NCBI GenBank assembly: GCA_964545165.1
Contig: CAZJEQ010000001.1
Location: forward strand, 65,971-129,970
Direction of reading: 5' to 3'
Source: an uncultured Candidatus Saccharibacteria bacterium
GTDB lineage: Bacteria > Patescibacteriota > Minisyncoccia > Phycocordibacterales > UBA2100
Length of the DNA stretch: 64,000 bases
Shown: positions 1 to 64,000 of the stretch, one piece after another
How positions within the stretch are numbered: position 1 is the stretch's first letter
How the letters are laid out: each line of letters opens with the position of its first letter
Made by a program: the position numbers and the translations under genes
Notes under the pieces: generated by a model
The model's input: the letters and a program-made list of their open reading frames with translations, nothing else
The model's database searches: none
Told to the model about the DNA's origin: nothing

Positions 1-459
1 TCCAAGGAGTCCGAATTCGCTGCCGCGAAGCGGCAAAAGAGTGAGAAGACTTACCCCGAGAGTGGTGCCAATGAGTGACGTCACGATAAGTGAACCACAT
101 GCCGCACATCCGACACCAAGTGCGCCAGTGACTATGCCCGACAATCCAATTGCGGCACCACCTCCGAAGACTGCTCTCGTGCGAATGAGATGAGTGATGA
201 GAGCGACGTTAATGCCCACAAGAACGGCAATCAGAATCGTATACGTCGCAGATAAGGGTGTGAAGTTGGTTGCGATAGACGGGATGAGACTCAGAGACAG
301 TGCAATTTTATCTGCAAGCGACACCGAGACGTCCGTCCATACCGAGAACAGTAAGGGTAGATTAGGGAGCCATACCGCAAGAACAAACACAATGATTGCG
401 ACCGGTAGCGCAATAGCTACCGAACCTGCAGTAGTGAGTGTTTTCAGCACGGCTCGCAT
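1..459 (-). CDS. partial (3' end off window) multi-pass membrane protein with CxxC (GCAAC) motif; candidate DsbB/VKOR-like partner of adjacent DsbA
   Basis: Manual translation of minus strand from ATG at 457-459: MRAVLKTLTTAGSVAIALPVAIIVFVLAV...GALGVGCAACGSLIVTSL..., open to window edge. Absent from ORF track because it runs off the edge. Lies 4 nt downstream of the DsbA-like gene. Confidence 0.35.
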   Translation of the reverse strand, partial: MRAVLKTLTTAGSVAIALPVAIIVFVLAVWLPNLPLLFSVWTDVSVSLADKIALSLSLIPSIATNFTPLSATYTILIAVLVGINVALITHLIRTRAVFGGGAAIGLSGIVTGALGVGCAACGSLIVTSLIGTTLGVSLLTLLPLRGSEFGLLG

Positions 460-463
460 ACGA

Positions 464-1246
464 CTAATTGTCTTTGAGGGCAACTTCAATAAGTTGTTTA
501 ACCGCCTCGTACGGCTGAGCACCCGAAAGCGGGTACTTCTTGCCACTTTTCGTCACGACAATACTCCATGGCGTGCCATTGCCACCGGTAGCAACTGCGT
601 TTTGGACGTCGTCCTCAATATGCTTGGTGAATTTTTCGCCCGCAAGACAGGTGTTGAATTTCGTCATATCGAGACCGACGTATTGTGCGATGTTGTGGAG
701 CTCCATAGGATCAAGGCCGTCATTTGATGGCGTTACTTCGTAGAGACGATCGGCATATATCCAGAACTTGTCGTTGCCTCCAAGATCACCTGCGCATTCG
801 ATAGCTGTCGCCTCATTGCGCGCTTTCTGATGGAGTTGGTCCAATGGGAAGTTGCGGTAGACCCATGCAACTTTTCCATCCTTACCGTACTCATCCATGA
901 CTTGCTTCATGGTGTCGTGGAATCGTTTGCAGAATGGACACTCCGGATCCGAGTATTCGACAATTTTAACCGGCGCGTCGGGATTACCACGAATGTGATC
1001 GTCCGCACTAATAGCTTTCATCTGTTCAAGATCACCTGTTTGTTGCGTTGCGGCTTGCGGTTGCTGCACGTTCGCTGTGCCGCCGGTGCTCGTGCCCAGG
1101 TAGACAGCTCCGGCAATGAGGGCACCTGCAATTACTATCGCAACAGGAGTCGATAGAGACAGCGCACTTTGTTTTGCTTCTGGTTCCATATTTTTTAATT
1201 GTTCAATGTTGAAGAAATAAACGAATAGCAAAAACCACCTTTCCAT
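464..1246 (-). CDS. DsbA-like thiol:disulfide oxidoreductase (thioredoxin fold, CPFC active site), N-terminal membrane anchor/signal; alternative start at 1189 (MEPEAKQ)
   Basis: ORF track 260 aa. CPFC motif with surrounding thioredoxin-fold pattern (YSDPECPFCKRFH). Confidence 0.7.
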   Translation of the reverse strand: MERWFLLFVYFFNIEQLKNMEPEAKQSALSLSTPVAIVIAGALIAGAVYLGTSTGGTANVQQPQAATQQTGDLEQMKAISADDHIRGNPDAPVKIVEYSDPECPFCKRFHDTMKQVMDEYGKDGKVAWVYRNFPLDQLHQKARNEATAIECAGDLGGNDKFWIYADRLYEVTPSNDGLDPMELHNIAQYVGLDMTKFNTCLAGEKFTKHIEDDVQNAVATGGNGTPWSIVVTKSGKKYPLSGAQPYEAVKQLIEVALKDN

Positions 1247-1271
1247 TGGATGAAGGCAACATAAAAACTGT

Positions 1272-1721
1272 TTAGAAAAGCTTCGGGTTTAGGATACCGC
1301 TCGAAAAAAGTTCCTGAAGCGGAGACGCCGGAGGTATATAATCCCTCCGTACAAAGAATCGAGAAGGTGTATACGTGCGATCAATCGGGGGACGCCGCAA
1401 ATGAGTACATAGAAACGCAAGAGCAAGTGCGGCTAAGAGCATCAAAATAAGCGTCGAACCTGTTTGCGATGGGATGCTTGTGAACATGCTCTGCCACGCG
1501 GCAATATGTTCAAGCGGATCCATATTGCACACTACCGCCTGTCCGGACATGAATGGGCAATTCGACGTGGTCATATTCCCGTCCCCACCCATAGGCATAC
1601 TTGAGTGGAAAAGACCAAAGAAACCGATCAAAAGAAAGGCGATGAGCCCGAGAACGAGCAGTATTTTACCGACTTTTGACAACGAAACGGTCATTACAAG
1701 TAGTATAGCTGATTTGGACAA
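1272..1721 (-). CDS. hypothetical small membrane protein (2 TM helices)
   Basis: ORF track 149 aa with two hydrophobic segments. Co-oriented directly upstream of the DsbA-like gene. Confidence 0.4.
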   Translation of the reverse strand: MSKSAILLVMTVSLSKVGKILLVLGLIAFLLIGFFGLFHSSMPMGGDGNMTTSNCPFMSGQAVVCNMDPLEHIAAWQSMFTSIPSQTGSTLILMLLAALALAFLCTHLRRPPIDRTYTPSRFFVRRDYIPPASPLQELFSSGILNPKLF

Positions 1722-1830
1722 AAGGAAAAACGCTCCCGAAGTTTGAGAGTTTTAAGAGGCTGGGTTACCAACTCCGAGGCCTTTCGGGCGCTCTGGACTC
1801 CTGCCGCCATTGCGTCATTCCTTGAGGTGT

Positions 1831-3153
1831 ATGGAAACAACAGCCACAAGGGCACCGGGCGGCATTAACAGGCAGGCCACCCCCGCGCCCGTAAAGATCA
1901 GATACTGCCTGTATGCGAGAAAGAGCACCGAGGAAGAGGACAAGCAGGCGCTCTCTATAGAGTCGCAAGTGAGGGAGATGACCGCGATCGCCACGCGCGA
2001 AAACCTCGAGATCGTCGAGGTAAAGCGTGAGTCGCACTCCTCCAAGGAGGTTGGCCAGCGGGCGGTGTATAACCAGCTGCTTGAGGATATCCGGCAGGAA
2101 AAATTCAACGGCATCCTCACGTGGGCACCGGACCGCTTGAGCCGCAATGCCGGGGACCTCGGTGCGGTAGTGGACCTACTCGACCAAAAGAAGCTGGTCG
2201 AGATACGCACATTCACGCAGACTTTTACCAACAACCCGAACGAGAAGTTCATGCTCATGATTCTCGGGAGCCAGGCGAAGCTCGAGAACGACCAGAAAAT
2301 TATCAACGTGAAGCGCGGCCTTCGAGCGCGGTGCGAGATGGGCCTGCGGCCATCGACCGCGCCGACTGGCTACCTCAGCGAGAAGCGGACAGATCGCAAA
2401 TGCGAAGTCGTCATCGATCCGAAATGTGCCGGGACCATACGGAAGATATTCGAGAAAATCGGCAACGATGGGTGGAGCGGGCGGCAAACGCACCGATGGC
2501 TCACGAAGAACGGCTTCAAGACCCGGACCGGCAAGCGACTCTCGCTCGGGAATCTCTACACCGTTATCCGCAACACCTTCTACTACGGAGAATTCGAGTA
2601 CCCGCGCGGGAGCGGCAACTGGTATCAGGGTAAGCACGAGCCGCTCATCACCAAGGAACTGTTCGACAAAGTGCAGGAGTCAATCCAGGACCAGTACATC
2701 CCCAAAACCGAAAGCAAGGAATTCGCATTCACAAGGCTGATTGCGTGCGGCGTGTGCGGGAGCGGCATCACCGCTGACGAGAAATTCAAGAAGCTTAAGG
2801 ATGGCGGTGTGAACCGCCATGTCTACTACCGCTGCACGCACGCGAAGGACACGGAGTGCAAGAATCCGCCCGTGAACGAAACTGATCTCATCGAAGAGCT
2901 GACTAAGCTACTCGACACCATCGACATCGACGAGATTGGCATGAAGGAAAAAATCCGCGATGAGATATCCCGCTATAACAAATTTCGCACCGGCGTCTTA
3001 GGTATGAAAACCAAAGAACGCAGTAGCGATGTAGACCTGCGCGACTACGCCAAGTATCTCCTCAAAGAGGGTACAATCGCCGAGAAGCGCGAGTTGCTAT
3101 CTTGCCTCAAGAGCAAGCTGGTGCTCAAAGCCCGACAGATCAGCTTAAGCTGA
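1831..3153 (+). CDS. large serine recombinase (resolvase-type catalytic domain + recombinase domain + Zn ribbon)
   Basis: YCLYARKSTEEEDKQALSIESQ catalytic-serine motif. Zn ribbon CGVCGSG...YYRCTH. ORF track opens at 1810 with TTG; first ATG at 1831. Confidence 0.85.
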   Translation: METTATRAPGGINRQATPAPVKIRYCLYARKSTEEEDKQALSIESQVREMTAIATRENLEIVEVKRESHSSKEVGQRAVYNQLLEDIRQEKFNGILTWAPDRLSRNAGDLGAVVDLLDQKKLVEIRTFTQTFTNNPNEKFMLMILGSQAKLENDQKIINVKRGLRARCEMGLRPSTAPTGYLSEKRTDRKCEVVIDPKCAGTIRKIFEKIGNDGWSGRQTHRWLTKNGFKTRTGKRLSLGNLYTVIRNTFYYGEFEYPRGSGNWYQGKHEPLITKELFDKVQESIQDQYIPKTESKEFAFTRLIACGVCGSGITADEKFKKLKDGGVNRHVYYRCTHAKDTECKNPPVNETDLIEELTKLLDTIDIDEIGMKEKIRDEISRYNKFRTGVLGMKTKERSSDVDLRDYAKYLLKEGTIAEKRELLSCLKSKLVLKARQISLS

Positions 3154-3376
3154 GAATACCGACAACGAGACTCGCAATCGCGAGAGGGACGCCGAGTATT
3201 GTCGCAACTGCGGCCCAGAACATAATCGGGTGTTCGGCTTTGAATGCACCGATGCGCGTCCGGATCATGCGCGTTCCCGAGCCTGCGATTCTTACACCTC
3301 CCGCAATGTGGCTATCGATAAAAGTATTGTCCTTTGCGTCCTTCGTTATTTCCAGTACTACCCGTTCTTTTTCCAT
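3140..3376 (-). CDS. hypothetical small tail-anchored membrane protein
   Basis: ORF track 78 aa with C-terminal hydrophobic helix (IMFWAAVATILGVPLAIASLVVGILSLS). Co-oriented with 3386-3997. Confidence 0.3.
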   Translation of the reverse strand: MEKERVVLEITKDAKDNTFIDSHIAGGVRIAGSGTRMIRTRIGAFKAEHPIMFWAAVATILGVPLAIASLVVGILSLS

Positions 3377-3385
3377 ACAGATATA

Positions 3386-3997
3386 TTACTCTGATTCAAG
3401 CTCCTGCATCGCCTCATACTCGTCTGCACGAATTTCGGTTCTCGCATCAGCGAACCAAATAAAAGTCTCTCCTGCCTCCTTTCCGGATTCATAGATGGGC
3501 TGAATATTTATCTCGATATACTCCTCAAGATATTTACCCCGCTTTAGATCCTCAGGGAAACGGAAAGCTTCTCCGCTAGGGTCGGCCATATGCAACCGCG
3601 AAATAAATTTATCTAGTTTCTTCAGAGCTTTCTTTTCGGTTGGCCCGCCATACTGGTCTAGCATAGTCTCAATTTCGGGGCGTGCCTGCTTCCATAGGGC
3701 TTCCAAATTATGATTTCCGCGAAGCGGAGTGGCGTTTGGTTTGTCATATATAAAATGCTTCAGCATCAGCTCTGTTCCTTGTCGATACAGATACACGACG
3801 GGATAGATGGCAACGTCTAAAACAAGTTCGCCGCTCGCGTCTCTCGTTTCAATAATGTGCTTGGCTAGAAAATTCCCTGCATCAAAATAGCCGCTGCCGT
3901 AAGCAGCGAAGTCGTTCGTACCACCGCGCCATACGTTTAAGAACGGGCTTGATCCTCGCCCGAACGGAAATTGCCTCTTTCTCTTCTTACGAACCAT
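3386..3997 (-). CDS. hypothetical protein, AT-rich relative to surroundings, basic N-terminus (MVRKKRKRQ)
   Basis: ORF track 203 aa. No recognisable motif. Local GC is visibly lower than flanks. Confidence 0.45.
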   Translation of the reverse strand: MVRKKRKRQFPFGRGSSPFLNVWRGGTNDFAAYGSGYFDAGNFLAKHIIETRDASGELVLDVAIYPVVYLYRQGTELMLKHFIYDKPNATPLRGNHNLEALWKQARPEIETMLDQYGGPTEKKALKKLDKFISRLHMADPSGEAFRFPEDLKRGKYLEEYIEINIQPIYESGKEAGETFIWFADARTEIRADEYEAMQELESE

Positions 3998-4072
3998 TAC
4001 TATCCACTATGCCTCAACAGGCGTCGACATTAAAGGCGACCCCGCTCGGTCACTTGAATTAGCACTAACCTG

Positions 4073-4144
4073 TGCCCTCGGTAGGAATCGAACCTACATC
4101 AAGACCTTAGAAGAGTCCTGCACTATCCATTGTGCTACAAGGGC
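4073..4144 (-). tRNA. tRNA-Arg (anticodon TCT)
   Basis: Reverse complement folds as a cloverleaf: acceptor GCCCTTG/CGAGGGC, D-arm GCAC-AATGGATA-GTGC, anticodon stem GGACT/GGTCT with loop CTTCTAA, T-arm GTAGG-TTCGATT-CCTAC. CCA not encoded. Confidence 0.8.
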
Positions 4145-4289
4145 ATCAGAGGAGGAAGGGCAGGTCAATCGTAGCCGTCACTGCCCGTACGGTCAAACGT
4201 GCTGTCGGCACACGACTTGCCAAGTGCGTATAATTGTTGTATTGATTTCTGACGATCCACTGCCGGATCGAGCAACGAAGGAGTCTGAG

Positions 4290-4481
4290 ATGTCCGAGAG
4301 CCATGATGAGATGACGCCCGAGAGCGTGAAGAAGCGTGTCGATATGCTCAAGCCCGTCATGGGCGACATCTGCGAGATGGCCGGGCTGGTCATCGCGAAG
4401 GGCATCGACCCGCGGAGCGCGTTCTCCATCGTCGGCGCCTTGGTGTCCGGCAACCTGGGCAACCGTCACGGCGGCCACTAG
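4290..4481 (+). CDS. hypothetical small protein (63 aa) with extreme GC3 codon usage
   Basis: In-frame ATG at 4290 preceded by GGAG Shine-Dalgarno. Followed by rho-independent terminator. Nearly every codon ends in G/C, unlike neighbours. Confidence 0.4.
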   Translation: MSESHDEMTPESVKKRVDMLKPVMGDICEMAGLVIAKGIDPRSAFSIVGALVSGNLGNRHGGH

Positions 4482-4509
4482 AGCCAGGGACACCCCCCAA
4501 CCAAAGAAA

Positions 4510-4538
4510 GGGCCGGACCACGTCCGGCCCTTTTTCTA
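4510..4538 (+). terminator. rho-independent terminator
   Basis: GGGCCGGACCACGTCCGGCCC followed by TTTTTCT. Confidence 0.6.
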
Positions 4539-4583
4539 TTGCCGTTTAAAGAACTCAGTGCTATAGTGCCGCGACTCAGATAT

Positions 4584-5021
4584 ATGGCAGTCACACATTC
4601 ACCGGTAAACATGGAGGAGCGCAAGACCCTGGATATTCGTCCGGGTGACACCGTGCGTGTCCATCAGAAGATCGAAGAAAAGGGCAAATCGCGCCTCCAG
4701 GCGTTTGAAGGCCTCGTTCTCGCGCGCAAGCATGGTACGGAGGCAGGTGGCACCTTTACGGTCCGCCGTGTCGCCTCGGGTGTCGGTGTCGAAAAGATCT
4801 TCCCGCTCTACTCGCCGATGATCGACCACATCGAAATCGTGAAGCGCGCACGTGTCCGCCGCGCGAAGCTCTACTTCATTCGCGAGAAGGTCTCGCGTGA
4901 AGCGCGCCGTCAGCTCCGCCGCTCCAAGATGATGATCAACGTCTCTGGTGTGACCAAAGTCGTCTCCGTCGAGGAAACTCCGGTAGAGGAGGTCGCAACC
5001 GAGGAAGCGAAGGCAGAGTAA
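4584..5021 (+). CDS. rplS: 50S ribosomal protein L19 (start uncertain: 4584 or 4611)
   Basis: RPGDTVRVHQKIEEKGKSRLQAFEGLVLARKHG...KLYFIREK matches bL19 along its length. Confidence 0.9.
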   Translation: MAVTHSPVNMEERKTLDIRPGDTVRVHQKIEEKGKSRLQAFEGLVLARKHGTEAGGTFTVRRVASGVGVEKIFPLYSPMIDHIEIVKRARVRRAKLYFIREKVSREARRQLRRSKMMINVSGVTKVVSVEETPVEEVATEEAKAE

Positions 5022-5040
5022 TTTCCAAGCAAACAAAAAA

Positions 5041-5079
5041 CACAAAGCGCCCCGAAAGGGGCGCTTTGTGTTTTTATTT
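5041..5079. terminator. bidirectional rho-independent terminator between rplS and convergent gene
   Basis: CACAAAGCGCCCCGAAAGGGGCGCTTTGTG followed by TTTTTATTT. Confidence 0.7.
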
Positions 5080-5646
5080 CCGTGCTGGCTTCGGATGTGA
5101 GATGTCTCTGAGTTTGTTGCGCGCATCGTTGAGGTGTGTGCGAATCTGCTCAGCCTCGGCGTTGAGACCAGTAGCGCGAATATTCGCGGCCTCTTTCGTG
5201 ATGAGGCCCCCGACGTGCGAGAGCACATTGGTTGCATGCGAGAGCGCTCGGACAGGGTGCGCGTCTACTGGATTATCATCATAAAAACTAAACAGCTCAC
5301 GAAATTCAGCGACCAGCGCTCCGGTCGTGGGTTCTCCCGCCTCACCCCGACGAGCTTTTTCAAAAAAATCCGCATACGCTTTCGAATTCCCGGTATTCAG
5401 CTTCCGCAAAAAGGGGATGATGGTCTCGGAGAACTTTTTCGACACGACATCGCGCACCGCGACGGTCTTCTCGTACTCCTCTTTGGTGAGTTGGAGTCGT
5501 TCCCATGCGGGTTTTTGATTCATCGTAGCCTGTTCTTGGGTGGTACGTGTCTGCGCCTCAGCGTCTGTGCTCTCCAATGCGGTCGCGGCGAGCGCGGCTG
5601 CACCCAATATAAGTCCGCGTCGATTCAAGTCCGGGCCTTCTTTCAT
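5074..5646 (-). CDS. hypothetical secreted protein with twin-arginine-like signal (MKEGPDLNRRGLILGAAALAATA)
   Basis: ORF track (263 aa) trimmed to internal Met so it does not overlap tRNA-Leu. TAAAAT box lies 7 nt before the ATG. Confidence 0.45.
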   Translation of the reverse strand: MKEGPDLNRRGLILGAAALAATALESTDAEAQTRTTQEQATMNQKPAWERLQLTKEEYEKTVAVRDVVSKKFSETIIPFLRKLNTGNSKAYADFFEKARRGEAGEPTTGALVAEFRELFSFYDDNPVDAHPVRALSHATNVLSHVGGLITKEAANIRATGLNAEAEQIRTHLNDARNKLRDISHPKPARK

Positions 5647-5876
5647 TCGGAGAATTTTACCATCAACAAGAACGCAAAAATCCGGTTGTATACCGGATTT
5701 TGCATTGGTGCGCAGGGCTCGGCCACGCGCTCGAAATTTTGCCGTCGCAAAATTTCTCCGCTCGGCCCTGCTTGGACATCCCCATCTTCTGATGGGGCCC
5801 CAGTCCGCGCTTTCGAGTCCTCTCCTGCGCCACAAAGACGAATGACCAGGACATGTCCTGGTCATTCGCTATTCTG

Positions 5877-5960
5877 TGCGCAGGAGAGGACTCGAACCTC
5901 CACGCCCTTGCGAGCACTACCACCTCAAGGTAGCTTGTCTACCAATTTCAACACCTGCGC
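5877..5960 (-). tRNA. tRNA-Leu (anticodon GAG), class II with long variable arm
   Basis: Reverse complement: acceptor GCGCAGG/CCTGCGC, 3-bp D-stem, anticodon stem CTACC/GGTAG with loop TTGAGGT, 15-nt variable arm, T-arm GGAGG-TTCGAGT-CCTCT, discriminator A. Confidence 0.8.
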
Positions 5961-6024
5961 GACAGCAGCATCCTAGCAAAGAATCTGCAATTCGCGAATA
6001 GCCACGCTTTGCTATCATTGGGGC

Positions 6025-6582
6025 ATGGCGTTCTACACGGGCAAAGGGGATGACGGGACGTCCAAGCTTTTCGATTCGGGCAAAGGTATCCGACTCACGA
6101 AATCATCGCCCATTTTTGAGTGTCTCGGGCAGCTCGATGAGCTGAATACGCTTGTCGGGTGGTGCAAAGCCGCGAGTGGAGAGCTCTCGGCCTATGATCG
6201 CTCGCTCAAGCTCATCTTGCATGATGTGCAGGACCACCTCTTTACGATCCAGGCAGAGGTCGCGGGTGCACAGAAGTCGGTGCCACTCTCCAATGTTGAG
6301 CATTTGGGAGAGTTCATCAAAGATATTGAATCAGTCTTGCCGCCGGTGACCTCCTTCCTCGTTCCGGGCGGGACCGAGCTCTCGGCACGCCTCGATATTG
6401 CGCGCGCTGTCTCGCGTCGTGCTGAGCGGCGATTGGTCATGGTGCACGAGAGCGGTGAGCGAGAGATTTCCGCATCATCGCGCGCGTATGCCAACAGGCT
6501 CTCCTCGCTTTTCTATGCGCTCACGCGACTCGTCAATCACTCTGCGGGTGTGGATGAAAATCCGCCTGTCTATAAAGCATGA
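6025..6582 (+). CDS. ATP:cob(I)alamin adenosyltransferase, PduO/MMAB type
   Basis: N-terminal YTGKGDDGTSKLF and ECLGQLDELNTLVGW match the PduO-family signature. TATCAT box 6 nt before the ATG. Confidence 0.7.
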   Translation: MAFYTGKGDDGTSKLFDSGKGIRLTKSSPIFECLGQLDELNTLVGWCKAASGELSAYDRSLKLILHDVQDHLFTIQAEVAGAQKSVPLSNVEHLGEFIKDIESVLPPVTSFLVPGGTELSARLDIARAVSRRAERRLVMVHESGEREISASSRAYANRLSSLFYALTRLVNHSAGVDENPPVYKA

Positions 6583-7676
6583 TCAGAAGATATTTACCCA
6601 AGTCGACCGAGCAGCTCATTCATTGGTATGAGCGGTATATTTCGCCGCTCGCACTCTTGGTCGGGTTTCTTCTCGATAATTTCGTCTTTCTCGACCGTAT
6701 TGATTCGCCGCAGAGCTACGCGCTCATAAGCAGCTACCTCACGATTGCGGCGATCGCGATTGCGCTCCTCAATGTCATCGAGGAGGGGAGACTCTCGCAC
6801 CCGCTCGTCCTCAAAGTCGCACCATTTATACCTGTCGTGATGCAGTTTGCCTTCGGAGGCCTCTTCAGCGCCTTTCTCGCACTCTACGCACGAAGTGCCT
6901 CGGTCTTGGTGAGCTGGATCTTCGTGGTCGTCGTAGCAACACTCCTGCTCTCAAATGAGCGCTTCCGAAGTCGCTACACTAAGCTGCCGTTTCAGGTCGG
7001 CATTTATTTCATCGCGCTCTTCTCGTTTCTCATTTTCCTTTTGCCGATACTTTTCCACCGCATCGGGTCGCTGGTATTTTTCCTCAGCGGTGCGGTAAGC
7101 GTGGCTCTCATTACCGCGCTGCTCTTCGGGCTCAAGCGATTGATTCCTGAGACCTTTCAGCGAGAGCGCACGAGCGTCGCACGCACGGTGGCGATTATCT
7201 TCGTGCTCTTCAACGTGCTCTATTTCTCCAATGCCATTCCGCCGCTGCCGCTTGCCCTCAAGGATGCCGGCATCTATCACGCGGTCAATCGGCAGGGAGA
7301 TACGTATGCGATACGCGCGGAAAAACAAGCGTGGTACCGCGAATATTTGCCGATACGAGAGCGCATTCACCTGGTGTCGGGCGCAGGGCTCTATGCGTAC
7401 ACGGCAGTGTTCGCGCCGACCGGACTCTCGACGCGACTTCTTCACGAGTGGCAGTACTACACGCCAGGTGAAGGTTGGACGACGCGCTCGACCGTCGGCT
7501 TCCAAATTGCCGGCGGGCAAGATCGTGGCTTTCGCGGCTACTCGGTAAAAATCGCACCCGAAGCGGGCAGGTGGCGCGTCAACGTGCTGACGCCCTCACG
7601 ACAAATTATCGGTCGGCTCAATTTTGAGGTGATCTACGTGTCTGACCCGGTTGAGACGACGGTGCTTACGCGCTAG
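6579..7676 (+). CDS. hypothetical polytopic membrane protein with C-terminal soluble domain
   Basis: ORF track 365 aa with many hydrophobic helices in the first 250 aa. ATGA overlap with the upstream gene. Confidence 0.5.
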   Translation: MIRRYLPKSTEQLIHWYERYISPLALLVGFLLDNFVFLDRIDSPQSYALISSYLTIAAIAIALLNVIEEGRLSHPLVLKVAPFIPVVMQFAFGGLFSAFLALYARSASVLVSWIFVVVVATLLLSNERFRSRYTKLPFQVGIYFIALFSFLIFLLPILFHRIGSLVFFLSGAVSVALITALLFGLKRLIPETFQRERTSVARTVAIIFVLFNVLYFSNAIPPLPLALKDAGIYHAVNRQGDTYAIRAEKQAWYREYLPIRERIHLVSGAGLYAYTAVFAPTGLSTRLLHEWQYYTPGEGWTTRSTVGFQIAGGQDRGFRGYSVKIAPEAGRWRVNVLTPSRQIIGRLNFEVIYVSDPVETTVLTR

Positions 7677-7743
7677 CGTGAGCGGTCACAGGAGCCACTG
7701 AAACGGCAGCGAGCCGGATGCGTATGCATCCGGCTCGGCCCCT

Positions 7744-7818
7744 TGGGCGATCGTCGGGAATCGAACCCGAATCGAGAGCTCCACAAACTCTAGTGTTAAC
7801 CGTTACACCACGATCGCC
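7744..7818 (-). tRNA. tRNA-His (anticodon GTG) with genomically encoded G-1
   Basis: Reverse complement: extra 5' G before acceptor GCGATCG/CGATCGC, D-arm GTGT-AACGGTTA-ACAC, anticodon stem AGAGT/GCTCT with loop TTGTGGA, T-arm TCGGG-TTCGATT-CCCGA, discriminator C. Confidence 0.85.
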
Positions 7819-7872
7819 ATCAAACGCGCTAGTTATAGCATCAAACAACTCGGTCGACCAATAAACGTGATG

Positions 7873-8334
7873 CTATTGCAGCGATCCCCAAAAGAGGAGC
7901 GCTGAGAACGCGAGTCCCACGTAGTAATCGCGTGGCGCGATAATCCACCAGTTGTCTTTGTGCCAGGAAATTTTATCTTTTTTGAATTTCCGGATCCCGT
8001 ATGCCGGATTGACGATAAACCAGAGGAAGTCTTCGCAGACCGCGATAAACAAGAAGAGCGCAAAGATCTGCATTTCCATCGCATAGGAGAAAGGCACAAA
8101 GAGGTAGACGGCATGGAGCATCGAGAGAATCGATGTCTCAAACCATACGTGGTACCCCGTGATCGGACGAGCGCCGAGCATGAGGCGCAGCACGATGCTT
8201 TTCGGTGCGAATCGCCAGGTCGGGAGTTTTGCCGCCCAACCATTGGGCCCTTCGATCGCGACTTCAAGTTTGGCGAGACAAAAAGCGATCCATAGTCCTA
8301 CTGCGTACAGCACCCACGCATCGGTTACGAGCAT
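7873..8334 (-). CDS. hypothetical polytopic membrane protein
   Basis: ORF track (TTG at 8355) trimmed to first ATG at 8334. Hydrophobic throughout. Repeat module copy A lies immediately upstream, with TATACT 7 nt before the ATG. Confidence 0.45.
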   Translation of the reverse strand: MLVTDAWVLYAVGLWIAFCLAKLEVAIEGPNGWAAKLPTWRFAPKSIVLRLMLGARPITGYHVWFETSILSMLHAVYLFVPFSYAMEMQIFALFLFIAVCEDFLWFIVNPAYGIRKFKKDKISWHKDNWWIIAPRDYYVGLAFSALLFWGSLQ

Positions 8335-8340
8335 GTCACA

Positions 8341-8424
8341 CAGTATAACCTTCAAATTCTCAGCAGAGAATTTGAAGAGTTACACCCGGACGCATTCCTG
8401 CAGGAATGCGACGTTGGGTGTCAC
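8341..8424 (-). promoter_or_regulatory. copy A of ~82-bp double-palindrome promoter-proximal module (sense to gene 7873-8334)
   Basis: In gene sense: GTTACACCC...palindrome centred on CTGCAG, then perfect 12-bp IR CTTCAAATTCTC-AGCT/A-GAGAATTTGAAG, then GTTATACTG, 6-7 nt, ATG. 50 of 51 outer positions are identical to copy B at 63075-63156. Confidence 0.6.
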
Positions 8425-8443
8425 CTCTCACTGAGCCAGTGCG

Positions 8444-9181
8444 CTACGGTCGGATATCCTCGTGCGCTTTTGTGTGCGGCTTCCCGAATATGTGTACCCA
8501 AAAATGATTGAGTGCGTACACGAAGCCCGATCGCACGAGCCCTTCGTGCAGGAGTCGTCGGCCGGAGGCGTGGATGGGAAGTGCAAAGGTCCACTTCACA
8601 CCACCGATCTTCGTGAGCTCATTCGCAAGCGCTGTATCGTCGCCATAAAATTCGATATGTGTGTCGTAGCCACCGGCCTTTTCAAGTGCATCGCGGCGGA
8701 TCAAGACATTGCCGCCCTGAATAAACGAACCATGACGCAACAGAAAGCGGTTGATCACGTATACCAGCCAACCGCCCGCGTAGAAGAGCTTCACCATCGT
8801 GCGTGCGGGCGCTGAAAGGTCGTAGTAGTGAAAGGGGCCACTCACCGCGACCAGGCGCGCATCGCGCTCAAGTATCTGCAGGCCTTTTTCAAGCCAGCCT
8901 TCGGGCACCATCGTGTCCGCATCGATACTTGCAATGTAGTCGCCAGTGGACGCGCGAAATGCGGCCTGTCGTGCAGCATTAGCGCCTTTGATGGTGTGCT
9001 CTTCGACAACCCGAGCACGCTCGAACGATCGCGCAATCTCGCAGGTACGATCGGTTGAACCGTTGTCACCGATAACGACTTCGTAGGATATGCCAAGACG
9101 GTCACATTCGCTTGCTGCCGAAGCGATGCAGGCGCGAATATTTTTCTCCTCATTGAACGCGGGGATGACAAATGAGACCTT
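8444..9181 (-). CDS. family 2 glycosyltransferase (GT-A fold)
   Basis: MKVSFVIPAFNEEKNI...GDNGSTDRT...IDADT motifs. Track ORF extends to 9220; 9181 is the internal Met that gives the canonical GT2 N-terminus. Confidence 0.75.
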   Translation of the reverse strand, partial: KVSFVIPAFNEEKNIRACIASAASECDRLGISYEVVIGDNGSTDRTCEIARSFERARVVEEHTIKGANAARQAAFRASTGDYIASIDADTMVPEGWLEKGLQILERDARLVAVSGPFHYYDLSAPARTMVKLFYAGGWLVYVINRFLLRHGSFIQGGNVLIRRDALEKAGGYDTHIEFYGDDTALANELTKIGGVKWTFALPIHASGRRLLHEGLVRSGFVYALNHFWVHIFGKPHTKAHEDIRP

Positions 9182-9239
9182 CATGGATGACATGCTGCGT
9201 GAGAAAGCTCGTTTTGCCAAATGCTACCATGTATCCATG

Positions 9240-10028
9240 GAACGTTTCGGGAATGCAGAGCGACTCCCCGCAAACATCGATATTGACACTCAGAGTCTCG
9301 AGATTCTAAGGGCTATTGCGCACGAACAGCGGGATCCTGCTGGGAAACGCTATATATTTGCACCGAATCACGTCGAGCCAGCTGCCAAAATCAGACAGCA
9401 GACCGGTGTCGCTGATGATTTTCCGGTACTGAAAAAGGTGCTCAATGCGGTGGGCGTGCGCGATGTCCGGCCAATCGCACGCGGTGATACCGACATGCAC
9501 ATCACGGGCCCAGCGTCCGAGAAGCTGTATCACGCGCATCGAGCCGTGTGGTCCAAAGCAGGGGAGCTTGTCGCAGACGCACTGCCGGTCAACATCAATG
9601 CACATGAAAGCAGCCGCAACATGCAGAGCAATGTCGGAAACGTAATGCGCATCGTTGATGTACTCAAAGACAAAGAAGCAAATATTGCGCTGTATCCGTA
9701 CGCGAAATGGTTTACCTCTGGAACGCAAGATATATCCGAAGACACCGCTCTCCCTGAGGGAGGATTTCTCCGTGCCGTTGATGAGGGAGATCCAGCGTAC
9801 GAGACGTGGCGCAACAGCTTAAAGCGTGGTGCATTTGCGCTCTCACGACTCACTGATGCACCCGTGGTTCCTGTGTATGTTGAGCAACGCGAAGGGAAGT
9901 GGAGCTTCCGTGTCGGCGAGCCGATTACACTGTCGCACGAACAGGCTGACAACGGCGAAGAGGAGATGGCGCGCAATTACGTGCACGCAATGCGTGCACT
10001 CAAAGCGAAAGCGGCAGGGCGGGGTTAG
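9240..10028 (+). CDS. putative PlsC-like acyltransferase (LPLAT superfamily), degenerate motif I; start uncertain (track ORF from 9090; MDDML at 9182 would abut the divergent GT2 start)
   Basis: FAPNH (motif I lacking Asp), LPEGGF (FPEGTR-like motif III), VVPVYV (motif IV). Confidence 0.35.
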   Translation, partial: ERFGNAERLPANIDIDTQSLEILRAIAHEQRDPAGKRYIFAPNHVEPAAKIRQQTGVADDFPVLKKVLNAVGVRDVRPIARGDTDMHITGPASEKLYHAHRAVWSKAGELVADALPVNINAHESSRNMQSNVGNVMRIVDVLKDKEANIALYPYAKWFTSGTQDISEDTALPEGGFLRAVDEGDPAYETWRNSLKRGAFALSRLTDAPVVPVYVEQREGKWSFRVGEPITLSHEQADNGEEEMARNYVHAMRALKAKAAGRG

Positions 10029-10747
10029 CGGATCGGAGTCCACTCTTCGGCGTGTGCACGATCGCGTAGTGAGACTGAGATGCCATTGATGATCCACACG
10101 TACCAAAATTTCCACATGCCGAATGCGTGGATGCGGCGCCCGGAATGGTATGCAGTGAGCGAAGAGAGGAAGCGCGTTGATCCGACTTTCGCGACACGAC
10201 GGAAGAAATCGTAGTCCTCGCCAAAGACGAGATTTTCGCGGAAGCCGCCGACGGCGTCGTATGCAATTTTGCGCACGAGGATGCACTTGCCGCACGCCCA
10301 CCCACTCTTGAGCACGTTGTTGCGAAAGCGATTTTGCAGGTTGTCGATGCCAAAGACGATTTTGTCTCCCACGCGCTCGGTCTCGGGGTAGACGCGCTGC
10401 GGACCTGTGAGCCCGACGAGGGAAGGGTCTTTTTCAAATCGCTGCAGTGCGTCTGCGAGTGCCGCGTTCATATTGTGAATACGCGTATCAGCATCGAGGA
10501 AGAGGAGGTATTCGCCACGCGCCACCCGTGCACCGTCGTTTCTCCCGATGGCAGGACTGTGGAATCTGCCGCCCGGGAATACGACGACCTGATCGGCAAG
10601 TGTCCGTGCGATTTTGACCGTGTTGTCGGTGCTCGCACCATCGGAGATGATGACCTCGTGGGGCAGCGTGAGTTCGCGCTTGATGTAGTCGAGCGTGTCA
10701 CGGATATACCGTCCTTCTTGCCGAGTCGGGATGACAATAGAGATCAT
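10025..10747 (-). CDS. family 2 glycosyltransferase
   Basis: MISIVIPTRQEG...ISDGASTDNT...LDADT...GEDYDFFRR. Start ATG overlaps the DedA stop (ATGA). The longer track ORF is an out-of-frame upstream extension over DedA. Confidence 0.8.
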   Translation of the reverse strand: MISIVIPTRQEGRYIRDTLDYIKRELTLPHEVIISDGASTDNTVKIARTLADQVVVFPGGRFHSPAIGRNDGARVARGEYLLFLDADTRIHNMNAALADALQRFEKDPSLVGLTGPQRVYPETERVGDKIVFGIDNLQNRFRNNVLKSGWACGKCILVRKIAYDAVGGFRENLVFGEDYDFFRRVAKVGSTRFLSSLTAYHSGRRIHAFGMWKFWYVWIINGISVSLRDRAHAEEWTPIR

Positions 10748-11340
10748 GAGCGGGAAGCGTTGAATAGCTTGGTACCTGCATAGTGCCCGAGCGCAAGCAG
10801 CCCTGCAACAACGAGGAGTGCGGTGCCGATGTAGGCGAGTTTGCCGAGCACATCGTCTACTTTCAGATAACCCTCGCCGAGATAGTAGCCAATCGCCAAC
10901 ATGACCGGCGACCAAATGACTTGCCCGATCACGTTCATCAGCATGTATCTGCGGAAGGGGACGCGCGAGAGTCCGGCGGTAAAGAAAATAGCCGGCGCGA
11001 TGCCAAACCCTGCCGTGAGCTTGGAGATGAGAATAATGGAATCGTGATAGCGGTGGTATGCCGCGCGCACTGCAACGATGCGCTCGTGCGTGATGCCGAA
11101 GTGTTTCCCAAAGCGCAGGCCGAATCGTTCGCCATAGCGCGCGCCGAGCGCGTACCAGAGGACATCTGCCAGAAGCTCGGATGCCATGAGCGCAATGAGG
11201 GTCGGGATGAGCTCGAGTGTGCCGAGTCTGAGGAGGGCACCGGAGAGCAGTGTGACGATAGGGCCAACAAACGGCGCTGAGATAAAGATGAAGGCGTATT
11301 TGTAGTGGAGGATCAGCGCAGTCAATGTTTCGATACCCAT
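10744..11340 (-). CDS. DedA/SNARE-associated family membrane protein
   Basis: ORF track 198 aa. DedA-like hydrophobic pattern with GxxYxxG-type segment (YALGARYGERFG). Confidence 0.75.
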   Translation of the reverse strand: MGIETLTALILHYKYAFIFISAPFVGPIVTLLSGALLRLGTLELIPTLIALMASELLADVLWYALGARYGERFGLRFGKHFGITHERIVAVRAAYHRYHDSIILISKLTAGFGIAPAIFFTAGLSRVPFRRYMLMNVIGQVIWSPVMLAIGYYLGEGYLKVDDVLGKLAYIGTALLVVAGLLALGHYAGTKLFNASRS

Positions 11341-11419
11341 CCGGACAGTATACCGGCAGGGGCGTCGCTTTCACGCGGACTATCATTAGCAAGGGTCGCA
11401 GTATTATACTGAGGCACCT

Positions 11420-12076
11420 ATGGGAGATTTTTCACCGCGCACGATTGTGCACCGCTACCAAGCATTCTTTGCGGAGCCGGGTGCGCTCTCGAGCGTGGCC
11501 GTTTCTCTCTTTTGTCTGTTTATCGCGTGGTGGGTGAATTACTTTGCAATCGTGCTTGCCACGGAGCGGGCGAGCAATGCGGTGACCGACCTCGTCTTGT
11601 CGAATATCCCGGTCTTTGAGGTGGATGGGTTCTTTGTCTACGGGACGTTTGTCTTCGCCATCGTCACCGTCGGCATCATCCTGGCGCGCCCGCGACGCAT
11701 TGCCTTCGCGCTCCTCGCGGTGTCACTGTTTTGGGTGATCCGATCGCTTTTTACGTCGCTCACGCATCTTGCTCCCTTCGAGCATCACTACGTATCTGAC
11801 TTCGGCCCGGCGATCAACAAAATGTTTTTCGGGGGTGACCGCTTCTTCTCGGCGCACACGGGCATGCCGTTTCTCGGAGCGCTCGCGTTTTGGAAAAACG
11901 TTCCGCTGCGTATTTTTTATCTATCAGGCTCGCTGTACTTCGGCGTGGTGGTACTGCTCGGGCATCTCCACTATTCCATTGATGTTGCGGCAGCCTTTTT
12001 CATTACCTACACGATCTACCACCTTGCCATCTGGGCCTTTCCGCGCGCCTATCGACGTTTCCACGATGAGAGCTGA
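11420..12076 (+). CDS. PAP2-superfamily membrane protein (putative lipid phosphatase / phosphotransferase)
   Basis: Multi-TM, with FFSAHTG (PSGH-like) and GHLHYSIDVAAA (SRxxxxxHxxxD-like) motifs. Confidence 0.5.
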   Translation: MGDFSPRTIVHRYQAFFAEPGALSSVAVSLFCLFIAWWVNYFAIVLATERASNAVTDLVLSNIPVFEVDGFFVYGTFVFAIVTVGIILARPRRIAFALLAVSLFWVIRSLFTSLTHLAPFEHHYVSDFGPAINKMFFGGDRFFSAHTGMPFLGALAFWKNVPLRIFYLSGSLYFGVVVLLGHLHYSIDVAAAFFITYTIYHLAIWAFPRAYRRFHDES

Positions 12077-12105
12077 CCTGTCCTTTGGTAGGGTACACTG
12101 ATGCT

Positions 12106-12309
12106 ATGGACGATGAACTACGTACGCGGCTTGATACGATCGAGCAGAAGGTCGAAGCAGCCCGAGTTGCGGCCGAGACGGCGCGCACATATCTCTTTTG
12201 GACCGGTGTGGTGACGATCGCCCTGATTGTGCTCCCTGCGATCGGGCTCCTCTTTGCCGTTCCGTCGCTTGTATCGACCTACTCGCAGACCTACGAGCTC
12301 TTGCAGTAG
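12106..12309 (+). CDS. hypothetical small membrane-anchored protein
   Basis: Track ORF starts at TTG 12085; first ATG at 12106. Single C-terminal TM helix. Confidence 0.25.
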   Translation: MDDELRTRLDTIEQKVEAARVAAETARTYLFWTGVVTIALIVLPAIGLLFAVPSLVSTYSQTYELLQ

Positions 12310-12378
12310 GGAAGCAGCACGGTAAGGAAGTGTGGGATACTACGTCTATTTGGTAATCATTAAATATTCATTAATTCT

Positions 12379-13203
12379 ATGATGGATGAACAATCAGTGC
12401 GCGAGTTTACTAGTGCCACGAACATTCGAGCAGCCGGCTTCGCGGTACTCGCCATGCTCGCGCTCTTTCTCCTGGTCTCTACCTTGAGCGAATTCAAGAG
12501 CCTGCGCTTTATTGGCTCGGGTGTCACTGCCACCAACACCATCTCGGTCTCTGGCGAAGGTACCGCCTTTGCTGTCCCGGATATCGCGACGTTCTCAGTC
12601 TCGGTCCGCGAGACGGCAAAAGATGTTGCGACTGCCCAGAAAGCAGCTACCGAAAAGAACAACAACATCATCGAATACCTCTCAGAAGCAGGTATTGCCG
12701 AGAAGGACATCCAGACGACTGATTACAGCGTGAATCCACAATACGATTACTCCAGCACCTCGTGTGCAGGCGGCTACTGCCCCCCGTCGAATCCGAAACT
12801 CGTCGGCTACGAGGTCGCACAGACACTCACCATTAAGGTACGCGAGACAGACAAGGCAGGGGATGTCCTCTCCGGCGTCGGCTCGCTCGGCGCGTCGAAT
12901 GTCTCCGGTCTCTCGTTTACGATCGACGACGAAGATGCGGTGAATGCCGAAGCGCGCGAAAAGGCGATCGCGGATGCGCGCACCAAAGCTGAGAAGCTCG
13001 CGAAAGAGCTCAACGTGCACCTCGTGCGCATCGTCGGCTTCAGTGAGAATGGTAACTATCCGTACTACGCCAAAACCATGCTCGAGAGCAGTGCCTCATA
13101 CGGTCGTGGCGGTGCGATGGACGCCGTTGCGCCTGCACCGCAGCTCCCGGTCGGTGAAAACAAAATCGTCTCCACCGTGTCGGTGACATACGAAATCCGA
13201 TAA
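12379..13203 (+). CDS. SIMPL/DUF541 family periplasmic protein (YggE-like)
   Basis: ISVSGEGTAFAVPDIATFSVSV...IAEKDIQTTDYSVNPQYDY is the family signature. N-terminal signal/TM. AT-rich promoter-like region upstream. Confidence 0.7.
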   Translation: MMDEQSVREFTSATNIRAAGFAVLAMLALFLLVSTLSEFKSLRFIGSGVTATNTISVSGEGTAFAVPDIATFSVSVRETAKDVATAQKAATEKNNNIIEYLSEAGIAEKDIQTTDYSVNPQYDYSSTSCAGGYCPPSNPKLVGYEVAQTLTIKVRETDKAGDVLSGVGSLGASNVSGLSFTIDDEDAVNAEAREKAIADARTKAEKLAKELNVHLVRIVGFSENGNYPYYAKTMLESSASYGRGGAMDAVAPAPQLPVGENKIVSTVSVTYEIR

Positions 13204-13212
13204 GTAATTCAT

Positions 13213-13256
13213 GAACGGCGCTCGCATCTTTTTTTGATGCGGGCGCCGTTTCTGTT
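13213..13256 (+). terminator. rho-independent terminator after SIMPL gene
   Basis: GAACGGCGCTCGCATC-TTTTTTT-GATGCGGGCGCCGTT hairpin. Confidence 0.6.
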
Positions 13257-13269
13257 AGACTATCGATCT

Positions 13270-13566
13270 ATGGCTATTTCAAAAACACAGAAGTCCAAAG
13301 CAGATACTATCGCAGAGATTTTTTCGCTCGTCTCATCGACGACACGCGTGATGATTCTGACGACGCTTATGAAGAAAAAGGAGTTGCCGGTGCAAGACAT
13401 TGCAGAAGAGCTCGGTATGACGCACTCTGCCGTCTCGCATCAGCTCGGCCTCCTCTCATCGCACGACATCGTGAGCTCCAAAAAAGACGGACGCCTCGTG
13501 TACTACAAGGTTTCGAGCAGCAAAGAGGCAAAAGCGCTCACCAAATTCCTCTCGACACTGGCATAA
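13270..13566 (+). CDS. ArsR/SmtB-family wHTH transcriptional regulator
   Basis: LPVQDIAEELGMTHSAVSHQLGLLSSHDIVSSKKDGRLVYYKV is typical of ArsR HTH and wing. Track ORF trimmed to MAISK. Confidence 0.65.
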   Translation: MAISKTQKSKADTIAEIFSLVSSTTRVMILTTLMKKKELPVQDIAEELGMTHSAVSHQLGLLSSHDIVSSKKDGRLVYYKVSSSKEAKALTKFLSTLA

Positions 13567-13645
13567 CGGTGCTCGTTGCTCTCGCTGCTGAGGCGAGCTA
13601 GTATCGAGGTCGAGAATAGTGTTCAACCAGAGGAGGATTGAGTCA

Positions 13646-15313
13646 ATGCTCAAGCAATTGGTTAAGCGTCCTGCGTTTGATCCGCAGGCGGCACTCGAGC
13701 ATCTCGCTGGTCTCGGCCGTAGTGACGGCAAGATCCCGAATGAATTCGCTGATCCACCCATCGGCCGTATGGCCGGCGCGTTCACCCACGAAGCGCTGCG
13801 TACGCGCCGCGGCATCATGTGCGAATTTTTCCGAATCGCACGATCGATGCCGCGTGAGTGGTGGCGCTCGTACACGAGCGCGCTCGGCACATTCGTCTTC
13901 GAGGTCATCGGGACAGAAGATGGGCCAGCAGTCACCGTGCTCTCTCATGCGGATTCCGTTCGCAATGGCGGGAAATACGACGGTTTGCTCGGCCTGATCG
14001 CGGCGCTCGTCATCGTGGATCAGATCGCCATTACTCGCCGGCCGCGTCGGACACTCCGGGTCATCGTGTGCATCGCCGAAGAGTCTGACTTCACCGGCGT
14101 GGCGTGCCTCGATAGTCGTTTCTTGGTCGGCTCTGTCGATCCGGACACGATTGCCAAGGTCAACTACGGAGCGGTAACGCTTGCCGAACACCTCGGTGCG
14201 GAGCGCATGATGCGGATCCGCACCGAATGGAACACCACGAAAAGGTTCTCGGTCGAGGACACAGATCTGGCCACGGAGTTGCACATCGAGCAGAGCAACT
14301 TGCTCGCGGCGCTCGGATACGACGTTGGCGTCGTCACGCATATCGGTGGCTCATGGCGCGAGAAGCTCTCGGCCGAAGTGACACCGATGCGCGTCGAGAG
14401 CCATGATCACGTGCTCGCTCGTCTGCGATTCGTCGGCAAGCGTGCACATACCGGTGCGATGCCGCCGAATCCGCGCGTGCGAGGCGGACAGCTCTTCCGC
14501 AAGGACGCGCTCGTTGCGTCGAGTCTCTGTGCCAAGGAGCTCTTGCGGCAAGACAGCGTTCGGCTCGTGAGCTCTCGCTACCTCTCGCCGAGCGGCTACA
14601 CCACCGTGCCGTACGACCAGGAAGTCGTGCTGCTTGTACGCACCGACATGCGTGATCTGCACGAGCTCGCGCTCGCCGCAGCCGCAGTGCGCTCACAGCA
14701 AGATTTCGGCGTCGTCATGACGTACGAGATCACGCCGTGCGACGCACAAGAAATCATGACGATCGAGCATCGCTCAGCGCTGCGTGCCTTAAGCGTTGCA
14801 CCGGCGGTCGCGCACGCGACGCGCAGTGCCTTCGCGAGGGAGGGGGTGCAGCTTGGGCTGACCCGCGCGACAGTCACCGACATGGTGCTCGACGAGCACG
14901 GTCTCCGTGCGCTCCTCGATGGTCGGGAGATCGATCATGAGGCAGGCACACGTTTGCAGAAACAGCTGCATGGCGTCCTGGAAGTGTGCAGCGTCACGGT
15001 CACCTCGGTGTCGCGCTCGCTCTCGACGCCGACTGACCCGATCGAGAGCGAGCGCCTCTTCCGTCTCGCCGAAGAGACGGTGATCTGGGACGGGGATGTG
15101 CGGCGACCGCTCAAGGTGCTGCGCATCGCATCCTTCCCGGGACATGATCTGCGGCCCTTCCTGGAGCAGGGTATCCGCGGCGTACTGCTCTTCGTGCGGC
15201 AAGCCTCCGAGGAGGAGACCAGCCACTCGCCCCGCGAGACGGTCGAGTGGCAGGATGTCTTCCGTGCGTTCCGCGTGTTTGCGCTGTTTATTCGCAACGC
15301 CCTGCACGCCTGA
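13646..15313 (+). CDS. M20-family amidohydrolase (allantoate amidohydrolase / N-carbamoyl-amino-acid hydrolase-like) with extra C-terminal region
   Basis: TVLSHADSVRNGGKYDGLLGLIAAL matches the GSHxDSVxNGGxxDG metal-binding motif. AGGAGG SD lies 8 nt before ATG 13646. Confidence 0.6.
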   Translation: MLKQLVKRPAFDPQAALEHLAGLGRSDGKIPNEFADPPIGRMAGAFTHEALRTRRGIMCEFFRIARSMPREWWRSYTSALGTFVFEVIGTEDGPAVTVLSHADSVRNGGKYDGLLGLIAALVIVDQIAITRRPRRTLRVIVCIAEESDFTGVACLDSRFLVGSVDPDTIAKVNYGAVTLAEHLGAERMMRIRTEWNTTKRFSVEDTDLATELHIEQSNLLAALGYDVGVVTHIGGSWREKLSAEVTPMRVESHDHVLARLRFVGKRAHTGAMPPNPRVRGGQLFRKDALVASSLCAKELLRQDSVRLVSSRYLSPSGYTTVPYDQEVVLLVRTDMRDLHELALAAAAVRSQQDFGVVMTYEITPCDAQEIMTIEHRSALRALSVAPAVAHATRSAFAREGVQLGLTRATVTDMVLDEHGLRALLDGREIDHEAGTRLQKQLHGVLEVCSVTVTSVSRSLSTPTDPIESERLFRLAEETVIWDGDVRRPLKVLRIASFPGHDLRPFLEQGIRGVLLFVRQASEEETSHSPRETVEWQDVFRAFRVFALFIRNALHA

Positions 15314-15354
15314 TCATTTGAAGGGGACCTGTCGCCAGCGCGCGACAGGTTCCC

Positions 15355-15384
15355 CTTGACTTATGGGGGAGCGGCGGTACAATC
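15355..15384 (+). promoter_or_regulatory. sigma70-like promoter candidate upstream of secE (TTGACT-16-TACAAT)
   Basis: TTGACTtatgggggagcggcggTACAAT, followed at 15392-15412 by hairpin AACGCCGCAAGGCGTT plus T-run. Confidence 0.3.
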
Positions 15385-15449
15385 CATATATCAAACGCCG
15401 CAAGGCGTTTTTAAAATGGCAAAATTAATCGCTTAAAACCGCATATTGT

Positions 15450-15728
15450 ATGGCAGGTATCGGACAATATTTGAAGGATACGCAGGGTGAATTGCGCCAT
15501 GTCGCATGGCCGACGCAGACGCAGACCATTGTGTACACGGTGCTCGTCGCGATCATCTCGATCGGTGTCGCGCTCTACCTTGGCTTTTTTGATTATCTCT
15601 TCACGGCCGGCCTTTCGCGCGTGATCGGCGTCGAGGCGGCGCCCGCGCAAGAGGAGCAGACGATTCCAGCGCAGGAAAATACCCAGGCAGATTTCTCGCT
15701 TCCGGGCACTGAAACTAACACCCAATAA
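15450..15728 (+). CDS. secE: preprotein translocase subunit SecE
   Basis: ELRHVAWPTQTQT followed by a single TM helix. Confidence 0.85.
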   Translation: MAGIGQYLKDTQGELRHVAWPTQTQTIVYTVLVAIISIGVALYLGFFDYLFTAGLSRVIGVEAAPAQEEQTIPAQENTQADFSLPGTETNTQ

Positions 15729-15730
15729 TT

Positions 15731-16276
15731 ATGGCTAAACAAACGTACGGACAAGAACGCCAGTGGTACGCCATCCACACGTACTCGGGCTACGAAGATG
15801 CGGTCGCGCGCAATCTCAAGCAGCGCATCGAATCATTCGGCATGGGTGAGCAGATCTTCAACGTCGTCGTTCCGATCGAGAAGAAGATCAAGATTAAGAA
15901 TGGTCGCAAGACCGAGATGAAAGAGAAGATCTTCCCAGGCTACGTGCTCGTCGACATGGTGGCGACGGACGACGCGTGGTCGGTGGTGCGCAACACGCCG
16001 CAGGTCACGGGATTTGTCGGTACCGCCAATCAGGCAGTCCCGCTTTCGCAGGAGGAAGTCGACAAAATCTTGAAGCGCTCCGAGGGTGATACGGTCCGTC
16101 ACGCGATCGATCTTGCACCAGGGGACGCGGTCGTGATCATCGACGGACCCTTCAAGGATCTTGAAGGCAAGGTCGGGGAGATTGACGAAGAGCGTGGAAA
16201 GGTTAAGGTATTAGTCCCGATGTTCGGTCGCGAGACTCCGGTGGAGCTCGAAGCTGATCAGGTACAGCGCGTATAA
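15731..16276 (+). CDS. nusG: transcription termination/antitermination factor NusG
   Basis: WYAIHTYSGYE NGN domain and C-terminal KOW (GDAVVIIDGPFKDLEGKV). Confidence 0.95.
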   Translation: MAKQTYGQERQWYAIHTYSGYEDAVARNLKQRIESFGMGEQIFNVVVPIEKKIKIKNGRKTEMKEKIFPGYVLVDMVATDDAWSVVRNTPQVTGFVGTANQAVPLSQEEVDKILKRSEGDTVRHAIDLAPGDAVVIIDGPFKDLEGKVGEIDEERGKVKVLVPMFGRETPVELEADQVQRV

Positions 16277-16282
16277 ACATCT

Positions 16283-16699
16283 ATGGCAAAAGAAATCACA
16301 AAAATCATCAAATTGCAGATCGAGGCCGGTAAGGCCACGCCTGCTCCGCCGGTAGGTACCGCGCTCGGCCCAGCCGGCGTGAATATCGGCGAATTCGTCA
16401 ACCAGTTCAACAACCAGACGCGTCCGCTCATGGGCTCGATCCTCCCGGTACTCCTCACCGTATACAAGGATCGCTCCTTCACCTTTATCGTGAAGAAGCC
16501 GCCGGCCTCGCGCCTCATCCTCAAGGCACTCGGTATCGAGAAGGGATCTCCGAAACCGCAGACCAAGATTGCCAAGCTCACCAAGCAGCAGCTCGAAGAT
16601 ATCGCCAATGAGAAGATGGAAGATCTCAATGCACCGGATCTCGAAGCGGCCAAGAAAGTGATTGCAGGTACGGCCCGCTCGATGGGCATCGACGCATAA
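16283..16699 (+). CDS. rplK: 50S ribosomal protein L11
   Basis: [34 protein letters not shown] is the canonical uL11 sequence. Confidence 0.95.
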
Positions 16700-16716
16700 A
16701 ACGCACCAGCAAGCAC

Positions 16717-16746
16717 AAAAGACCGCCGACAGGCGGTCTTTTGTTA
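16717..16746 (+). terminator. rho-independent terminator after rplK (no rplA follows)
   Basis: AAAAGACCGCCGACAGGCGGTCTTTTGTT. Confidence 0.7.
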
Positions 16747-16773
16747 TGAGGGAATCACTGGTACAACTCATCT

Positions 16774-17403
16774 ATGAAGAAGGGAAGCCTAATCGTATTT
16801 GAAGGCATCGACGGCGCCGGCAAGGCGACGCAGGTGAAGCTCGTGGCAGCAAAGCTGCGTAAGCAGGGCCACACCGTGACGGTCTTTAGTTTTCCTGATT
16901 ACTCACGCCCGGTCGGACAGTTTATTCACGACTCCCTCCACAACAAATTCGGCAATCATCGTGCCGTCGATGCGTACCATGCGTCGTTTCTCTATGCGGT
17001 CGATCGTGCGCTCGCGCGCGAGAAGATCGTCGCTGCGCTCAAGAAGGGAATCGTGATCTGCGATCGTTATACGACCAGCACGCTGGCCTTCGGCGCTGCC
17101 AATTGTGCGCCGAAAGATCGTGCGAAATTTCAGGCCTTTTTTGAAAAGTTTGAGTTTGATGATTTCAAGCTGCCGCGTCCGACACGCGTGATCTATCTCG
17201 CGCTGCCAGTCGCACTGACGCGCTCCCGTATTGCTCAGCGCGGCAAAAAGTTGGATGCCAACGAGCGCGATGTTTCGTATCAAAAAGCGGTCGCCGCTGA
17301 GTATGCGAAGCTCGCGAAGAGGAAAGAGTGGCGCACCGTCGTCTGTAAGGAAGGGGAGACTCCGAATGCTGTCGCAGAACGCGTAGAGGACGCGCTTGCC
17401 TAG
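16774..17403 (+). CDS. tmk: thymidylate kinase
   Basis: LIVFEGIDGAGKATQ P-loop. DRY motif (ICDRYTTS). Confidence 0.9.
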   Translation: MKKGSLIVFEGIDGAGKATQVKLVAAKLRKQGHTVTVFSFPDYSRPVGQFIHDSLHNKFGNHRAVDAYHASFLYAVDRALAREKIVAALKKGIVICDRYTTSTLAFGAANCAPKDRAKFQAFFEKFEFDDFKLPRPTRVIYLALPVALTRSRIAQRGKKLDANERDVSYQKAVAAEYAKLAKRKEWRTVVCKEGETPNAVAERVEDALA

Positions 17404-17425
17404 GCGTACTACAATACCGATACCT

Positions 17426-19081
17426 ATGAAGGAACAGCTGTCCGCATGCCTCATTGATGCACTGAAGCGTCTCGATATCGAGGCGACTTCTGTCGTGATC
17501 GAGCATCCAGGCGATCTAAAGAATGGTGATTATGCGACGAGCGCTGCGCTCCAATACGCGAAGCACGCGGGTACCAATCCGCGAGCACTCGCGGAGAAAA
17601 TCGTCGAAGCACTGGGTAGCGTAGATGGCGTCGCCAAGATCGAGATCGCAGGACCGGGCTTTATTAATTTCTATCTCGCGGCCGAGACGGTGGCTGCGAC
17701 GATCGAAAAAGCGCGCGCAGAAGATATGTGGGGCGCTAATACCACGCAGGCAGGGAAGAAGATCATGGTGGAGTACACCGACCCGAATCCCTTTAAGGAA
17801 TTCCACATTGGGCACTTAATGAGTAATGCGATCGGTGAGAGCATCTCACGTCTCTCTCAATTTTCCGGTGCTGAAGTAAGGCGCGCCAATTATCAGGGTG
17901 ACGTGGGACCGCACGTCGCCAAAGGCATTTGGGGCATCAAGAAGCTCGGTGCAGATCCGCATGATGCAAAGGCGCTCGGCAAGGCGTACACGACAGGTTC
18001 CGCCGCGTACGAGAGCGATCCCGAAGCCAAGGCTGAGATCGATGCCATCAACAAAAAAGTGTACGACCGCTCCGACGAAGAGATCAATGCCCTCTACGAT
18101 GCAGGGCGCACAGCGTCACTCGAGCATTTCGAAGAGATCTATGCATTGCTCGGTACGAAATTCGATCATTACTTTTTTGAGAGTGCGAGTGCACCGCGCG
18201 GCGTCGAAATCGTGAAGGCGCATCCCGAGGTCTTCGAGGAGAGCGAAGGCGCGGTCGTATACAAAGGGGAGAAGGTAGGGCTGCACACACGTGTCTTTCT
18301 CACCTCCAAAGGGCTCCCGACCTATGAGGCAAAAGATCTTGGTCTCACGCAGCTCAAGGCGGAGACCTGGGATTTTGATACATCGGTTATCGTCACGGCG
18401 AGCGAACAATCGGGATATTTCGAGGTGGTGCTCGCCGCGATGCGCGAGATTTTCCCAGAAATTGCCGCTAAGACGCAGCACGTCTCGCACGGCATGATGC
18501 GCTTTGCGGACGGCAAGATGTCGTCGCGTACTGGCAACGTCATCACCGGTGAATCACTCTTGCAGGATCTCGCGGAGGCAGCTACCGAGCGTGCTGCCGA
18601 GAGTCGTGCACATGATAAAGATGCGCTCGCACAGGAGGTCGCCGTCGCTGCGGTGAAATATCAGGTGCTGAAACAAGTCTCCGGCAAAGACATCATCTTT
18701 GATCGTGAGCGGGCGCTCTCGCTCGAAGGGGACTCTGGTCCGTATCTCCAATACGCTCACGCTCGTACGCATGCCATCGCCGAGAAAGCCAAGGAACAAG
18801 GCGTCGTTCCCATATATGGGCACGTAGATATTAACGATTTGGCACGTCTGCTAAATCGCTTTCCGGAGATCGTGGAGTACGCGAGTGAGATGCGCGAGCC
18901 GCATCTGCTCGCGACCTATCTGGTCGCCGTCGCCTCAGGATTTAATTCGTGGTACGCGCAGGAGCAGATCCTCGACGGCACACCCGCCGCTGCGCACAAA
19001 GTTGCACTCACCGACGCGGTGCGCAAAACCCTCAAAAACGGTCTCTGGATCCTCGGCATTCCTGCACCCGAGAAAATGTAA
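17426..19081 (+). CDS. argS: arginine--tRNA ligase
   Basis: Class I HIGH motif FHIGHLMSNAIGES. Add-1 N-domain. DALR anticodon-binding C-terminus. Track ORF from 17396 overlaps tmk. Confidence 0.9.
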   Translation: MKEQLSACLIDALKRLDIEATSVVIEHPGDLKNGDYATSAALQYAKHAGTNPRALAEKIVEALGSVDGVAKIEIAGPGFINFYLAAETVAATIEKARAEDMWGANTTQAGKKIMVEYTDPNPFKEFHIGHLMSNAIGESISRLSQFSGAEVRRANYQGDVGPHVAKGIWGIKKLGADPHDAKALGKAYTTGSAAYESDPEAKAEIDAINKKVYDRSDEEINALYDAGRTASLEHFEEIYALLGTKFDHYFFESASAPRGVEIVKAHPEVFEESEGAVVYKGEKVGLHTRVFLTSKGLPTYEAKDLGLTQLKAETWDFDTSVIVTASEQSGYFEVVLAAMREIFPEIAAKTQHVSHGMMRFADGKMSSRTGNVITGESLLQDLAEAATERAAESRAHDKDALAQEVAVAAVKYQVLKQVSGKDIIFDRERALSLEGDSGPYLQYAHARTHAIAEKAKEQGVVPIYGHVDINDLARLLNRFPEIVEYASEMREPHLLATYLVAVASGFNSWYAQEQILDGTPAAAHKVALTDAVRKTLKNGLWILGIPAPEKM

Positions 19082-19120
19082 AACCGGCGCGTCGGAGACG
19101 CGCCGGTCGTGGCCTTTCCT

Positions 19121-19321
19121 TCACCTTGTTGATTTGCGAATCGACACGCTCTCTTGGCAGTGGAGCGAGCAGAAGTAGTGCGGCACGCCGTCGACGATCT
19201 TCGGCGGAAGTGCAGTGCGGAGTCCACATTTGTCGCACTCGTGCAGCTCGGGCGAATCATTGGCAAGCGGCGGGATTTTCGAGCCAAACGAGCCATACGT
19301 AGGCATCGCATCGTCTGTCAT
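19121..19321 (-). CDS. hypothetical small Zn-ribbon protein (HECDKCG...HYFCSLHC)
   Basis: Track ORF trimmed to MTDDAMPTYG. Four Cys/His arranged as a zinc ribbon. Confidence 0.35.
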   Translation of the reverse strand: MTDDAMPTYGSFGSKIPPLANDSPELHECDKCGLRTALPPKIVDGVPHYFCSLHCQESVSIRKSTR

Positions 19322-19422
19322 GACGGCCTCTTGTTGGTGAGGGGTGGTGGGGTAGCTTCGGGCAGCATACTCGCCAGTCAGTGGCATGCAACTCGCGCCG
19401 GAGAAGATGTAGCGCAGCTCTA

Positions 19423-20448
19423 CTATGAGCGTTTTCTGAACAGATTATCAGCTGCTTGCCGATTCGGCATAGCATCGAGTATGGGTGCAAATTCTGCCAA
19501 GGCCGCTCTGCGATCTTCTACTGCGTCAATCAGCTTCATAGTATTCGGAAATCTGGATTTCATACGTGCGCCGAACATTTGCTCCTCGAGGATGAACTCC
19601 CTTACCCCCATCCGCAGTCTATTGGCTAAATCCTCCAGCCCCATCCCACGCAAGAGCTCCGGCTTATCTCCAACCTGTTCAAGTGGCCGCAGGACCCTGA
19701 TGAGGTAGTGCTTCATGCCCTCCAATAGGGTGACCTGTTCGGCTTCAAACTTCTGTATTTCGGCGTTGATCTCAGGCGATCCATTAATCGTATTTCTCAG
19801 CGATGATCGCAACCATTTCTCACTCAGCGAATCGATTTTGCCACGTAGTGTTTTAAGCACATCAAACGGACGTTCCCAAGCGGATGCATCCGGGAAAACG
19901 TTGAACATACTGCTTTGGCTCAGTGGATTTTCTACAGCACCAAAAATGTCGGCACGCATCGCACTCATCGCTTCAGCCTCCTGTGAAAGCGCCGTTTGTT
20001 TTCTGAGGTCGGAAAGGAATTGCCATTCCTGCGCGCGGCATGCTACGGCAGCATCCAAGAGCTCATAGCCGCTTCGAGCCACGTTTCTTTTCCGGATAGC
20101 CGTGTCCGCGCGGCTCATTCCTCGGCCTTGTACTTCTTGCACGATTTTCCCGAGACCGCTCTTGATGAATATAAATCCCTGCAATTGATCGTTCTCGAAT
20201 CTTTTGATCTTGTAATCGATCTCCGGAGTCGCCTTTATGACACTAGAGAGCAACTGGACGGATAGATCCTTCGAGAATTCGTTGGCCTTTTCCGCTGCGC
20301 TTTTCAAGTCTGCAAGGTCAGGATTCGGAGGCGCGCTTGGTTGAGCGAGCGCCTCACCGCCGATTGCCATAGTCGTGCCGGCGGCAGCGGCACCTTTCAT
20401 AAACAACCGTCTGCCCATCTTTTCCGGACCGTCGAGACCCTCTTTCAT
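19423..20448 (-). CDS. hypothetical secreted protein with twin-arginine-like signal (MGRRLFMKGAAAAGTTMAIGGEALA), alpha-helical, lower-GC
   Basis: Track ORF 426 aa trimmed to MKEGLDGPEKMGRRLF. Divergent from the helicase gene. Confidence 0.5.
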   Translation of the reverse strand: MKEGLDGPEKMGRRLFMKGAAAAGTTMAIGGEALAQPSAPPNPDLADLKSAAEKANEFSKDLSVQLLSSVIKATPEIDYKIKRFENDQLQGFIFIKSGLGKIVQEVQGRGMSRADTAIRKRNVARSGYELLDAAVACRAQEWQFLSDLRKQTALSQEAEAMSAMRADIFGAVENPLSQSSMFNVFPDASAWERPFDVLKTLRGKIDSLSEKWLRSSLRNTINGSPEINAEIQKFEAEQVTLLEGMKHYLIRVLRPLEQVGDKPELLRGMGLEDLANRLRMGVREFILEEQMFGARMKSRFPNTMKLIDAVEDRRAALAEFAPILDAMPNRQAADNLFRKRS

Positions 20449-20514
20449 ATGAGAGCAATCATACACCCGTGGTGTAAACCGTTGGGGAAAAGGTGGCTGG
20501 GGTAGAATGGCTCG

Positions 20515-22083
20515 ATGAAGCAGGAAGATGCACTCACGATACTGAAGACCGGGATGAATGTCTTCCTCACCGGCGAGCCGGGGAGCGGCAAGACGCACAC
20601 CATCAATCGCTACATCCAATGGCTGCGCGAGCGGGGTATCGAGCCTGCAGTCACCGCCTCGACGGGCATTGCGGCGACGCACGTCGGCGGACACACCATC
20701 CATTCGTGGAGCGGTATCGGAGTGAAGAGCAAGATCACGGATTGGGATGTGGAGATGATCGAGCAGCGCGAGAAGACGGCGCGAAGGATTATTGATGCCA
20801 AGGTCCTCATTATCGACGAGGTCTCGATGCTCGACGCCGACACACTCGCGAGCGTCGATAAGGTGCTGCGCATCCTTCGCCGCCGACCCGCGAGCGAGGG
20901 CCAGCCATTTGGCGGACTGCAGATAATTTTTGTCGGCGACTTCTTCCAGCTGCCACCAGTTTCCCGTGGATCACGCGCGGTCTTTGCATTTGAGAGCCCG
21001 GCATGGCGCGAAGCCAACCCGGTGGTGTGCTATCTCTCTGAGCAGCATCGCCAGGAGGACCCGGATTTTCTCGATCTCCTCGGCGCGCTGCGCAGTGGCG
21101 AATTCGGCATCACACATCTCAATCGTCTCAAATCACGCATGGGTATTTCGCCGAAGCAGGAAGTAGCGACGCGACTCTACACGCACAATGCCGATGTGGA
21201 TCGCATCAACGCCGATTCGCTCCGTGCTATCACGGGCGAGGGCAAGCGCTACGTGATGACTTCGCGCGGCGCATCCGCGCTCGTCGAGACGCTCAAGAAA
21301 AATTGCCTCTCACCGGAGACGCTCGATCTCAAGGTCGGCGCGGCCGTGATGTTTACGCGCAACAATTTTGAAGAAGGGTACGTCAATGGCACGCTCGGCG
21401 AAGTCGTCGGATTTGCCGCGAGCGGGTACCCCATCGTGAAGACCAAGGCAGGGAAGCGCATCGAGGCAGTGCCCGGCGAGTGGAGCATCGCCGATGGCCC
21501 GAAGATTCTCGCGCAGGTAAAACAGGTGCCGCTGCGCCTTGCGTGGGCCATCACCGTACACAAATCACAGGGCATGTCGCTCGATAGTGCGATCATCGAT
21601 CTCGGCTCGGCATTTGAATTCGGACAGGGCTATGTGGCGATCTCGCGCGTGCGCTCGCTGCAGGGTCTTTTTCTCGAGAGCTTCAACGAGCGCTCGCTCC
21701 AGCTGCATCCCAAAGTCGTCGGCAAAGATCATCTCTTCCGCCAGGCAGCAGCGGCTGCGCGGCAAAAATTCGCATCGCTCACACGCGAGGAGAAAGCCAA
21801 GCTGGAAGAAAATTTCCTCCGCGCGATTGGTGCACGCGAACCAAGCGTTGTGACCAAGGTGAAAGAGGCTGCGCGATCGAGCATAGAAATACTGCGCGAA
21901 AAATATCCCAACGTCGGCAAGCCCTGGAGCAAGGCCGACGACGACCTCCTCACCGCGATGCACAAGGCGGGGAAGGTGACGGCAGAGATCGCCAAACAAT
22001 TTGGCAGAAAGCCCTCTGCCATCACCGCGCGCCTCGGCCACCTGGGGCTCATCGAGACCTTTTGGAAACCCAAAAAGAAGTGA
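20515..22083 (+). CDS. PIF1/RecD-family ATP-dependent DNA helicase with C-terminal HTH-like tail
   Basis: GEPGSGKT Walker A, IIDEVSM, FVGDFFQLPPV, VHKSQG motifs. TAGAAT box 6 nt before the ATG. Confidence 0.8.
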   Translation: MKQEDALTILKTGMNVFLTGEPGSGKTHTINRYIQWLRERGIEPAVTASTGIAATHVGGHTIHSWSGIGVKSKITDWDVEMIEQREKTARRIIDAKVLIIDEVSMLDADTLASVDKVLRILRRRPASEGQPFGGLQIIFVGDFFQLPPVSRGSRAVFAFESPAWREANPVVCYLSEQHRQEDPDFLDLLGALRSGEFGITHLNRLKSRMGISPKQEVATRLYTHNADVDRINADSLRAITGEGKRYVMTSRGASALVETLKKNCLSPETLDLKVGAAVMFTRNNFEEGYVNGTLGEVVGFAASGYPIVKTKAGKRIEAVPGEWSIADGPKILAQVKQVPLRLAWAITVHKSQGMSLDSAIIDLGSAFEFGQGYVAISRVRSLQGLFLESFNERSLQLHPKVVGKDHLFRQAAAAARQKFASLTREEKAKLEENFLRAIGAREPSVVTKVKEAARSSIEILREKYPNVGKPWSKADDDLLTAMHKAGKVTAEIAKQFGRKPSAITARLGHLGLIETFWKPKKK

Positions 22084-22117
22084 TAGATTGGGGACCGCTA
22101 ATCACGAGAGGTGGCGA

Positions 22118-22444
22118 ATGGTCGACAATCAATTGCGTGCACGAGTGGAGCGTGAGTTGGGACTCCTCTTCGATGAGGTGCTCAAAGGCAACGAGCAGTA
22201 CGGGCTCTACGAACGTCGGGACAAGCTCTTCAGGAGCCTGGAAGGTGTTGTGTTCTTCCGCAAGACGATACAGCACACGACCCCGATCGACATTGATGTG
22301 GTGGAGCGCGGCGACAAGCTCTTCCTTGTGGCCCGGTACTTCGACAAGGTGGGGACGTTCATCCCGACGCCGAAGGACATCGAGGCGACGCCGACGAACA
22401 TCCGCAGTCTCAAGTCCCACCTCGCCTATGCACTGACGTGCTGA
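22118..22444 (+). CDS. hypothetical protein (108 aa)
   Basis: ATG at 22118 with GAGGTGG SD. Followed by terminator hairpin at 22466-22506. Confidence 0.45.
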   Translation: MVDNQLRARVERELGLLFDEVLKGNEQYGLYERRDKLFRSLEGVVFFRKTIQHTTPIDIDVVERGDKLFLVARYFDKVGTFIPTPKDIEATPTNIRSLKSHLAYALTC

Positions 22445-22522
22445 TGCGCACGGAGGTGACGAACAAAAAGCCCGGCTAGATCCATGCCGGGCTTCGTCTT
22501 TTGTGGTATCGTACGGACACAT

Positions 22523-25372
22523 ATGGCAGAGAAGAAGGGGGCTGATTTCTCCCGACCCACAGATGCAAACTCCAAGTCCTCAGTAGCGCTTCGCGAAGAA
22601 GCGACGCAGCAGTGGTGGGAAGAAAACCGCATTTTTGAAAAGTCGGTCGAGAAGCCCGCCATCCACGGCGATTACGTCTTCTACGATGGGCCGCCCTTTG
22701 CCACGGGCCTCCCGCACTACGGGCACATCGTCGCGAGCGTGATCAAAGACATCGTGCCGCGCTACTGGACGATGCGCGGCTATTCGGTGCCGCGTGTGTG
22801 GGGCTGGGATTGTCACGGCCTCCCGATCGAAAACATCGTCGAGAAGATGCTCGGCTTTAAACACAAAAAAGACATCAAGGAGTACGGCGTCGAGAAATTC
22901 AACGAGAAGTGTCGCGACCAGGTGCTGACCTATGCGCACGAGTGGGAGAAGATCATTCCGCGTATCGGCCGCTGGGCGGATATGAAAAACGCGTACCGCA
23001 CGATGGACAAGCCATTTATGGAATCGGTGTGGTGGGCATTCAAAGAGCTGTACGACAAGGGTCTCGTCTACGAGGATTATCGCGTGATGCACGTGTGTAC
23101 TCGCTGCGAGACGACGCTCTCACAGACAGAGGTCTCCGAAGGGTACAAAGATGTGAAGGACATCGCGGTGACGGTGAAATTCAAGGTAGTTATGGAGGGT
23201 CAAACGCTCGGCCTTAATTTGACGCCAAATACGTACATTCTTGCGTGGACAACAACGCCGTGGACGCTGCCGGGCAACGTCGCTCTTGCTGTGAACTCGA
23301 GCATTGAATACGGTGCTTACGAAAAAGATGGCGAGACGTTCATTGTTGCTGTGAACAGAGCATCTACCTATGGGTTCGAAAATCCAAGAGTTACATGGCC
23401 GGGAAGTCAGTTACGCGGCGTCGCGTACGAGCCGATATTTGATTATTACGCCAAGGACGAGACGCTGAAAAATCGTGAGAATGGCTGGAAGGTCTATGCA
23501 GCGGACTTTATAACCGACGAAAATGGTACCGGCATCGCGCATGAAGCACCAGCATTTGGTGGCGAGGATTGGGAATTGGCCAAGCAGGTGAATCTACCGT
23601 TTGTGCAGCACGTCAACTACGACGGCACCATGAAAGCAGAGGTGACAGATTTTGCAGGAATGGACGTAAAGCCTCGATCCGATGACGACAAAGAGCGCCT
23701 TGGCACCGACATCGCTGTTTTGAAATACCTCCAAGAGCACGGATCGTTCTTCGCCAAAGAAAATATCGTGCACTCGTACCCACACTGCTGGCGATGCGAC
23801 ACACCACTCCTCAATTACGCGACCTCGTCCTGGTTTGTAAACATCACCAAGATGAAGAGCGATATCTTGGAAAATGCCAAGCCGATCAATTGGTCGCCAG
23901 AAAACATCAAAGAGGGTCGCTGGGGCAAGTGGCTCGACGGCGCGCGCGATTGGTCCATCTCGCGTCAGCGATTCTGGGCGTCGTGTATCCCGCTCTGGGT
24001 GTGTGAAAAGTGCAAAAAGCAGCGTGTATTTGGCTCAGCCAGCGAGCTGGAAGAGGCGAGTGCGCAGAGCGTGGACGACCTGCACAAGCACATCATCGAT
24101 AAAATCACCGTGCCGTGTGAGTGCGGTGGCACCATGCATCGCATTCCAGATGTCTTCGACACGTGGTTCGACTCGGGTTCCATGCCGTACGGCGAGAAAC
24201 ACTACCCATTTGAGAACAAAGATCGATTCGATGCGGGCTTCCCGGCGCAATTCATCGCCGAGGGGCTCGATCAGACGCGTGCATGGTTTTACTACATGCA
24301 CGTACTCGCGACCGGCATCTTCAATAAAAATGCGTTCCAGAATGTGATCGTCAACGGCATCGTCCTTGCAGAAGACGGCAAGAAGATGTCGAAGAAACTC
24401 CAGAATTATCCGGACCCGATGCTCATCGTAGATAAATACGGCGCAGATGCGCTGCGCTATTACCTCATGAGTAGCCCGGTGGTACAGGCAGAGAATTTGA
24501 ATTTTAGTGAGAAAGAAGTCGATGAGGCGCTCAAGAAAAATCTCGGCCGTCTCAACAACGTGCTCGCGTTCTACCAGCTCTATGCGAGTGACACACCGCG
24601 CGACTTTAGAAGTAGGAATGTGCTTGATCAGTGGATCGTGGCGCGCACCTCTGCGCTCATCGGCGAAATGACTGCTGGATTTGAGGCCTACCGCCTCGAC
24701 GAGGCAACGCGCCCACTCGCGCTCTTCATCGACGATCTCTCGGTGTGGTATGTGCGCCGCTCGCGCGATCGCTTCAAAGAAGATGGCGCAGACAAGCAGG
24801 CCGCACTCGCGACGCTCCGCTATGTGCTCCTCACACTCTCGAAGCTCATGGCGCCCGCGATGCCGTTTTTTGCCGAGCATCTCTTCCAGGCGGTTAAAGA
24901 AGGGGAGGATGAGGAGAGCGTGCACCTCGCCATGTGGCCCGAGCAGCCGAAACTCGATTTCGAGCCGGCGCAGGTGCTCGCCTATATGTTTACGACTCGT
25001 GCCATCGTCTCCCAAGCGCTCGATCTGCGCGATCGTGCCAAGATCAAGGTCCGCCAGCCGCTCAATTCGCTGACGCTCCCCGAGGATCCGGGGCTCGCCG
25101 ACGGGTACGTCTCCATCATTCGCGATGAGGTCAATATTAAATTTCTCTTGATCGGCGATACGCTCGATCTCGATACTACAATCACTGAAGTCCTTCGCGA
25201 GGAGGGTGTCGTGCGCGATACGATTCGTGAAATCCAGGCTTACCGCAAGGAGCAGGGGCTCGCACCAGGGGACACGACGACCTATCAGTATGTGGGCGAC
25301 GAGGTCGCTGTCGTGAAGAAGCACCAGGCAGAGATAGAAAAGGCCACCTCGACTGAGATACAATTCGGCTAA
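22523..25372 (+). CDS. ileS: isoleucine--tRNA ligase
   Basis: HYGH (HIGH) and KMSKKL motifs. WCISRQRxWG-like WSISRQRFW editing-domain features. 950 aa. Confidence 0.95.
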   Translation: MAEKKGADFSRPTDANSKSSVALREEATQQWWEENRIFEKSVEKPAIHGDYVFYDGPPFATGLPHYGHIVASVIKDIVPRYWTMRGYSVPRVWGWDCHGLPIENIVEKMLGFKHKKDIKEYGVEKFNEKCRDQVLTYAHEWEKIIPRIGRWADMKNAYRTMDKPFMESVWWAFKELYDKGLVYEDYRVMHVCTRCETTLSQTEVSEGYKDVKDIAVTVKFKVVMEGQTLGLNLTPNTYILAWTTTPWTLPGNVALAVNSSIEYGAYEKDGETFIVAVNRASTYGFENPRVTWPGSQLRGVAYEPIFDYYAKDETLKNRENGWKVYAADFITDENGTGIAHEAPAFGGEDWELAKQVNLPFVQHVNYDGTMKAEVTDFAGMDVKPRSDDDKERLGTDIAVLKYLQEHGSFFAKENIVHSYPHCWRCDTPLLNYATSSWFVNITKMKSDILENAKPINWSPENIKEGRWGKWLDGARDWSISRQRFWASCIPLWVCEKCKKQRVFGSASELEEASAQSVDDLHKHIIDKITVPCECGGTMHRIPDVFDTWFDSGSMPYGEKHYPFENKDRFDAGFPAQFIAEGLDQTRAWFYYMHVLATGIFNKNAFQNVIVNGIVLAEDGKKMSKKLQNYPDPMLIVDKYGADALRYYLMSSPVVQAENLNFSEKEVDEALKKNLGRLNNVLAFYQLYASDTPRDFRSRNVLDQWIVARTSALIGEMTAGFEAYRLDEATRPLALFIDDLSVWYVRRSRDRFKEDGADKQAALATLRYVLLTLSKLMAPAMPFFAEHLFQAVKEGEDEESVHLAMWPEQPKLDFEPAQVLAYMFTTRAIVSQALDLRDRAKIKVRQPLNSLTLPEDPGLADGYVSIIRDEVNIKFLLIGDTLDLDTTITEVLREEGVVRDTIREIQAYRKEQGLAPGDTTTYQYVGDEVAVVKKHQAEIEKATSTEIQFG

Positions 25373-25944
25373 TGTATCAGAAGTACCACACCGAAGCGCT
25401 CATCTTGCAGGCGCTTGAAATCGGCGAAGCAGATAAGACCTTCGCGCTCTTTACACGCGATTTTGGCCTCGTCCGCGCTCGCGCGAGCTCGGTGCGCTCG
25501 GAAAAATCCAAGATGCGCTACGCGCTCCAGAATTTCGGACGCGCGAACGTCTCGCTCATCAAGGGGAAGCGCGGGTGGCGCTTGGCAGGTGCGAGTGCAC
25601 TGCAGAGTGCGACCGAGCTCAAATCCATTTCTGTCTTCGCGCGCGTCTCGACGCTCACACTACGTCTCGTACATGGTGAAGAGAAAAACGATTACCTCTT
25701 TGCGGCGCTCGCCGAAGCACACGAGGCCCTGATGCGTCGTGACGCGGAGATCCCGCACGCGACGATCGAGATCGTGTGCGTGGCACGTATCCTCTTTGCG
25801 CTCGGCTACCTCTCGACGGAAGCGCTCCAGAGCACACTCTTCACCCACACCGCCTACTCGATGGAGCACATTCTCGAAGCCGAAGAGATGCGCGAGGAAC
25901 TCCTCTCTTCGATCAACAAAGCCATTGCGGAGACCCAGCTCTAG
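25372..25944 (+). CDS. recO: DNA repair protein RecO (short form)
   Basis: N-terminal OB-fold pattern EALILQALEIGEADKTFALFTRDFGLVRARASSVRSEKSK...LQNF parallels E. coli RecO. TAATG overlap with the ileS stop. Confidence 0.55.
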   Translation: MYQKYHTEALILQALEIGEADKTFALFTRDFGLVRARASSVRSEKSKMRYALQNFGRANVSLIKGKRGWRLAGASALQSATELKSISVFARVSTLTLRLVHGEEKNDYLFAALAEAHEALMRRDAEIPHATIEIVCVARILFALGYLSTEALQSTLFTHTAYSMEHILEAEEMREELLSSINKAIAETQL

Positions 25945-25959
25945 CGGTACGCTCTTCAA

Positions 25960-26550
25960 ATGAACGAGCCGCTGCCGCTTTTTTCGACACAGAAACTCGA
26001 CACGATCCTCTCAAAAGATGAGGAGGCGTTTACGATTATGCTCGGCCTGGACGAAGGACTGGTTGCGCAACTCAAACAGCGCTCTTCAGATATTGCTGAT
26101 ACCGACCTGCAAGAAAATACGTCTGATTTTCAGCGATTTGGCGAGGGCTCGTATGAGGAGTGGTATGCCAAAGATCGCACCCCGTATGCCCTCACCGACC
26201 AGGCGGGGAAGCTTGCGGCGCTCGCGTGGTTTGGCCCCAAGCCACTCGGCAGAAAGTCGTTGCGGTATCTCTCAGCTGATGAGCGAGCCAAAGAATCCGA
26301 ACAAGAAGCAGGGGATTGGCACACGATTGTGTATCGCTCGTACAACCCGTTTCGCGGCAAGGGACTCATGACGCCGTTTATGAAATACGTGATCGCCGAC
26401 TACAAGCAACGGCATCCCGGTGCGAAGCTCTGGGCAGGCGTGAGTACAAAAAATGCGGCAAGCATGGCGCTGGCAACGAAATTTGGTTTTGTTATATCAG
26501 AAGAACATTCTGATCCGGATGCCGCGTGGTGTGCGATGATAGAAAAATAA
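25960..26550 (+). CDS. GNAT-family N-acetyltransferase
   Basis: Motif A FRGKGLMTPFMKYVI. TACGCT box 6 nt before the ATG. Confidence 0.5.
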   Translation: MNEPLPLFSTQKLDTILSKDEEAFTIMLGLDEGLVAQLKQRSSDIADTDLQENTSDFQRFGEGSYEEWYAKDRTPYALTDQAGKLAALAWFGPKPLGRKSLRYLSADERAKESEQEAGDWHTIVYRSYNPFRGKGLMTPFMKYVIADYKQRHPGAKLWAGVSTKNAASMALATKFGFVISEEHSDPDAAWCAMIEK

Positions 26551-26551
26551 T

Positions 26552-27700
26552 ATGGCGCGCGTAAAACTGAGCGAATACAAGGCGAAGAGTATATTGCTGG
26601 GTGATCAGTACCAGGGTTTGCAGCTGCGCTCGGGGGAGGTGTGGAATATGCCATCGCCCCCTTCGGTCGCCAAAGTCGATCAGGGTATCAAAAAGCGCAT
26701 GAAGCAGGGGCTCGTGGTCATCAACAAATCTGCGAGCGAGATGGAAAGCGCGATGCACGAATGGGAGGGCAAGGGCTTCTCGCAATTTCTCATTGAGCCA
26801 CTTCTGCCGCATGAGGGCAGCGAAGAGCAGTACCTCTCGCTGGAGCGCGTGCGCGAAGGAATCCGTGTGCTCCATGCTGCGGGCGGCGGTGTAGACATCG
26901 AAGAGCACCCTGAGAAGGTCGGACAGTACCTTATTCGTGAGTCGGCGGATCTCGCCGCGGTCGCCACGCAGATGCAGCTACCCGAGGATTTTCTGACGAA
27001 TCTCTATGAGCGGTTCAACAAAGATTTTTTCGCGTTTCTCGAGATCAATCCGCTCGTCGTGAAAGATGGTGTGGTGCATCTGCTCGACGCGGCAGTGCTC
27101 GTTGATAGTGCGGGAGAATTTTTCACCAAAAGCTGGGGAGGAGACGACGTGGTTCGTGCTGCCGCCAAGCACGAGGCTGAGGCGCGTGTGGAAGAACTTG
27201 CTGCGACGACACCCTCCTCGCTCAAGCTCTCGGTAATCAATCCCGACGGCGCACTCTTTTTCCTGCTCTCGGGTGGTGGTGGCTCCATCGTGATTGCCGA
27301 CGAAGCGCAGCTCGAAGGTGTCGGGGATTTGATGGGCAATTATGGCGAGTACAGCGGCGGACCGACTCGTGAGGAGACGTATCTGTACGCCAAAGAGGTG
27401 ATCGGCCTCATGCTCGGCTCGAAGGCCTCGAAAAAGGCGCTGATCATCGCGGGAGGCGTCGCGAATTTCACTGATGTGAAGAAAACTTTTGCGGGGATTA
27501 TTGATGCACTGAGCGAGGAGGCAGATGCGCTGCGCACTCAGGGCATCAAGGTCTTCGTGCGTCGCGGTGGTCCCAACGAAGCAGCAGGGCTCGCCTTGAT
27601 GAAAGACTTCTTGGAGAAAGAGCAGCTCCTCGGCTCTATGGCAGGTTCTGACGCAGTGATCACGAGCGCCATCGACGAGGCAATTCAATTCATCAAATAG
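26552..27700 (+). CDS. aclB: ATP-citrate lyase beta (small) subunit, ATP-grasp/SucC-like
   Basis: Blocks FLIEPLLPH, FAFLEINPLVV, NYGEYSGGPTREETYLYAKE, IIAGGVANFTDV, VFVRRGGPNEAAGL closely parallel the eukaryotic ACLY N-terminal region. Confidence 0.8.
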   Translation: MARVKLSEYKAKSILLGDQYQGLQLRSGEVWNMPSPPSVAKVDQGIKKRMKQGLVVINKSASEMESAMHEWEGKGFSQFLIEPLLPHEGSEEQYLSLERVREGIRVLHAAGGGVDIEEHPEKVGQYLIRESADLAAVATQMQLPEDFLTNLYERFNKDFFAFLEINPLVVKDGVVHLLDAAVLVDSAGEFFTKSWGGDDVVRAAAKHEAEARVEELAATTPSSLKLSVINPDGALFFLLSGGGGSIVIADEAQLEGVGDLMGNYGEYSGGPTREETYLYAKEVIGLMLGSKASKKALIIAGGVANFTDVKKTFAGIIDALSEEADALRTQGIKVFVRRGGPNEAAGLALMKDFLEKEQLLGSMAGSDAVITSAIDEAIQFIK

Positions 27701-27701
27701 T

Positions 27702-29483
27702 ATGACGGTCATCGAACAGGCACGAAAAGGCGCAGACGGCATCCTGGTCATCGGGAATCATCCGGTGATGGTGCAGGCGATTTTGGATTTTGATTTTCTC
27801 GCCGGCAAACAAACGCCGTCGATCATCGGTATGATCGCGGGGACGCGTAAGACACAGAAATTCTTTTTTGGCACCTCAGAGATTCTCGTTCCGTGCTTCA
27901 AATCGCTCGCCAAAGTGCCAGCAGGATTGGATGCTCGGGTGAAGTGGATGCTCAATGCACAATCCGGTCGCCGTACATTTGAGAGCACGGTGCAATTCTT
28001 CGAGCGTTTCCCAGAAGCCCTCGGCGGACACCTCTTTGCAGAAAATGTGCCCGAGAGTCACGCGACGGAATTAATTCGTCGCTTCGGCTCTCGCTATGTC
28101 ATCGCCGGTCCTTCGGGTGTGGGGATTCTCGTCTCGGGCCACCTCAAGCTTGGCGCCATCGGCGGCGTGGACCTCGCGCAGATCGAGGCGGGCAAGCTCC
28201 ACACGCCGGGTACCATCGCGGTTGTCTCGACCTCGGGGGGTATGACCAATGAGCTCATTCGCGCTGTCTCAGCGCGCGGCAAGCGAGTCTCATTCTCCAT
28301 TTCTATCGGCGGCGATCGGTTTCCCGTGACGTCGCTCACCGATGTACTCTCGCTTGCAGAAGCGGACGAGGAAACGAAAGCGATCGTGTACTTCGGTGAA
28401 TTGGGCGGCTCAGATGAGTATGAAATCGTCGAGATGATCAAGGGAGGGAAGCTCACCAAGCCCATCCTCTGCTACATCGCGGGTGTCATCGACGAGGCCT
28501 TCGACGAGCACATGCAGTTTGGTCATGCCAAAGCGCTCGTCGCACGCAAAGACGAAAGCGCGCGTGCCAAACGCGATGCGCTCTCGGCGGCAGGTGCGAT
28601 CGCGCCGGCGTCCTTCCCGCAATTCCTCACCGAAATCGAGAAGCTTCCCGGCGAGAGTCGTGATAGAGTCGTGGATGTAACACCGCTTATGAATCGCAAG
28701 GCAAGCATTCTTTCGACCCGTAAAATCGTCGATCTCGAGGCGGTCCCGGTATTTGTAAAAGACGGTGCGCTCGTGAAGCAGCCAGAAAATGCCTTCGCGG
28801 CAGCAGCGATCAAGGCGATGATCGGCAAGGAAGTTTCTCCCGAAACCGCCGCACTCGTCGAAAATATTTTTGAACTCCTTATTGATCACGGCGGTCATGT
28901 CTCCGGTGCGGTCAACACCATGATCACTGCTCGTGCCGGCAAAGACATGGTCTCCTCTCTCGCGACCGGACTTCTCACCGTAGGTCCGCGATTTGGTGGC
29001 GCGGTGAACGAAGCTGCGCGTGCGTGGCACGAGGGCGTGCAGGGCAAGAAAGATGCCGCCGTCTTCGTCGAGGAGAAAAACCGCGCCGGACAGCTCCTCT
29101 CGGGTATCGGCCATCGCAAATACCGCGTCGGTATCCCTGATCCGCGTGTCGCCGCGATTGCAGAATTCTCCACACTGCTCTCTGCGCATCCGCACTACGA
29201 TTTTGCGCGCGCCGTCGAAGGTGTCACGACTGCCAAGAACGGGAATCTCATTCTGAATGTCGATGGTGTCATGGCCGCGCTCATACTCGATATGCTTGCC
29301 GAGAAAGACGGCTTTACGGATGCAGAGCTCCAGGAGCTGATCGACGCGGAATTTTTCAATGCACTCTTTGTCATCCCGCGCACTGTCGGTTTCATCTCGC
29401 ACTTCATCGAACAAAAAAAGAATGACGAGGGACTCTTCCGCTTGCCGGACGAACTCCTCTTCGAGCAAGGGGATAGTGAGTAG
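27702..29483 (+). CDS. aclA: ATP-citrate lyase alpha (large) subunit: CoA-binding/SucD-like + citrate-synthase-like domain
   Basis: MVQAILDFDF, EILVPCFKSL, GGDRFPV, QFGHAKA (phospho-His), HGGHVSGAVNTMITARAGKDMVSSLATGLLTVGPRFGGA, GIGHRKYRVGIPDPRV, LILNVDGVMAALILDML all parallel ACLY blocks. Confidence 0.85.
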   Translation: MTVIEQARKGADGILVIGNHPVMVQAILDFDFLAGKQTPSIIGMIAGTRKTQKFFFGTSEILVPCFKSLAKVPAGLDARVKWMLNAQSGRRTFESTVQFFERFPEALGGHLFAENVPESHATELIRRFGSRYVIAGPSGVGILVSGHLKLGAIGGVDLAQIEAGKLHTPGTIAVVSTSGGMTNELIRAVSARGKRVSFSISIGGDRFPVTSLTDVLSLAEADEETKAIVYFGELGGSDEYEIVEMIKGGKLTKPILCYIAGVIDEAFDEHMQFGHAKALVARKDESARAKRDALSAAGAIAPASFPQFLTEIEKLPGESRDRVVDVTPLMNRKASILSTRKIVDLEAVPVFVKDGALVKQPENAFAAAAIKAMIGKEVSPETAALVENIFELLIDHGGHVSGAVNTMITARAGKDMVSSLATGLLTVGPRFGGAVNEAARAWHEGVQGKKDAAVFVEEKNRAGQLLSGIGHRKYRVGIPDPRVAAIAEFSTLLSAHPHYDFARAVEGVTTAKNGNLILNVDGVMAALILDMLAEKDGFTDAELQELIDAEFFNALFVIPRTVGFISHFIEQKKNDEGLFRLPDELLFEQGDSE

Positions 29484-29614
29484 CCCCGGGCTTCCCGCAT
29501 GTGCTCCGGGGTCGGGAATTTATTGCTATAAATTTCCTCCGTTTCGCGCCGACGCGCTGCAAAGACCCCGTCACACATACAGGAAGCCCGGGTCTTGGTG
29601 GTAGAATTATTTGA

Positions 29615-31627
29615 ATGCCTCCTTCGGATCATGAACAAGAGCGTGTCGAGCGCTTGAAGCGCGCAATGTATAGCCGCGACCTTTCGGGCAAGCTGAAAGA
29701 GCGCCCGCGCCATGAGCTCGACGATGGGAAGGCGCCGGTAGGAGAGGACTGGGTGCGCCCTGAGCCGAGCATCGCCGGTGTCCCTGTCGCACCCAAGGTC
29801 TTGCACATGACACGATCACTCCTCAAATGGTTTCTCATGATCGCCGTCCTGTTTTTTGTCGTGGCGGTTGCGTTTTTCGTCTACTTCTTTGCATTTGGCT
29901 CCGGATCGCACCCGGCGTCGCCGAGCAACATCGACATTACCGTCACCGGCCCGCCGACCATTGCGGGGGGAGAAATATCAGAGTTACAGGTGGTCATCCA
30001 GAATCGCAACAATGTCCCGCTCGAGCTTGCTGATCTGGTAGTGAACTTCCCATCGGGAACACGTTCGCCGGCGGATTTTGCAACCGATCTGCCATCGACC
30101 CGTATTCCACTCGGCACCATTCCTCCTGGTGGAAAGCGACAGGGGACCATTCCTGCCGTCTTCTCCGGTGCAGGCTCATCGAAATCGAATGTGTTGGTTC
30201 AGTTGGAGTATCGTGTCGGCGGATCTAATGCAATTTTCCTGGCCAAGCGCGATTACGCGATTACCTTCCGCACCTCACCGATCGTGATATCGATTGACGG
30301 CAATACCGAGACGGTCTCGGGTCAGCCCGTGCGCTTTACCGCCAATGTCGTCTCCAATGCGAGTGCGCCGCAAAAAGATATCGTGCTTCATATCGACTAT
30401 CCTTTTGGTTTTTCTCTTACGGGTGCTGATCCTTCGCCAAACGCTGCGAATACCTGGTACTTGGGAGACTTTGCGCCAGGCGAAGTAAAGTCGGTGGAGA
30501 TCAATGGCACCGTGCGCGGTGAGCCAGGCGACGCGCGCGTGTTTCATCTCACGGCGGGCACGCGCAAGAGTCCGCAAGCATCGACGATCGACACCAAGCT
30601 TGCCGATAGCACGCACCCGATGCGCATCTCAGACTCTTTCCTCGGTCTCTCGATTGGCATCAATAGCGGATCGAAAACAGCGCCGGAGTCAGATCCGTTT
30701 ACGACCGTGCTCTCAACACAAGGTGCGGCGATCGTTGGTCCTGGTGAGACGGTCGCGGTCACCGTCTCATATGTAAACAATCTTTCGACCGCGATTACCG
30801 ACGCCATTATCGTAGCCCGGCTCACGGGGCTCCCGATAGATGGCTCAACCGTACGCACTACCGACGGCTTCTATCGCTCGAGCGATGGCGTGGTTCTGTG
30901 GGACAAAACGACGACCAAAGGAAAGCTCGGTACGATTGCTGCGGGTGCGCATGGGACGCTTTCCTTCACCTTCAAGGCACCGGACATTAAAGCGATCAAC
31001 GGCAGTGCCGCGGTGGACATTAGCGTCAACGCGGCAGGTAAGCGCGCCTCGGAGACAAACGTCCCGCAAAATCTGCAGTCTGCCGCCGTAAAGAAAGTGC
31101 AAATCGCATCCAATCTGCAGCTGTTTGCGCAGGGCCTGTACTACACCAATCCCTTCCTCGAAAATCGTGAAGGTCCTATGCCGCCGAAGGCACAGATCGA
31201 GACCAACTACGGCCTCCTCTTTACCATCACCAATACGACAAGCCGCATAACCAATGCACGCCTTACGGCGCATCTGCCGTCCTATGTGCGCTGGCTCGGC
31301 AAATATGCTCCTGGCTCGGCTGCCATAACAGTGAGTGCGGCGGATGGGACCGTGACGTGGAATGTGGGCGATATTGCGCCCGGTACCGGCATCACGGGGA
31401 CGGAGCCGCTCCAGGCAGCAATCCTGGTCGGCTTTACACCCTCAACCTCACAAATCGGCCAGGTCCCGGTCTTGCTCGAAGATATCGTGCTCACTGGTAC
31501 CGATAGCGCGACCGGTCAGAAGATCATATGCGGCGAGAGCACGACCAGCTGTGCCGCCAAGGACATTACGACCAATCTCTCGGGAGATGCGGGCTTCAAT
31601 CCGGGCGATGGCATCGTTGCGCAATAG
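29615..31627 (+). CDS. hypothetical single-pass membrane protein with large extracellular beta-rich repeat domain (DUF11/CARDB-like)
   Basis: ORF track 670 aa. TM helix at ~70-95. S/T/G-rich repetitive beta-type sequence. TAGAAT box 7 nt before the ATG. Confidence 0.55.
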   Translation: MPPSDHEQERVERLKRAMYSRDLSGKLKERPRHELDDGKAPVGEDWVRPEPSIAGVPVAPKVLHMTRSLLKWFLMIAVLFFVVAVAFFVYFFAFGSGSHPASPSNIDITVTGPPTIAGGEISELQVVIQNRNNVPLELADLVVNFPSGTRSPADFATDLPSTRIPLGTIPPGGKRQGTIPAVFSGAGSSKSNVLVQLEYRVGGSNAIFLAKRDYAITFRTSPIVISIDGNTETVSGQPVRFTANVVSNASAPQKDIVLHIDYPFGFSLTGADPSPNAANTWYLGDFAPGEVKSVEINGTVRGEPGDARVFHLTAGTRKSPQASTIDTKLADSTHPMRISDSFLGLSIGINSGSKTAPESDPFTTVLSTQGAAIVGPGETVAVTVSYVNNLSTAITDAIIVARLTGLPIDGSTVRTTDGFYRSSDGVVLWDKTTTKGKLGTIAAGAHGTLSFTFKAPDIKAINGSAAVDISVNAAGKRASETNVPQNLQSAAVKKVQIASNLQLFAQGLYYTNPFLENREGPMPPKAQIETNYGLLFTITNTTSRITNARLTAHLPSYVRWLGKYAPGSAAITVSAADGTVTWNVGDIAPGTGITGTEPLQAAILVGFTPSTSQIGQVPVLLEDIVLTGTDSATGQKIICGESTTSCAAKDITTNLSGDAGFNPGDGIVAQ

Positions 31628-31664
31628 GATTCTATTTCGGACTGTTCTACGGTAGACTCTTCTC

Positions 31665-32990
31665 ATGTCGGACGTAACGATGGACAAGATTATCTCGCTC
31701 TGTAAGCGCCGTGGCTTTATCTACCCGGGCTCTGAAATCTACGGGGGACTCTCCGGCACCTGGGATTACGGCCCGCTCGGCATCGAGCTCAAGAACAACG
31801 TTAAGCAGCTCTGGTGGCGCATGTTTGTGCATGATCGCGAAGACATGGCAGGCGTCGACGCGGCGATTTTGATGAATGCAGACGTCTGGAAGGCCTCCGG
31901 CCACGTCGCAGGCTTTTCTGACCCACTCGTCGAATGCTCCAACTGTAAGAATCGTTTCCGTGCTGATCATCTCGAGGACGCAGATGTGTGTCCGTCGTGT
32001 GGCAAGAAGGGTACGATCGGTGAAGCACGACAATTCAACATGATGTTCCAGACGCAGATCGGTGCGACCGAAGACGCGTCGTCGGTCTCATACTTGCGCC
32101 CCGAGACAGCTGGAGGTATCTTCGTGAATTTCAAAAACGTCGTCGATTCGCTCCATCCGAAGTTGCCGTTTGGTATGGCACAAATCGGTAAGGCATTTCG
32201 CAATGAGATCGCGCCGCGTGATTTTATCTTCCGCTCGCGTGAATTCGAGCAGATGGAAATCGAATATTTCATCAAGCCATCGGAGTGGGAGGGGAGCTTT
32301 GAGGAGTGGCGCCAGCAGGTGCATGCCTTTATCGATGCGGTTGGTATCGCGCGCGAAGGAGTGCACGAGCTGGAGGTCGCCGACGATGATCGCGCGCATT
32401 ACTCCAAGCGCACGATTGATTTTGAATTTGATTTCCCGTTTGGTCGCAAAGAATTGTACGGACTCGCATACCGCACGGATTTTGATCTCTCCGCACATGC
32501 TGGAGCGTCCAAGCAGGAGCTCTCGATCATCGTTGATGATGCCACGGGTGAAAAAATCGTACCGCACGTGATCGAGCCGTCGTTTGGCGTCGATCGCACT
32601 ATCCTCGCGATTCTCGCCAGCGCATACACCGAAGATGAGCTTGGTGGGGAAGTGCGCACCTATCTGAAATTTGCTCCCGCTGTTGCGCCGATCAAGGCAG
32701 CGGTATTTCCGCTCCTCAAGAACAAACCTGAACTCGTGGAGAAGGCGCGTGAGATCTATGCGGCGCTCAAGCGCGAAGTGCCGCAGATCATGTGGGACGA
32801 CAACGGCAACATCGGTAAGCGCTATCGTCGCCAGGATGAGATCGGCACGCCGCTCTGTATCACCATCGATTTCGATACGCTCGGAGAAAATCCAGAATTG
32901 CTCGACACGGTCACCGTGCGCGACCGCGACAGCGGAGCACAGCAGCGCGTCCATGTGAGTGAGTTGACAAAACTGCTGAAATTTGCATAA
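31665..32990 (+). CDS. glyQS: glycine--tRNA ligase, alpha2 (eukaryote/archaeal-like) type
   Basis: RRGFIYPGSEIYGGLSGTWDYGPLG and class II motifs. 441 aa. Confidence 0.95.
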   Translation: MSDVTMDKIISLCKRRGFIYPGSEIYGGLSGTWDYGPLGIELKNNVKQLWWRMFVHDREDMAGVDAAILMNADVWKASGHVAGFSDPLVECSNCKNRFRADHLEDADVCPSCGKKGTIGEARQFNMMFQTQIGATEDASSVSYLRPETAGGIFVNFKNVVDSLHPKLPFGMAQIGKAFRNEIAPRDFIFRSREFEQMEIEYFIKPSEWEGSFEEWRQQVHAFIDAVGIAREGVHELEVADDDRAHYSKRTIDFEFDFPFGRKELYGLAYRTDFDLSAHAGASKQELSIIVDDATGEKIVPHVIEPSFGVDRTILAILASAYTEDELGGEVRTYLKFAPAVAPIKAAVFPLLKNKPELVEKAREIYAALKREVPQIMWDDNGNIGKRYRRQDEIGTPLCITIDFDTLGENPELLDTVTVRDRDSGAQQRVHVSELTKLLKFA

Positions 32991-33057
32991 TATCGCGCAG
33001 GTTAGCGTACGCCGCTCCCTCGCGGTGTCACCAACCGTCAACAGACGGAGAACAAGA

Positions 33058-33507
33058 ATGTCAAATCTGGTGGTGCTCATCAGTCGTCCCACGAGACGAG
33101 GTACGGTCAAGTGGAGTCTGATCAACAGCGTGATGCTGGTTGCCGTTGGCGAACGGGCTCGCTTCGCCATCATCTACCTCCCTCATCTGCGCAAGCCGCT
33201 GAGTCACGAAGATTTGCGTGTCATCAGCGCCTATCACGATGGGTGGCCAACGGGTGAGATCACGGCCGATGGTCGAACCGTCTTCATGGCGGTACCGCTT
33301 GAGCAGGTAGGGCGAGGTGATCTCGCACGCCTGCGCCGGCTGCTCGAAGACATGATCGGCGACGATATCGTGGAACTGAATGCCTCGGTCGACAACTTCG
33401 ACGTCTTGTACGAAGAGATTCTCGACCGCGTCCATGCGCCGCGGCTGCCGCGGATCACCAGAACATTGCCAAAGCGCGTCCGACAAAAGCGCGCGGCAAC
33501 TAGTTAA
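33058..33507 (+). CDS. hypothetical protein
   Basis: Track ORF trimmed to MSNLVV. No motif recognised. Confidence 0.3.
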   Translation: MSNLVVLISRPTRRGTVKWSLINSVMLVAVGERARFAIIYLPHLRKPLSHEDLRVISAYHDGWPTGEITADGRTVFMAVPLEQVGRGDLARLRRLLEDMIGDDIVELNASVDNFDVLYEEILDRVHAPRLPRITRTLPKRVRQKRAATS

Positions 33508-33592
33508 GCGGGAGCTGTCTCCGCTGTCGACCTCGTTTTTCCCTGGGAAGGAGAAACGAGGTCATCTTTTTTATAAAGCCGTACATGCTACG

Positions 33593-34666
33593 ATGCGCCG
33601 TATGAGCGAGCGGATCATGAATATTTCCATCACTCCTGGTACGGTCGTCAAAACGATCGTTATCCTCGGCCTGGCCGCCCTCTTCTACAAAATCTTCGAT
33701 ATTGTCCTCATCGTGCTCGTGGCGATTACGATTGCCTCGGCGATTGAGCCAGGCGTCGCCGGTCTCGTCGCGCGCAAAATTCCACGTATCTTGGCGGTTA
33801 TTTCGATCTACTTGCTGATGTTTAGCGTGTTTTTTGTGATGTTCTATTTCTTCCTCCCGTCTGTGCTGGAAGATTTCGCGACGTTTATTTCGCAGCTGCC
33901 ATCCTATCTTGAGAACTTCACGCGCAGTGGTGCATTCGATACGTATTCCAAGATTCTTGGACTGCCCGCGCCCACTGATGCATCCGCCGAAGAGATGATG
34001 GCGGGTATTCGAGGATTTTTTGATCTCGGTGCGGCCTTCGGCAATCCGATTGCTGCAGCAGGCGCTATTTTCGGCGGGCTCTTCTCCTTTATGATCATCG
34101 TGATCTTTTCGTTTTACTTTGCGGTGATCGATACGGGTGTCGATGATTTCCTCCGCATCGTGACGCCCAAGTCGTATCAGTCGTACATCCAAGGACTCTG
34201 GAAGCGCTCACAGAAGAAGATCGGTCTGTGGATGCAGGGGCAGCTTATCTTGGCAGTCATCATCGGCGTACTGGTCTTCCTTGGCCTCACGATCATCGGA
34301 GTGCCGCATGCGCTCGTGCTCGCGGTGATTGCGGCGTGTTTCGAGCTCATCCCGGTATTCGGCCCAACGCTCTCGGCAGTGCCGGCGATCATCATCGGAT
34401 TCGTCTATGGCGGTCCGCTCACGGGCCTCGTGGTGATCGGGCTCTACGTGGTCTTGCAGCAGTTTGAAAATCATTTGATCTATCCGCTCGTCGTGACCCG
34501 CGTCGTCGGCGTCTCGCCGATCCTCGTGATTCTCGCACTCATTATCGGCGCCGATCTCTTCGGCTTCGCCGGTGTTATTCTCTCGGTCCCTGCTGCGGCC
34601 GTCCTCCAGGAATTTGTGCGCGATCTGCAGGCAGGGCGACTGCCGTTTCAGCAGCAGGAAGCATAG
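33593..34666 (+). CDS. AI-2E family transporter (UPF0118/PerM-like permease)
   Basis: Eight hydrophobic helices. GxxYGGPLTGLVVIGLYVV...PxLVI pattern typical of the family. Track ORF trimmed to MRRMSERIMN. Confidence 0.7.
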   Translation: MRRMSERIMNISITPGTVVKTIVILGLAALFYKIFDIVLIVLVAITIASAIEPGVAGLVARKIPRILAVISIYLLMFSVFFVMFYFFLPSVLEDFATFISQLPSYLENFTRSGAFDTYSKILGLPAPTDASAEEMMAGIRGFFDLGAAFGNPIAAAGAIFGGLFSFMIIVIFSFYFAVIDTGVDDFLRIVTPKSYQSYIQGLWKRSQKKIGLWMQGQLILAVIIGVLVFLGLTIIGVPHALVLAVIAACFELIPVFGPTLSAVPAIIIGFVYGGPLTGLVVIGLYVVLQQFENHLIYPLVVTRVVGVSPILVILALIIGADLFGFAGVILSVPAAAVLQEFVRDLQAGRLPFQQQEA

Positions 34667-34668
34667 CT

Positions 34669-36105
34669 ATGGCAAAGCCTCTCTACCTCACCACGACCTT
34701 GCCGTACGTAAATGCTGATCCGCACATCGGCTTTGCGCTCGAGATGGTGCAGGCTGATATCCTGGTGCGCTATCGCGGATTGCTCGGTGATGATGTGTTT
34801 TTCACCACGGGCACCGACGAGCACGGCCAGAAATTGTACGAGGCTTCGCAGAAGGCAGGGAAGAGCCCGCAGGAATACGTCGACGAATACGCCGCCAAAT
34901 TCCGCTCACTCAAAGACACATTGAATCTCTCGCCGGATCTGCATTTTATTCGCACCACTGATCCGCATCACATGGCAGCTGCGCAAGAAATCTGGAAGCG
35001 CTGTGCAGCCAAGGGTGATATTGAGAAGCGTACCTACAAGGGTCTCTACTGCGTGGGCGACGAAGCGTTTATGAAAGAGAACGACCTCGTGAATGGTCGC
35101 TGCCCCAATCATCCAAACATGGACCTCGTCGAGCTCGAGGAAGAGAATTATTTCTTCAAGCTCTCGAATTACCAGGAAAAAATCCTCGCGTATCTCTCCC
35201 GCGAAGGCGTGATCGTACCGGAATGGCGTCGCCAGGAGGCGATCACATTCGTCGAGAAAGGGCTCGAAGATTTCTCCATCTCACGCGTGAAAGAGAAGAT
35301 GCCGTGGGGTATTCCGGTCCCAGGCGACGATACGCAGGTGATGTACGTGTGGTTTGACGCGCTCACCAATTACATCTCGACGCTCGGCTGGCCCGAAGAT
35401 CACGACGGTAATTTCAAAAAGTTTTGGGAAGGAGGTGAGGTCATGCAGATGGCCGGGAAGGACCAGGTGCGATTCCAGTCGATCATGTGGCAAGCCATGC
35501 TCATGAGCGCGGGGATCAAAAACACCGATCGCGTCTTCTATCATGGCTTTATCACGAGTGGCGGGCAGAAGATGTCAAAATCGCTCGGCAATGTGATCGA
35601 TCCGATCGCGATTGCTGAGGAATATGGCATCGATGCACTGCGCTTTTTCTTGGCGCGCCACATTCACCCGTTTGAGGATTCCGATTTCACCATGGAGCGC
35701 TTCAAAGAGACGTACAACGCCGATCTCGCCAATGGGCTCGGCAATCTTGCGGCGCGTATCATGACGCTCGCCGAGACGCATCTTGAGCAGCCCATCGAGC
35801 GGCCGGAGCCGACGGGCCTTCCCGACGCCTACACGGGTGCGCTCGCGATCTACGACTACAATCGTGCGTTTGAATATGTCTGGAGCCGCATCGCCGCGCT
35901 CGATCAGCGCATCGCCGAAGAGAAGCCATTCTCGCTGGTGAAGACCGATGTGGAGGCAGGGAAGCGCATGATCGCGGAGCTTGCGGCTGAGCTCTACGCC
36001 ATCGTGCGATTGGTGACGCCGGTGATGCCTGAGACGAGTGCGAAGATCAAAGCGACGATTCTTGCCAACAAAAAGCCGGAAACCCTTTTCCCACGTAAGG
36101 AGTAG
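34669..36105 (+). CDS. metG: methionine--tRNA ligase (short form)
   Basis: PYVNADPHIGFA (HIGH-type) and KMSKSLGN motifs. Confidence 0.95.
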   Translation: MAKPLYLTTTLPYVNADPHIGFALEMVQADILVRYRGLLGDDVFFTTGTDEHGQKLYEASQKAGKSPQEYVDEYAAKFRSLKDTLNLSPDLHFIRTTDPHHMAAAQEIWKRCAAKGDIEKRTYKGLYCVGDEAFMKENDLVNGRCPNHPNMDLVELEEENYFFKLSNYQEKILAYLSREGVIVPEWRRQEAITFVEKGLEDFSISRVKEKMPWGIPVPGDDTQVMYVWFDALTNYISTLGWPEDHDGNFKKFWEGGEVMQMAGKDQVRFQSIMWQAMLMSAGIKNTDRVFYHGFITSGGQKMSKSLGNVIDPIAIAEEYGIDALRFFLARHIHPFEDSDFTMERFKETYNADLANGLGNLAARIMTLAETHLEQPIERPEPTGLPDAYTGALAIYDYNRAFEYVWSRIAALDQRIAEEKPFSLVKTDVEAGKRMIAELAAELYAIVRLVTPVMPETSAKIKATILANKKPETLFPRKE

Positions 36106-36107
36106 GT

Positions 36108-36980
36108 ATGGATACAACGGTCTTTGCGTGGACTATTGCTGCGACTATTTTTGCTGGTCTCCAGACATTTATCGGCAAGGTTGTTGCGCATGAACGACGC
36201 GATTCTGCGTTCAACGGTATATTCATGTACGGAATTTCCGGCGTGGTCGGTGTCGCGTGGCTCGCGACGATGACCGAGGTACCCGCCGCATGGCTCGCCG
36301 TTGCAGCGTTTAGTTTTGCTGGTGGTGGTGTGCATGCGGTGGGAAATTTCTTTCGCATCGAAGCGCTCAAGCATGTCGATAGCGTCATTTTCTTCCCTAT
36401 AAACAAAATACTTGGACCGGTATTAGCGGTACTCGCGGGCGTTTTTATTTTTACGGAGTCGTTGACCCCGACCCAGTACATCGGCATCTTCCTCAGTCTC
36501 ACCGTACCGCTCCTTTTGGTCTCGCAAGCTGAGCATCATCGTCAGAACAATTTAAAAAAGGGAGTTGTCTATCTTTTGTTCGCGACAGCACTCTCGGTAA
36601 TCTCACTTGTCGTGTCAAAAGGAGCCTTTATCTACGGGGGCGACGTCATGTTCGTTATGTTCGGGTCCCAGGTGGCGGGCTTTCTCGTCTCGGTGACAAT
36701 CTTCAAACTCACTCGGGGGAATTTCCACTCCGCATTTTCGATGCCACGACGAGATTTGTGGCTCGGCGTGCTCTCGGGCGTGTTGGGATTCCTGTCGTAT
36801 TTCACCTTCCTGCAGGCTATCAGTGGCGGGTATTTGAGTCTCGTCTACGTCATTCACGCGCACTATATTTTGATCCCCATCGTGCTTGCTGTATGGCTAC
36901 ATCGGGATCATATCGACGCACGTAAGCTCTTTGCCATCGTGGTTTCGTCACTCGCGGTTATTCTTCTGTATAAGGCATAA
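36108..36980 (+). CDS. EamA/DMT-superfamily transporter-like membrane protein
   Basis: Ten predicted TM helices in two similar halves. AAGGAG SD before the ATG. Confidence 0.45.
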   Translation: MDTTVFAWTIAATIFAGLQTFIGKVVAHERRDSAFNGIFMYGISGVVGVAWLATMTEVPAAWLAVAAFSFAGGGVHAVGNFFRIEALKHVDSVIFFPINKILGPVLAVLAGVFIFTESLTPTQYIGIFLSLTVPLLLVSQAEHHRQNNLKKGVVYLLFATALSVISLVVSKGAFIYGGDVMFVMFGSQVAGFLVSVTIFKLTRGNFHSAFSMPRRDLWLGVLSGVLGFLSYFTFLQAISGGYLSLVYVIHAHYILIPIVLAVWLHRDHIDARKLFAIVVSSLAVILLYKA

Positions 36981-36988
36981 GACATTGC

Positions 36989-37318
36989 ATGCTTCCGGAC
37001 ACTGATATTGAAGTGCGGGTGATGAAGAGTGGTTTGCGTGCCGTCTTCGCACTCACCGATTTCATGCCGGGCGCGGTGATCTGTACGTGGGATGCGTCGA
37101 ATACATTTACCGACGAGCAGTATGCGGAGCTGTCGATGGAGCAGCGCGCCTTCGTGCGGCGCTTTGACGATACGTGGACATTTATGACCGAGCCGGTGTG
37201 CTACATGCGCCATGATCCGAAGGGTACTGCTATCTCCCGACGTGGCGCGATCGTGGCGATCAAAGAGATACATGCGGGAGAGGAAATTACCATCAATTAC
37301 GAAGCGGCGCTCACATAA
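36989..37318 (+). CDS. small SET-domain protein (putative protein-lysine methyltransferase)
   Basis: VCYMRHDPKGTA...AIVAIKEIHAGEEITINY matches the SET C-terminal signature (F/Y-x-N-H-S-C-x-P-N ... GEELTxDY). Confidence 0.45.
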   Translation: MLPDTDIEVRVMKSGLRAVFALTDFMPGAVICTWDASNTFTDEQYAELSMEQRAFVRRFDDTWTFMTEPVCYMRHDPKGTAISRRGAIVAIKEIHAGEEITINYEAALT

Positions 37319-37332
37319 GCTATAGTGTTTCC

Positions 37333-38142
37333 ATGAAGTACTTCGACGCCCATACGCACACGAATTTCATCGCGTACAAAGACGATCGCGATGCGGTGAT
37401 GGTGCGTGCTCGCGATGCGGGCGTCGGGATGAATATTGTCGGCACACAGCTCGACACTTCACGCTCGGCCGTGGAGCTGGCACGGAAATATGACCACGCG
37501 TGGGCATCGATCGGCCTGCACCCGGTCCACACTGCACGGTCGTATCACGATACAAAAGAGCTCGGCGAAGGCGGGGAAGAATTTACCTCGCGCGGTGAGG
37601 TCTTCGATTTTGCCGCCTATGAAGCGCTCGGGCAGGATCCCAAAGTGATCGCCATCGGTGAGTGCGGCATGGATTACTACCGTGTCGAAGAGAAGACCAA
37701 AGAAGTGCAGTCTAAAGCGTTTATCGAGCAGATCGAGCTGGCGAATACATTGCATAAGCCGCTCATGCTCCATATCCGCAACGCCTACGACGATGCGATC
37801 GAGATCCTGAAGGCGCATGCCAAGGTGAAAGGCGACGTCCATTTCTTCGCGGGGGATTGGGGAGTTGCGAAACGCTTCCTCGATATGGGTTTCACCTTGT
37901 CTTTCACGGGTGTCGTCACTTTCACAGGTGATTACGACGAGGTGGTCAAGAATGCGCCGCTCGACATGCTACTCTCCGAGACCGACGCGCCCTACATCAC
38001 GCCGACCCCGCACCGCGGCAAACGCAATGAACCCGCCCATATCCCGCTGGTGGTGCAACGCATCGCCGAGATACGCGGCGAGGACGGCGAGGCGGTCGCC
38101 GCACAACTGCTCGCGAATGCACGACGAGTTTTCTCAATCTAA
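37333..38142 (+). CDS. TatD-family metal-dependent hydrolase/DNase
   Basis: YFDAHTHTN N-terminus, with GLHP and GECGMDYY motifs. TATAGT box 6 nt before the ATG. Confidence 0.9.
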   Translation: MKYFDAHTHTNFIAYKDDRDAVMVRARDAGVGMNIVGTQLDTSRSAVELARKYDHAWASIGLHPVHTARSYHDTKELGEGGEEFTSRGEVFDFAAYEALGQDPKVIAIGECGMDYYRVEEKTKEVQSKAFIEQIELANTLHKPLMLHIRNAYDDAIEILKAHAKVKGDVHFFAGDWGVAKRFLDMGFTLSFTGVVTFTGDYDEVVKNAPLDMLLSETDAPYITPTPHRGKRNEPAHIPLVVQRIAEIRGEDGEAVAAQLLANARRVFSI

Positions 38143-38203
38143 ATATTGCCACGCGCTATTTTGCGTGGTATAAATTCGCCCGGTTAACGAGGGAGAAACT
38201 GAG

Positions 38204-38860
38204 ATGGACGACACACTCGATCGGGTACAAGCGTCGACCGCTGTATCGGAGGCGTTCGCATTTGCTGCCGAGTTCTTCGGCTCGATGCCCGTCGTGAAGG
38301 CTCACACGCTTTTGGTCATGCCCGGGCAGGGCGAGAGGTCGCGCGTGGACGCCGCCGTTCGCGAATGGGAACGGCGGCAGCACAGCCGGCTCCTCATCGC
38401 CGGGATCAATCCGAAGGAGAAGACGTTCGAGGAGTACACGCACGCGACGCTTGCCGAGGCGCCGTATCGGCTGCGCTTTAATCCCGATCGTGTCACCGTG
38501 CAGCTCCGAGCCGGCAACACGCTCGACCAAGCCGAATGGGCAGTCGATCGAATCGTGGAGTACGGTCTGCGTGAGCAGGATGCCGTCGCCGTGATCGCAA
38601 CCTGGTACCATGCGCCGCGTGCGTACCTGACCGTCCTGAAGAGTCTGCGCAAGCGCAAGCTACGGATCGGGCTGTTGCCCATGTGGGTGTCCTGTCCGCC
38701 GGCGGACAACATCCCAGAGCCGGATCAGCATGGCGCCTTCCGGACGTACCGGCAGTCGGTCCCCGGTGAGTGGATGCGAATCCTCAAGTACAAGAACGAT
38801 GTCGCCTCGCTCGCAGAGCTGCGCGAGCACATCGACTGGATGCACTCCGTGTTGAGATGA
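38204..38860 (+). CDS. hypothetical protein, possibly DUF218/YdcF-like; elevated GC
   Basis: HTLLVMPGQGERSRVDAAVREWERRQHSRLLIAG resembles the DUF218 core. GAGGGAG SD. Confidence 0.3.
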   Translation: MDDTLDRVQASTAVSEAFAFAAEFFGSMPVVKAHTLLVMPGQGERSRVDAAVREWERRQHSRLLIAGINPKEKTFEEYTHATLAEAPYRLRFNPDRVTVQLRAGNTLDQAEWAVDRIVEYGLREQDAVAVIATWYHAPRAYLTVLKSLRKRKLRIGLLPMWVSCPPADNIPEPDQHGAFRTYRQSVPGEWMRILKYKNDVASLAELREHIDWMHSVLR

Positions 38861-38944
38861 CCCGAGGCCCCCGACGTTCGCGTTGGGGGCCTCCGCTACG
38901 CCTTCTTGCCTAGAGACGGGTCTTTTGATAGAGTGCGCGGACTT

Positions 38945-39457
38945 ATGGCTGACGCAGTCATCGAAAACATGGAAGCCGAGACTGATCTCGGGACCTCTCG
39001 CATTTACGAGATTGGCTACATCATCGTCCCGACCGTTGCTGAAGACGCTGTCGAGCAGGCTGTTGCTGCCATCCGCACCCCGATTACCGATGCTGGCGGT
39101 TCCTTCATTGCTGAGGGTGCGCCGAGCCTCATGCGCCTCGCCTACGAGATGACCGCCCGCGAAGGCGACAAGAACGTCGATTACGACCGTGGCTACTTTG
39201 GCTGGCTCAAATTTGAGGGCTCGACCGAAATTGCTGAGAGCGTCGAAGCATCACTTCGCACCAATGCGCAGGTCCTCCGACACATCGTCTTCCGCACCGT
39301 CCGCGAGGATACGCGCGCCAAGATGAAGGCTCCGCACCTCCGCGAGGTCAAGGCATCGCCAAGTGCCCGCACCGCACCGCGCCGCGAGGAGGAGACAGCC
39401 GCACCGGTCTCTGAAGCAGATCTCGACAAGGCACTCGACGTGCTCACCAACGAGTAA
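38945..39457 (+). CDS. rpsF: 30S ribosomal protein S6 with acidic/basic C-terminal extension (start 38945 or 38969)
   Basis: RIYEIGYIIVPTV...AIRTPITDAGG matches the bS6 N-terminal pattern. Confidence 0.75.
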   Translation: MADAVIENMEAETDLGTSRIYEIGYIIVPTVAEDAVEQAVAAIRTPITDAGGSFIAEGAPSLMRLAYEMTAREGDKNVDYDRGYFGWLKFEGSTEIAESVEASLRTNAQVLRHIVFRTVREDTRAKMKAPHLREVKASPSARTAPRREEETAAPVSEADLDKALDVLTNE

Positions 39458-39459
39458 GT

Positions 39460-39903
39460 ATGTACATCAACAAAGTGATTCTTTTCGGTAATCTCACGCG
39501 TGATCCGGAAATCCGTGCGCTCCCGAGCGGTATGAATGTCTGCAACTTCTCGATTGCGACGAACCGTGTCTACAAGGATCGCGATGGCAAGAAGCAGGAA
39601 CAGACCGATTTTCATAACGTCGTCGTCTTCGGTCGCCAGGCCGACACCGTCAATCAGTATCTGAAGAAGGGCAGCTCCGCATACATCGAAGGTCGTATGC
39701 AGACGCGCAGCTGGGACAAGGACGGGGTAAAACAGTACCGCACTGAAGTCGTCGCTGACTCTGTCCAGTTTGGCCCACGCTCTTCTGGTGGGGGAGGCGG
39801 TGGGGGTAGCCGCCAGCAGGATGAGCCGCAGCAAGATATGCCGCCGGCATCAGGCATCGATTATCCGAAAGACGACATTAACCCCGACGACATTCCTTTC
39901 TAA
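39460..39903 (+). CDS. ssb: single-stranded DNA-binding protein
   Basis: MYINKVILFGNLTRDPEIR OB-fold. Gly-rich linker. Acidic tail ending DDIPF. Confidence 0.9.
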   Translation: MYINKVILFGNLTRDPEIRALPSGMNVCNFSIATNRVYKDRDGKKQEQTDFHNVVVFGRQADTVNQYLKKGSSAYIEGRMQTRSWDKDGVKQYRTEVVADSVQFGPRSSGGGGGGGSRQQDEPQQDMPPASGIDYPKDDINPDDIPF

Positions 39904-39912
39904 GCACACGAT

Positions 39913-40110
39913 ATGGCAAACATTCTCACACAAAATGACATCCAGCACGTCGACTACAAGGACGTCGAATTGCTCAAGCAGTTCGTCAATCCCCACGGTC
40001 GCGTACTCGGTCGCAAGCGCTCTGGCCTCACCGCCAAGCAGCAGCGTGCAGTCGAGGCAGCAGTAAAGCGTGCGCGTTTTATGGGGCTTCTGCCTTTCAT
40101 CCAGAAGTAA
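39913..40110 (+). CDS. rpsR: 30S ribosomal protein S18
   Basis: VDYKDVELLKQFVNPHGRVLGRKRSGLTAKQQRAVEAAVKRARFMGLLPF. Confidence 0.9.
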   Translation: MANILTQNDIQHVDYKDVELLKQFVNPHGRVLGRKRSGLTAKQQRAVEAAVKRARFMGLLPFIQK

Positions 40111-40140
40111 AAAGAAAACCGGCGAAAGCCGGTCTTTTTA
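40111..40140 (+). terminator. rho-independent terminator after rpsR
   Basis: AAAACCGGCGAAAGCCGGTCTTTTTA. Confidence 0.65.
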
Positions 40141-40293
40141 TTTCTGGATGAAGAACGCGAAGCGTTTGTAAGGCAGAAGCGGCCGGAGCTGGGGCCCAAG
40201 CGCGACGGCGCTTGGGATAGCGAGGCGGGCCCGGCGTGCGACCCGCAGCAGCGGGTCGACATGTGGGGTGCTGCCTTTCATCCAGAAATAAAG

Positions 40294-40327
40294 AAAAAAG
40301 CCCGGTCCACTGACCGGGCTTTTTCTT
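40294..40327. terminator. bidirectional terminator downstream of efp
   Basis: AAAAAAGCCCGGTCCACTGACCGGGCTTTTTCTT. Confidence 0.6.
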
Positions 40328-40344
40328 ATGGAGTGTGTTTTCTC

Positions 40345-40911
40345 TTAGAGACGCTCAACGTAGCTACCACTCTCCGTATTCACGCGGACAGTATCACCGG
40401 CCTCGACGAACATTGGCACGGTGAGATTGGCGCCAGTCTCGAGCACGACGACTTTGTCGCCACCCTGCGCGGTGTTGCCGCGATTGTTCGGCGGCGCTTC
40501 CTTAACCTTGAGATCCATCTTGATCGGGAGGCGCACCTGGATCATCTCATCATCAAACCACAGCGTCTGCACCTCGGTATTCGCCGTGAGGAATTTCGCA
40601 GCATCGCCGAGCATATCCTCGCTCGCGGTGAAGCGCTGGGACTTGTCCTTGGCATCATGGAAGAAATACTCGCCATTGCGCTCGTAGATGAAGACAGACG
40701 TCTTCGTTTCTGTTTCGGCCTCTTCGATCTTGTCGGAGACGTGGAAGGTCATTTCGGTGGTCGATCCGGTCTTGAGATTACGGATCTTGGCCTGATTTAC
40801 CGGCTTACGCTGTTGTTTGCGGAATACCCAAGCAGAGACGACCTCGTAGGGCTCGCCATCGACGATAATAAGGCGCTTCGGGAGCACTTCGTTGTATGCA
40901 AGCATCGACAT
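40345..40911 (-). CDS. efp: elongation factor P
   Basis: LIIVDGEPYEVV...three OB/KOW-like domains. Ends GSYVERL as in EF-P. Confidence 0.9.
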   Translation of the reverse strand: MSMLAYNEVLPKRLIIVDGEPYEVVSAWVFRKQQRKPVNQAKIRNLKTGSTTEMTFHVSDKIEEAETETKTSVFIYERNGEYFFHDAKDKSQRFTASEDMLGDAAKFLTANTEVQTLWFDDEMIQVRLPIKMDLKVKEAPPNNRGNTAQGGDKVVVLETGANLTVPMFVEAGDTVRVNTESGSYVERL

Positions 40912-40948
40912 AGTGGGCGTATTTTAGCCAAATAAACGTTCCTGTCCA

Positions 40949-41326
40949 CTAGCCCAGGACTTTGATAAGTGCGTACTTTTCGTTGTGGAAGGTACCGAAT
41001 CCTTGTTTTTCGAAGAATTCCACGGCACCGGTAATCGAGAGGACCTCGTACACCTCCTTTTCTTTGGCCCATGCGACGCAGGTGTCGACGAGCGCACTCG
41101 CGATGCCTTTGCCCTGATGGTCGGCATGGACGGCGAGAGAGCGGATCTCGGCGAGGCGCTGCGAGTAGATCTCGAGCGCGCAGCAGCCGATGATCGCGCC
41201 GTCTTCCTCAGCGACGAAGAATTCGTGCGGCTCAGGCAGGTGATCCTGCACGAGCTGATCAGGGAAGGATCGTATGAGTGTGAGAATAGCGGGCCAGTCC
41301 GCGGGCTCAGCCTTACGGATTTCCAT
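40949..41326 (-). CDS. GNAT-family acetyltransferase (125 aa)
   Basis: HQGKGIASALV motif A. Start ATG 1 nt after the recA stop. Track ORF is an out-of-frame extension into recA. Confidence 0.55.
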   Translation of the reverse strand: MEIRKAEPADWPAILTLIRSFPDQLVQDHLPEPHEFFVAEEDGAIIGCCALEIYSQRLAEIRSLAVHADHQGKGIASALVDTCVAWAKEKEVYEVLSITGAVEFFEKQGFGTFHNEKYALIKVLG

Positions 41327-41327
41327 A

Positions 41328-42398
41328 TTACTCGTCAGCACCGTCAGCAGGGCCCTTGGTAGGGACGCCACCATCTTGGAGACCTTTGCGAATGTCCTTG
41401 AGAAGGGCGTTGAGTACCGGCTTGTTCTCGCGCAGGAAGGTACGCGCCGCATCGTAGCCACGACCCATCTTGGTCTCGCCGATGGTGTACGAGCCGCCCG
41501 ATGATTTCTCGACCAGGCCGAGCTTCTCGCCAAGCGCGATTGCTTCGCCTTCTTTCGAGATGCCTTCGCCGTAGAGCATATCGAATTCGGTCTGGCGGAA
41601 TGGTGCCGCGATTTTATTCTTCACGATCTTGACGCGATGCCTGCCGCCCATGACCTCGTCGCCCTTTTTGATCTGTGCGATGCGGCGGATATCGATACGT
41701 ACCGACGTGTAGAATTTCAGCGCCTTGCCGCCTGGCGTCGTCTCGGGGTTGCCAAACATCACGCCGATCTGCATACGAATCTGGTTGATGAAAATGACGA
41801 TGGTTTTGGTCTTCGAGACGATGGCCGTGAGCTTGCGCAGTGCCTGTGACATGAGGCGTGCCTGCTTGCCGACGTGCTGTGCACCCATGTCACCCTCGAT
41901 TTCGTCTTTGGGGGTGAGCGCTGCGACGGAGTCGATGACGATGACATCGATCTTGCCGGAGCGCACGAGGCTCTCGACAATTTCGAGTGCCTGCTCGCCG
42001 GTATCTGGCTGCGAGACGAGGAGCGTCGAGATGTCGACACCGAGCTTCTTCGCATACTCAGGATCGAGTGCATGCTCCGCGTCGATAAATGCGCAGATGC
42101 CGTTCTTCTTTTGCGCTTCTGCAATCACGTGGAGCGAGAGCGTTGTTTTGCCGGATGATTCTGGTCCGAAGACTTCGATGATGCGGCCACGGGGGAGTCC
42201 GCCGATGCCGAGCGCCCAATCGACGCCGATAGATCCGGTGGGGATCGCATTTACATCCACCTTGGGCGTGGCACCGAGCATCATGATGCTGTCGTCGCCG
42301 AATTTGGTTTTGATATCAGAAAGCGCGCGTTCGATGTCTTTGTCGGTCCCAGTGCCCGTCGTTTTCGGAGGGGCTTTTTCCTTTTTTGTTACAGCCAT
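41328..42398 (-). CDS. recA: recombinase RecA
   Basis: [13 protein letters not shown] Walker A and the full RecA core. TATACT box 6 nt before the ATG. Confidence 0.97.
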
Positions 42399-42513
42399 AG
42401 AGCCAGTATACAGGCCTCAAAATAGGCAGTTATCCCCACCGGTAGACGCCCTCTGAAGACTCTGTTACCGTCGAAAAAGGCCAAACCCCTTGGTCTGAAT
42501 TTCACGGAGGACG

Positions 42514-42867
42514 TTGGCAATGGAGACTTTTGGCATCATCGGCGCGATGTCCGAGGCAGGACAACAGGCGATCGCACAATTGCAGCGCAAGAACGCCCCG
42601 CTCCACCTCGCGCGACTCTTCGAGACACCGGAGCGTTTCGAGGAGAAGCAGCGTCTGCGCGTTCCACACCGGTTCATTCCGGTCGAGAAGTTCGACCCGA
42701 AGGTGTTGCCGACCCTGCAGGTCGCGATCTTCTGCACCACCGGCGAGTTCTACCGCGAACACCTGCACGCTGCGCGTGACGTCGGCTGTGAGGTCTACTA
42801 TGCGACTCAGAACGGCGTGAACCTTGAGACCATCAGCCGACTGCAGGCTCTTGCTCAAAGCGCGTGA
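42514..42867 (+). pseudogene. aspartate-semialdehyde-dehydrogenase-like N-terminal (NAD-binding) domain only; likely gene remnant
   Basis: FGIIGAMSEAGQ Rossmann start and LQVAIFCTTGEFYREHLHAARDVGCEVY parallel the ASADH N-domain. The catalytic Cys/C-terminal domain is absent. The ORF ends at a strong terminator. Confidence 0.3.
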
Positions 42868-42889
42868 ATACGCGCACCCATGTGAAGGG

Positions 42890-42919
42890 GAGAAGCCGCC
42901 CACTGAGGCGGCTTTTTCT
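42890..42919. terminator. bidirectional rho-independent terminator
   Basis: GAGAAGCCGCCCACTGAGGCGGCTTTTTCT. Confidence 0.65.
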
Positions 42920-43346
42920 ATTGCGCAGTCGTTGTGGCGGTCGAGGTGGCAGTCACGTTTGTTTCAACAGTTGTAGTCGCAGTGGGAGCGATCGGCTCGT
43001 CGGCAGGCGTGTAGACGACCTGCATCACGCTCTGACGTGAGCGGCCGTATTTGTCGGTGGCGTCGAGCAAGATGCGATTGAGGCCAGGCGAGAGGAGGTA
43101 GGGTTCGTCGAATTCGCCCTGTTCCGTGACGGGGATTTGCTTGCCGTTGAGCGAGAGGCTGGAGATGCGATCCGCCTTGCCTTTGATGCGAATAAACGGC
43201 TCGTGGACCTCTTGTGATTCTGTAGGAAGATTTATTTTCGGACCAAAGAGAAGTCCTCGGCTCTCGTAGTACGCGTAGATGATCACGACAACGAAAAAGA
43301 CAACGAGTGCGATTTGGGTGAGGCGGGAATCTCGATAGGGAAGCAT
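42918..43346 (-). CDS. hypothetical membrane-anchored protein with Thr-rich C-terminus
   Basis: ORF track 142 aa with one N-terminal TM helix. Confidence 0.4.
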   Translation of the reverse strand: MLPYRDSRLTQIALVVFFVVVIIYAYYESRGLLFGPKINLPTESQEVHEPFIRIKGKADRISSLSLNGKQIPVTEQGEFDEPYLLSPGLNRILLDATDKYGRSRQSVMQVVYTPADEPIAPTATTTVETNVTATSTATTTAQ

Positions 43347-43352
43347 ATCGAG

Positions 43353-45563
43353 CTAATATTGGGTTTCATCGCTCTCCTCAGGCGGTGCTTTGGCCAATTC
43401 ATCTGCATTGCCGGCACCAATGATGTCGCGGGGCTTGGCGCCATCTGCGGGGCCAATGACTCCGCGATCCTCCAAGAGATCCATGAGTCGTGCTGCGCGT
43501 GCGTAGCCGACGCCGAGTTTGCGTTGGAGGTAGGAGGTAGAGGCTTTACCGGCCTCAATGACCGTTTTCTTAGCCCCCGGGTAGAGATCATCATCGTCAT
43601 CTCCGCCTTCAGGATTTCCTTCCATAGATGAGAAGACCGCGTCGATGCCACTGCCGACCTTGGCGGCATCGTTGAAGTCGATTTCGCTCGGTGCCTCTGA
43701 GCCGTTGTGCTTGGCGATGAATTCCACGACTTTTTTGACCTCGTCTTCGGAGATATATGGCGCCTGGATACGACGCGGCTTCGACATTTCGCCCGAGAGG
43801 AAGAGCATGTCGCCCGCACCGAGGAGTTTCTCTGCACCACCGGTGTCCAAAATGGTGCGTGAGTCGATCTGCGAGGCGACCTGGAGTGCGAGGCGCGCGG
43901 GAATGTTGGCCTTGATGAGGCCGGTGATGACCTTGACCGACGGGCGCTGTGTGGAGAGGATGAGGTGGATACCGACCGCACGGCTCATTTGCGCAAGACG
44001 CACGATGCCCGCCTCCATTTCGCGGGGATAGGACTGCATGATATCCGCCAATTCGTCGATGATGAGGACGATATACGGCATTGCCTCGGGGAGTGGCTTG
44101 TCCGAATTCTTGCTTGCCTTGGCGAGTGCGGGCGCGAGGATGTTTTCGTGATACGAAGCGATGTCGCGCACCTTTTCTGCCTCGAGAATGTTGTAGCGGC
44201 GATCCATTTCCTTCGCTGCCCACTTCATGGCGAGGATGGCTTTCTTGGGATCGGTGATGACCGGCGTCAGGAGGTGCGGAATCGGGTTATAGAGCGTGAG
44301 CTCGACGCGTTTTGGGTCCACCATGATAAATCGTAGACGCTCTGGTCCGCAGCGGTAGAGGAGCGAGATGATGATGTCGTTAATCGTGACCGATTTACCG
44401 GCGCCGGTCGTACCTGCGACGAGCATGTGTGGCATCTTCGCAATATCCGCAAAGACCGGCGCGCCGTTGATGGCGCGGCCAAGGCCGGCGAGAAGTGGCT
44501 TGTCGGAGCTTGCAAACTGCTCGTCTGAGACGATCGGGCCCATGCCAAGTGTGGTGCGAGCAATGTTCGGCACTTCGATGCCCACCAGTGATTTGCCCGG
44601 AATCGGTGCCTCGATGCGTACCGGCGAAGCAGCGAGCGCGAGCTCGAGATTGCTCTGAAGTGCGACGATCTTCGCGAGACGCACGCCCTCAGCGGGCTTC
44701 ATGGCGTAGCGAGTGACCGTCGGACCAATCGACGCCTCATCCATTTCGACTTGAATGCCGAAATTCTGCAGCGTGCGCTTGATGATGTTCATGTTGGCCT
44801 TCACGTCGCCCACCTCTGGCTTGCCTTTGTTTTTGGCAAGCAGGTTTGCTGGCGGTGGCACATATGCGCTACCCGTCGCGAGAATGACAGGGAAGCCATC
44901 CTGCGGGGGCGCCTCGGTAAAGCTCTTCACCGGCGCGTCCTTTTTCAGTATCGGCTTTTCTTCCGGCTCCATATCATCGTCGTGCGTATCGAGCGGGAGC
45001 CCGACTACCGGCACGTCTTCGAGCGGCTTTTCGATCAGACCCTCCTCGTCGGTCTTCAGTGCAAACATCGCGCGGATCTTTGTGAAGAGTTCCGTGAGCT
45101 TGATATCAAAAGCGATAATGAGCGAGACGACGATAAAAGACAGAAGGAAGATAACGGTAATCGGGGTGTCGACGGCTGCGACGATCGGGTTCGCTATGGC
45201 AGAGCCGAGCACACCGCCGCGGCCAGCTGCAACGAGATTTACCAGTCCCAATCCAGATAGAAGAAAGATCGCCATCGAGACCCCTTGCACCCACCCGAAG
45301 CTCTTTTCGAGCGCGCGGAAAATAAGGACCGACACCATGATCATCGAGAGCGGGAGCAGCATGTAGCCCAGCCCCAAGATCCAGCTGAGTCCCTCGAATG
45401 TCGCCGAGCCAAGTGTGCCGCCGAGCCCGAAGGCAGCCAAGATCAGCGCCAGGGCAACAGCCGAGAGCAGTATCGCAAAGACGCCTCGAAGTGCTTCACC
45501 GCTCACCGTCTGCGCGAGCGACTCCGTCTCAGGCTTTCGTTTCCCATTTTTCTTTGCAGCCAT
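43353..45563 (-). CDS. ftsK: DNA translocase FtsK/SpoIIIE
   Basis: N-terminal TM segments. Motor domain with GTTGAGKS Walker A. C-terminal gamma wHTH (YLQRKLGVGYARAARLMDLLE). Trimmed to MAAKKNG. TATCAT box 7 nt before the ATG. Confidence 0.9.
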   Translation of the reverse strand: MAAKKNGKRKPETESLAQTVSGEALRGVFAILLSAVALALILAAFGLGGTLGSATFEGLSWILGLGYMLLPLSMIMVSVLIFRALEKSFGWVQGVSMAIFLLSGLGLVNLVAAGRGGVLGSAIANPIVAAVDTPITVIFLLSFIVVSLIIAFDIKLTELFTKIRAMFALKTDEEGLIEKPLEDVPVVGLPLDTHDDDMEPEEKPILKKDAPVKSFTEAPPQDGFPVILATGSAYVPPPANLLAKNKGKPEVGDVKANMNIIKRTLQNFGIQVEMDEASIGPTVTRYAMKPAEGVRLAKIVALQSNLELALAASPVRIEAPIPGKSLVGIEVPNIARTTLGMGPIVSDEQFASSDKPLLAGLGRAINGAPVFADIAKMPHMLVAGTTGAGKSVTINDIIISLLYRCGPERLRFIMVDPKRVELTLYNPIPHLLTPVITDPKKAILAMKWAAKEMDRRYNILEAEKVRDIASYHENILAPALAKASKNSDKPLPEAMPYIVLIIDELADIMQSYPREMEAGIVRLAQMSRAVGIHLILSTQRPSVKVITGLIKANIPARLALQVASQIDSRTILDTGGAEKLLGAGDMLFLSGEMSKPRRIQAPYISEDEVKKVVEFIAKHNGSEAPSEIDFNDAAKVGSGIDAVFSSMEGNPEGGDDDDDLYPGAKKTVIEAGKASTSYLQRKLGVGYARAARLMDLLEDRGVIGPADGAKPRDIIGAGNADELAKAPPEESDETQY

Positions 45564-45738
45564 CGTGATAATGATAGCACGCAAGAAAAGGCAAACGGGC
45601 GCTGAGATACGGGCTTTTTCACGGATTCTAAGACGCGTCAAAATATGCACGGTTGTTGTTGCGTCTGAGCCATGTCCTTATATAATAGACATGTAATCAA
45701 CTCGTCTGAGACGCTAAGGGACATTACATAAAATTACA

Positions 45739-46518
45739 ATGGACGAGATAAAGGACACACAAAAGACAGATTCTATATCCCGCTTTATTGACGGACATTC
45801 AGTCCGTACGAACCCTTTTGGTGACAACAAAGCAGGTGATCGCGCGTATCGTAGGGCAGAGCGCATCACCGCAGCCATCCACCTCCTCACCAATCACATT
45901 GATGGGGATGAGCCTGTCTGCAGCGCCATACGCACGGGTGCCGTTGATCTACTTCAGTACATGCTCGAGCTTCGCAGTGAGATGCGATCATCGCAGTCGA
46001 GCATCTTTACTCGTGTGCAAGCAAAGATTCGCCACCTGATTTCACTCATACGAATCCTCACGGTTTCCGGATACGTGTCTATCCAGAATGCGACGACCAT
46101 GGTCGAGGCGCTTGATGAGCTTGGCAATTTTCTTACGGCATCGCAGCGCTCCATACTCTCGGAGAGTGTCGCACTTTCGCGCGAAGACCTACTTGACGTA
46201 CGTACTTCTGGAAGCAAAGCACCGAGCCGTAGCGTAAAGGACATAAGGGACACAGTGAGTCTGAAAGACGATCATCGTGATCATGACGCTGACAAGTCGT
46301 CTGTTAAATCTGCAGATACTAATGGACTGGTATCGGTCAGAGCGCAAAGTATTGTCGAAACACTCCAGAGCGGGGGCGTTATGGGTATTAAGGACATCTG
46401 CGCCAATTTGCCCGAGTACAGCGAAAAGATGATTCAGCGTGAGCTTGCTGAGATGGTAGAGAGCGGAAAAGTGCGAAAATCGGGCCTCAAACGTTGGAGT
46501 CGCTACTCCGTTGCGTAG
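45739..46518 (+). CDS. hypothetical protein with C-terminal wHTH-like segment, AT-rich locus
   Basis: ORF track 259 aa. C-terminal IKDICANLPEYSEKMIQRELAEMVESGKVRKSG resembles a winged helix. Confidence 0.4.
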   Translation: MDEIKDTQKTDSISRFIDGHSVRTNPFGDNKAGDRAYRRAERITAAIHLLTNHIDGDEPVCSAIRTGAVDLLQYMLELRSEMRSSQSSIFTRVQAKIRHLISLIRILTVSGYVSIQNATTMVEALDELGNFLTASQRSILSESVALSREDLLDVRTSGSKAPSRSVKDIRDTVSLKDDHRDHDADKSSVKSADTNGLVSVRAQSIVETLQSGGVMGIKDICANLPEYSEKMIQRELAEMVESGKVRKSGLKRWSRYSVA

Positions 46519-47095
46519 CACGAGATATCGTGGCCTTATAAGGCTGCGAAATCACATGAAGGTCTCTTGAAATGAAGGGGCCAGTGGCCCGTCTATATTA
46601 TTGACTCCATTGCGGGGCTGGAGTAGGCTAAGGCCTCGCTTGGGTCATAAATGTGGCGGTAATACGCCCTTTTTTGCCCAAGTTATCCACAAAACGCCAG
46701 AGTGCCTAAAGCGCCTTGCGTATTGTGTCACGTATAATTGCGCTTGATGCAGTGAATGCATCTACAAAGCGCAACACGCTTCGTTGTTCATTGACATTTC
46801 AATATTGATTACGATTTCCGGGTGTAGCACACCCAATTCTTCATGAGAGTAAATGCTCATGAATGTTTTCTGCATGGCCGCTTTGTCCGGATACGATAGA
46901 AAGACTGATACGAAAGATTCCCTTCTCGCTGCTAATCCCAGACTCCGCGTCGACATTATTAAAGGAGTAGGGGCTAGCATAATTATTAGTTTTCTTTTTT
47001 CTCACGAAAGAAGAAAGCACAACGCTGACATTTTCACGTCGAATGAATTTGAAAGCGGTCTCGATTTAATCGAGATAACAAGTCAACATCAAACT

Positions 47096-50000
47096 ATGAG
47101 TAAAGCATTAGCAACGAAAAACGTTGCGGCAGTGCTCCTTTCTGTAGCGATGGTTGTCACGTTCGCATTCGCATTTGCCACTCCGGCAAAGGCGCAGTCG
47201 ACGACTGACCTCCAGGCTCAGATCAACGCACTTCTCGCACAAATCGCAGCCCTTCAGGGCAATACGGGTTCTCAGCAGGTAGGGGGACTCAAATGCACCA
47301 CTACCTTCACACAGAACCTCAAACAGGGTTCAACAGGAGGTGAGGTCATGGCCCTCCAGAAGTTCCTCAACAGCGTTGATGGCACGCAAATTGCCACCGC
47401 TGGAGCAGGTTCTCCTGGTAATGAAACATCCTACTTCGGTGCAGCCACGAAAGCTGGCGTAATCAAGTTCCAGGAAAAATTCGCGGCGGACATCCTTACA
47501 CCGGTAGGCCTCTCAAAGGGCACCGGTAATTGGTTCGGTTCCACGCGCGCCAAGGCCAACGCACTCTGCGTCGGTGCAGGCACTGGTACTGGTACCGGCA
47601 CTGGTACCGGCACTGGCACGGCAACGGGCAGCACGACGACTGGTGGCAACATCATGGTCGGTGCTTCTTCGCAGCCGGCTAACTCGCTCGCTCCGGAAGG
47701 TGCAGCGCGTGTTCCGTTCACAACCCTCACTCTCACCAACACCTCGGGTGCTGCTGTCACGATCAACTCGATCGCAGTGCAGCGCACGGGTCTCGGTGCG
47801 GATGCGGTCTTCTCCGGTCTCGTCCTCGTGGATGAGATGGGTACGCAGCTCGGTACGAGCCGCACGCTCAACTCGAACCACCAGGCGAACGTCGGTGATG
47901 CCTTCGTGATCCAGCCGGGCCAGACCAAGACCCTCACGGTCGCTGGTAACATGGCTGCAACGCTCGACAGCTACGCAGGTCAGGTCGTCTCGATCTCTGT
48001 CATCGGCGTCAACACGTCGGCGACGGTCTCTGGTTCGCTCCCGATCTCGGGTGCTTCTCAGACGATCAACGGCACGCTCACGATCGGTGCAATCTCGGCA
48101 GGTCTCGGATCATCCGACCTCAACTCGGCTCAATCGAACACTTCGCTTGGAACGAGCAACCTCATCGGTGGCTCAATCCGCCTCACCGCGGGTTCTGCTG
48201 AAGATGTGTGGGTCAAGTCGATCCGCTGGAACCAGTCTGGTTCTGCTTCGGCTTCGGACCTTGCCAATGTCATGACTGTCATCGATGGTACGAACTATCC
48301 GGCGAACGTTTCGTCTGACGGCAAGTACTACACGACGGTCTTCCCAGGCAACGGCATCATGATCGCCAAGGGCCTCAACAAAGAAGTCACGGTCAAGTTT
48401 GACTCGGTCGGTGGTGCTGATCGCACAATCGAATTCGATGTCTACAAGAACACGGACATCTACGCTGTTGGTGGTACCTTCGGATACGGCATCGGTGTGA
48501 CGCAGAGCCAGAACGGCTCAGTGTCTACTGGTTCTGAATTCACGAGCGGTACGCCGTTCTACTCTGGCTCTGTCTTCACGATCGCAGCAGGTACGGTCAC
48601 GTCCCTCGCTCGCGCTAATGAAGTTCCGGCTCAGAACATCGCAGTTGGCGCTCCTAATCAGGCTCTCGGCGGTTTCGCCATGGACGTGAAGGGAGAGGCT
48701 ATCTCGGTGCAAAACCAGACCTACCACATCACCTACACCAACTCTGCAGCTGACAACGGCGAATACCTCACGGGTGTCCGTCTCGTCAACGAGAACGGTG
48801 CAGTTGTAGCAGGTCCGGTGGATGCAGTCGCTGACGGTAACCAGCAGAAGGTAACGTTCACCGACACGGTGACGTTTGCTACTGGTCGTCACGTCTACAC
48901 CCTCCAGGGTCAGCTTCCGACGACGATCTCCAACGGTCAGACGCTCGTTGCGTCGACCACTCCGGGTGCGGCAACGAATCCGGACTGGAGCAACGTTACC
49001 GGTCAGACGACTGGCAACTCGATCTCGCTCACGGCTCTTACGTCAATCGTTACGGGTAACACCATGACGGTCCGCACAGGCTCTGTCGTCTTCTCGACGG
49101 CATCACAGCCTGCTGCTCAGACGGTAGTCGCAGGTGTCTCTGGTCAGGCTGTTTCTGGCGTCGCATTCGACGCTACGCAGTCTGGTGAGGACGTCCGCTT
49201 CAACTCAGCCAAGTTCAAGTTCAACGAAATCGGTACGTCGTTGAACGCGGGCGAAATCCCGACGAACTGCTTCGCCTTCGATGGTGCAACGCGTCTTAAC
49301 GACACGGCTGTCAACATCACGGGTACAGCTGGCGACGATTCTGCTGACACAAACTTCACCTTCAACACGCCTCTCGTAGTCACGAAGGGCACGGTGAAGA
49401 CCGTCACGATCAAGTGTGATATCCCATCAGGCGCTACCGGCTCATTCAGCTGGGGTGTCGTCTCGACCGCTACCTTCACCGGTACCGGCACGCAGTCGAC
49501 GCAGGGCATCACGCCTACGTCTTCGACGGGTGCTACACAGACGGGTAACACGATGACTCTTGCTTCGGGCGGTAACCTCACGGTCACTCTCGATTCATCG
49601 TCACCGTCGTACAAGGTCGCTGCTGTTGGTGCCAATGGCATCAGCGGTCAGACGCTCTCTGTCCTCCGCTTCTCAGGTACGAACGAAAACATGCGTCTCG
49701 ATCGCGTAGCGCTCGAGCTCGCAGGTGCTTCTTCGTCTCCTGCAAACATCAACCAGGTCACCCTCTGGGCTCCTGTTGATGGTAGCGGCATGTACTCGTC
49801 TTCGGGCACGATGACGCAGGTTGGTACCGCGATCTTCGCTGGTACTGATTACGCTACTTCGACCCTCTCGAGCACGCTCATCATTCCGGCCAACCAGTAC
49901 GCGATCGTGACGGTCAAGGGCGACCTTGCCGGCATCTCGCTCAACGGTTCCGGTACGTCGGGCTCGCTCCTCGCGGTCAACTACGATGGCGGTGATTCCA

Positions 50001-50728
50001 CGGGTACCCGTGCTATCGGTATGTCATCTGGTTCCACGATCAATCAGGGCTCGGCTTCTGACACGGCAGCTGCAGGTGTTCGCACCTTCAAGACCAAGCC
50101 AGTCGTCGTCGCTCCGATCGCACTCAGCAGCAACACGCTTGTTGTCGCTGGTGGCCAGGAGCTCTACCGCTTCTCGATCACGGCTGATGCTGCCGGTGAT
50201 GTCGGCCTCAACAAGGTCACCATCAACGTCGCAACGTCATCTGACTCGGTTGCTGTAGGTTCGACCTCGGTTAGCGGTATGGACTTGTATGCCTTCACTG
50301 ATGCGGCTATGTCGCAGGGTGTTGCAGGCTTCACGTCTGGTCTCATCTCAGACAACTCGGGCGGTGTCGCCAACGGCGATAACGACCTCGTTGTCAACGC
50401 GAGCGGCCAGACCAAGGTCCAGGTCCCAGCTGGCACGACGATCTACTTCAAGGTAGTCGGCGATGTCGCTCAGACCGGTACTGCTTCTGGTACTCGTACG
50501 GGCTCGGTCACCACGAAACTCTCGGGTGATTCGAACTACCCATCGTTCGCTGCCAACGTCTTCATGGGCACGGCAACAACGATTGAGGCTGATGCCAACG
50601 ACAACTTCATCTGGTCGCCGAACTCGACGACCACGTCTCCGACGACCACTCACATCGATTGGACGAACGGTTACGGTATCGACGGCCTCCCGGCTGGTGG
50701 TACGAACTCAGTTACGTTGTCTAAGTAA
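47096..50728 (+). CDS. giant cell-surface protein (~1210 aa): signal peptide, peptidoglycan-binding domain, (Gly-Thr)n linker, tandem beta-rich/Ig-like repeats
   Basis: MSKALATKNVAAVLLSVAMVVTFAFAFATPAKA signal. LKQGSTGGEVMALQKFLN...GVIKFQEKF matches PG_binding_1. GTGTGTGTGTGTGT follows. Remainder is repetitive and S/T/G/V-rich. Confidence 0.75.
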   Translation: MSKALATKNVAAVLLSVAMVVTFAFAFATPAKAQSTTDLQAQINALLAQIAALQGNTGSQQVGGLKCTTTFTQNLKQGSTGGEVMALQKFLNSVDGTQIATAGAGSPGNETSYFGAATKAGVIKFQEKFAADILTPVGLSKGTGNWFGSTRAKANALCVGAGTGTGTGTGTGTGTATGSTTTGGNIMVGASSQPANSLAPEGAARVPFTTLTLTNTSGAAVTINSIAVQRTGLGADAVFSGLVLVDEMGTQLGTSRTLNSNHQANVGDAFVIQPGQTKTLTVAGNMAATLDSYAGQVVSISVIGVNTSATVSGSLPISGASQTINGTLTIGAISAGLGSSDLNSAQSNTSLGTSNLIGGSIRLTAGSAEDVWVKSIRWNQSGSASASDLANVMTVIDGTNYPANVSSDGKYYTTVFPGNGIMIAKGLNKEVTVKFDSVGGADRTIEFDVYKNTDIYAVGGTFGYGIGVTQSQNGSVSTGSEFTSGTPFYSGSVFTIAAGTVTSLARANEVPAQNIAVGAPNQALGGFAMDVKGEAISVQNQTYHITYTNSAADNGEYLTGVRLVNENGAVVAGPVDAVADGNQQKVTFTDTVTFATGRHVYTLQGQLPTTISNGQTLVASTTPGAATNPDWSNVTGQTTGNSISLTALTSIVTGNTMTVRTGSVVFSTASQPAAQTVVAGVSGQAVSGVAFDATQSGEDVRFNSAKFKFNEIGTSLNAGEIPTNCFAFDGATRLNDTAVNITGTAGDDSADTNFTFNTPLVVTKGTVKTVTIKCDIPSGATGSFSWGVVSTATFTGTGTQSTQGITPTSSTGATQTGNTMTLASGGNLTVTLDSSSPSYKVAAVGANGISGQTLSVLRFSGTNENMRLDRVALELAGASSSPANINQVTLWAPVDGSGMYSSSGTMTQVGTAIFAGTDYATSTLSSTLIIPANQYAIVTVKGDLAGISLNGSGTSGSLLAVNYDGGDSTGTRAIGMSSGSTINQGSASDTAAAGVRTFKTKPVVVAPIALSSNTLVVAGGQELYRFSITADAAGDVGLNKVTINVATSSDSVAVGSTSVSGMDLYAFTDAAMSQGVAGFTSGLISDNSGGVANGDNDLVVNASGQTKVQVPAGTTIYFKVVGDVAQTGTASGTRTGSVTTKLSGDSNYPSFAANVFMGTATTIEADANDNFIWSPNSTTTSPTTTHIDWTNGYGIDGLPAGGTNSVTLSK
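47575..47630 (+). repeat. in-frame hexanucleotide tandem repeat (GGYACY)x~7 encoding (Gly-Thr)n inside the surface-protein gene
   Basis: GGCACTGGTACTGGTACCGGCACTGGTACCGGCACTGGCACG read directly from the sequence. Confidence 0.7.
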
Positions 50729-50791
50729 CCTGAATCCTGAAGTCCAGCCTCTGGTTGCGACCTCAGCTCAGTCTCGTGGCGACAACATGAG

Positions 50792-50826
50792 AGCAAAGCC
50801 CCCTCGAAAGAGGGGGCTTTGTGTTT
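50792..50826 (+). terminator. rho-independent terminator after surface-protein gene
   Basis: AGCAAAGCCCCCTCGAAAGAGGGGGCTTTGTGTTT. Confidence 0.7.
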
Positions 50827-50873
50827 GGAATTTTGCATTTGTCCGCACAGACTTTTCATCTATACTGGTCCAC

Positions 50874-51641
50874 ATGAACAATAAACATACCTATATCGCT
50901 GGTGGGATCGCGGTCTTGCTCGTTGCAGGTGGCGCCTACTACTTTTTAAAGGACACGGGTGTCTTGCCGAATTTCCTCGACGACAGCACAGCAGCAAGCA
51001 GCACGGTGCAAGGTGCCAAAGAGACAACGCTTGCGGTTGGAGAGAAGGAAGTACCGCAGCCCAAGAATTTTGATCGCGCGCTCTCGTACCCCGCCAGCAT
51101 CACGGCGGATATCAAGGTCAAGATGCAGGCTGCGTTTGAAGAAGATCTCAAGCAAATCCGTGCGTCCAACGATGTCAATGCGTGGGCCGATCTCGCAGTC
51201 CTCCGTAAAATCACTGAAGATTTCAAGGGTTCAGCAGAAATCTGGACCTACCTCTCGAAGCGCTACACGACATACGTCGGCCCCTACGCAGCGCTCGGTG
51301 ATCTCTACAGCAACAACATCAAGGACTACCCGAAGGCGGAAGCGAATTATCTGAAGGCAATCTCCCTTGATCCGAAAAATACCGATCTCTACACAGATCT
51401 GTACCAGCTGTATCGCGGCCTATACGCAAAGACCAATACTGCTGCGGAAGACATCCTGAAGCAGGGCATTGCGGCAACCGGCGGCGTATACCAGCTGCAC
51501 GTCGAGCTCGCTCGATACTACGTCGGCAAGAATCGCACAGCTGAAGCCAAGACCGAATATGATGCCGCGATCGCCAATGCCAAGGTACAGGGCAACACTG
51601 CAGCGGCTACGCAAATCGAAGCAGAGAAGGCAGCGCTCTAA
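50874..51641 (+). CDS. TPR-like repeat protein with N-terminal TM anchor
   Basis: Track ORF trimmed to MNNKHTYIAGGIAVLLVAGGAYYF. C-terminal half is A/Y/L-rich helical repeats. TATACT box 7 nt before the ATG. Confidence 0.55.
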   Translation: MNNKHTYIAGGIAVLLVAGGAYYFLKDTGVLPNFLDDSTAASSTVQGAKETTLAVGEKEVPQPKNFDRALSYPASITADIKVKMQAAFEEDLKQIRASNDVNAWADLAVLRKITEDFKGSAEIWTYLSKRYTTYVGPYAALGDLYSNNIKDYPKAEANYLKAISLDPKNTDLYTDLYQLYRGLYAKTNTAAEDILKQGIAATGGVYQLHVELARYYVGKNRTAEAKTEYDAAIANAKVQGNTAAATQIEAEKAAL

Positions 51642-51659
51642 CGAGCTATCCCCACAAGC

Positions 51660-51689
51660 AAACGCCCCGCACACTGTGCGGGGCGTTTA
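51660..51689 (+). terminator. rho-independent terminator
   Basis: AAACGCCCCGCACACTGTGCGGGGCGTTTA. Confidence 0.7.
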
Positions 51690-51729
51690 CAATAAAGGAC
51701 ATCACTTAGTAAATTTGTCCGTTTTGTCC

Positions 51730-51828
51730 ATGAAGTACATTAAATCCGCAATTCAGCGCTCCATCCTCCCGATTCTCATCGCTGTCGTCGCCTCCGTGAT
51801 CTTCGTCGTCGCCATGCTCCAGGCCTAG
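51730..51828 (+). CDS. possible 32-aa hydrophobic micro-protein (MKYIKSAIQRSILPILIAVVASVIFVVAMLQA)
   Basis: Short in-frame ATG ORF after a terminator. Overlaps the 3' end of the convergent regulator gene by 4 nt. Weak support. Confidence 0.15.
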   Translation: MKYIKSAIQRSILPILIAVVASVIFVVAMLQA

Positions 51829-52340
51829 CGCCGCCTGAGCTCAAAATGATCGCGCAACGCGCGATCATTTTCCAATTTATCGACCACCATATACAGCACC
51901 TCCTTACCGAGGCGGTAGTCTGTCTTGAGCAGCGCCACCAACTCCTCACAATCGTAGGGGTACACCCATGCCGAATTCTGGAGCTTAAGAAAGCCAATTC
52001 TCCTCAAAGTATCTCTTAGGACTGCGCGGGCAGCTCTTCTTCTCTCTGGTATATCGAAAATGACCATCCGCCATTTGCTATCCCATTTTTGTTGCTCTGC
52101 TGGCTTGAGAGCGTGACGGAGCAAGAAAGCCCGGCCCTCATGTGTAATCTCATATCCGCTTTTGCGCTTGGTGACCAGGCCCTTTTTGATAAGTTTCCCC
52201 AACGCACTTCGGGTCTTCTCGCGCTCGGCACGCACAATGTGCTTTCCAACAAGGCCTGCGAGATTTGGTGCGATTACCACAAGGCTTAGGAGGCCACCGA
52301 CCTGAAGCGTCGTTAAAATAGTCATCCGAATCTTGGTCAT
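51825..52340 (-). CDS. wHTH + Cas2-like domain protein (PaaX-type architecture); candidate transcriptional regulator
   Basis: N-terminal winged helix (RSALGKLIKKGLVTKRKSGYEITHEG). C-terminal WRMVIFDIPERRRAARAVLRDTLRRIGFLKLQNSAWVYP follows the Cas2 core pattern (beta strand, D, R-rich, ..G..QNSVF). Track ORF starts at GTG 52400; first ATG at 52340. Confidence 0.5.
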   Translation of the reverse strand: MTKIRMTILTTLQVGGLLSLVVIAPNLAGLVGKHIVRAEREKTRSALGKLIKKGLVTKRKSGYEITHEGRAFLLRHALKPAEQQKWDSKWRMVIFDIPERRRAARAVLRDTLRRIGFLKLQNSAWVYPYDCEELVALLKTDYRLGKEVLYMVVDKLENDRALRDHFELRRR

Positions 52341-52376
52341 TCTCACTTCTTTCTTCAAATCCGCCTCTAGTCCCAT

Positions 52377-52415
52377 GCAGATATAATTATGCGACCGCAC
52401 ATTTATATCTGCAGC
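52377..52415. repeat. 39-bp near-perfect palindrome, copy 1 (TGCAGATATAATTATGCGACCGCACATTTATATCTGCAG)
   Basis: Reverse complement matches copy 2 at 55817-55855 at 38/39 positions. Lies in the divergent intergenic region between the regulator gene and 52480 gene. Contains TATAAT-like boxes on both strands. Confidence 0.8.
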
Positions 52416-52479
52416 CAGGAAAAGGGGTGGGTGGGGATAAGTTCATGAGGGAATGTGCATACGTGGAATAATTTGAACT

Positions 52480-53079
52480 ATGTCCACGGCTAAGAAAGTT
52501 TGGAGGGGCGTGCGCTGGCCACTCCTCGCATTGCTGATCGTGTGGGCGGGTTTCGTGCTCGCCGAGGTGCATTGGCCGGTGAACAAGGAGCGATCTGATG
52601 CAGCGGTAGCCGCTATCCAGGCGCAGAGGCTAACCATGGCCGATGTAGATGGTTCGAATCTTCCGCCTGAGCCCGATCCGAAAAAGGTGAATGCCACGAT
52701 CGCTGGCATCGACGCAAACGAGAATGGAATTCGAGACGATGTGGAGCTCGCTATCTTCAAGAAGTACCCGAATAACAAAAAAGTCCGCGCCGCTGCCTTG
52801 CAATATGCGCATGCGCTCCAGTCTCGGTTAACGCAAGTAATCGATGAAAACACCTGGCAAGCTTCTGTCTATATGAAATCGCGTGCCTACAGCTGTGTTT
52901 CTAAAGCGACCGATCTCAGTGCGGGCGCAAAAAGACTGGCTGCAATACAGGAGGTGACGGATTTTATTCAAAATCTAGTTCTTAATACTGCATCTCGAAA
53001 AGACAGAGACGTTAAATTAGAGAAATTCGCGACTTCTGCCGAAACTGCAGCGGGCAACAATTGTGATGTGTACGAATAA
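52480..53079 (+). CDS. hypothetical membrane-anchored/secreted protein, lower GC
   Basis: ORF track 199 aa with N-terminal hydrophobic helix. TAATTT box 5 nt before the ATG. Confidence 0.45.
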   Translation: MSTAKKVWRGVRWPLLALLIVWAGFVLAEVHWPVNKERSDAAVAAIQAQRLTMADVDGSNLPPEPDPKKVNATIAGIDANENGIRDDVELAIFKKYPNNKKVRAAALQYAHALQSRLTQVIDENTWQASVYMKSRAYSCVSKATDLSAGAKRLAAIQEVTDFIQNLVLNTASRKDRDVKLEKFATSAETAAGNNCDVYE

Positions 53080-53088
53080 ATAAACTCT

Positions 53089-55809
53089 ATGAAGCGAGCG
53101 CTCAGTCTCGTGGCTCTGACAACAGTCCTCGGTTTCCCAGCTTTACTCTTTGCGGACAGTTGTTCGACACAAGGCTATTCGGTCTTCATAGTAAATGGAA
53201 TTTTTAATACTCAGGAGAAAGCAGACGAAGGTTCCGATAAGCTTAAAGATTTACTGGGGGACAGTTTGAATAAAGAAGCACTGACGGTACGATCCGCCTA
53301 CAATCCGACCCATATAGCCGGTTTGGGCGATGTTGTGCAGGCAGTGACGCAGGCTTTTAACCAACCAGTTAGTAATTTTGACCGAGACACTATTTTACAT
53401 CGTATTCATTCTCAACTTAAGACGCAAAAAATCTTATTAGTCGGACATTCGCAAGGGACTTTTTACACAAACGAGCTCTATAAATATCTGACGACGCATG
53501 GGGTGCCGAAAGAATCTATCGGCGTCTACAATATCGCGACTCCGGCGAGTTATGTGGAAGGGGGTGGTGGGTATGTGACTTCTACCAATGACAAGATTAT
53601 TAATCTTGTTCGCAATACAGAGGTTGATGGAAATCTCAGTATTCATCTCAATTCATACTACGTGCTCGGCAACACGGTGAATTCTGCGCTGCGTGCGAAC
53701 ATTACAGTGCCCAAAGAGCCGGGCTACGACCAGAGCGATTTTGGTGGGCATAAACTCAGTGTGTATCTCGACGGTGCTGCACCGCGAATCATGAGCGATA
53801 TCGATGCGTCTTTGCGTCGACTCAAGGCGAGCGGGGGCTCAAGTAGTGAGTCGTGTTTTGAACCACCTGTCGAGGACATCTCGTATAAAGCCAAGTCTCT
53901 CTTCTATGCGATGGTGGATCCGCTTGCTGAGGGGACCAAGACGGTCGCGGTCGCAACGCGAAATGGTGCCGAAGGATTTACCGACTACGTCGCTGCAGGT
54001 ATCAATGATACAAAAAGCTTTGCGCAATCAGTCTTCAAGAATCTCGCGTCTGCGAACAACAGCTCGACCAATCAGGCGGCCGCAGCCGTGCTCGCGACTC
54101 CAGTTATCACTACAAAGCCCGTGCCGCAAAACGCACCCAAGCCTCCTCCTGCGCCAGTCACAAAAGTAACTGTTCAGACGCCGAGCCAGGCCGATTCGGT
54201 AAAGCTGCCTGTGCAATCGCCCGATATGGAAAAAGCGCCGGAGGAAAATAATCGAGAGCCAGTAGCGCCCGCTGTCGTTTCGACAGCGGGTTTTGGTGGT
54301 GGACAGCCCAGCTCGCCACAACAACAAGATCCTACGATGGTTGCGCTTTCTATAACTGCGCCTGCCAACAACGCCTTAGTAGCGACATCCTCGGTCGTTC
54401 TTGTCGGGACGGCAGACGTGGGCGCGTTAGTCACCGCGAGTTTCAATTCGTTGAGTGCGACGACAACAGCGGACGGGGCGGGTGAGTGGACTGTGCAACT
54501 CACTCTGCTCGAAGGAACCACCACGGTGACGGTGAGCGCGGTTGATGCAGCAGGGAAGAGTTCAGCAGTGCTGTCTCGCGACATAGTGGTAGATACAATG
54601 GCACCCACAGCGCCGACGCTCGGCATACTCGAATGCGCATCGACCATCGTGACAGGGCTCTGCGTCGTTCCGATTACTGCCGCGACGCTCGATTGGTCGG
54701 ATTCTGGCGCGGACCACTATCGCATTTTTAGAGACGGAGGATATGTCGCAAGTTTCATAGCGACCTCGAGCACTCAAGCAATCTCGACCAACGCAACTTC
54801 GAGTTTCGAGGTAGTTGCGTACGATCTCGCTGGCAATGCTGCGACCTCAAGTGCTGTAAATATCTACGCACTGTCTCAATCTGTCATCATCAACGAAATA
54901 GGATGGGGTGGGACCGACACCGGCAGTGTCTCAGGACAGCAATGGATCGAGCTCAAAAATATGTCTGCATTTATGATCGATCTCTCGCACGTGGTGATCT
55001 CGCGCTCTGGCGGAGCGGAGATAGCGCTCGCTGGCGCAAGCATTCCTGCTCACGGCGGGCTCGTCGTCGAGCAAACAGACATTGCATTCACCGGCACAAA
55101 CAAGCTCGTCACTCCTTTCTCAGATCTCTCCACGGTCGCGGCAGAACAACTTGCGATTACCTGGCGTGGAACGCTACTTGATGCGAGTCCTGCGGTCAGC
55201 ACTTGTTCATCGTGGTGTTCGGGAGGGCTCAATGTATCAATTGGCACCAATGTGAGTGGTGTTGCTGGGTTCACTTCGTCACTCTCGATGGAGAGAGTGA
55301 CGAATGCCGCAGATGGAACGCTCGCTTCTAGCTGGCAGAGTACGGATAGCTACAACGCGGCTTTCTGGGGTACGCCCAATGTTGAGAATAGCAGTGGCTT
55401 GCCGGAGAGTGGGGTCATTTGTAGCGCCGGCGGCTTACTGGTGCCAAGTGCAACAACGCGTCCCTACGATACCGGCAATGTTTCGTGCACCTACCTAATG
55501 AAATTTATCTCGAGCGGCACGACTGGCGCACCTCGCTATGCCGGTCTCTACATGGGCACCGTGGGAAGCTCGACCGTGATCAACGCGCATTTCTTCAGCA
55601 AGTCTATGCAACGCGAGAGTACTGATGTGGTGCCGCCGGGGACTCCTGCTGGCACAGAATTCTTCTTTGTGATCTACGAAGCGCCGACATGGATGGATGC
55701 GGTCACGCCATTCGGAATGTATTTCACCAAGGGCTCCGACCCTGCAAATGGCGGTGCTCCGCCGCCGCACGGCAATTACGTAACCATCCCATTCGTCTAC
55801 CAACCCTGA
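53089..55809 (+). CDS. secreted multidomain protein: alpha/beta-hydrolase (lipase/esterase GHSQG) + Big-like repeats + lamin-tail domain (LTD)
   Basis: Signal peptide. LLVGHSQGT nucleophile elbow. Central T/S/A-rich Ig-like region. VIINEIGWGG...QWIELKN...IDLSHVVI matches the LTD signature. Confidence 0.7.
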   Translation: MKRALSLVALTTVLGFPALLFADSCSTQGYSVFIVNGIFNTQEKADEGSDKLKDLLGDSLNKEALTVRSAYNPTHIAGLGDVVQAVTQAFNQPVSNFDRDTILHRIHSQLKTQKILLVGHSQGTFYTNELYKYLTTHGVPKESIGVYNIATPASYVEGGGGYVTSTNDKIINLVRNTEVDGNLSIHLNSYYVLGNTVNSALRANITVPKEPGYDQSDFGGHKLSVYLDGAAPRIMSDIDASLRRLKASGGSSSESCFEPPVEDISYKAKSLFYAMVDPLAEGTKTVAVATRNGAEGFTDYVAAGINDTKSFAQSVFKNLASANNSSTNQAAAAVLATPVITTKPVPQNAPKPPPAPVTKVTVQTPSQADSVKLPVQSPDMEKAPEENNREPVAPAVVSTAGFGGGQPSSPQQQDPTMVALSITAPANNALVATSSVVLVGTADVGALVTASFNSLSATTTADGAGEWTVQLTLLEGTTTVTVSAVDAAGKSSAVLSRDIVVDTMAPTAPTLGILECASTIVTGLCVVPITAATLDWSDSGADHYRIFRDGGYVASFIATSSTQAISTNATSSFEVVAYDLAGNAATSSAVNIYALSQSVIINEIGWGGTDTGSVSGQQWIELKNMSAFMIDLSHVVISRSGGAEIALAGASIPAHGGLVVEQTDIAFTGTNKLVTPFSDLSTVAAEQLAITWRGTLLDASPAVSTCSSWCSGGLNVSIGTNVSGVAGFTSSLSMERVTNAADGTLASSWQSTDSYNAAFWGTPNVENSSGLPESGVICSAGGLLVPSATTRPYDTGNVSCTYLMKFISSGTTGAPRYAGLYMGTVGSSTVINAHFFSKSMQRESTDVVPPGTPAGTEFFFVIYEAPTWMDAVTPFGMYFTKGSDPANGGAPPPHGNYVTIPFVYQP

Positions 55810-55816
55810 AAAACCC

Positions 55817-55855
55817 TGCAGATATAAATGTGCGATCGCATAATTATATCTGCAG
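55817..55855. repeat. 39-bp near-perfect palindrome, copy 2 (TGCAGATATAAATGTGCGATCGCATAATTATATCTGCAG)
   Basis: Begins 8 nt after the stop of 53089-55809. Inverted-orientation copy of the 52377-52415 element. Inner 10-bp perfect palindrome TGCGATCGCA. Confidence 0.8.
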
Positions 55856-55982
55856 GCTGTCTATAAGACGTGGCGCTCATATTATGAAGATGCTAGTCTG
55901 CGAAGAGGAGAGATGATACACGTGGTCTTTCCGACCGCTCACGCGGGTCTTACACGTGTTCTCAAGGACAAAGGACTAGAAG

Positions 55983-56624
55983 ATGACCAAGCTCAAATCG
56001 GGTGCCGACGGCACTCCGGAGACGGCCAACACGGGTCAACACGGCTGCCTGCCGATCGACGTCGTCACCAAGGGCGACAACAACATCGTGGCGATCGTGG
56101 GCGCCGGTTGCATTCCGATCGACCTCTTCCTGATGGAGGGCGCCGCGACGGGCGTGGCCTACCTGCGCGACGACGTGTTCACCCTGGTCAAGACCAAGGA
56201 GAACTTCGACCTGTCGATCATCCATGCGGCGCCGCGCGACAACGACACGTTGCATGCCGACGACTTCGCCATCTCGCGTGAGATGATCGACGTCGACCCG
56301 TTCAACGGCCCGGCGGATCTCGTCCTCAACAACGTCACCGAGCGCTACGTCGGCCTGTTCGGTGCCTCGCGTCGCAAGCTCGCTCAGCCGGAGGCCTCGC
56401 TCAGCGGTCTCGCGGTGTGCGAAGCGGACGCTTTCGGCGATCGCCAGTGCATCAGCGACTCCGCCACCGGCGGTGACGACGCTGATCAGCTCGGCGACGA
56501 CGGCTCGATGCCCGATCTGTTGCAGGCGTGGCCCGAAGGCGGCGACGGCCGCCCCGTTCCGGCCTACATCGCAGCGGCGGCGCTGGGCGCTCACGCTCCG
56601 ATGGGCTTCGCGGCGACGACCTAG
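55983..56624 (+). CDS. hypothetical protein encoded with extreme GC3 (~90%), atypical for this genome; probable horizontally acquired gene
   Basis: ORF track 213 aa. Almost every codon ends in G/C, in contrast to rplL and recA here. Followed by strong terminator. The antisense ORF 55962-56645 is Arg-rich junk. Confidence 0.4.
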   Translation: MTKLKSGADGTPETANTGQHGCLPIDVVTKGDNNIVAIVGAGCIPIDLFLMEGAATGVAYLRDDVFTLVKTKENFDLSIIHAAPRDNDTLHADDFAISREMIDVDPFNGPADLVLNNVTERYVGLFGASRRKLAQPEASLSGLAVCEADAFGDRQCISDSATGGDDADQLGDDGSMPDLLQAWPEGGDGRPVPAYIAAAALGAHAPMGFAATT

Positions 56625-56685
56625 CGGCCTCTCCTCGGCCCACACTTTCGGAGCGATCGTCTCAACGACGAGAGTTCCACAAGAT

Positions 56686-56722
56686 GCCGGCGGACTTCGC
56701 GTCCGCCGGCGTTTCTTTTTTA
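56686..56722 (+). terminator. rho-independent terminator
   Basis: GCCGGCGGACTTCGCGTCCGCCGGCGTTTCTTTTTTA. Confidence 0.7.
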
Positions 56723-56743
56723 TAAAACCTGTATGAGTCAGGT

Positions 56744-57061
56744 GTGGACTGGATTCATGAAGGTGATACCGTGGAGGTAGGGAAGATACATGGCGCGGTC
56801 TTTCCTCACACCGAGTATTTGGTGCGCAGATGCGCCAACGGAGGTGACATGACTACACAGTCAGGTTGGAGGAACGGTGCCTTGGGCTCGGGAGATGTAT
56901 CGCTCCTGGATTCCATCGGCGCGCGAGCCCTCGACGGCTCGATCTCCCTCTCGGAGCGGGAGCTCGCTGCACAGTATGTGCTGGGCGAAGGTGAGACGGA
57001 GCCCGCGCAACTGCTCGGCATCATCGGCGGGCCGGCTGCCAGCATCATCGACTTCGGCTAG
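56744..57061 (+). CDS. hypothetical small protein (GTG start at 56744, or ATG at 56849 preceded by GGAGGTG)
   Basis: ORF track 105 aa. Bounded by terminators on both sides. Confidence 0.3.
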   Translation: MDWIHEGDTVEVGKIHGAVFPHTEYLVRRCANGGDMTTQSGWRNGALGSGDVSLLDSIGARALDGSISLSERELAAQYVLGEGETEPAQLLGIIGGPAASIIDFG

Positions 57062-57120
57062 CCGCAGCTCAGGGCAAGTCAAAGTCAGATCGACACGTGT
57101 CGATCACAGACCTTCTCCTG

Positions 57121-57156
57121 TTGAGAAGTGCGGCGGACCTCCGGGTCCGTCGCCTT
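57121..57156. terminator. bidirectional terminator between convergent genes
   Basis: CGGCGGACCTCCGGGTCCGTCGCC followed by TTTCTTTTTT. Confidence 0.55.
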
Positions 57157-57162
57157 TCTTTT

Positions 57163-57915
57163 TTAGAATCGGGGGCGATTGACCCAATTTTTTAGTGTGC
57201 GGAACACAAGATACAAAAGTACGATTGCGAGTACATAAAAAAGCCAGCGCGTGTCGAATGCAAAGAGTGCAGCGGCAGCGGCGAGCTGAAGGCCTTTGGC
57301 ACCATATTCCTGAGCAGAATCGGTGAGCGATGGTGCGACCGCGCTGTTCATCGGCGGTCGGGTCTCGACTTTCTGCTTGGCGTAGGGCTCGACGAAATTC
57401 GCACCTGCTTCCCGGGCTTTTTCTGTCTGCTCGATGATGGCATCGGCGACGGTGCCGACTATTGGCACGGAGCTCGTCATATCGGAAATGGTGCTGCTCA
57501 CAGTCGACATGGTTTTATCCACGACGCCCGGCTCTTTGGGTGGCGGTGGCAGGGCGGCCGAGATCGTCACCGATATTTTTTCGGTCGATTCCTTCTGGGT
57601 GCCGGAGACAAAGCTGGCGCTGAGCGCGTGCGTGCCTTTGACCGCCGGCCAGCTCGATGTGATAAGTGATGAGCCGCCAGCGGGGAGTGAGACCTCCTTG
57701 GTATCAAATGTGGTACCGTCGGCGAGGAATGCGACGGCACCTTTCATCTCGCTGTCGGAGGCGTTGTACACCGCGGCGTACATGGTGACCTTTTCACCCT
57801 CGCGTGCCGTCGTCGATGAGACCCAGAGCGGCTGGCGCGGGAAGCCAAATGCAGCGGCAGAGACAAGCGACGGTGCAAGAACGAGGATGGATACCAGGAA
57901 AACTCGGGTACGCAT
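57163..57915 (-). CDS. hypothetical secreted protein with signal peptide and C-terminal TM anchor
   Basis: MRTRVFLVSILVLAPSLVSAAA signal. C-terminal WLFYVLAIVLLYLVF helix. Confidence 0.5.
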   Translation of the reverse strand: MRTRVFLVSILVLAPSLVSAAAFGFPRQPLWVSSTTAREGEKVTMYAAVYNASDSEMKGAVAFLADGTTFDTKEVSLPAGGSSLITSSWPAVKGTHALSASFVSGTQKESTEKISVTISAALPPPPKEPGVVDKTMSTVSSTISDMTSSVPIVGTVADAIIEQTEKAREAGANFVEPYAKQKVETRPPMNSAVAPSLTDSAQEYGAKGLQLAAAAALFAFDTRWLFYVLAIVLLYLVFRTLKNWVNRPRF

Positions 57916-57935
57916 GCCTACAGTATAATAGAGAT

Positions 57936-58097
57936 ATGCAGCAGTCTGGGACGAGTGATTTCTTCAAATTCCTCTTCGGCTTCCTCATTTTTATCTGCGT
58001 GAGCTTCGGCGTGACCTTTACCGTCAACAAGCTCGCCATCGCCAAAGACCTCTCCCAAGCCGCCGCGGCGGCGCGCGCACAGACCTTGGGCGAATAA
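57936..58097 (+). CDS. hypothetical 53-aa membrane micro-protein
   Basis: TATAAT 6 nt before the ATG. Hydrophobic FFKFLFGFLIFICVSFGVTF. Followed by terminator at 58101-58135. Confidence 0.4.
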   Translation: MQQSGTSDFFKFLFGFLIFICVSFGVTFTVNKLAIAKDLSQAAAAARAQTLGE

Positions 58098-58100
58098 ATG

Positions 58101-58135
58101 AAAACGCCGGGACCCGAAGGCCCGGCGTTTCTCAG
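58101..58135 (+). terminator. rho-independent terminator
   Basis: AAAACGCCGGGACCCGAAGGCCCGGCGTTTCTCAG. Confidence 0.65.
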
Positions 58136-58144
58136 TGGCTGGCG

Positions 58145-58396
58145 TCACAGGACGCCGTAGTTGCGGAAGATCGTGGCGATCGCTGTGCGGTGGGTGCGAT
58201 GCTCGTCACCCGCGTCTAGCTGTTCGAGTTGCCAGTCGAGGGTCTGGTGGTTGCCGACGAGCGCGGTGTCGAGAGTGGCGATGATCGCCAGGCGACCCTG
58301 CCTATTGGTACCGAAATGCTGCTCGATCGCTGCTTCGATCATCGCCCGCTGTACGACGGCCGCATTGTGAGGTGCCCGTCCTTGAGTTGTTTGCAT
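58145..58396 (-). CDS. hypothetical small protein (83 aa)
   Basis: Track ORF trimmed to MQTTQGRAPHN. No motif recognised. Confidence 0.3.
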   Translation of the reverse strand: MQTTQGRAPHNAAVVQRAMIEAAIEQHFGTNRQGRLAIIATLDTALVGNHQTLDWQLEQLDAGDEHRTHRTAIATIFRNYGVL

Positions 58397-58642
58397 GAAA
58401 GCCTCTACACATTGAGGGGAGCGCAGCGGATTGCTGCGCCAAGGATGCACAGCCTGGTGTGCTGCCGGCATAATGCCACAATTGATTGATTCGTAAAGGT
58501 GGTGTAGGATGCTCCGCACAAGGCCAGAGAAAGCGGGTTCCGAAAGGATTCAAGTCGCAAGACACCTGCCGAGGTCGAACACTCCCACCGCTCCGGCGGA
58601 AAGAGGGCCTTGTAGTCATTAGCAAGGTCCTATTGTCATTCC
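58397..58642 (+). promoter_or_regulatory. long 5' leader of rplJ-rplL (candidate L10-leader autoregulatory RNA)
   Basis: ~245-nt untranslated, GC-rich, hairpin-rich region directly upstream of rplJ. Bacterial rplJ operons carry an L10(L12)4-binding leader. Confidence 0.4.
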
Positions 58643-59137
58643 ATGGCAAAAACAAAAGCACAGAAACAGGTGATCATCACGAAGCTCGAAGATGCATTCA
58701 AAAATGCTACCTCGACTGTCTTCGTGCACTTCAACGGGCTCGCGGTCTCGGATGAGAGCGCGATCCGTCGTGATTTCCGCAAGGACGGAGTGAAGTACTT
58801 CGTCGCCAAGAAGACCCTCATTCTCCGCGCGCTCGCGGCTCTCGGCCACCAGGTCGACAGCCTCGTGCTCGATGGTGAAATCGCCGTCGCATACGGCGGC
58901 GGTGAGGATTCGACCGTTGCGGCACGTCTCGTGCATGCAGCGGGCAAGAAGCTCGCAGATAAAGTCGGCATCGTCGGCGGTATCTTCGAGGGTAAGATCG
59001 TCGACGGCGCAGCAATGCGCGAGATCGCTACGATCCCGTCACTCGACGTACTCCGCGGTATGTTTGCGCAGGTGATCAACTCACCGCGCCAGCGTTTCGC
59101 AGTCGTCTTGAGCGAAGTCGCAAAAACCAAAAATTAA
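58643..59137 (+). CDS. rplJ: 50S ribosomal protein L10
   Basis: KAQKQVIITKLEDAFKNATSTVFVHFNGLAV... matches uL10. Confidence 0.95.
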   Translation: MAKTKAQKQVIITKLEDAFKNATSTVFVHFNGLAVSDESAIRRDFRKDGVKYFVAKKTLILRALAALGHQVDSLVLDGEIAVAYGGGEDSTVAARLVHAAGKKLADKVGIVGGIFEGKIVDGAAMREIATIPSLDVLRGMFAQVINSPRQRFAVVLSEVAKTKN

Positions 59138-59155
59138 TCAGTATCAATTATTGTT

Positions 59156-59512
59156 ATGAACAACGAACAGATCATCGAAGCAGTTGAGAAGATGACCGTC
59201 CTCGAGCTCAACACGCTCGTGAAAGCCATCGAAGAGAAGTGGGGTGTTTCTGCAGCGGCAGTCGCCGTCGCCGGCCCGGCAGCAGCCGCAGCCGAAGAGA
59301 AGTCGGAATTCGACGTCGAGCTCACCGCGACCGGCGAGCAGAAGATCGCCGTCATCAAGGCGGTGAAGGAAGTTCTCGGCCTCGGCCTCGCGGAAGCGAA
59401 GACGATGGTAGAGAGCGCACCGGTCATGATGAAGACGGGTATGAAGAAGGAAGATGCCGAAGCCCTCAAGAAGAAGGTGGAGGAAGCAGGCGGCAAGGTC
59501 ACGCTCAAGTAA
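59156..59512 (+). CDS. rplL: 50S ribosomal protein L7/L12
   Basis: [35 protein letters not shown]...[12 protein letters not shown]. Confidence 0.95.
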
Positions 59513-59531
59513 CCCGAGAAGCCACAAAGCG

Positions 59532-59564
59532 GAAAGCCGATCTCGCGATCGGCTTTTTCGTTTT
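59532..59564. terminator. bidirectional rho-independent terminator after rplL
   Basis: GAAAGCCGATCTCGCGATCGGCTTTTTCGTTTT. Confidence 0.7.
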
Positions 59565-59579
59565 CACGCCGCGTGCGCG

Positions 59580-60056
59580 TCATTCGCGCACGCGATATTT
59601 TCTCGGGAGCTTGGTGAGGTCGACGCGGTATTGCTCGAGCTGCGCCTTCGCCGCTTCGGCGCGATAGTACAGGTGCTTGCTGCATGCAGCGGCGTATGCC
59701 TGCACATCGTCTGCCGAGGCGCGAGCAAATCCTTGGAAGTAGATCTTCTCGACAAGGCGATGCTGCCCGGGGATGCGCGCCTCGATGTGGTTGTCCCACT
59801 TCGTTTCGTGGCCGTCCCTCCCCAGCGCCTTCCTGCGCCAGCGCGTCAGCGACACGCGCAACTCTGGCGAGCCGTCGAAGGTCGTGAACGTGTGCTTCAC
59901 AAGGCTGCACATCTCATCGCCTCCGCGATCCGTGCTCTCGTGTCGGAGAATAATGACGCCGTCCTTTCGGAACAACCGGTCGTTGTCAGTAGGGGGCGCT
60001 TTGGTCGTGATTATCACGAAGCACCCTTGCCCGAGCTTTTGAGGGATGACTTTCAT
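59580..60056 (-). CDS. hypothetical protein (158 aa)
   Basis: The only frame here with protein-like composition and high GC3. Overlapping plus-strand and other minus-frame ORFs are Arg-rich. Confidence 0.3.
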   Translation of the reverse strand: MKVIPQKLGQGCFVIITTKAPPTDNDRLFRKDGVIILRHESTDRGGDEMCSLVKHTFTTFDGSPELRVSLTRWRRKALGRDGHETKWDNHIEARIPGQHRLVEKIYFQGFARASADDVQAYAAACSKHLYYRAEAAKAQLEQYRVDLTKLPRKYRVRE

Positions 60057-60161
60057 CGTGCGCTCCTTATGCCGGCGGGTACTCTAAAGGTGCTCACTCA
60101 TTATTGCAAGCTCGCTTGCAGAGCCGTTTGAGTTTGTTTCGCGCGGCGGTACGATGCTGAC

Positions 60162-60653
60162 ATGAGCGATGTCTTTCTCGGGTTGGGAAGTAATCTCGGC
60201 AATCGCATCGAGAATTTGCGTCGTGCACTCATCGCGCTCGAAGAGCATGTCGCGGTGAGTGAGAAATCGTCGGTCTACGAGAGTCTGCCACATGGCGTCG
60301 ATGATCAGCCCTTCTATTTAAATATGGTGGTCCGTGCGACCACGCCGCTCACGCCACGCGGACTCCTCGCTGCCGTGAAGATGGTGGAGCAAAATATCGG
60401 CCGCGAGCCCAATACCCATCATCTGCCGCGCCCGATCGATATCGACATCCTTATGTACGGCGACGAGGTCGTGCAGGATGATGATCTCTCTATTCCGCAT
60501 CGCGAGCTGCACAAGCGCGCGTTTGTGCTGGTACCGCTCGAAGAGCTCGCGTCATTCCATATGCATCCCACGCTCCGAAAGCCCGTGATTGATCTGCTCG
60601 ATGAGCTCGGCGGATACGAGGGATTGGTATGGCCAGCGGATGACCGACTATGA
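60162..60653 (+). CDS. folK: 2-amino-4-hydroxy-6-hydroxymethyldihydropteridine pyrophosphokinase (HPPK)
   Basis: FLGLGSNLG, PRPIDIDIL, HRELHKRAFVLVPL motifs. Confidence 0.9.
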   Translation: MSDVFLGLGSNLGNRIENLRRALIALEEHVAVSEKSSVYESLPHGVDDQPFYLNMVVRATTPLTPRGLLAAVKMVEQNIGREPNTHHLPRPIDIDILMYGDEVVQDDDLSIPHRELHKRAFVLVPLEELASFHMHPTLRKPVIDLLDELGGYEGLVWPADDRL

Positions 60654-61486
60654 GTTTCGCGTGGGGCAAGTACACCCAGGTCATGGGTATTGTGAATGTG
60701 ACACCCGATTCATTCTCGGGTGATGGCATGTCAGAGATCGACGATGCGGTCGCGCAGGGAATACAGATGGCGCGCGATGGTGCACACCTACTCGATGTGG
60801 GCGGCGAGAGTACGCGCCCCGGCTCCACACCAGTGTCGCTCGAAGATGAGCTTGCGCGAGTCATTCCCGTCATCGAGAAGCTCGCGCGGGAAGTCCCAAT
60901 CCCGATATCGATAGATACGTACAAAGCTGAAGTCGCGCGGCGCGCGATCACTGCGGGTGCGTCCATCATCAACGACGTCTGGTCCGGCGCGATGGACCCG
61001 GCGATGCTGCCGCTCGCAGCAGAGATGCGCGTACCGATTATTCTCATGCACAATCGCTCACGTCCGAAAGACGCGGCCCAAGAGGAGATACTCGGCGGGC
61101 GCTACATCGGTGTCGAGTACGATGACCTGATTGCAGATATCTCCGACGAATTGCAGGAGCGCATTGATGCCGCGATCGATGCGGGAATCGCGCGTGAGCA
61201 TATCATCATCGATCCCGGCATCGGCTTCGGCAAAACAGTCGAGCAAAATCTCACGCTCGTGCGTCGCCTTGGCGAATTCAAGAAGCTCGGTTTTCCGCTA
61301 CTCGTCGGCCCGTCGAGGAAATCCTTTGTCGGGTACACGCTTGCGCTCCCGCCGGACGAGCGGGTGGAGGGGACAGCGGCCGCGGTCGCACTCTGTATCG
61401 ATCGCGGGGCAGACATGGTGCGGGTGCACGATGTGAAGAGTATGGTGCGGGTCGCGGCGCTCGCCGACGCCGTGCGCGCCTCATGA
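60650..61486 (+). CDS. folP: dihydropteroate synthase
   Basis: GIVNVTPDSFSGDG, DVGGESTRPG, IDTYK, pterin-binding barrel motifs. ATGA overlap with folK. Confidence 0.9.
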   Translation: MSFAWGKYTQVMGIVNVTPDSFSGDGMSEIDDAVAQGIQMARDGAHLLDVGGESTRPGSTPVSLEDELARVIPVIEKLAREVPIPISIDTYKAEVARRAITAGASIINDVWSGAMDPAMLPLAAEMRVPIILMHNRSRPKDAAQEEILGGRYIGVEYDDLIADISDELQERIDAAIDAGIAREHIIIDPGIGFGKTVEQNLTLVRRLGEFKKLGFPLLVGPSRKSFVGYTLALPPDERVEGTAAAVALCIDRGADMVRVHDVKSMVRVAALADAVRAS

Positions 61487-61560
61487 ATTAACCTGCCTAC
61501 CGGCAGGCAGGCTATCCACAGGTATACCTTCATCTCCGAAGCAGGTGCTACTATCGAGGT

Positions 61561-62193
61561 ATGGCAATCAAAGAAGATTTTCTCGCATCGTTCATCGGAA
61601 ATAGGGAGCGCGCGCAGCTGATGCGCGTCTTTGTTTTTAATCCATCAGAAGTCGTCAGTCTCGCGACGGCAGCCAAGCGTGCCGGTATCTCAGGCAAAGC
61701 AGCCGCGCGGGAATTGAAGGTCCTCGAAAAGCTCGGCATTGTGAAGCGTGGGCGCTCGTTCTCGGTCGCGCTGGCCAATGGCACCAAGCGCATGGTCCAG
61801 GGCAAGCAGCGCGAAGATCTCTGGGTACTCAATACTGATTTCAAACACCTTCGTGGTGTCTCCGGCTTCATCCACGAGACCTCGCCGGTCAAATTCGACA
61901 ACATCGTCGGGGCGCTTCGCCCCGGTGGGAAGATCTCGGCCGTCATTCTCTCGGGCTCCTTTGTGGGAGATCCGACGCGTCCGGCAGACTTGATCGTCGC
62001 GGCAGATCCGCTCCATGAGCGCAAACTCGAAAGCGCCATTCGTCAGCTGGAGCCGCAGTTTGGACGCGAGATCCGCTTTGCCGCGTTTTCGACCCCGGAA
62101 TTCCGCTATCGCCTCACCATCCAGGATCGCCTCATTCGCGATACCCTCGATTTTCCGCACCTCGTCCTCTTGGACAGAACGCGTCTCCTGTAG
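61561..62193 (+). CDS. hypothetical wHTH-containing protein
   Basis: VSLATAAKRAGISGKAAARELKVLEKLGIVKR wHTH. TACTAT box 6 nt before the ATG. Confidence 0.4.
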   Translation: MAIKEDFLASFIGNRERAQLMRVFVFNPSEVVSLATAAKRAGISGKAAARELKVLEKLGIVKRGRSFSVALANGTKRMVQGKQREDLWVLNTDFKHLRGVSGFIHETSPVKFDNIVGALRPGGKISAVILSGSFVGDPTRPADLIVAADPLHERKLESAIRQLEPQFGREIRFAAFSTPEFRYRLTIQDRLIRDTLDFPHLVLLDRTRLL

Positions 62194-62337
62194 CGAAACG
62201 GCTCAATTGAGCCACCGTACTATCCACACGGCCCCCCTGCGGGGCCGTGTCCTCATGAACGAGTTGTTATCATTACGTTCATAGGGGGTCGAAACCTTAA
62301 GTCCTTTTAAAAATTATTCATTAATACTCTTACTACT

Positions 62338-63024
62338 ATGATAGTTACTCAGTCAGCGGCTTCGGTGCAGGGTTCGTTTTACGATATGTGGTACACCGTC
62401 GCTCAGTACGTCCCGGCAATCTTGGCTGCGGTCGTCGTCTTCCTCATCGGGTGGATCGTCGGCATCATCCTCTACCGCGTGGTAGTGGAAGTCGTCCGCG
62501 TGCTCCGCATCGATGACGCTTTGCGTGCAGCCGGCATGAACGATGCTGCCAAGCAGGCGGGCTTCAATCTCGACACGGGCAAGTTCCTCGGTCGCCTCGT
62601 CGAGTGGTTTGTCATCTTGGTGTTCCTCGTTGCGGCGCTTGATATCCTCAACCTCACGCGCGTGACGGTCTTCCTCCAGACGGTGGTACTCCTCTACTTG
62701 CCGCAGGTCATCGTCGCTTCGCTCATCATCATCTTGGGCGCAATCGTCGCAGAGGTGGTACGTGGTCTCATCTCGCACTCGGGCAAAGCCACGGGTGCTC
62801 ACGGCGCAAATCTCGCTGGCACGATTGCCAAGTACGCGATTCTCGCATGGGCAGTGATGGCCGCGCTCCAGCAGCTCGGCATCGCCGCAGACATGATCCA
62901 GACGCTCTTCACTGGTATCGTCGTCGCTCTCTCGCTCGCATTCGGCCTTTCCTTCGGCCTCGGCGGCAAAGAAGCAGCAGGACGCACCATCGAGCGCCTC
63001 CGCTCCGAAATCGCACACAAGTAA
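62338..63024 (+). CDS. membrane protein with repeated 'conserved TM helix' units (MscS-N-terminal-like)
   Basis: Three similar hydrophobic repeats in 228 aa. Confidence 0.45.
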   Translation: MIVTQSAASVQGSFYDMWYTVAQYVPAILAAVVVFLIGWIVGIILYRVVVEVVRVLRIDDALRAAGMNDAAKQAGFNLDTGKFLGRLVEWFVILVFLVAALDILNLTRVTVFLQTVVLLYLPQVIVASLIIILGAIVAEVVRGLISHSGKATGAHGANLAGTIAKYAILAWAVMAALQQLGIAADMIQTLFTGIVVALSLAFGLSFGLGGKEAAGRTIERLRSEIAHK

Positions 63025-63044
63025 TTTCGGCCTCGTTTCTCGAC

Positions 63045-63075
63045 ACGACCCCGCCCGTGGCGGGGTCGTGTTTTG
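63045..63075 (+). terminator. rho-independent terminator
   Basis: ACGACCCCGCCCGTGGCGGGGTCGTGTTTTG. Confidence 0.7.
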
Positions 63076-63156
63076 TTACACCCGGACATGTCGCTGCAGC
63101 AACATGTCCGGGTGTAACTCTTCAAATTCTCAGCTGAGAATTTGAAGGTTATACTG
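63075..63156 (+). promoter_or_regulatory. copy B of ~82-bp double-palindrome promoter-proximal module (sense to gene 63162-63839)
   Basis: GTTACACCCGGACATGTCGCTGCAGCAACATGTCCGGGTGTAAC, then CTTCAAATTCTC-AGCT-GAGAATTTGAAG, then GTTATACTG, 5 nt, ATG. TATACT -10-like box lies 6 nt before the start codon. Confidence 0.6.
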
Positions 63157-63161
63157 CGCGC

Positions 63162-63839
63162 ATGCAAGCAGTCATTCTCGCCGCCGGTCGTGGTACGCGC
63201 ATGGGTGCGCTCACCGAGTCGACCCCGAAGCCGATGCTCCTCCTCAATGGTCGCCCGGTCCTTGAGTACATTTTTGATTCGCTTCCCGATAGTGTCGACG
63301 AAATTATTGTTGTCGTGGGGTACCTGGGCGGCGTCATACAAAAGCATTTCGGCGGTGTTTATATAGACAAAAAGATATTGTATGTCGAACAGGAGACACT
63401 CAACGGTACTGCCGGTGCACTCTGGGCGGCACAAGAGCTGATTCACGGACCGTTTCTTGTGCTCAACGGCGACGATATGTACGAGCGAGAAGACATGGAG
63501 GCGTGCTTCAAGTACGACTGGGCGGTACTCGTCTATAAGATGGATCACCTGGAAGGCGCGAGTGTGATCTTCGATGCAAACAATGTCGTGACCTCTATCG
63601 AGGAAAACGATGCTCGCGATCGTGAGAGCGGGTACGCGAACGCGGCACTGTACTTTTTGCAGCCAACAATTTTCGAATACCCGCTGATTCCAAAGAGGCC
63701 GGGCTCATCAGAATTCGGGTTGCCACAAACCATCATTGCCGCAGGATTACCGCTTGTGGCAGTACCAGCTACGTCGTGGGTTCGCCTCACTGAACCGAGC
63801 GACATTCAAAAGGCTGAAGAGATACTTGCAGCGCGTTGA
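63162..63839 (+). CDS. sugar-phosphate nucleotidyltransferase (NTP_transferase family)
   Basis: MQAVILAAGRGTRMGALTESTPKPML G-rich pyrophosphorylase signature. Confidence 0.8.
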   Translation: MQAVILAAGRGTRMGALTESTPKPMLLLNGRPVLEYIFDSLPDSVDEIIVVVGYLGGVIQKHFGGVYIDKKILYVEQETLNGTAGALWAAQELIHGPFLVLNGDDMYEREDMEACFKYDWAVLVYKMDHLEGASVIFDANNVVTSIEENDARDRESGYANAALYFLQPTIFEYPLIPKRPGSSEFGLPQTIIAAGLPLVAVPATSWVRLTEPSDIQKAEEILAAR

Positions 63840-64000
63840 CACCACTGCGTATCAGCAGTCTCGCATTCGCTTAACCGCTGCTTCATTGCTGTCGGCGTAC
63901 AACGTATAGGGAGGTCGATTACTAGTTACCAGCTAGTCGTACACATATGGCACAAGAAAACAGCACGACGTCGAAGCGTGGCTTCGCTGCGATGGACAAA

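Follow-up and report, generated by a model that had tools for sequence, protein, structure and literature searches.

The 64-kb stretch of DNA analyzed here (the window) carries two adjacent genes, aclB and aclA, that sequence comparisons confirm as encoding a heteromeric two-subunit ATP-citrate lyase (ACL; EC 2.3.3.8). The role that we consider probable for AclBA is the cleavage of scavenged citrate, with the acetyl-CoA going to acetylation and with no part in the reductive TCA (rTCA) cycle.

Identification of the AclBA pair

The first gene of the pair, aclB (positions 26552 to 27700, forward strand; 382 aa), encodes the beta subunit, with an ATP-grasp and a citrate-binding domain. The second, aclA (27702 to 29483, forward strand; 593 aa), encodes the alpha subunit, in which a CoA-binding/ligase domain with a phospho-histidine loop is joined, in a single chain, to a citryl-CoA-lyase module akin to citrate synthase. 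A single nucleotide separates the two genes (TAG-T-ATG), and another (TAA-T-ATG) separates aclB from the gene that adjoins it upstream, which codes for a GNAT-family acetyltransferase of the type here called c5 (25960 to 26550, forward strand; 196 aa). A scan of the region from 22 to 32 kb for promoters and terminators recovered such sites no more often than in shuffled sequence and gave no operon boundaries. The coordinates and sizes that an earlier note on this DNA had given for the two ORFs are exact, and all the AclB and AclA motifs that it quoted occur in the translations (FLIEPLLPH, LEINPLVV, NYGEYSGGP, ANFT, FVRRGGPN, LDFDF, ILVPCFK, GDRFP, QFGHA, NTMITARAGKDMVSSL, GHRKYRVGIPDPRV, and LILNVDG).

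Profile searches against Pfam matched AclB to the Citrate_bind domain (PF16114; 1.4e-47; 162 bits versus a cutoff of 26.8) and the ACL ATP-grasp domain (PF24948; 3.6e-29; 102 bits versus a cutoff of 83). The models matched by AclA were Ligase_CoA (9.9e-14), Succ_CoA_lig, and Citrate_synt (PF00285; 6.9e-26; residues 360 to 580), with PF00549 and PF13607 spanning residues 169 to 304 of the same 593-aa chain; the citrate-synthase-like signature read earlier from motifs is thus also detected by a profile. Chance similarity would not account for scores of this order. Among solved structures, AclA best matched human ACLY (3e-97; 329 bits), followed by Methanosaeta concilii ACLY-B (6e-90) and Chlorobium limicola AclA (1.6e-59), and its two halves aligned to human ACLY residues 501 to 793 and 887 to 1087. 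AclB matched the N-terminal half of human ACLY (1.2e-53) and the M. concilii protein annotated as citrate lyase subunit 1 (1.5e-52).

These searches bear directly on whether the genes could be a misread succinyl-CoA synthetase (SCS) or a citryl-CoA synthetase (CCS) plus citryl-CoA lyase (CCL) system. All of these enzymes belong to a common superfamily, and the SCS and CCL models do give weak matches, but at 45 bits versus a cutoff of 375 (TIGR01016) and 106 versus 336 (NF004230) for the SCS models in NCBIfam and 75 versus 212 for the CCL models. SucCD would, moreover, leave the ACL-specific domains, such as the Citrate_bind domain of AclB, as extras. The defining layout of the Hydrogenobacter-type CcsAB/Ccl system is a synthetase without a lyase module plus a separate lyase of ~260 aa, whereas here the CoA-ligase and lyase modules lie in one chain, as in ACL. 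CCS (PDB code 6HXQ) was recovered at only 2.5e-17 and 2.5e-11 and CCL (6HXP) at 1.4e-14, versus 3e-97 for ACLY; expressed in bits, the 329 of AclA against human ACLY compare with 79 for SCS-alpha, 66 for CCS, and 57 for CCL. Because the domain architecture and the matches to solved structures agree and the SCS and CCL models fall far under their cutoffs, the identification as ACL, also made in the earlier note, is upheld, and the misreading is ruled out at the sequence level, with a negligible probability left to it.

Active-site conservation and a variant phospho-histidine loop

We evaluated residue conservation across 119 AclA homologs and 33 AclB sequences. The EYSGGP, ANFT, and VRRGG motifs of AclB align to G309, N346, T348, and R379 of human ACLY, which we take from ACLY-citrate structures to be the citrate-binding residues, and they are invariant in 33/33 sequences, as is the residue aligned to human K58. 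In AclA, H275 corresponds to the catalytic phospho-histidine (human H760) and E114 to the helper glutamate (human E599), both of which are present in 119/119 sequences. The DHG, GHR, and LNVDG motifs of the lyase module align to human H900, H975, and D1026, the equivalents of the citrate synthase triad, and these are retained in 116, 119, and 119 of the 119 homologs, respectively. Since both sets show little or no variation at the catalytic and citrate-binding residues, AclBA is predicted to be catalytically competent and is probably under purifying selection.

The phospho-histidine loop of AclA reads QFGHAKA and so departs from the canonical GHAGA motif while retaining the catalytic His. GHAKA occurs in 119/119 Paceibacteria-type AclA sequences and in the majority of those from the wider CPR clade, as against GHAGA or GHAGS in nearly all of the other ACL representatives examined. 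From these alignments, it appears to be a new, clade-specific variant of the motif, and it offers a natural experiment on how the phospho-histidine swings in enzymes of the SCS/ACL superfamily.

Host lineage, inheritance, and the question of autotrophy

The closest homologs and the 40 GTDB loci that we compared all belong to Kaiserbacteria, Paceibacterota, or Patescibacteria; hence, judged by its relatives, the host belongs to the CPR (Patescibacteria) and is of Kaiserbacteria/Paceibacterota type. At ≥66% identity, the ACL family numbers 120 clusters or more, and it is found in 40 GTDB species, with a conserved gene order (ArgRS-Pif1-IleRS-RecO-GNAT-AclB-AclA-DUF11-GlyRS-AI2E-MetRS). A neighbor-joining tree of representatives places the AclA of the window in a separate CPR clade formed by this family; the deep relationships of the tree have bootstrap values of <50, and we claim no non-CPR sister lineage. 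The surroundings consist only of housekeeping genes in the window, and the recurrent neighbors in the 40 loci, as recognized by their motifs, are of the same kind (UvrABC, Ddl, MurF, IF-3, LexA, Pol IV, and PcrA). Given the CPR affiliation of the homologs and loci, the conserved gene order, and a GC content of the locus that is not deviant, aclBA has probably been inherited vertically among these housekeeping genes.

Metagenome surveys commonly take ACL as their marker of the rTCA cycle (e.g., PMC12930757 and PMC9386943), and by that criterion this organism would be an unrecognized autotroph that uses the enzyme for the key step of that cycle. We consider this highly improbable. The window's 40 larger ORFs, when searched against Pfam, included no 2-oxoglutarate:ferredoxin oxidoreductase, fumarate reductase, or pyruvate:ferredoxin oxidoreductase, nor any other central-carbon or autotrophy enzyme, which agrees with the earlier remark that nothing else in the window suggests autotrophy. 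The CPR clade that holds AclA also excludes the representatives from Chlorobiaceae and Nitrospinae, which form their own group with a bootstrap value of 100. Furthermore, the passage of PMC9671151 that cites Probst et al. (2017) describes Patescibacteria metagenome-assembled genomes (MAGs) with aclAB but without other rTCA genes, and aclAB has been reported in further Patescibacteria MAGs (PMC12577380). The earlier statement that ACL is rare outside rTCA autotrophs and eukaryotes is accordingly outdated: the enzyme is broadly distributed among CPR bacteria, with further occurrences in DPANN archaea, and Patescibacteria that have it without an rTCA cycle are already in the literature (PMC9671151 and PMC6851277). 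The present finding is thus right but of a kind already known. For surveys that use ACL as an rTCA marker in metagenomes, a large family of it in CPR bacteria that are probably not autotrophs means false positives.

An acetyltransferase partner and the direction of the reaction

A GNAT gene adjoins aclBA in 35/35 related loci, while the wider surroundings vary, and this position is occupied by two distinct GNAT families, c5 and c11; a less closely related locus within the CPR clade has an AT3 membrane acyltransferase in place of the GNAT. The presence of an acetyltransferase gene beside aclBA is an apparently new detail. Adjacency by itself is weak evidence, because CPR genomes are dense and same-stranded, and a single ancestral event may lie behind the c5 linkage and another behind the c11 linkage. 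Saccharibacteria-type ACL loci have no adjoining acetyltransferase. One Kaiserbacteria-type locus keeps IleRS-RecO-GNAT-DUF11-GlyRS without aclBA; therefore, the GNAT has no strict need of an adjacent ACL. We found no GNAT-ACL fusion among the odd-length representatives, which are fragments of fused ACLs. At one locus (L034), a HAD-GNAT fusion lies upstream of aclB.

The c5 protein gives weak Pfam matches to Acetyltransf_3 and Acetyltransf_1, and its AlphaFold model (pLDDT, 91) has a GNAT fold. The top Foldseek matches of this model are protein acetyltransferases (Pat, Rv0998, PatZ, RimL, RimJ, and NatD), at TM-scores of ~0.6 and 11 to 17% identity. NCBIfam and PDB sequence searches yielded no assignable acetyl acceptor for c5 or c11. 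Three of the c5 matches, S. lividans Pat, Mtb Rv0998, and E. coli PatZ, are lysine acetyltransferases that regulate acyl-CoA synthetases. Together with the invariance of GHAKA, they raise the prospect of a protein that derives from ACL but differs in its chemistry or regulation, in which the Lys beside the catalytic His would change phospho-transfer or would be an acetylation site through which the adjacent GNAT exerts product feedback, as Pat does on acetyl-CoA synthetase. We regard this as improbable: a fold matched at such TM-scores and identities does not reveal the substrates of a GNAT, some members of the GHAKA clade have no adjacent GNAT, the c11 type resembles a small-molecule or N-terminal acetyltransferase, and the remaining ACL residues are all canonical.

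The context of AclBA is better explained by citrate cleavage. Citrate would be taken from the host or the surroundings and converted by AclBA, with ATP and CoA, to acetyl-CoA, oxaloacetate, ADP, and phosphate; the acetyl-CoA would then feed acetylation in a cell that has little other means of obtaining it, and its first consumer would probably be the GNAT encoded next to aclB. We infer this direction, and with it a function in acetyl-CoA supply, because all 35 loci place next to aclBA a transferase that consumes acetyl-CoA, drawn from two GNAT families, with an AT3 protein elsewhere. A citrate transporter or an oxaloacetate-using enzyme was found neither in the window nor in the conserved neighborhood, and no citrate transporter, malate dehydrogenase, or phosphoenolpyruvate carboxykinase (PEPCK) occurs among the recurrent neighbors of the 40 loci.

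The ACL reaction lies near equilibrium, and Desulfobacter postgatei reportedly runs it in reverse (Moeller, Schauder, Fuchs, and Thauer 1987). The enzyme could likewise work here as a citrate synthase that conserves ATP (acetyl-CoA + oxaloacetate + ADP + Pi to citrate + CoA + ATP), an option already raised in the earlier note, whereby a cell living by fermentation would obtain one ATP for each thioester through substrate-level phosphorylation. This is the kind of energy conservation on which CPR bacteria rely, and the residues for both half-reactions are all intact. There would, however, be no TCA cycle to take up the citrate, and the 40 larger ORFs scanned in the window include no oxaloacetate-generating enzyme. 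Many CPR bacteria have simpler ATP-yielding routes from acetyl-CoA, and the conserved neighbors (the GNATs and the AT3 acyltransferase) consume acetyl-CoA and hence fit a producer of it better than a competitor. We therefore judge the reverse reaction to be unlikely, and citrate cleavage remains the preferred reading.

More tentatively, ACL and the adjacent acetyltransferase might form a dedicated module in Paceibacteria-type CPR bacteria, in which scavenged citrate would be an acetyl-group currency that is cleaved on demand for protein or cell envelope acetylation and the GHAKA Lys might be a feedback site for the GNAT. Such a module, if real, would parallel in prokaryotes the axis that runs from ACLY to acetyltransferases in eukaryotes. 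The locus also bears on how ultrasmall symbionts lacking the TCA cycle are supplied with acetyl-CoA, and its conserved acetyltransferase neighbor points to an answer that can be tested, namely, that host-derived citrate is used for acetylation.

Comparison with known systems

The best-scoring solved relatives are the ACLY-A/B pair of M. concilii (Methanosaeta/Methanothrix; PDB codes 6HXI and 6ZNW) and human ACLY (6HXH and 6O0H, among others), at 305 to 330 bits for AclA and ~183 to 186 bits for AclB. Domain order is identical, and the catalytic (E599, H760, H900, H975, and D1026) and citrate-binding (G309, N346, T348, and R379) residues are alike, yet identity to representatives of the eukaryotic and Methanosaeta-type clusters is only ~37 to 40%. 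The AclB of the window is also ~20 to 40 residues shorter in the ATP-grasp region (382 aa versus 421 to 425 aa; the Pfam match begins at profile position 34), its partner has GHAKA where the M. concilii and human enzymes have GHAGA, and the genes are split, whereas animal ACLY is fused. The ACL of the rTCA cycle in C. limicola (6HXJ) has two subunits of similar sizes and a like architecture but is clearly more distant (205 bits for AclA and 114 bits for AclB), and its setting is autotrophy rather than a reduced, symbiont-like heterotroph. Thus, the likeness to both eukaryotic ACLY and Chlorobium AclB/AclA claimed in the earlier note holds insofar as both match, but the two are not equally close, the eukaryotic/Methanosaeta type being the nearer.

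Pat/PatZ, in which an NDP-forming acyl-CoA-synthetase-like domain is fused to a GNAT, shares with the window the pairing of a member of the SCS/ACD/ACL superfamily with a GNAT, and the c5 model best matches the GNAT domains of Pat, PatZ, and Rv0998. In the window, the two parts are separate genes, and the one that resembles a synthetase is a full ACL that includes a lyase module and is apparently active; we offer the likeness as an analogy and claim no membership.

A functional precedent comes from a curated genome of Gracilibacteria (BD1-5), in which a two-subunit ACL is predicted to turn imported citrate into acetyl-CoA and oxaloacetate (Sieber et al. 2019; PMC6851277); this precedent supports a citrate cleavage role for AclBA. 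The same study described ACL as "rarely detected in CPR" and the Gracilibacteria enzyme as having the canonical GHAGA, with citrate transporters nearby. By that description, the family in the window differs in being abundant in Paceibacteria, in its GHAKA loop, in having no linked transporter, and in its linkage to a GNAT. What it shares with the ACLs of Gracilibacteria and other Patescibacteria is a CPR host, a probable absence of the rTCA cycle, and a proposed role in turning citrate from outside the cell into acetyl-CoA and oxaloacetate.

Identity and active sites of the two subunits

The gene pair that the earlier note had read as a two-subunit ATP-citrate lyase (ACL) was found where it had been placed, as aclB (26552 to 27700; 382 aa) followed by aclA (27702 to 29483; 593 aa), both on the forward strand, and every motif quoted for that reading is present in their translations. 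In aclB, Pfam searches detected the citrate-binding domain of ACL (PF16114; 1.4e-47) and its ATP-grasp domain (PF24948; 3.6e-29); in aclA, they detected a CoA-ligase domain and, C-terminal to it, the citrate synthase C-terminal domain (6.9e-26). Among all solved structures, the nearest to AclA is human ACLY (3e-97), matched in two stretches spanning both halves; Methanosaeta concilii ACLY-B (6e-90) is also among the closest, and Chlorobium limicola AclA (1.6e-59) ranks after these two. AclB gave the same ranking pattern. Were the pair instead succinyl-CoA synthetase (SCS) or citryl-CoA synthetase and lyase (CCS/CCL), those enzymes should lead the ranking; they do match AclA, but much more weakly (SCS-alpha, ~1e-21; citryl-CoA synthetase, 2.5e-17; citryl-CoA lyase, 1.4e-14), and the NCBIfam SCS and citryl-CoA-lyase models all scored far under their curated cut-offs on the ORFs. 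These identities are thus effectively excluded; the two ACL genes are real, and their interpretation as ACL is supported.

With residues numbered by alignment to full-length human ACLY, AclA retains E599 (LFAE), the phospho-histidine H760 (QFGHA), H900 (DHG), H975/R976 (GHR), and D1026 (LNVDG), and AclB retains G309 (EYSGGP), N346 and T348 (ANFT), and R379 (VRRGG), which we take to be the citrate-binding positions of the ACLY-citrate structures. All of these are invariant in 119 full-length AclA and 33 AclB homologs, save H900 (kept in 116 of 119) and R976 (96 of 119). By sequence, the pair is a complete ACL that purifying selection maintains. The window AclA has GHAKA as its phospho-histidine loop (QFGHAKA, residues 272 to 278), a form shared by all 119 Paceibacteria-type homologs and by most members of the wider clade from Patescibacteria (CPR), whereas nearly all other ACL representatives, including fungal, Chlorobiaceae, Nitrospinae, Saccharibacteria-type, and DPANN ones, have GHAGA or GHAGS.

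Phylogenetic placement and genomic context

Searched exhaustively with HMMER, 1.84 billion cluster representatives yielded 130 clusters at a threshold of E ≤ 1e-30. The nearest AclA homologs share 66 to 100% identity with the window protein and fall into at least 120 clusters (clustering at 90%); those with a name come from Kaiserbacteria, Paceibacterota, Parcubacteria, Liptonbacteria, or Minisyncoccia. With each GTDB species represented by one genome, a scan found 40 ACL loci, all in Patescibacteria-type MAGs. Neighbor joining of 57 full-length AclA regions (alignment of 573 columns; 100 bootstraps) placed the window AclA in a CPR clade together with a Dojkabacteria sequence and several that are anonymous (bootstrap 90; 71 with the protein P0129 included). 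Outside this clade lie the Chlorobiaceae and Nitrospinae AclA, which form one group (bootstrap 100), the group of long fused forms that includes a fungal sequence, a lineage of Saccharibacteria type (35% identity), and one DPANN sequence, from Norongarragalinales. The phylogeny called for in the earlier note thus sets the CPR clade apart from the Chlorobiaceae and Nitrospinae; a sister group is not assigned, because the deep nodes have support below 50.

Two loci (L043 and L044) represent this second, Saccharibacteria-type lineage outside the Paceibacteria clade, with ~35 to 39% identity to the window AclA and a canonical GHAGA loop. They lack a neighboring acetyltransferase, their flanks encoding a NUDIX hydrolase and a methyltransferase, which raises the possibility that CPR acquired or diversified ACL on more than one occasion.

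The GC content around the ACL genes (0.55 to 0.58) is in line with the rest of the window. The order ArgRS-Pif1-IleRS-RecO-GNAT-AclB-AclA-DUF11-GlyRS-AI2E-MetRS is found again in many related genomes, which indicates that aclBA was inherited vertically and not recently transferred. The 670-aa protein 3' of aclA (29615 to 31627, forward), which has a membrane anchor at its N terminus and a weak DUF11/CLIPPER repeat, is probably at the cell surface and occupies the same place in all Kaiserbacteria-type loci, including the one that lacks aclBA. Against Pfam, the 40 larger ORFs of the window are housekeeping, cell-surface, or unassigned (ArgRS, Pif1, IleRS, RecO, GlyRS, MetRS, TatD, RecA, FtsK, thymidylate kinase, dihydropteroate synthase, glycosyltransferases, and large surface proteins). 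In agreement with the earlier note, these 40 ORFs include no enzyme of central carbon metabolism or autotrophy, and a role of this ACL in the reductive TCA (rTCA) cycle is very unlikely.

Elsewhere in the window, a large serine recombinase (1810 to 3153, forward; Resolvase, Recombinase, and zinc ribbon) adjoins a tRNA-Arg (4072 to 4144, reverse) in the region of lowest GC (0.505 to 0.524), possibly marking where an integrated element ends. ARAGORN calls a tRNA-Leu(GAG) at 5876 to 5960 (reverse), unreported by the Rfam tRNA model at its gathering threshold; the overlapping 280-aa ORF (5134 to 5976) has no Pfam match and is probably spurious. Cofactor-related genes in the otherwise minimal set encode a PduO-type cob(I)alamin adenosyltransferase (6025 to 6582, forward) and the dihydropteroate synthase (60650 to 61486, forward). 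Two very large proteins of 1291 aa (46853 to 50728, forward) and 906 aa (53089 to 55809, forward) gave only weak peptidoglycan-binding or Ig-like matches, the latter lying where GC drops locally (to 0.49 at 52 to 54 kb), beside a PaaX-like regulator.

Linkage to GNAT acetyltransferases

A GNAT acetyltransferase gene (25960 to 26550, forward) precedes aclB with a 1-nt spacer. Two families occur at this position, c5 (~200 aa; the window type) and c11 (~145 aa), and HMMs of both were run on the region 5' of aclB. On the same strand, a GNAT gene is present there in 34 of the 35 loci having upstream sequence, within 60 nt of aclB in 30 of these 34; in the sole exception (L014), it lies directly downstream of aclA. 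The linkage is kept across at least five different flanking contexts, and both families are found inside the same wider synteny groups, one locus (L015) carrying both. The gene upstream of aclB also varies: it encodes a HAD-hydrolase-GNAT fusion in L034 (L034:7645-8817, forward) and, in a more distant GHAKA-clade member, an AT3 membrane acyltransferase (PF01757; L046:1629-2729, forward) in place of the GNAT. Other distant loci have EamA transporter and MurB genes or no informative neighbor.

In the c5 family, 337 members were detected, seemingly all from this lineage, and many lie on contigs equal in length to those of AclA hits. Three c5 genes were inspected independently: the first adjoins aclBA, the second has a split transketolase between it and aclBA (L052:4626-5893, forward), and the third (P0383 locus; JGI sample 3300050821) lies in the IleRS-RecO-GNAT-DUF11-GlyRS-AI2E array known from the window, with aclBA absent between GNAT and DUF11. 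ACL is always accompanied by a GNAT in related loci, the GNAT can persist without adjacent ACL, and some close relatives have lost ACL or have it elsewhere.

The c5 structure model, which is of high confidence (pLDDT 91), best matches the folds of protein acetyltransferases (Streptomyces lividans Pat, Mycobacterium tuberculosis Rv0998, Escherichia coli PatZ, RimL, RimJ, and NatD), at TM-scores of ~0.6 and 11 to 17% identity, too distant to fix a substrate; c11 weakly matches models of RimI, diamine acetyltransferase, and glucosamine-6-phosphate acetyltransferase. More speculatively, the GNAT might acetylate the clade-specific lysine of the GHAKA loop as product feedback, a reading modeled on Pat and its action on acetyl-CoA synthetase, with fold similarity as its sole support.

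Proposed role and relation to known ACL systems

The genome is reduced and heterotroph-like, and in it the aclBA genes are packed closely against the gene for an acetyl-CoA-using enzyme. We favor the cleavage direction because the neighbors consume acetyl-CoA: citrate acquired from a host or necromass would be cleaved by ACL, the acetyl-CoA feeding acetylation and the oxaloacetate providing a C4 skeleton. The main rival, an ATP-yielding reversal, is thermodynamically possible and has a reported precedent in Desulfobacter postgatei, but it would leave citrate without a visible use and compete with its own neighbors for acetyl-CoA.

Citrate cleavage to acetyl-CoA and oxaloacetate is also the route proposed by Sieber et al. 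(2019) for a two-subunit ACL in a Gracilibacteria genome; they describe the complex as "rarely detected" in CPR (PMC6851277). Patescibacteria that carry ACL genes but lack the remainder of the rTCA cycle are on record (PMC9671151, citing Probst et al. 2017), aclAB is reported as enriched in Saccharimonadia MAGs (PMC12577380), and a 2025 study placed eukaryotic ACLA/B beside DPANN sequences (PMC11976288). Since ACL in Patescibacteria is already published, the window pair is a known kind of enzyme, correctly identified, in a lineage where it was noticed before. What such an enzyme does in ultra-small bacteria lacking the TCA cycle is the point of interest, and the acetyltransferase linkage offers a testable lead. 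Relative to the searchable literature, three features appear new: an ACL family common in Kaiserbacteria/Paceibacterota, the near-universal GNAT linkage of aclBA, and the GHAKA phospho-histidine loop.

Follow-up and report, generated by a model that had tools for sequence, protein, structure and literature searches.

A probable short PaaX-like regulator with a Cas2-like domain and paired palindromic candidate operators in a Candidatus Saccharibacteria bacterium

Is a gene that joins a Cas2-like domain to a predicted winged helix a component of a CRISPR system or a regulator? The question is raised by a minus-strand gene in a contig of an uncultured Candidatus Saccharibacteria bacterium, of which we analysed a stretch of 64,000 nucleotides (the window). 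The gene occupies 51825-52376, stop codon (51825-51827) included, and encodes 183 amino acids; the peptide quoted in the original prediction, WRMVIFDIPERRRAARAVLRDTLRRIGFLKLQNSAWVYPYDCEEL, lies within this frame. The start had been placed at 52340, but this is an internal methionine. All homologues have the N-terminus MGxLE, the window protein begins MGLEADLKK and the identical database protein P0001 is 183 aa long; the true start is therefore the ATG at 52376, 36 nt further upstream. A family HMM run against the window ORFs matched this ORF only.

Two small features lie at the 3' end of the gene. A perfect 13-nt inverted repeat with a 3-nt spacer (51843-51871; hairpin z-score -5.8) sits inside the coding region. 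Its core, GATCGCGC-N3-GCGCGATC, also occurs at the syntenic locus L001 and is absent from L081; its status is uncertain, as the DRALRD codons alone might account for it. A convergent ORF for a hydrophobic peptide of 32 aa (51730-51828, plus strand) overlaps the regulator stop by 4 nt and is kept in L001 as MKHIIAAVQRSVLPVAIAVVASTLFVIAMLQA. It sits where other family members have their downstream palindrome (see below).

Domain architecture of the protein

The C-terminal part of the protein (residues ~96-178; 51843-52091, minus strand) is a Cas2-like domain with a ferredoxin fold. The Pfam profile PaaX_M ("PaaX protein central Cas2-like domain") matched residues 96-168 with 78.7 bits against a cut-off of 24 (E about 3e-22), and matched 34 of 34 relatives. 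The Cas2 profiles proper stayed below their thresholds: CRISPR_Cas2 (PF09827) gave 16.6-16.8 bits against 23.8 (E 0.009) and TIGR01573 gave 23.8 bits, just below its cut-off of 24.5. Across the family, PF09827 reached E ≤ 0.01 in 26 of the 34 members. In the AF2 model, residues 100-178 form a β-α-β-β-α-β arrangement with pLDDT 85-96. The best Foldseek match to this model was E. coli PaaX (8a39; E 2.2e-4, 135 columns), followed by 3kfw and then by many Cas2 structures, among them 3exc, 6jhz, 5zyf and 2ivy, with target TM values of 0.5-0.65. The Cas2-like domain that had been read from a sequence pattern is thus no chance resemblance.

Alignment with hhalign against E. coli PaaX gave a probability of 93.9% (E 1.5e-7, 119 columns), which bears out the proposal of a reduced PaaX-type architecture. 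What is reduced is the C-terminus. The protein ends ~15 residues beyond the Cas2-like domain, with no Pfam match in that tail, so the PaaX_C effector domain is missing; the relatives are likewise 170-200 aa long, and the PaaX equivalog model TIGR02277 was not reached (36.1 bits against a cut-off of 264.55). Without PaaX_C, the protein cannot sense phenylacetyl-CoA in the manner of PaaX. The Pfam similarities that had been anticipated were accordingly found in part: PaaX_M is strong, Cas2 sub-threshold and the winged helix weak, and PaaX_C is not matched. The original prediction had also seen here a Cas2 fold exapted for regulation. Its reading as a regulator is supported; the idea itself is not new, since the combination of winged helix and Cas2-like domain is already on record in Pfam and in PaaX structures.

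The N-terminal part (residues ~14-88; 52113-52337, minus strand) has the layout of a PaaX-type winged helix, with H1, a short strand, H2, H3, a two-strand wing and a linker helix. AF2 placed helices at residues 15-27, 32-42, 49-64 and 79-88 and strands at 68-71 and 74-77, with pLDDT 40-76; the first 50 residues were poorly modelled (40-60), and a rerun with 106 sequences did not raise confidence in this region. In the N-terminal half, Pfam returned weak matches to HTH_45 and S19e, and the PaaX N-terminal domain (PF07848) was matched by one of the 34 members (E 0.0086). The hhalign and HMM alignments against PaaX and Rv0674 (3kfw) cover the end of H2, H3 and the wing. The predicted winged helix is upheld by these weak matches, by the H-β-H-H-β-β topology and by collinearity with the winged helix of PaaX, at low model confidence. 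H1 and H2 are unusually hydrophobic: the Kyte-Doolittle average over 19 residues exceeds 1.6, the level of a membrane helix, in 103 of 106 members, compared with a maximum of 0.99 for PaaX. A membrane anchor was considered for this segment and not adopted, although we keep it as a caveat. The segment is collinear with H1/H2 of PaaX (TILTTLQVGGL and SLISSLYGDSL, respectively), its flanks are strongly basic on both sides, and the DNA evidence set out below implies a cytoplasmic, DNA-binding role.

Six residues are invariant among 106 sequences (R103, D108, R117, Q133, S135 and W137), and the Cas2-like domain also carries a WDxKW motif. D108 stands at the end of β1. Because this Asp is invariant here and lost in PaaX, the domain may do more than dimerise. 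An alternative to the repressor reading is a single-chain, toxin-like RNase of the Cas2/VapD type, whose winged helix merely autoregulates its own expression. VapD toxins are relatives of the Cas2 family in sequence and fold, and both the invariant Asp and the tightly autoregulated architecture described below would suit such an enzyme. The Asp falls, however, in a D-x-P-E helix-capping motif (D-I-P-E) and may be structural; neither an antitoxin partner nor a conserved neighbour accompanies the gene, and the nearest characterised relatives are repressors. We regard a toxin as highly improbable.

CRISPR context and family distribution

The absence of a CRISPR locus from the window, as originally claimed, was confirmed. 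No repeat-spacer array was found in the 64 kb, and PADLOC identified no core cas gene among 63 scanned window ORFs, the sole Cas2 match being the regulator protein. A PADLOC match labelled Csa3/CasR/CARF (13234-13563) was rejected, as it is a stand-alone winged-helix protein of 110 aa with no CARF domain. Nor was a CRISPR-like array present in 160 homologue loci (1.9 Mb).

These results weigh against a bona fide Cas2 that serves as the adaptation subunit of a CRISPR-Cas system elsewhere in the genome. The databases often call family members Cas2, several of them naming close relatives "CRISPR-associated endonuclease Cas2", and the near-threshold PF09827 and TIGR01573 scores and the invariant β1 Asp agree with those names. 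However, PaaX_M is by far the stronger match (79 against 17 bits), and the predicted N-terminal winged helix, the WDxKW motif and the length of 183 aa are features of PaaX. The gene also lacks a conserved neighbour, and several genomes hold two or three divergent paralogues. An adaptation role is extremely improbable; the regulator gene is not a CRISPR gene.

The family is large, with 628 clusters at 50% identity (E ≤ 1e-30), and a genome scan placed it in Patescibacteria, bacteria of ultra-small size, only. A literature search on PaaX together with Cas2, and on palindromic operators in Patescibacteria, returned no description of it. The gene is labelled Cas2 in hundreds of Patescibacteria genomes, so surveys of orphan cas2 genes in these CRISPR-poor bacteria count false positives, the gene being a PaaX-type regulator. 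The best neighbour cluster is present at only 15 of 81 loci; there is therefore no conserved operon partner.

Matched palindromes in the window and across the family

Directly upstream of the gene lies a palindrome (copy 1; 52376-52413), TGCAGATATAATTATGCG AC CGCACATTTATATCTGCA, with 18-nt arms that are 89% complementary around a 2-nt centre. It had been described as a probable operator of 39 bp. The palindrome is real and, as detailed below, its position and its matched partners lend the operator strong comparative support; its length is 38 bp. The last base of copy 1 is the A of the regulator ATG, and the dyad centre is ~17-18 nt from the ATG, a distance shared with most homologues. The outer hexamers of copy 1 are TGCAGA and TCTGCA, and as single-stranded DNA it gives a hairpin z-score of -4.0. 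Copy 1 contains a perfect TATAAT that reads towards 52480 and a TATAAA that reads towards the regulator, and may thus be the operator/promoter region common to the regulator gene and a divergent cassette. A consensus sigma-70 scan called no promoter at either palindrome copy of the window; neither holds a full sigma-70 promoter, because no -35 element matched, and the -10 assignment is drawn solely from the position statistics of TATAAT. The 17-nt leader that follows from the putative transcription start has no obvious Shine-Dalgarno sequence.

A search of the 64 kb for further matches to copy 1 returned a single inverted duplicate, CCTGCAGATATAAATGTGCGATCGCATAATTATATCTGCAGG (copy 2; 55815-55856), with four arm matches where 0.04 were expected and a hairpin z-score of -7.4. 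It lies 3.4 kb from copy 1. Between the two copies is the divergent cassette of two plus-strand genes for surface proteins. The first (52480-53079) starts 67 nt from copy 1 and encodes a protein of 199 aa with an N-terminal hydrophobic segment, for which neither Pfam nor PADLOC returned a match. The second (53089-55809) encodes a secreted or surface protein of 906 aa with weak matches to Big_13, Glucodextran_B and LTD; copy 2 begins 6 nt past its stop codon. The neighbours of the regulator in the window are surface proteins, a TPR protein and FtsK. At L001, the genes between the two palindrome copies of that locus encode 895 and 142 aa and are not homologous to those of the window. The cassette, initially termed foreign-looking, is more aptly called a variable cassette that lies between two copies of the candidate operator.

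The arrangement recurs across the family, and this locus-specific pairing of palindromes and its geometry are the new observation of this work. A dyad-symmetric element adjoins the start codon of most family genes; the distance from its centre to the downstream ATG is exactly 17 nt at 33 of 76 genome loci and 30 of 61 metagenome loci. At least 14 of 19 positions are symmetric upstream of 62/83 family genes, compared with 114/1345 other genes. An element specific to the locus and common to its upstream and downstream flanks was found at 64/83 and 51/75 loci, counts that exceed the 99th percentile of controls built from mismatched loci. In the usual layout, the 38-bp palindrome at the start codon is matched by a second copy just past the stop codon. 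The two copies agree closely at central positions 1-4 (identity 0.91-0.97) and at positions 15-17 (0.88-0.99); identity falls to 0.65-0.78 at positions 5-10 and reaches background beyond position 19. G occupies position +3 in 99% of half-sites. The element consists of an invariant C-N4-G core on the dyad and outer contact zones ~32 bp apart. The sequence class of H3 follows that of the outer arm (QKEYxSSSASK with ATACG, QEEIVRSSASK with CTACA), a correspondence that is confounded by phylogeny.

The two copies differ in their relation to transcription. At 24 of 68 loci the upstream copy has a perfect TATAAT in the arm that faces the gene, compared with 10 of 68 for the downstream copy. We considered whether the downstream copy is the promoter of a conserved target and rejected this. 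About half of the loci lack a co-directional ORF within 150 nt; at the others the next gene is an unrelated housekeeping gene (e.g. purD, dnaE, rnhB or gatB). A promoter role is impossible for about one downstream copy in two, as these face a convergent gene. In the window and at L001, L017, L016 and L022, extra copies mark the boundaries of neighbouring transcription units.

A gene bracketed by matched palindromes at most loci, in varying contexts and with no constant partner, might be a selfish or mobile unit, an analogue of RAYT/REP or IS200 in which a Cas2-like nuclease acts on the palindromes. The invariant Asp at the Cas2 catalytic position and the genomes with more than one copy would fit. 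However, in every case units with 80-100% identity have at least one flank in common (a cca-like gene), unrelated contexts yielded no similar unit, and the window and L001 are syntenic. Paralogues within a genome are only ~40% identical and have different palindromes, and a given palindrome occurs in two or three copies per 20-64 kb. A scan of 2.9 million viral contigs found no family member. No His is invariant, and hence there is no HUH motif; the -10 box and ATG built into the upstream copy are, moreover, the architecture of a promoter with an operator. A mobile unit is in our view very unlikely.

The variable cassette raises a further alternative, in which the palindromes are sites of site-specific recombination or exchange and the protein drives inversion or replacement of the cassette, giving surface variation. 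The window copies are indeed inverted duplicates around the cassette, and the syntenic locus L001 has entirely different cassette content. Related genomes often lack homology on the far side of the upstream copy, with the other flank conserved. In many sites the central dinucleotide is not symmetric (AC/GT), and its orientation is reversed from one copy to the other. On the other hand, no recombinase-like catalytic domain or motif was identified, the bracketed unit at most loci is the regulator gene and not cargo, and no inverted or alternative arrangement was observed. Searching metagenome contigs for the exact palindrome pattern of the window gave 0 matches, a result that is therefore uninformative on cassette inversion. 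Variable genes for surface proteins are common in such genomes without any mechanism of this kind. We judge recombination sites to be very unlikely. The more specific proposal that the Cas2-derived domain itself acts on nucleic acid, with the matched palindromes as its substrates and not as passive operators, synapsing both copies, nicking or exchanging DNA at the C-N4-G core and replacing or inverting the cassette, is very unlikely. If true, it would represent a Cas2-based, CRISPR-independent DNA-manipulating system in bacteria otherwise without CRISPR.

Proposed regulation and relation to known systems

The protein is probably a short, dimeric, PaaX-like repressor that regulates its own gene and also controls the surface-protein cassette. 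In this model two subunits would be joined by the Cas2-like central domain, the part through which PaaX dimerises. Each N-terminal winged helix would read one outer arm of the 38-bp palindrome, with the C-N4-G core on the dyad. Since the -10 boxes lie within copy 1, whose end coincides with the ATG of the regulator, a repressor bound at this site would turn the regulator gene off, and would also silence the divergent cassette. The second copy marks the far end of the bracketed unit, which is the cassette in the window and the regulator gene in most relatives. Simple autorepression does not explain the role of this far copy; it is most likely an auxiliary operator for looping, or a roadblock.

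With the repressor model, a predicted operator of exactly defined position becomes available for a large and uncharacterised family, in reduced genomes whose regulation is almost unknown. The operator prediction is directly testable with a 183-aa protein and a 38-bp DNA. Two matched candidate operators that bracket one transcription unit are an unusual arrangement. In sequence, the family stands between Cas2, with which it shares (F/Y)DI and QxSVW, and PaaX, with which it shares the predicted winged helix and WDxKW. It is therefore relevant to the question of how transcription factors acquired the Cas2 fold.

The closest known system is PaaX, the phenylacetyl-CoA-responsive repressor of the paa operon and the best structural match to the window protein. 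PaaX consists of a winged helix, a dimerisation motif and a C-terminal inducer-binding domain, binds the 39-bp operator TGATTC-N27-GAATCA and represses its own Px promoter by occlusion of RNA polymerase (PMC9493321). The window protein shares with PaaX (E. coli, PDB 8A39; Jannaschia, 3L09; TIGR02277; Pfam PF07848, PF20803 and PF08223) a probable N-terminal winged helix followed by PaaX_M, in which PaaX has the motif WDGKW. The DNA elements are also alike, with inverted outer hexamers ~27 bp apart in an element of 38-39 bp, which in our case is predicted from sequence. PaaX, on the other hand, has 316 aa and a helical PaaX_C, compared with 183 aa and no PaaX_C, and no paa genes lie near the regulator in the window. 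The window protein retains the Cas2 β1 Asp that PaaX has lost, and its H1 and H2 are far more hydrophobic. Genes of the window family are, in addition, usually bracketed by two matched candidate operators.

Among PDB sequences, the family profile matched Rv0674 of M. tuberculosis (PDB 3KFW) best, with E 1.2e-4. This PaaX-like protein is uncharacterised and also ranked second in Foldseek; the sequence match spans H3, the wing and the Cas2-like domain. Rv0674 differs in its length of 247 aa, its extra C-terminal region and its lack of the β1 Asp (IVTSIG, where the family has IFDIPE). With Cas2 the family shares the ferredoxin-like fold, (F/Y)DI at the end of β1, an Arg-rich helix and a Q-x-S-V-(W/F) strand, and Cas2 profile matches across the family run from sub-threshold to threshold. 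Unlike Cas2, the window protein is fused to a predicted winged helix and is twice the size, and neither cas1 nor an array is nearby. RAYT/REP systems offer an analogy only: there too, a single gene is bracketed by copies of its cognate palindrome, and each paralogue has its own element. The present family has no HUH/Tyr transposase motif, the palindrome of the window occurs in two copies in 64 kb and not in hundreds of dispersed ones, and the upstream copy is an integral part of the gene's promoter and start codon.

A PaaX-like protein with a Cas2-like fold

The regulator gene runs from 52376 to 51825 on the minus strand (51825-52376, stop codon at 51825-51827). The peptide quoted in the original prediction lies in this reading frame, but the start codon proposed there (ATG at 52340, 171 aa) had to be moved. 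All homologues begin 12 residues earlier, at a conserved MGxLE, and the database entry P0001, which is identical to the regulator, is 183 aa long; we therefore place the start at 52376.

Residues 96-168 match Pfam family PF20803 (PaaX_M, 'PaaX protein central Cas2-like domain') at E 3e-22 and 79 bits, well above the cut-off of 24. Cas2 models hit the same residues below their curated cut-offs (PF09827, 16.8 vs 23.8 bits; TIGR01573, 23.8 vs 24.5), with E 1e-5 for the PADLOC Cas2 model, and the PaaX equivalog TIGR02277, at 36 bits, falls far short of its 264-bit cut-off. In the PDB, the family profile matched Rv0674 (3KFW) at E 1.2e-4, E. coli PaaX (8A39) at E 3.5e-3 and Cas2 chains at E 0.3-0.9 only; hhalign placed residues 41-161 on residues 45-167 of E. 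coli K-12 PaaX (93.9% probability, E 1.5e-7). In the AlphaFold model the C-terminal domain is β-α-β-β-α-β(-α) with pLDDT 85-96, and its best Foldseek match is PaaX (135 aligned columns), followed by 3KFW and some thirty Cas2 structures. The Cas2-like C-terminal domain of the original prediction is thus borne out. The chain ends ∼ 15 residues past this domain, hence the PaaX_C effector domain is absent.

As predicted, the 64-kb window holds no repeat-spacer array (Tandem Repeats Finder, direct-repeat search and k-mer array scan), and no CRISPR-like array occurs in any of the 160 homologue loci (1.9 Mb). PADLOC, run on 63 window ORFs, gave Cas2 matches for the regulator only, Rfam matched only tRNAs in the window and the defence-system library revealed no evident defence system there. 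Domain scores, architecture and genomic context all disfavour a true Cas2, which we regard as extremely unlikely. Separately, a 110-aa stand-alone winged-helix protein (13234-13563, +) resembles the PADLOC Csa3/CasR/CARF3 models (E 7.8e-14) in their DNA-binding part only; it lacks a CARF domain and is no cas gene. Further defence-library matches were dismissed as housekeeping homologues: FtsK (43353-45650, −; SspH/HerA/mad8 models), a RecD-like helicase (20515-22083, +) and a TatD-like hydrolase (37333-38142, +; QatD model).

T78, G81, W98, D99, R103, D108, R117, Q133, S135, W137, P140 and E144 are invariant in 106 family sequences. D108 corresponds to the β1 Asp of Cas2, which PaaX and Rv0674 lack. 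This conserved Asp is the one observation that favours a toxin-like RNase, a very improbable reading; since D108 sits in a D-I-P-E helix-capping motif, its conservation could instead be structural.

The N-terminal half has the topology helix-strand-helix-helix-strand-strand in AlphaFold models (helices at 15-27, 32-42 and 49-64, wing at 68-77), is collinear with the PaaX winged helix and weakly matches HTH_45 and S19e. These features agree with the winged helix originally predicted here, but model confidence is low (pLDDT 40-76 in both models). The first two helices are strikingly hydrophobic: in the family alignment A4, residues 15-45 (∼ 52242-52334) form a segment of transmembrane-like Kyte-Doolittle score with strongly basic flanks, and 103 of 106 members have a best 19-residue mean above 1.6 (median 2.0), far higher than the 0.99 at which the PaaX N-terminus peaks. 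The region may be associated with the membrane. We nevertheless read it as a PaaX-type wHTH, because its helices align with those of PaaX (TILTTLQVGGL vs SLISSLYGDSL) and both flanks are basic.

Family distribution and paired palindromes

A word-indexed search gave 182 relatives of 170-230 aa, named 'Cas2', 'PaaX' or hypothetical in their sources. When 1.84 billion cluster representatives were searched exhaustively with the profile, 628 passed E ≤ 1e-30 and 3465 passed E ≤ 1e-10; GTDB species genomes hold at least 587 matching loci. All 80 GTDB loci among the matches listed are Patescibacteria (Kaiser-, Adler-, Zambryski-, Taylor- and Ryanbacteria, and Paceibacterota). Several genomes carry two to three divergent paralogues; no member was found in 2.9 million viral contigs.

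The last base of the 38-bp palindrome at 52376-52413 (copy 1) is the A of the regulator's ATG. A dyad in which 14 or more of 19 positions are symmetric lies upstream of 62/83 family genes vs 114/1345 other genes of the same loci; at 33/76 genome and 30/61 metagenome loci its centre and the ATG are exactly 17 nt apart. A matching second copy follows the stop codon at a median of 18 nt and is identical to the first at 26 or more of 38 positions in 68/76 loci. At 64/83 genome and 51/75 independent metagenome loci, upstream and downstream sequence resemble each other beyond the 99th percentile of mismatched-locus controls; this comparative evidence strongly supports the original suggestion of a probable operator beside the gene. 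The palindrome sequence itself varies between loci and between paralogues.

Position by position, the two copies agree closely in the centre (positions 1-4, identity 0.91-0.97) and again at positions 15-17 (0.88-0.99), less so at positions 5-10 (0.65-0.78), and past position 19 agreement drops to background. This profile defines an element of 38 bp with one central and two outer zones, the outer ones ∼ 32 bp apart. Family-wide, 99% of half-sites have G at position +3, giving a C-N4-G core (e.g. CTATAG, CGACCG, CGATCG). Classes of helix H3 covary with outer-arm sequence, a correlation confounded by phylogeny but consistent with H3 reading the outer arms. A perfect TATAAT lies in the gene-facing arm of the upstream copy at 24/68 loci vs 10/68 for the downstream copy; from this bias we infer a −10 box within the putative operator and a transcription start near the dyad centre.

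Perfect palindromes of 40-46 bp with the same core types (GCTATAGC, CGCGGTCGCG) also occur far from any detected family gene, in L030 (8155-8194, 9651-9696 and 13868-13909), L006 (18980-19021), L048 (1383-1424) and L070 (13603-13648); paralogues located in other parts of these genomes may use them as operators. At L021 an 82-nt direct repeat outside the palindromes flanks the family gene (∼ 68 nt upstream, 87 nt downstream), an arrangement not seen at other loci.

Cassettes and flanking sequence

The only other copy in the 64 kb, at 55815-55856 (copy 2), is an inverted duplicate (4 arm matches vs 0.04 expected). The 'foreign-looking cassette' of the original prediction does adjoin copy 1, but the layout is one of bracketing: the two copies enclose the divergent genes for a 199-aa protein (52480-53079, +) and a 906-aa surface protein that weakly matches Big_13 and LTD (53089-55809, +). 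Copy 1 has a perfect TATAAT towards the cassette and TATAAA towards the regulator; the TATAAT of copy 2 points back into the cassette. The closest genomic relative, L001 (69% identity, syntenic), shares this layout with non-homologous cassette genes (895 and 142 aa), and neither locus has a copy past the stop codon. L081 (57% identity) has the usual upstream and downstream pair; L017 has the order palindrome, 1031-aa secreted protein and 226-aa membrane protein, palindrome, regulator, palindrome; in L016 and L022 a TrmB-like gene is preceded by a third copy.

In one subfamily (L016, L022, L096, L098, L106, L108, L111, L114, L157) the gene adjoins a convergent cca-like gene and this flank is conserved. 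There, sequence beyond the upstream palindrome is often non-homologous among related genomes, and a TrmB-like regulator gene is frequent, in two cases preceded by the third palindrome.

Differing cassettes in syntenic genomes and non-homologous upstream flanks among relatives would suit palindromes serving as recombination or cassette-exchange sites. We found neither a catalytic motif nor an alternative arrangement, and a metagenome-contig scan for the exact window palindrome pattern, silent on inversion, gave 0 matches; we hold this role to be distinctly unlikely. That gene and palindromes form a mobile or selfish unit is also unlikely, given that units 80-100% identical always have a flank in common, paralogues are old and divergent, copies per palindrome are few and the upstream copy is a putative promoter.

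Other elements lie nearby. A convergent 32-aa hydrophobic ORF (51730-51828, +; MKYIKSAIQRSILPILIAVVASVIFVVAMLQA) overlaps the regulator stop by 4 nt; its conservation in L001 suggests that it probably encodes a genuine small membrane protein. Within the last 50 nt of the regulator, the NDRALRDHF codons contain a perfect inverted repeat (51843-51871; 13-nt arms, 3-nt spacer); its core is present in L001 and absent from L081, and it may be functional or a codon coincidence. The perfect 14-nt GC-rich hairpin at 51660-51688 (AAACGCCCCGCACA/TGTGCGGGGCGTTT), 3' of a TPR gene and with an L001 equivalent at 4728-4761, resembles an intrinsic terminator serving the convergent units on both sides. Right of copy 2, 55860-57160 contains only overlapping ORFs (55983-56624, +; 55962-56645, −) that gave no family matches; a gene here may have decayed or diverged strongly.

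Proposed mechanism and comparison with PaaX

The predicted wHTH plus Cas2-like, PaaX-type architecture is correct but not new, being already represented by PF20803 and PaaX structures. Literature searches found no description of the effector-less short form, its retention of Cas2 motifs or the matched-palindrome bracket. This large Patescibacteria family, routinely mislabelled Cas2, thus appears undescribed, as do the latter two features.

The regulator is probably a PaaX-like repressor acting on the 38-bp palindromic operator. Its Cas2-like domain would pair two subunits, and the dimer, bound at copy 1, would block the divergent promoters of regulator gene and cassette. The second matched copy could serve as an auxiliary operator, either supporting a DNA loop or forming a roadblock where the bracketed unit ends. 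PaaX comprises a wHTH, a dimerisation motif and a C-terminal inducer-binding domain, and represses its own Px promoter through exclusion of RNA polymerase (PMC9493321). We adopt the repressor/operator model mainly because the family palindrome has the geometry of the E. coli PaaX operator, TGATTC-N27-GAATCA, 39 bp (reviewed in PMC9493321).

Follow-up and report, generated by a model that had tools for sequence, protein, structure and literature searches.

Why should a single locus carry two copies of a long, near-perfect palindrome, inverted relative to each other and 3.4 kb apart, one at the start of a regulator gene and the other at the far end of a cassette encoding a secreted protein? The question bears on the Patescibacteria (candidate phyla radiation), in which gene regulation is barely known because almost none of the group has been cultured. 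For the window analyzed here (a continuous 64-kb stretch of DNA), we consider it likely, from sequence comparison across relatives, that both palindromes are cognate operators for a neighboring PaaX-like regulator of 183 aa; the set of regulator and palindromes most likely represents an ordinary kind of gene switch.

Copy 1 (ATGCAGATATAATTATGCGACCGCACATTTATATCTGCAG) occupies positions 52375–52414 of the plus strand and is proposed as an operator that overlaps the start codon and the −10 box of the regulator; copy 2 (CTGCAGATATAAATGTGCGATCGCATAATTATATCTGCAG), the proposed second operator, lies 3.4 kb away at 55816–55855 (plus strand). The pairing of inverted, near-perfect palindromes reported in a preliminary description of this DNA is real, though the coordinates given there for copy 1 (52377–52415) were off by about 2 nt. 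A 39-mer search of the 64-kb window allowing up to 3 mismatches returned exactly two matches, as compared with none in 100 shuffled controls, and the 40-bp elements, counted with their outer bases, are identical at 38 of 40 positions in inverted alignment vs 34 of 40 in direct alignment. The two mismatches fall at the outermost base and at one central base; the outermost base of copy 1 creates the ATG of the regulator (CAT, read on the minus strand). The internal organization proposed earlier was confirmed on both copies, each of which has arms of 12 bp, asymmetric 3-nt blocks, and an inner palindrome, TGCG(A/G)(T/C)CGCA. Searching the window for the arms only (GCAGATAT-N20-ATATCTGC, up to 3 mismatches) recovered both copies and one additional match at 4338, which has 3 mismatches and does not contain the central motif.

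The regulator gene (51825–52376, minus strand) encodes a protein with a conserved N-terminus, a winged helix, and a Cas2-like PaaX_M domain. It had been delimited as 51825–52340. However, the N-terminal motif MGxLE (here MGLE...) is conserved across 33 homologues, with E4 invariant, and the database entry P0001 has a length of 183 aa; the true ATG is therefore placed at 52376. The Pfam PaaX_M profile (PF20803) matches the protein with E = 3.7e-22 (78.7 bits; cutoff 24), while TIGR02277 PaaX matches partially, over model positions 35–136 of 279 (35.9 bits; cutoff 264.55), and the cas2 model falls near its threshold (23.7 bits; cutoff 24.5). Profile searches of the PDB returned 3kfw and 8a39. 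The best Foldseek match of a structural model, which has low confidence in its winged-helix part, was again 8a39, E. coli PaaX (E = 8.8e-5), with Cas2 chains next. PaaX_C, the C-terminal helical effector domain that senses phenylacetyl-CoA, has no Pfam match in the regulator, which stops at residue 183 directly after PaaX_M. Some database entries of the regulator family bear a Cas2 annotation, and an Asp of the Cas2-like domain (D108, in the motif FDIP) is invariant among homologues; this residue would correspond to the Cas2 catalytic Asp, and given its presence the regulator may have a nuclease role. At 50% identity (E ≤ 1e-30) the family falls into 601 clusters, and full-length members among the matches listed range from ~166 to 259 aa, mostly 180–200 aa. 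No description of the family was found in the literature searched.

With the ATG at 52376, copy 1 runs up to the start codon, leaving no space for a ribosome-binding site. Since it both adjoins the ATG and carries a −10 box, the regulator mRNA is probably leaderless. The −10-like hexamer, read from the sequence, is CATAAT at 52386–52391 (minus strand), 9 nt upstream of the ATG; AATTAT at −12 to −7 is an alternative. A perfect TATAAT at 52382–52387 (plus strand) faces the cassette as a candidate −10 box of the p199–lipase operon; because a consensus promoter scan found no −35/−10 pair at this hexamer, its function there is something that we infer. A further CATAAT lies in copy 2 at 55839–55844 (plus strand); the TATAAT-like boxes previously noted in both copies are indeed present. 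Among relatives, TATAAT, TATAGT, or TAAAAT stands 6 nt before the ATG at many loci, as judged by visual inspection of the upstream sequences.

The first cassette gene, p199 (52480–53079, plus strand), encodes a membrane-anchored protein without a match in Pfam and NCBIfam searches. The second (53089–55809, plus strand) encodes a 906-aa lipase-like secreted protein; a GHSQG motif is seen in its translation, and weak Ig-like and lamin-tail-like matches (Big_13, Glucodextran_B, LTD) all fall under the Pfam curated cutoffs. The cassette had been described as low in GC, and p199 (51%) and the lipase gene (53%) do lie under the ~56% of the window, but the contrast is weak, the regulator itself being at 51%. 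Copy 2 begins 6 nt, rather than the 8 nt first reported, past the lipase stop codon (TGA, 55807–55809); 127 nt separate it from the ATG of p213 (55983–56624, plus strand), an orphan gene that is a possible target of copy 2; the CATAAT-bearing half of copy 2 is oriented to p213, as that of copy 1 is to the regulator. The extreme GC3 noted for the gene at this position is borne out (0.87). A database search with p213 returned p213 itself as the only match, and the gene is identical in sequence in 3 Logan contigs; it is probably foreign in origin. Next in the unit past copy 2 comes a second small gene, p105 (56744–57061, plus strand; taken from the ORF list), which matches no family in Pfam or NCBIfam and is missing from the related contig L056. 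Genes neighboring the regulator encode the secreted lipase-like protein, membrane or unassigned proteins, a TPR protein, and the ribosomal proteins L10 and L7/L12. Homologues of the p199–lipase pair also occur beside family regulators in contigs L059, L102, and L110, in L102 after the second palindrome; regulator and cassette are divergent in the window and L059 and co-directional in L102 and L110.

Judged by their sequences, the same palindrome layout is common to most of the 66 relatives examined (uncultured Patescibacteria). In a set of 80 metagenomic loci, 58 of 76 regulator genes have an upstream palindrome, defined as 14 or more complementary pairs out of 19, no more than 90 nt upstream of the ATG, as compared with ~2% of null windows. 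These palindromes, mostly 36–40 bp long with a few reaching 46 bp, cover both the −10 box and the start codon; in many relatives the AT of the ATG forms their final two bases. Orthologues in L056 (71% identity), L057 (69%), and L059 (48%) have a 38–44 bp palindrome at the equivalent position; the core CGGTCG(C/T)ATAATTAT is kept in L056 and L057, with differing arms. A second copy is found −20 to +120 nt from the regulator stop codon at 50 of 65 loci; L056, the closest relative with enough sequence, has no second copy. Second copies are locus-specific, and relatives have their extra copies grouped near the regulator, with 1.29 extra matches per 10 kb within a palindrome's own locus vs 0.08 per 10 kb across loci unrelated to it. 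One locus, L129, contains three near-identical copies (0–1 mismatch), each ahead of a gene. The second palindrome is kept whether the next gene is convergent (23 of 25) or co-directional (18 of 23); given this independence of gene direction, it is not simply an operator of the next gene.

Comparison of the two copies at 48 loci showed that the outer arms (k = 10–17) and the center (k = 0–3) are conserved and paired and that the spacer is variable. Changes between copies included 27 compensatory vs 184 one-sided cases. As a matter of sequence pattern, this conservation of arms and center is that of protein half-sites rather than of a hairpin. Mismatches showed no excess of G·T over A·C (43:35 and 40:36), and there is therefore no signal of strand-specific RNA pairing. 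The arms differ between genomes or loci (CTGCAG..., ATACGT..., TGGAAT...) and are common to the copies within one. Arm base 4 covaries, at 32 of 32 loci, with one residue close to where the predicted recognition helix begins, Tyr or Phe occurring with arms TACG...CGTA and Ile, Val, Ser, or Lys with TACA...TGTA. This covariation, which amounts to ~3 independent changes on a neighbor-joining tree, suggests a candidate specificity rule in which Tyr/Phe would correspond to G and Ile/Val to A.

The operator reading also draws on a characterized system. The E. coli PaaX operator is a 39-bp element, TGATTC-N27-GAATCA, and PaaX, by blocking RNA polymerase, acts as a repressor of its own promoter (PMC9493321). 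The first two domains of PaaX (E. coli/Pseudomonas) are the winged helix and Cas2-like PaaX_M found here; its long-span inverted-repeat operator of ~39 bp overlaps its own promoter, as the 40-bp element does in the window; and its auto-repression by steric hindrance from a promoter-overlapping site has a counterpart in the site placement observed here. Differences are nonetheless considerable. PaaX is a 316-aa protein with PaaX_C, whereas the window regulator is 183 aa without it, and PaaX is tied to paa catabolic genes, none of which occurs among the regulator neighbors. The half-site sequence is unlike that of PaaX, half-site centers are ~28 bp apart vs ~33 bp for PaaX, and the window site has an extra conserved central core. 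Unlike PaaX, the regulator gene is apparently leaderless and its product keeps the Cas2-type FDIP Asp, and a second copy follows the regulator stop codon in most relatives. The earlier proposal of paired operators for the adjacent wHTH/Cas2-like protein, with autoregulation, thus gains support from the palindromes of relatives, their locus-specific arms, the covariation, and the span of the PaaX operator.

Under the operator reading, a dimer or higher oligomer of the regulator would bind a tripartite site of ~38–40 bp, consisting of the outer arms (GCAGATAT/ATATCTGC) and a central CG(A/G)(T/C)CG core, with 6-bp spacers of looser sequence separating the core from each arm; the spacers would house the −10 hexamers. 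Copy 1 would span the −10 box and the transcription and translation start of the leaderless regulator gene, and would also lie within the promoter region of the divergent p199–lipase operon. Because it covers both, its occupancy should repress the regulator and, probably, the cassette as well. Copy 2, located where the cassette ends and upstream of p213 and p105, would serve as a second operator, with its promoter-like half toward p213; it may control the p213/p105 unit, block read-through from the cassette, or pair or loop with copy 1. We infer regulator binding, repression, and the role of copy 2 from the sequence comparisons above.

An alternative is that the palindromes function chiefly at the RNA level, as hairpins, copy 2 being a terminator or 3′-end stabilizer of the lipase mRNA (in the family, of the regulator mRNA) and its likeness to the promoter palindrome being incidental or the result of duplication. 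Copy 2, immediately past the lipase stop codon, would fold as RNA into a hairpin of −28.1 kcal/mol (z = −8.9), and the position of second copies just past the regulator stop codon, even where the next gene is convergent, agrees with such a role. However, there is no U-tract 3′ of the copy 2 hairpin, where GCUGUCUAUAAG comes next, and a terminator scan did not call copy 2. Mismatches carry no G·U bias on the sense strand; changes are mostly one-sided, with conservation in arms and center and not along the stem. A terminator would not need to co-evolve with the promoter palindrome and a regulator residue, and copy 1 would lie outside the regulator transcript if the mRNA is leaderless. We consider a primarily RNA-level function improbable.

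It also seems unlikely that the regulator is something beyond a repressor, acting within a self-insulating or selfish palindrome-bracketed unit to cut, recombine, or road-block at the palindromes; if it were, it could insulate or move the lipase cassette via copies 1 and 2. A selfish or mobile palindrome–gene–palindrome module, or a Cas2-like nuclease with site specificity for the palindromes around its gene, would explain why the regulator gene of most relatives is bracketed by its own palindromes whatever its neighbors or orientation, and why a tandem duplicate (L067) retains the palindrome pair around each gene copy. The invariant FDIP Asp, the near-threshold Cas2 matches, and the Cas2 chains among structural matches point the same way, the C-terminal domain having a Cas2 ferredoxin-like fold with motifs FDIP...LQxSVWVYP. 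Unlike Cas2, the domain is fused to a winged helix, and no regularly spaced repeat array of the CRISPR kind was found in the 64-kb window, nor did a cas1 gene come to notice; the family instead has 2–3 palindromes, each beside a gene. REP/RAYT systems offer a parallel in a single gene bracketed by genome-specific 35–40 bp palindromes. However, the palindromes here are not dispersed in high copy (two in 64 kb, with the extra copies of relatives beside the regulator), and the protein is not an HUH transposase. Target-site duplications were not seen in family loci, flank identity being at random expectation, and synteny is preserved between L093 and L114, two closely related loci. The upstream palindrome serves as promoter and start site, an operator-typical position, and the top structural match is PaaX, a true repressor. 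Such a module or nuclease is thus quite unlikely.

The TATAAT-like hexamers on both strands of both copies, together with the position of copy 1 between divergent genes, would also fit symmetric bidirectional promoters that carry two −10 regions back to back and have no binding protein of their own. Yet the outer arms are not promoter elements, are genome-specific while common to the copies within a genome, and covary with a regulator residue; second copies are also found where neighboring genes converge and no promoter is called for. These data make this explanation very unlikely.

That recombination occurs at the repeats, so that the 3.4-kb lipase cassette can be inverted or mobilized, was raised in the preliminary description and is not supported; we regard it as extremely unlikely. 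As in known invertible segments (Hin/Gin, fim, Bacteroides promoter switches), near-identical 40-bp inverted repeats bracket a surface-protein cassette. Gene content between the regulator and p250 differs between the window and L056, and the variable orientation of regulator and cassette among relatives could reflect ancient palindrome-mediated rearrangement. However, the sole recombinase in the window is, as previously stated, of the large serine type, an integrase located at 1810–3153 beside a tRNA and ~49 kb from copy 1, and none occurs among the neighboring genes. Five contigs from four other sequencing runs (SRR14271331, -32, -35, and -36) match the window at 100% identity and show its arrangement only. 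Four of these, drawn from three runs, cross a palindrome junction in one orientation, collinear with the window (assemblies show the majority state only). Because the inward-facing halves of copies 1 and 2 are near-identical, inversion would leave promoter–gene connections unchanged, and family pairs flank the regulator gene itself, without target-site duplications. Nor are two other readings supported: dispersed repeats of the REP/MITE type, given two copies in 64 kb, no target-site duplications, and no transposase domain (Pfam); and a plain intrinsic terminator, the hairpin being stable but without a U-tract and not reported by the terminator scan.

Taken as operators, the palindromes would assign a concrete binding site to a large regulator family, with an architecture of arms, −10-containing spacer, and center and a candidate specificity rule. 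Genes of the family are suggested to be leaderless and bracketed by their own sites; at this locus, a secreted lipase-like surface protein and the orphan p213 are predicted to come under one local regulator. These results are useful groundwork and overturn no existing concept. A DnaA-box-like 9-mer (TGGGGATAA, reverse complement of TTATCCCCA) lies 17 nt from copy 1 at 52432–52440 (plus strand); among the relatives, the motif TTATCCACA, allowing up to 1 mismatch, occurs no more than 70 nt upstream of the first palindrome at 15 of 65 loci, 7 of them perfect vs ~0.13 perfect expected.

A 39-mer palindrome reported in the preliminary description as occurring twice and in inverted orientation proved to be real: the window yielded exactly two matches at ≤3 mismatches, whereas 100 dinucleotide-preserving shuffles yielded no match. 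With the outer bases included, each copy spans 40 bp, copy 1 at 52375–52414 (ATGCAGATATAATTATGCGACCGCACATTTATATCTGCAG) and copy 2 at 55816–55855 (CTGCAGATATAAATGTGCGATCGCATAATTATATCTGCAG); the two are identical at 38 of 40 positions when inverted, as compared with 34 of 40 in direct alignment. Each is itself palindromic, with 12-bp arms, 3-nt asymmetric blocks, and a TGCG(A/G)(T/C)CGCA center. Copy 2 begins 6 nt after the stop of the lipase-like gene, not 8 nt as initially described. An arms-only search (GCAGATAT-N20-ATATCTGC, ≤3 mismatches) across the 64 kb returned no other credible site; a half-site match at 46304–46321 falls within coding sequence and is no better than expected by chance. 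Scanning one genome per species for GCAGATATAA-N12–20-TTATATCTGC identified 55 loci, none of them in Patescibacteria, in a set from which the source species is apparently absent; these hits fall in unrelated, mostly low-GC organisms and were rejected as chance matches. The palindromes were not called in a consensus −35/−10 promoter scan, and an Rfam search of 51000–58000 returned nothing.

Copy 1 adjoins a minus-strand regulator gene (51825–52376). In an alignment of 33 homologs the N-terminus M-G-x-L-E is conserved, with an invariant Glu, which places the true start at the ATG at 52376 rather than at 52340, where it had first been set; the top database match is likewise a 183-aa protein. Copy 1 ends exactly at this start codon, and the single outer mismatch between the two copies is the base that creates the ATG. 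There is no room for a ribosome-binding site before it, while strong AGGAGG sites are used elsewhere in the genome. In Pfam the protein hits PaaX_M (E = 3.7e-22), which is the Cas2-like domain in the middle of PaaX, and gives weak winged-helix matches; in NCBIfam it matches PaaX in part and Cas2 near the threshold. Neither search recovered a C-terminal PaaX_C domain. The AlphaFold model has a mean pLDDT of 70.7 (>85 in the Cas2-like part), and its best structural match in the PDB is E. coli PaaX (8a39), followed by Rv0674 (3kfw) and then many Cas2 chains, in agreement with a profile search of PDB sequences. Within the Cas2-like domain (residues 98–140; window 51957–52085, minus strand), W98, D99, W102, R103, F107, D108, Q133, S135, and W137 are invariant. 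D108, in an FDIP motif, occupies what we take to be the position of the Cas2 catalytic Asp; E. coli PaaX is not known to have this motif. No paralog of the regulator was found within the window. The last 50 nt of the regulator coding sequence include a perfect stem of 13 bp closed by a 3-nt loop (AAAATGATCGCGC-AAC-GCGCGATCATTTT, 51843–51871), with T-runs on each strand; the ortholog at L056, the closest related metagenomic locus with flanking sequence, lacks it. The stem could be a bidirectional terminator for the regulator and a convergent 32-aa ORF (51730–51828).

The same arrangement recurs in close relatives. Regulator orthologs on two contigs, L056 and L057 (71% and 69% identity), are both preceded by a 38–40 bp palindrome ending at the ATG (GGTTAATATAAAAACGCGGTCGCATAATTATATTGACT|ATG and ATAGTTCGATAATTATACGGTCGTATAATTATCGAACT|ATG, respectively), in which the core CGGTCG(C/T)ATAATTAT is kept and the outer arms are different yet symmetric. 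In a third locus, L059 (48% identity), CCGGTACATTATAAC...GTTATAATGTACCGG stands one base ahead of the regulator ATG, a second palindrome copy lies directly 3′ of the regulator stop, and a divergent pair of p199 and lipase genes is present as in the window.

A metagenome scan with the regulator protein alignment extended these observations to at least 80 loci. Among the matches listed, 58 of 76 regulator genes have at least 14 of 19 complementary pairs within 90 nt upstream of the ATG, a level reached by ~2% of random 80-center windows. In many of the listed loci the last two palindrome bases are the AT of the ATG, and inspection of the upstream sequences by eye placed TATAAT, TATAGT, or TAAAAT six bases before its A, a geometry that would be expected for leaderless transcripts. 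Palindrome centers among these matches are GCTATAGC, CCTATAGG, CGATCG, CGGTCG, or CGACCG, and arm sequences differ between loci, examples being ATACGTTAT, ATACATCAA, TGGAATCAT, and CCCACCTAT. When 1.84 billion cluster representatives were searched with a profile, 601 clusters reached E ≤ 1e-30, and 3,330 passed the looser cutoff of E ≤ 1e-10; named members, often misannotated as Cas2 in databases, fall in Patescibacteria, including Paceibacterota, Zambryskibacteria, and Adlerbacteria. Separately, a DnaA-box-like 9-mer (TTATCCACA) occurs ≤70 nt upstream of the first palindrome in 15 of 65 listed loci, commonly 16–22 nt away, with seven perfect 9-mers against ~0.13 expected; it is present in the window at 52432–52440 (TTATCCCCA) and also in L087, L089, L092, L103, L128, L066, L115, and others. 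A mirrored copy after the second palindrome, as in terminal inverted repeats, was sought and rejected: only 2 of 54 listed loci have the motif there, and in these two it is not mirrored but keeps its orientation.

Additional copies are concentrated near the regulator. Among the matches listed, each locus's own 38-mer recovers 1.29 extra copies per 10 kb in the same locus versus 0.08 per 10 kb in unrelated loci. A second copy lies −20 to +120 nt from the regulator stop in 50 of 65 listed loci, with the flanking palindrome centers 571–735 bp apart, so that the common layout is palindrome–regulator–palindrome. This second copy is present where the next gene is convergent (23 of 25 listed loci) as well as where it is co-directional (18 of 23), and, since it does not depend on how the next gene is oriented, it is a feature of the 3′ boundary of the transcription unit of the regulator; its presence in the convergent loci also weakens the idea that it is merely the operator of the next gene. 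That it always precedes another leaderless ATG was rejected, the downstream genes being diverse and usually 40–140 nt off. Third copies were found upstream of neighboring genes: L129 has three near-identical sites (0–1 mismatch) before a 216-aa gene, the regulator, and an FtsH-like gene, and L102 has three sites, the last ahead of p199 and lipase homologs. At L067 (964–2672), two tandem regulator paralogs each have their own flanking pair, the four palindromes starting at 964, 1601, 1997, and 2635. The window departs from the common layout: no palindrome follows the regulator stop, where a convergent 32-aa ORF is found instead, as in L056, and the second copy sits at the 3′ end of the divergent cassette. 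One transcription unit is bracketed by the two sites in either layout.

Three tests favor recognition of these palindromes by a protein as double-stranded DNA over a structure formed by a single strand. Comparison of the two copies in 48 of the listed loci gives a tripartite pattern of conservation, in which, at nearly all loci, the center (pairs 0–3) and outer arms (pairs 10–17) are paired and do not change between copies, and pairs 4–9 are variable; the asymmetric ATG/TAA blocks of the window palindromes fall in this variable spacer. Hairpin-type covariation is weak, with 27 compensatory double changes versus 184 one-sided. A hairpin transcribed from one strand would also give an excess of G.T over A.C among mismatched pairs, and none was observed among the matches listed (43:35 upstream, 40:36 downstream). 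Finally, arm base 4 covaries, in 32 of 32 listed loci, with a residue close to where the predicted recognition helix begins: all 14 loci with xTACG...CGTAx arms have Tyr or Phe at this residue, and all 18 with xTACA...TGTAx arms have Ile, Val, Ser, or Lys, with approximately three independent switches on a neighbor-joining tree. Copy 2 would fold strongly as RNA (−28.1 kcal/mol); no U-tract follows it, and a terminator scan made no call there.

We therefore retain the main reading of the preliminary description, paired operators of the adjacent regulator, on the strength of the family sites, the residue–base covariation, and the likeness to PaaX. According to a phenylacetate pathway review (PMC9493321), E. 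coli PaaX binds TGATTC(N27)GAATCA, spanning 39 bp, and represses its own promoter by sterically hindering RNA polymerase. The window sites share this span and the same relation to the regulator's promoter. Unlike PaaX, the window regulator is missing the effector domain and has no paa genes nearby; its half-site sequences differ and their centers are closer (~28 bp); and, in the window and family alike, the sites have an extra conserved central core and the regulator genes appear leaderless, with a habitual second site copy in the family. The locus is read as a truncated, Cas2-like, and apparently leaderless version of a predicted PaaX-type repressor acting at a long-span operator. This version is widespread in Patescibacteria, where its own sites habitually lie on both sides of it. 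Papers searched for PaaX together with Patescibacteria or Cas2, or for "PaaX-like," contained nothing on this regulator family, and neither the family-wide site architecture nor the residue–base rule was found described in the literature searched. The mechanism is conventional; the architecture and the rule are directly testable.

It is likely, judging from sequence comparison, that the palindromes are cognate operators of the regulator, which controls its own gene through copy 1. Both 40-bp sites would be bound by a dimer or a larger oligomer; at copy 1 this complex would cover both CATAAT/AATTAT (52386–52391, minus strand) and the start at position 52376, and thereby silence the leaderless regulator gene. 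A perfect TATAAT within copy 1 (52382–52387, plus strand) faces the p199–lipase cassette, which is thus probably co-regulated. The CATAAT half of copy 2 points at p213, 127 nt upstream of its ATG. Copy 2 might both drive and control p213 and p105; it might instead keep cassette transcripts from reading through, or engage copy 1 in pairing across 3.4 kb. We give these roles roughly equal weight.

The cassette comprises p199, a membrane-anchored protein without a known domain (52480–53079), and a secreted lipase-like protein (53089–55809). They form a conserved pair (window 52480–55809) adjoining family regulators in three distant loci, L059 (3412–5857), L102 (4137–5333), and L110 (2223–3980), a recurrence that supports a putative functional link; p199 could be a lipase helper. 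The "low-GC" label first given to the cassette is a weak one, at 51%–53% GC against ~56% for the window and 51% for the regulator. The true compositional outlier is the gene after copy 2, p213 (55983–56624), correctly singled out as GC3-extreme (GC3 = 0.87 in a 56% GC genome); it has no homolog but itself among 5.8 billion proteins. The p213–p105 stretch (55983–57061), neither gene of which has a counterpart in L056, is likely recently acquired DNA behind copy 2.

The alternative first proposed, that the palindromes are recombination sites of an invertible or mobilizable cassette, is not supported. The single recombinase of the window, the large serine type already noted, is at 1810–3153 and lies beside a tRNA-Arg, ~49 kb from copy 1. 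It has Resolvase, Recombinase, and zinc-ribbon domains and, with the tRNA-Arg (4072–4144), may mark an integrated element; it is unrelated to the palindromes. Exact look-ups of the regulator (database entry P0001) and the lipase returned no contigs; those of other proteins returned five from four other runs (SRR14271331, -32, -35, and -36), each matching the window at 100% identity. Copy 1 is crossed by two of them, which join the regulator to p199, and copy 2 by another two, which join the lipase 3′ end to p213; none of these four has an inverted junction, assemblies showing the majority state only. Inversion would in any case leave the facing of promoters and genes unchanged, since the two copies have near-identical halves on their inward sides. 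Among the listed family loci, neither target-site duplications around the regulator–palindrome module nor a mirrored terminal motif was found. Gene content between the regulator and the conserved p250 does turn over, as the comparison with L056 indicates: p199 is absent there as well, and the gene divergent from the regulator (1622–4300) encodes a ~900-aa secreted lipase with an LCAT domain. No homology between this protein and the window lipase was detectable, so that the slot between the conserved regulator and p250 is a variable one. Nothing ties this turnover to the palindromes. The conserved Cas2-type Asp and the self-bracketing may possibly reflect nuclease, insulation, or mobility functions, a possibility with little positive support.

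An unrelated composite palindrome also occurs twice in the window, at 8350–8425 and 63075–63147, 54.7 kb apart and in inverted order. It consists of a 28-bp palindrome (CTTCAAATTCTCAG..CTGAGAATTTGAAG) and a 44–46 bp palindrome (GTTACACCCGGAC..CTGCAG..GTCCGGGTGTAAC). The second copy is directly followed by GGTTATACT-N6-ATG (63148–63165), and the whole looks like another putative operator plus leaderless promoter.
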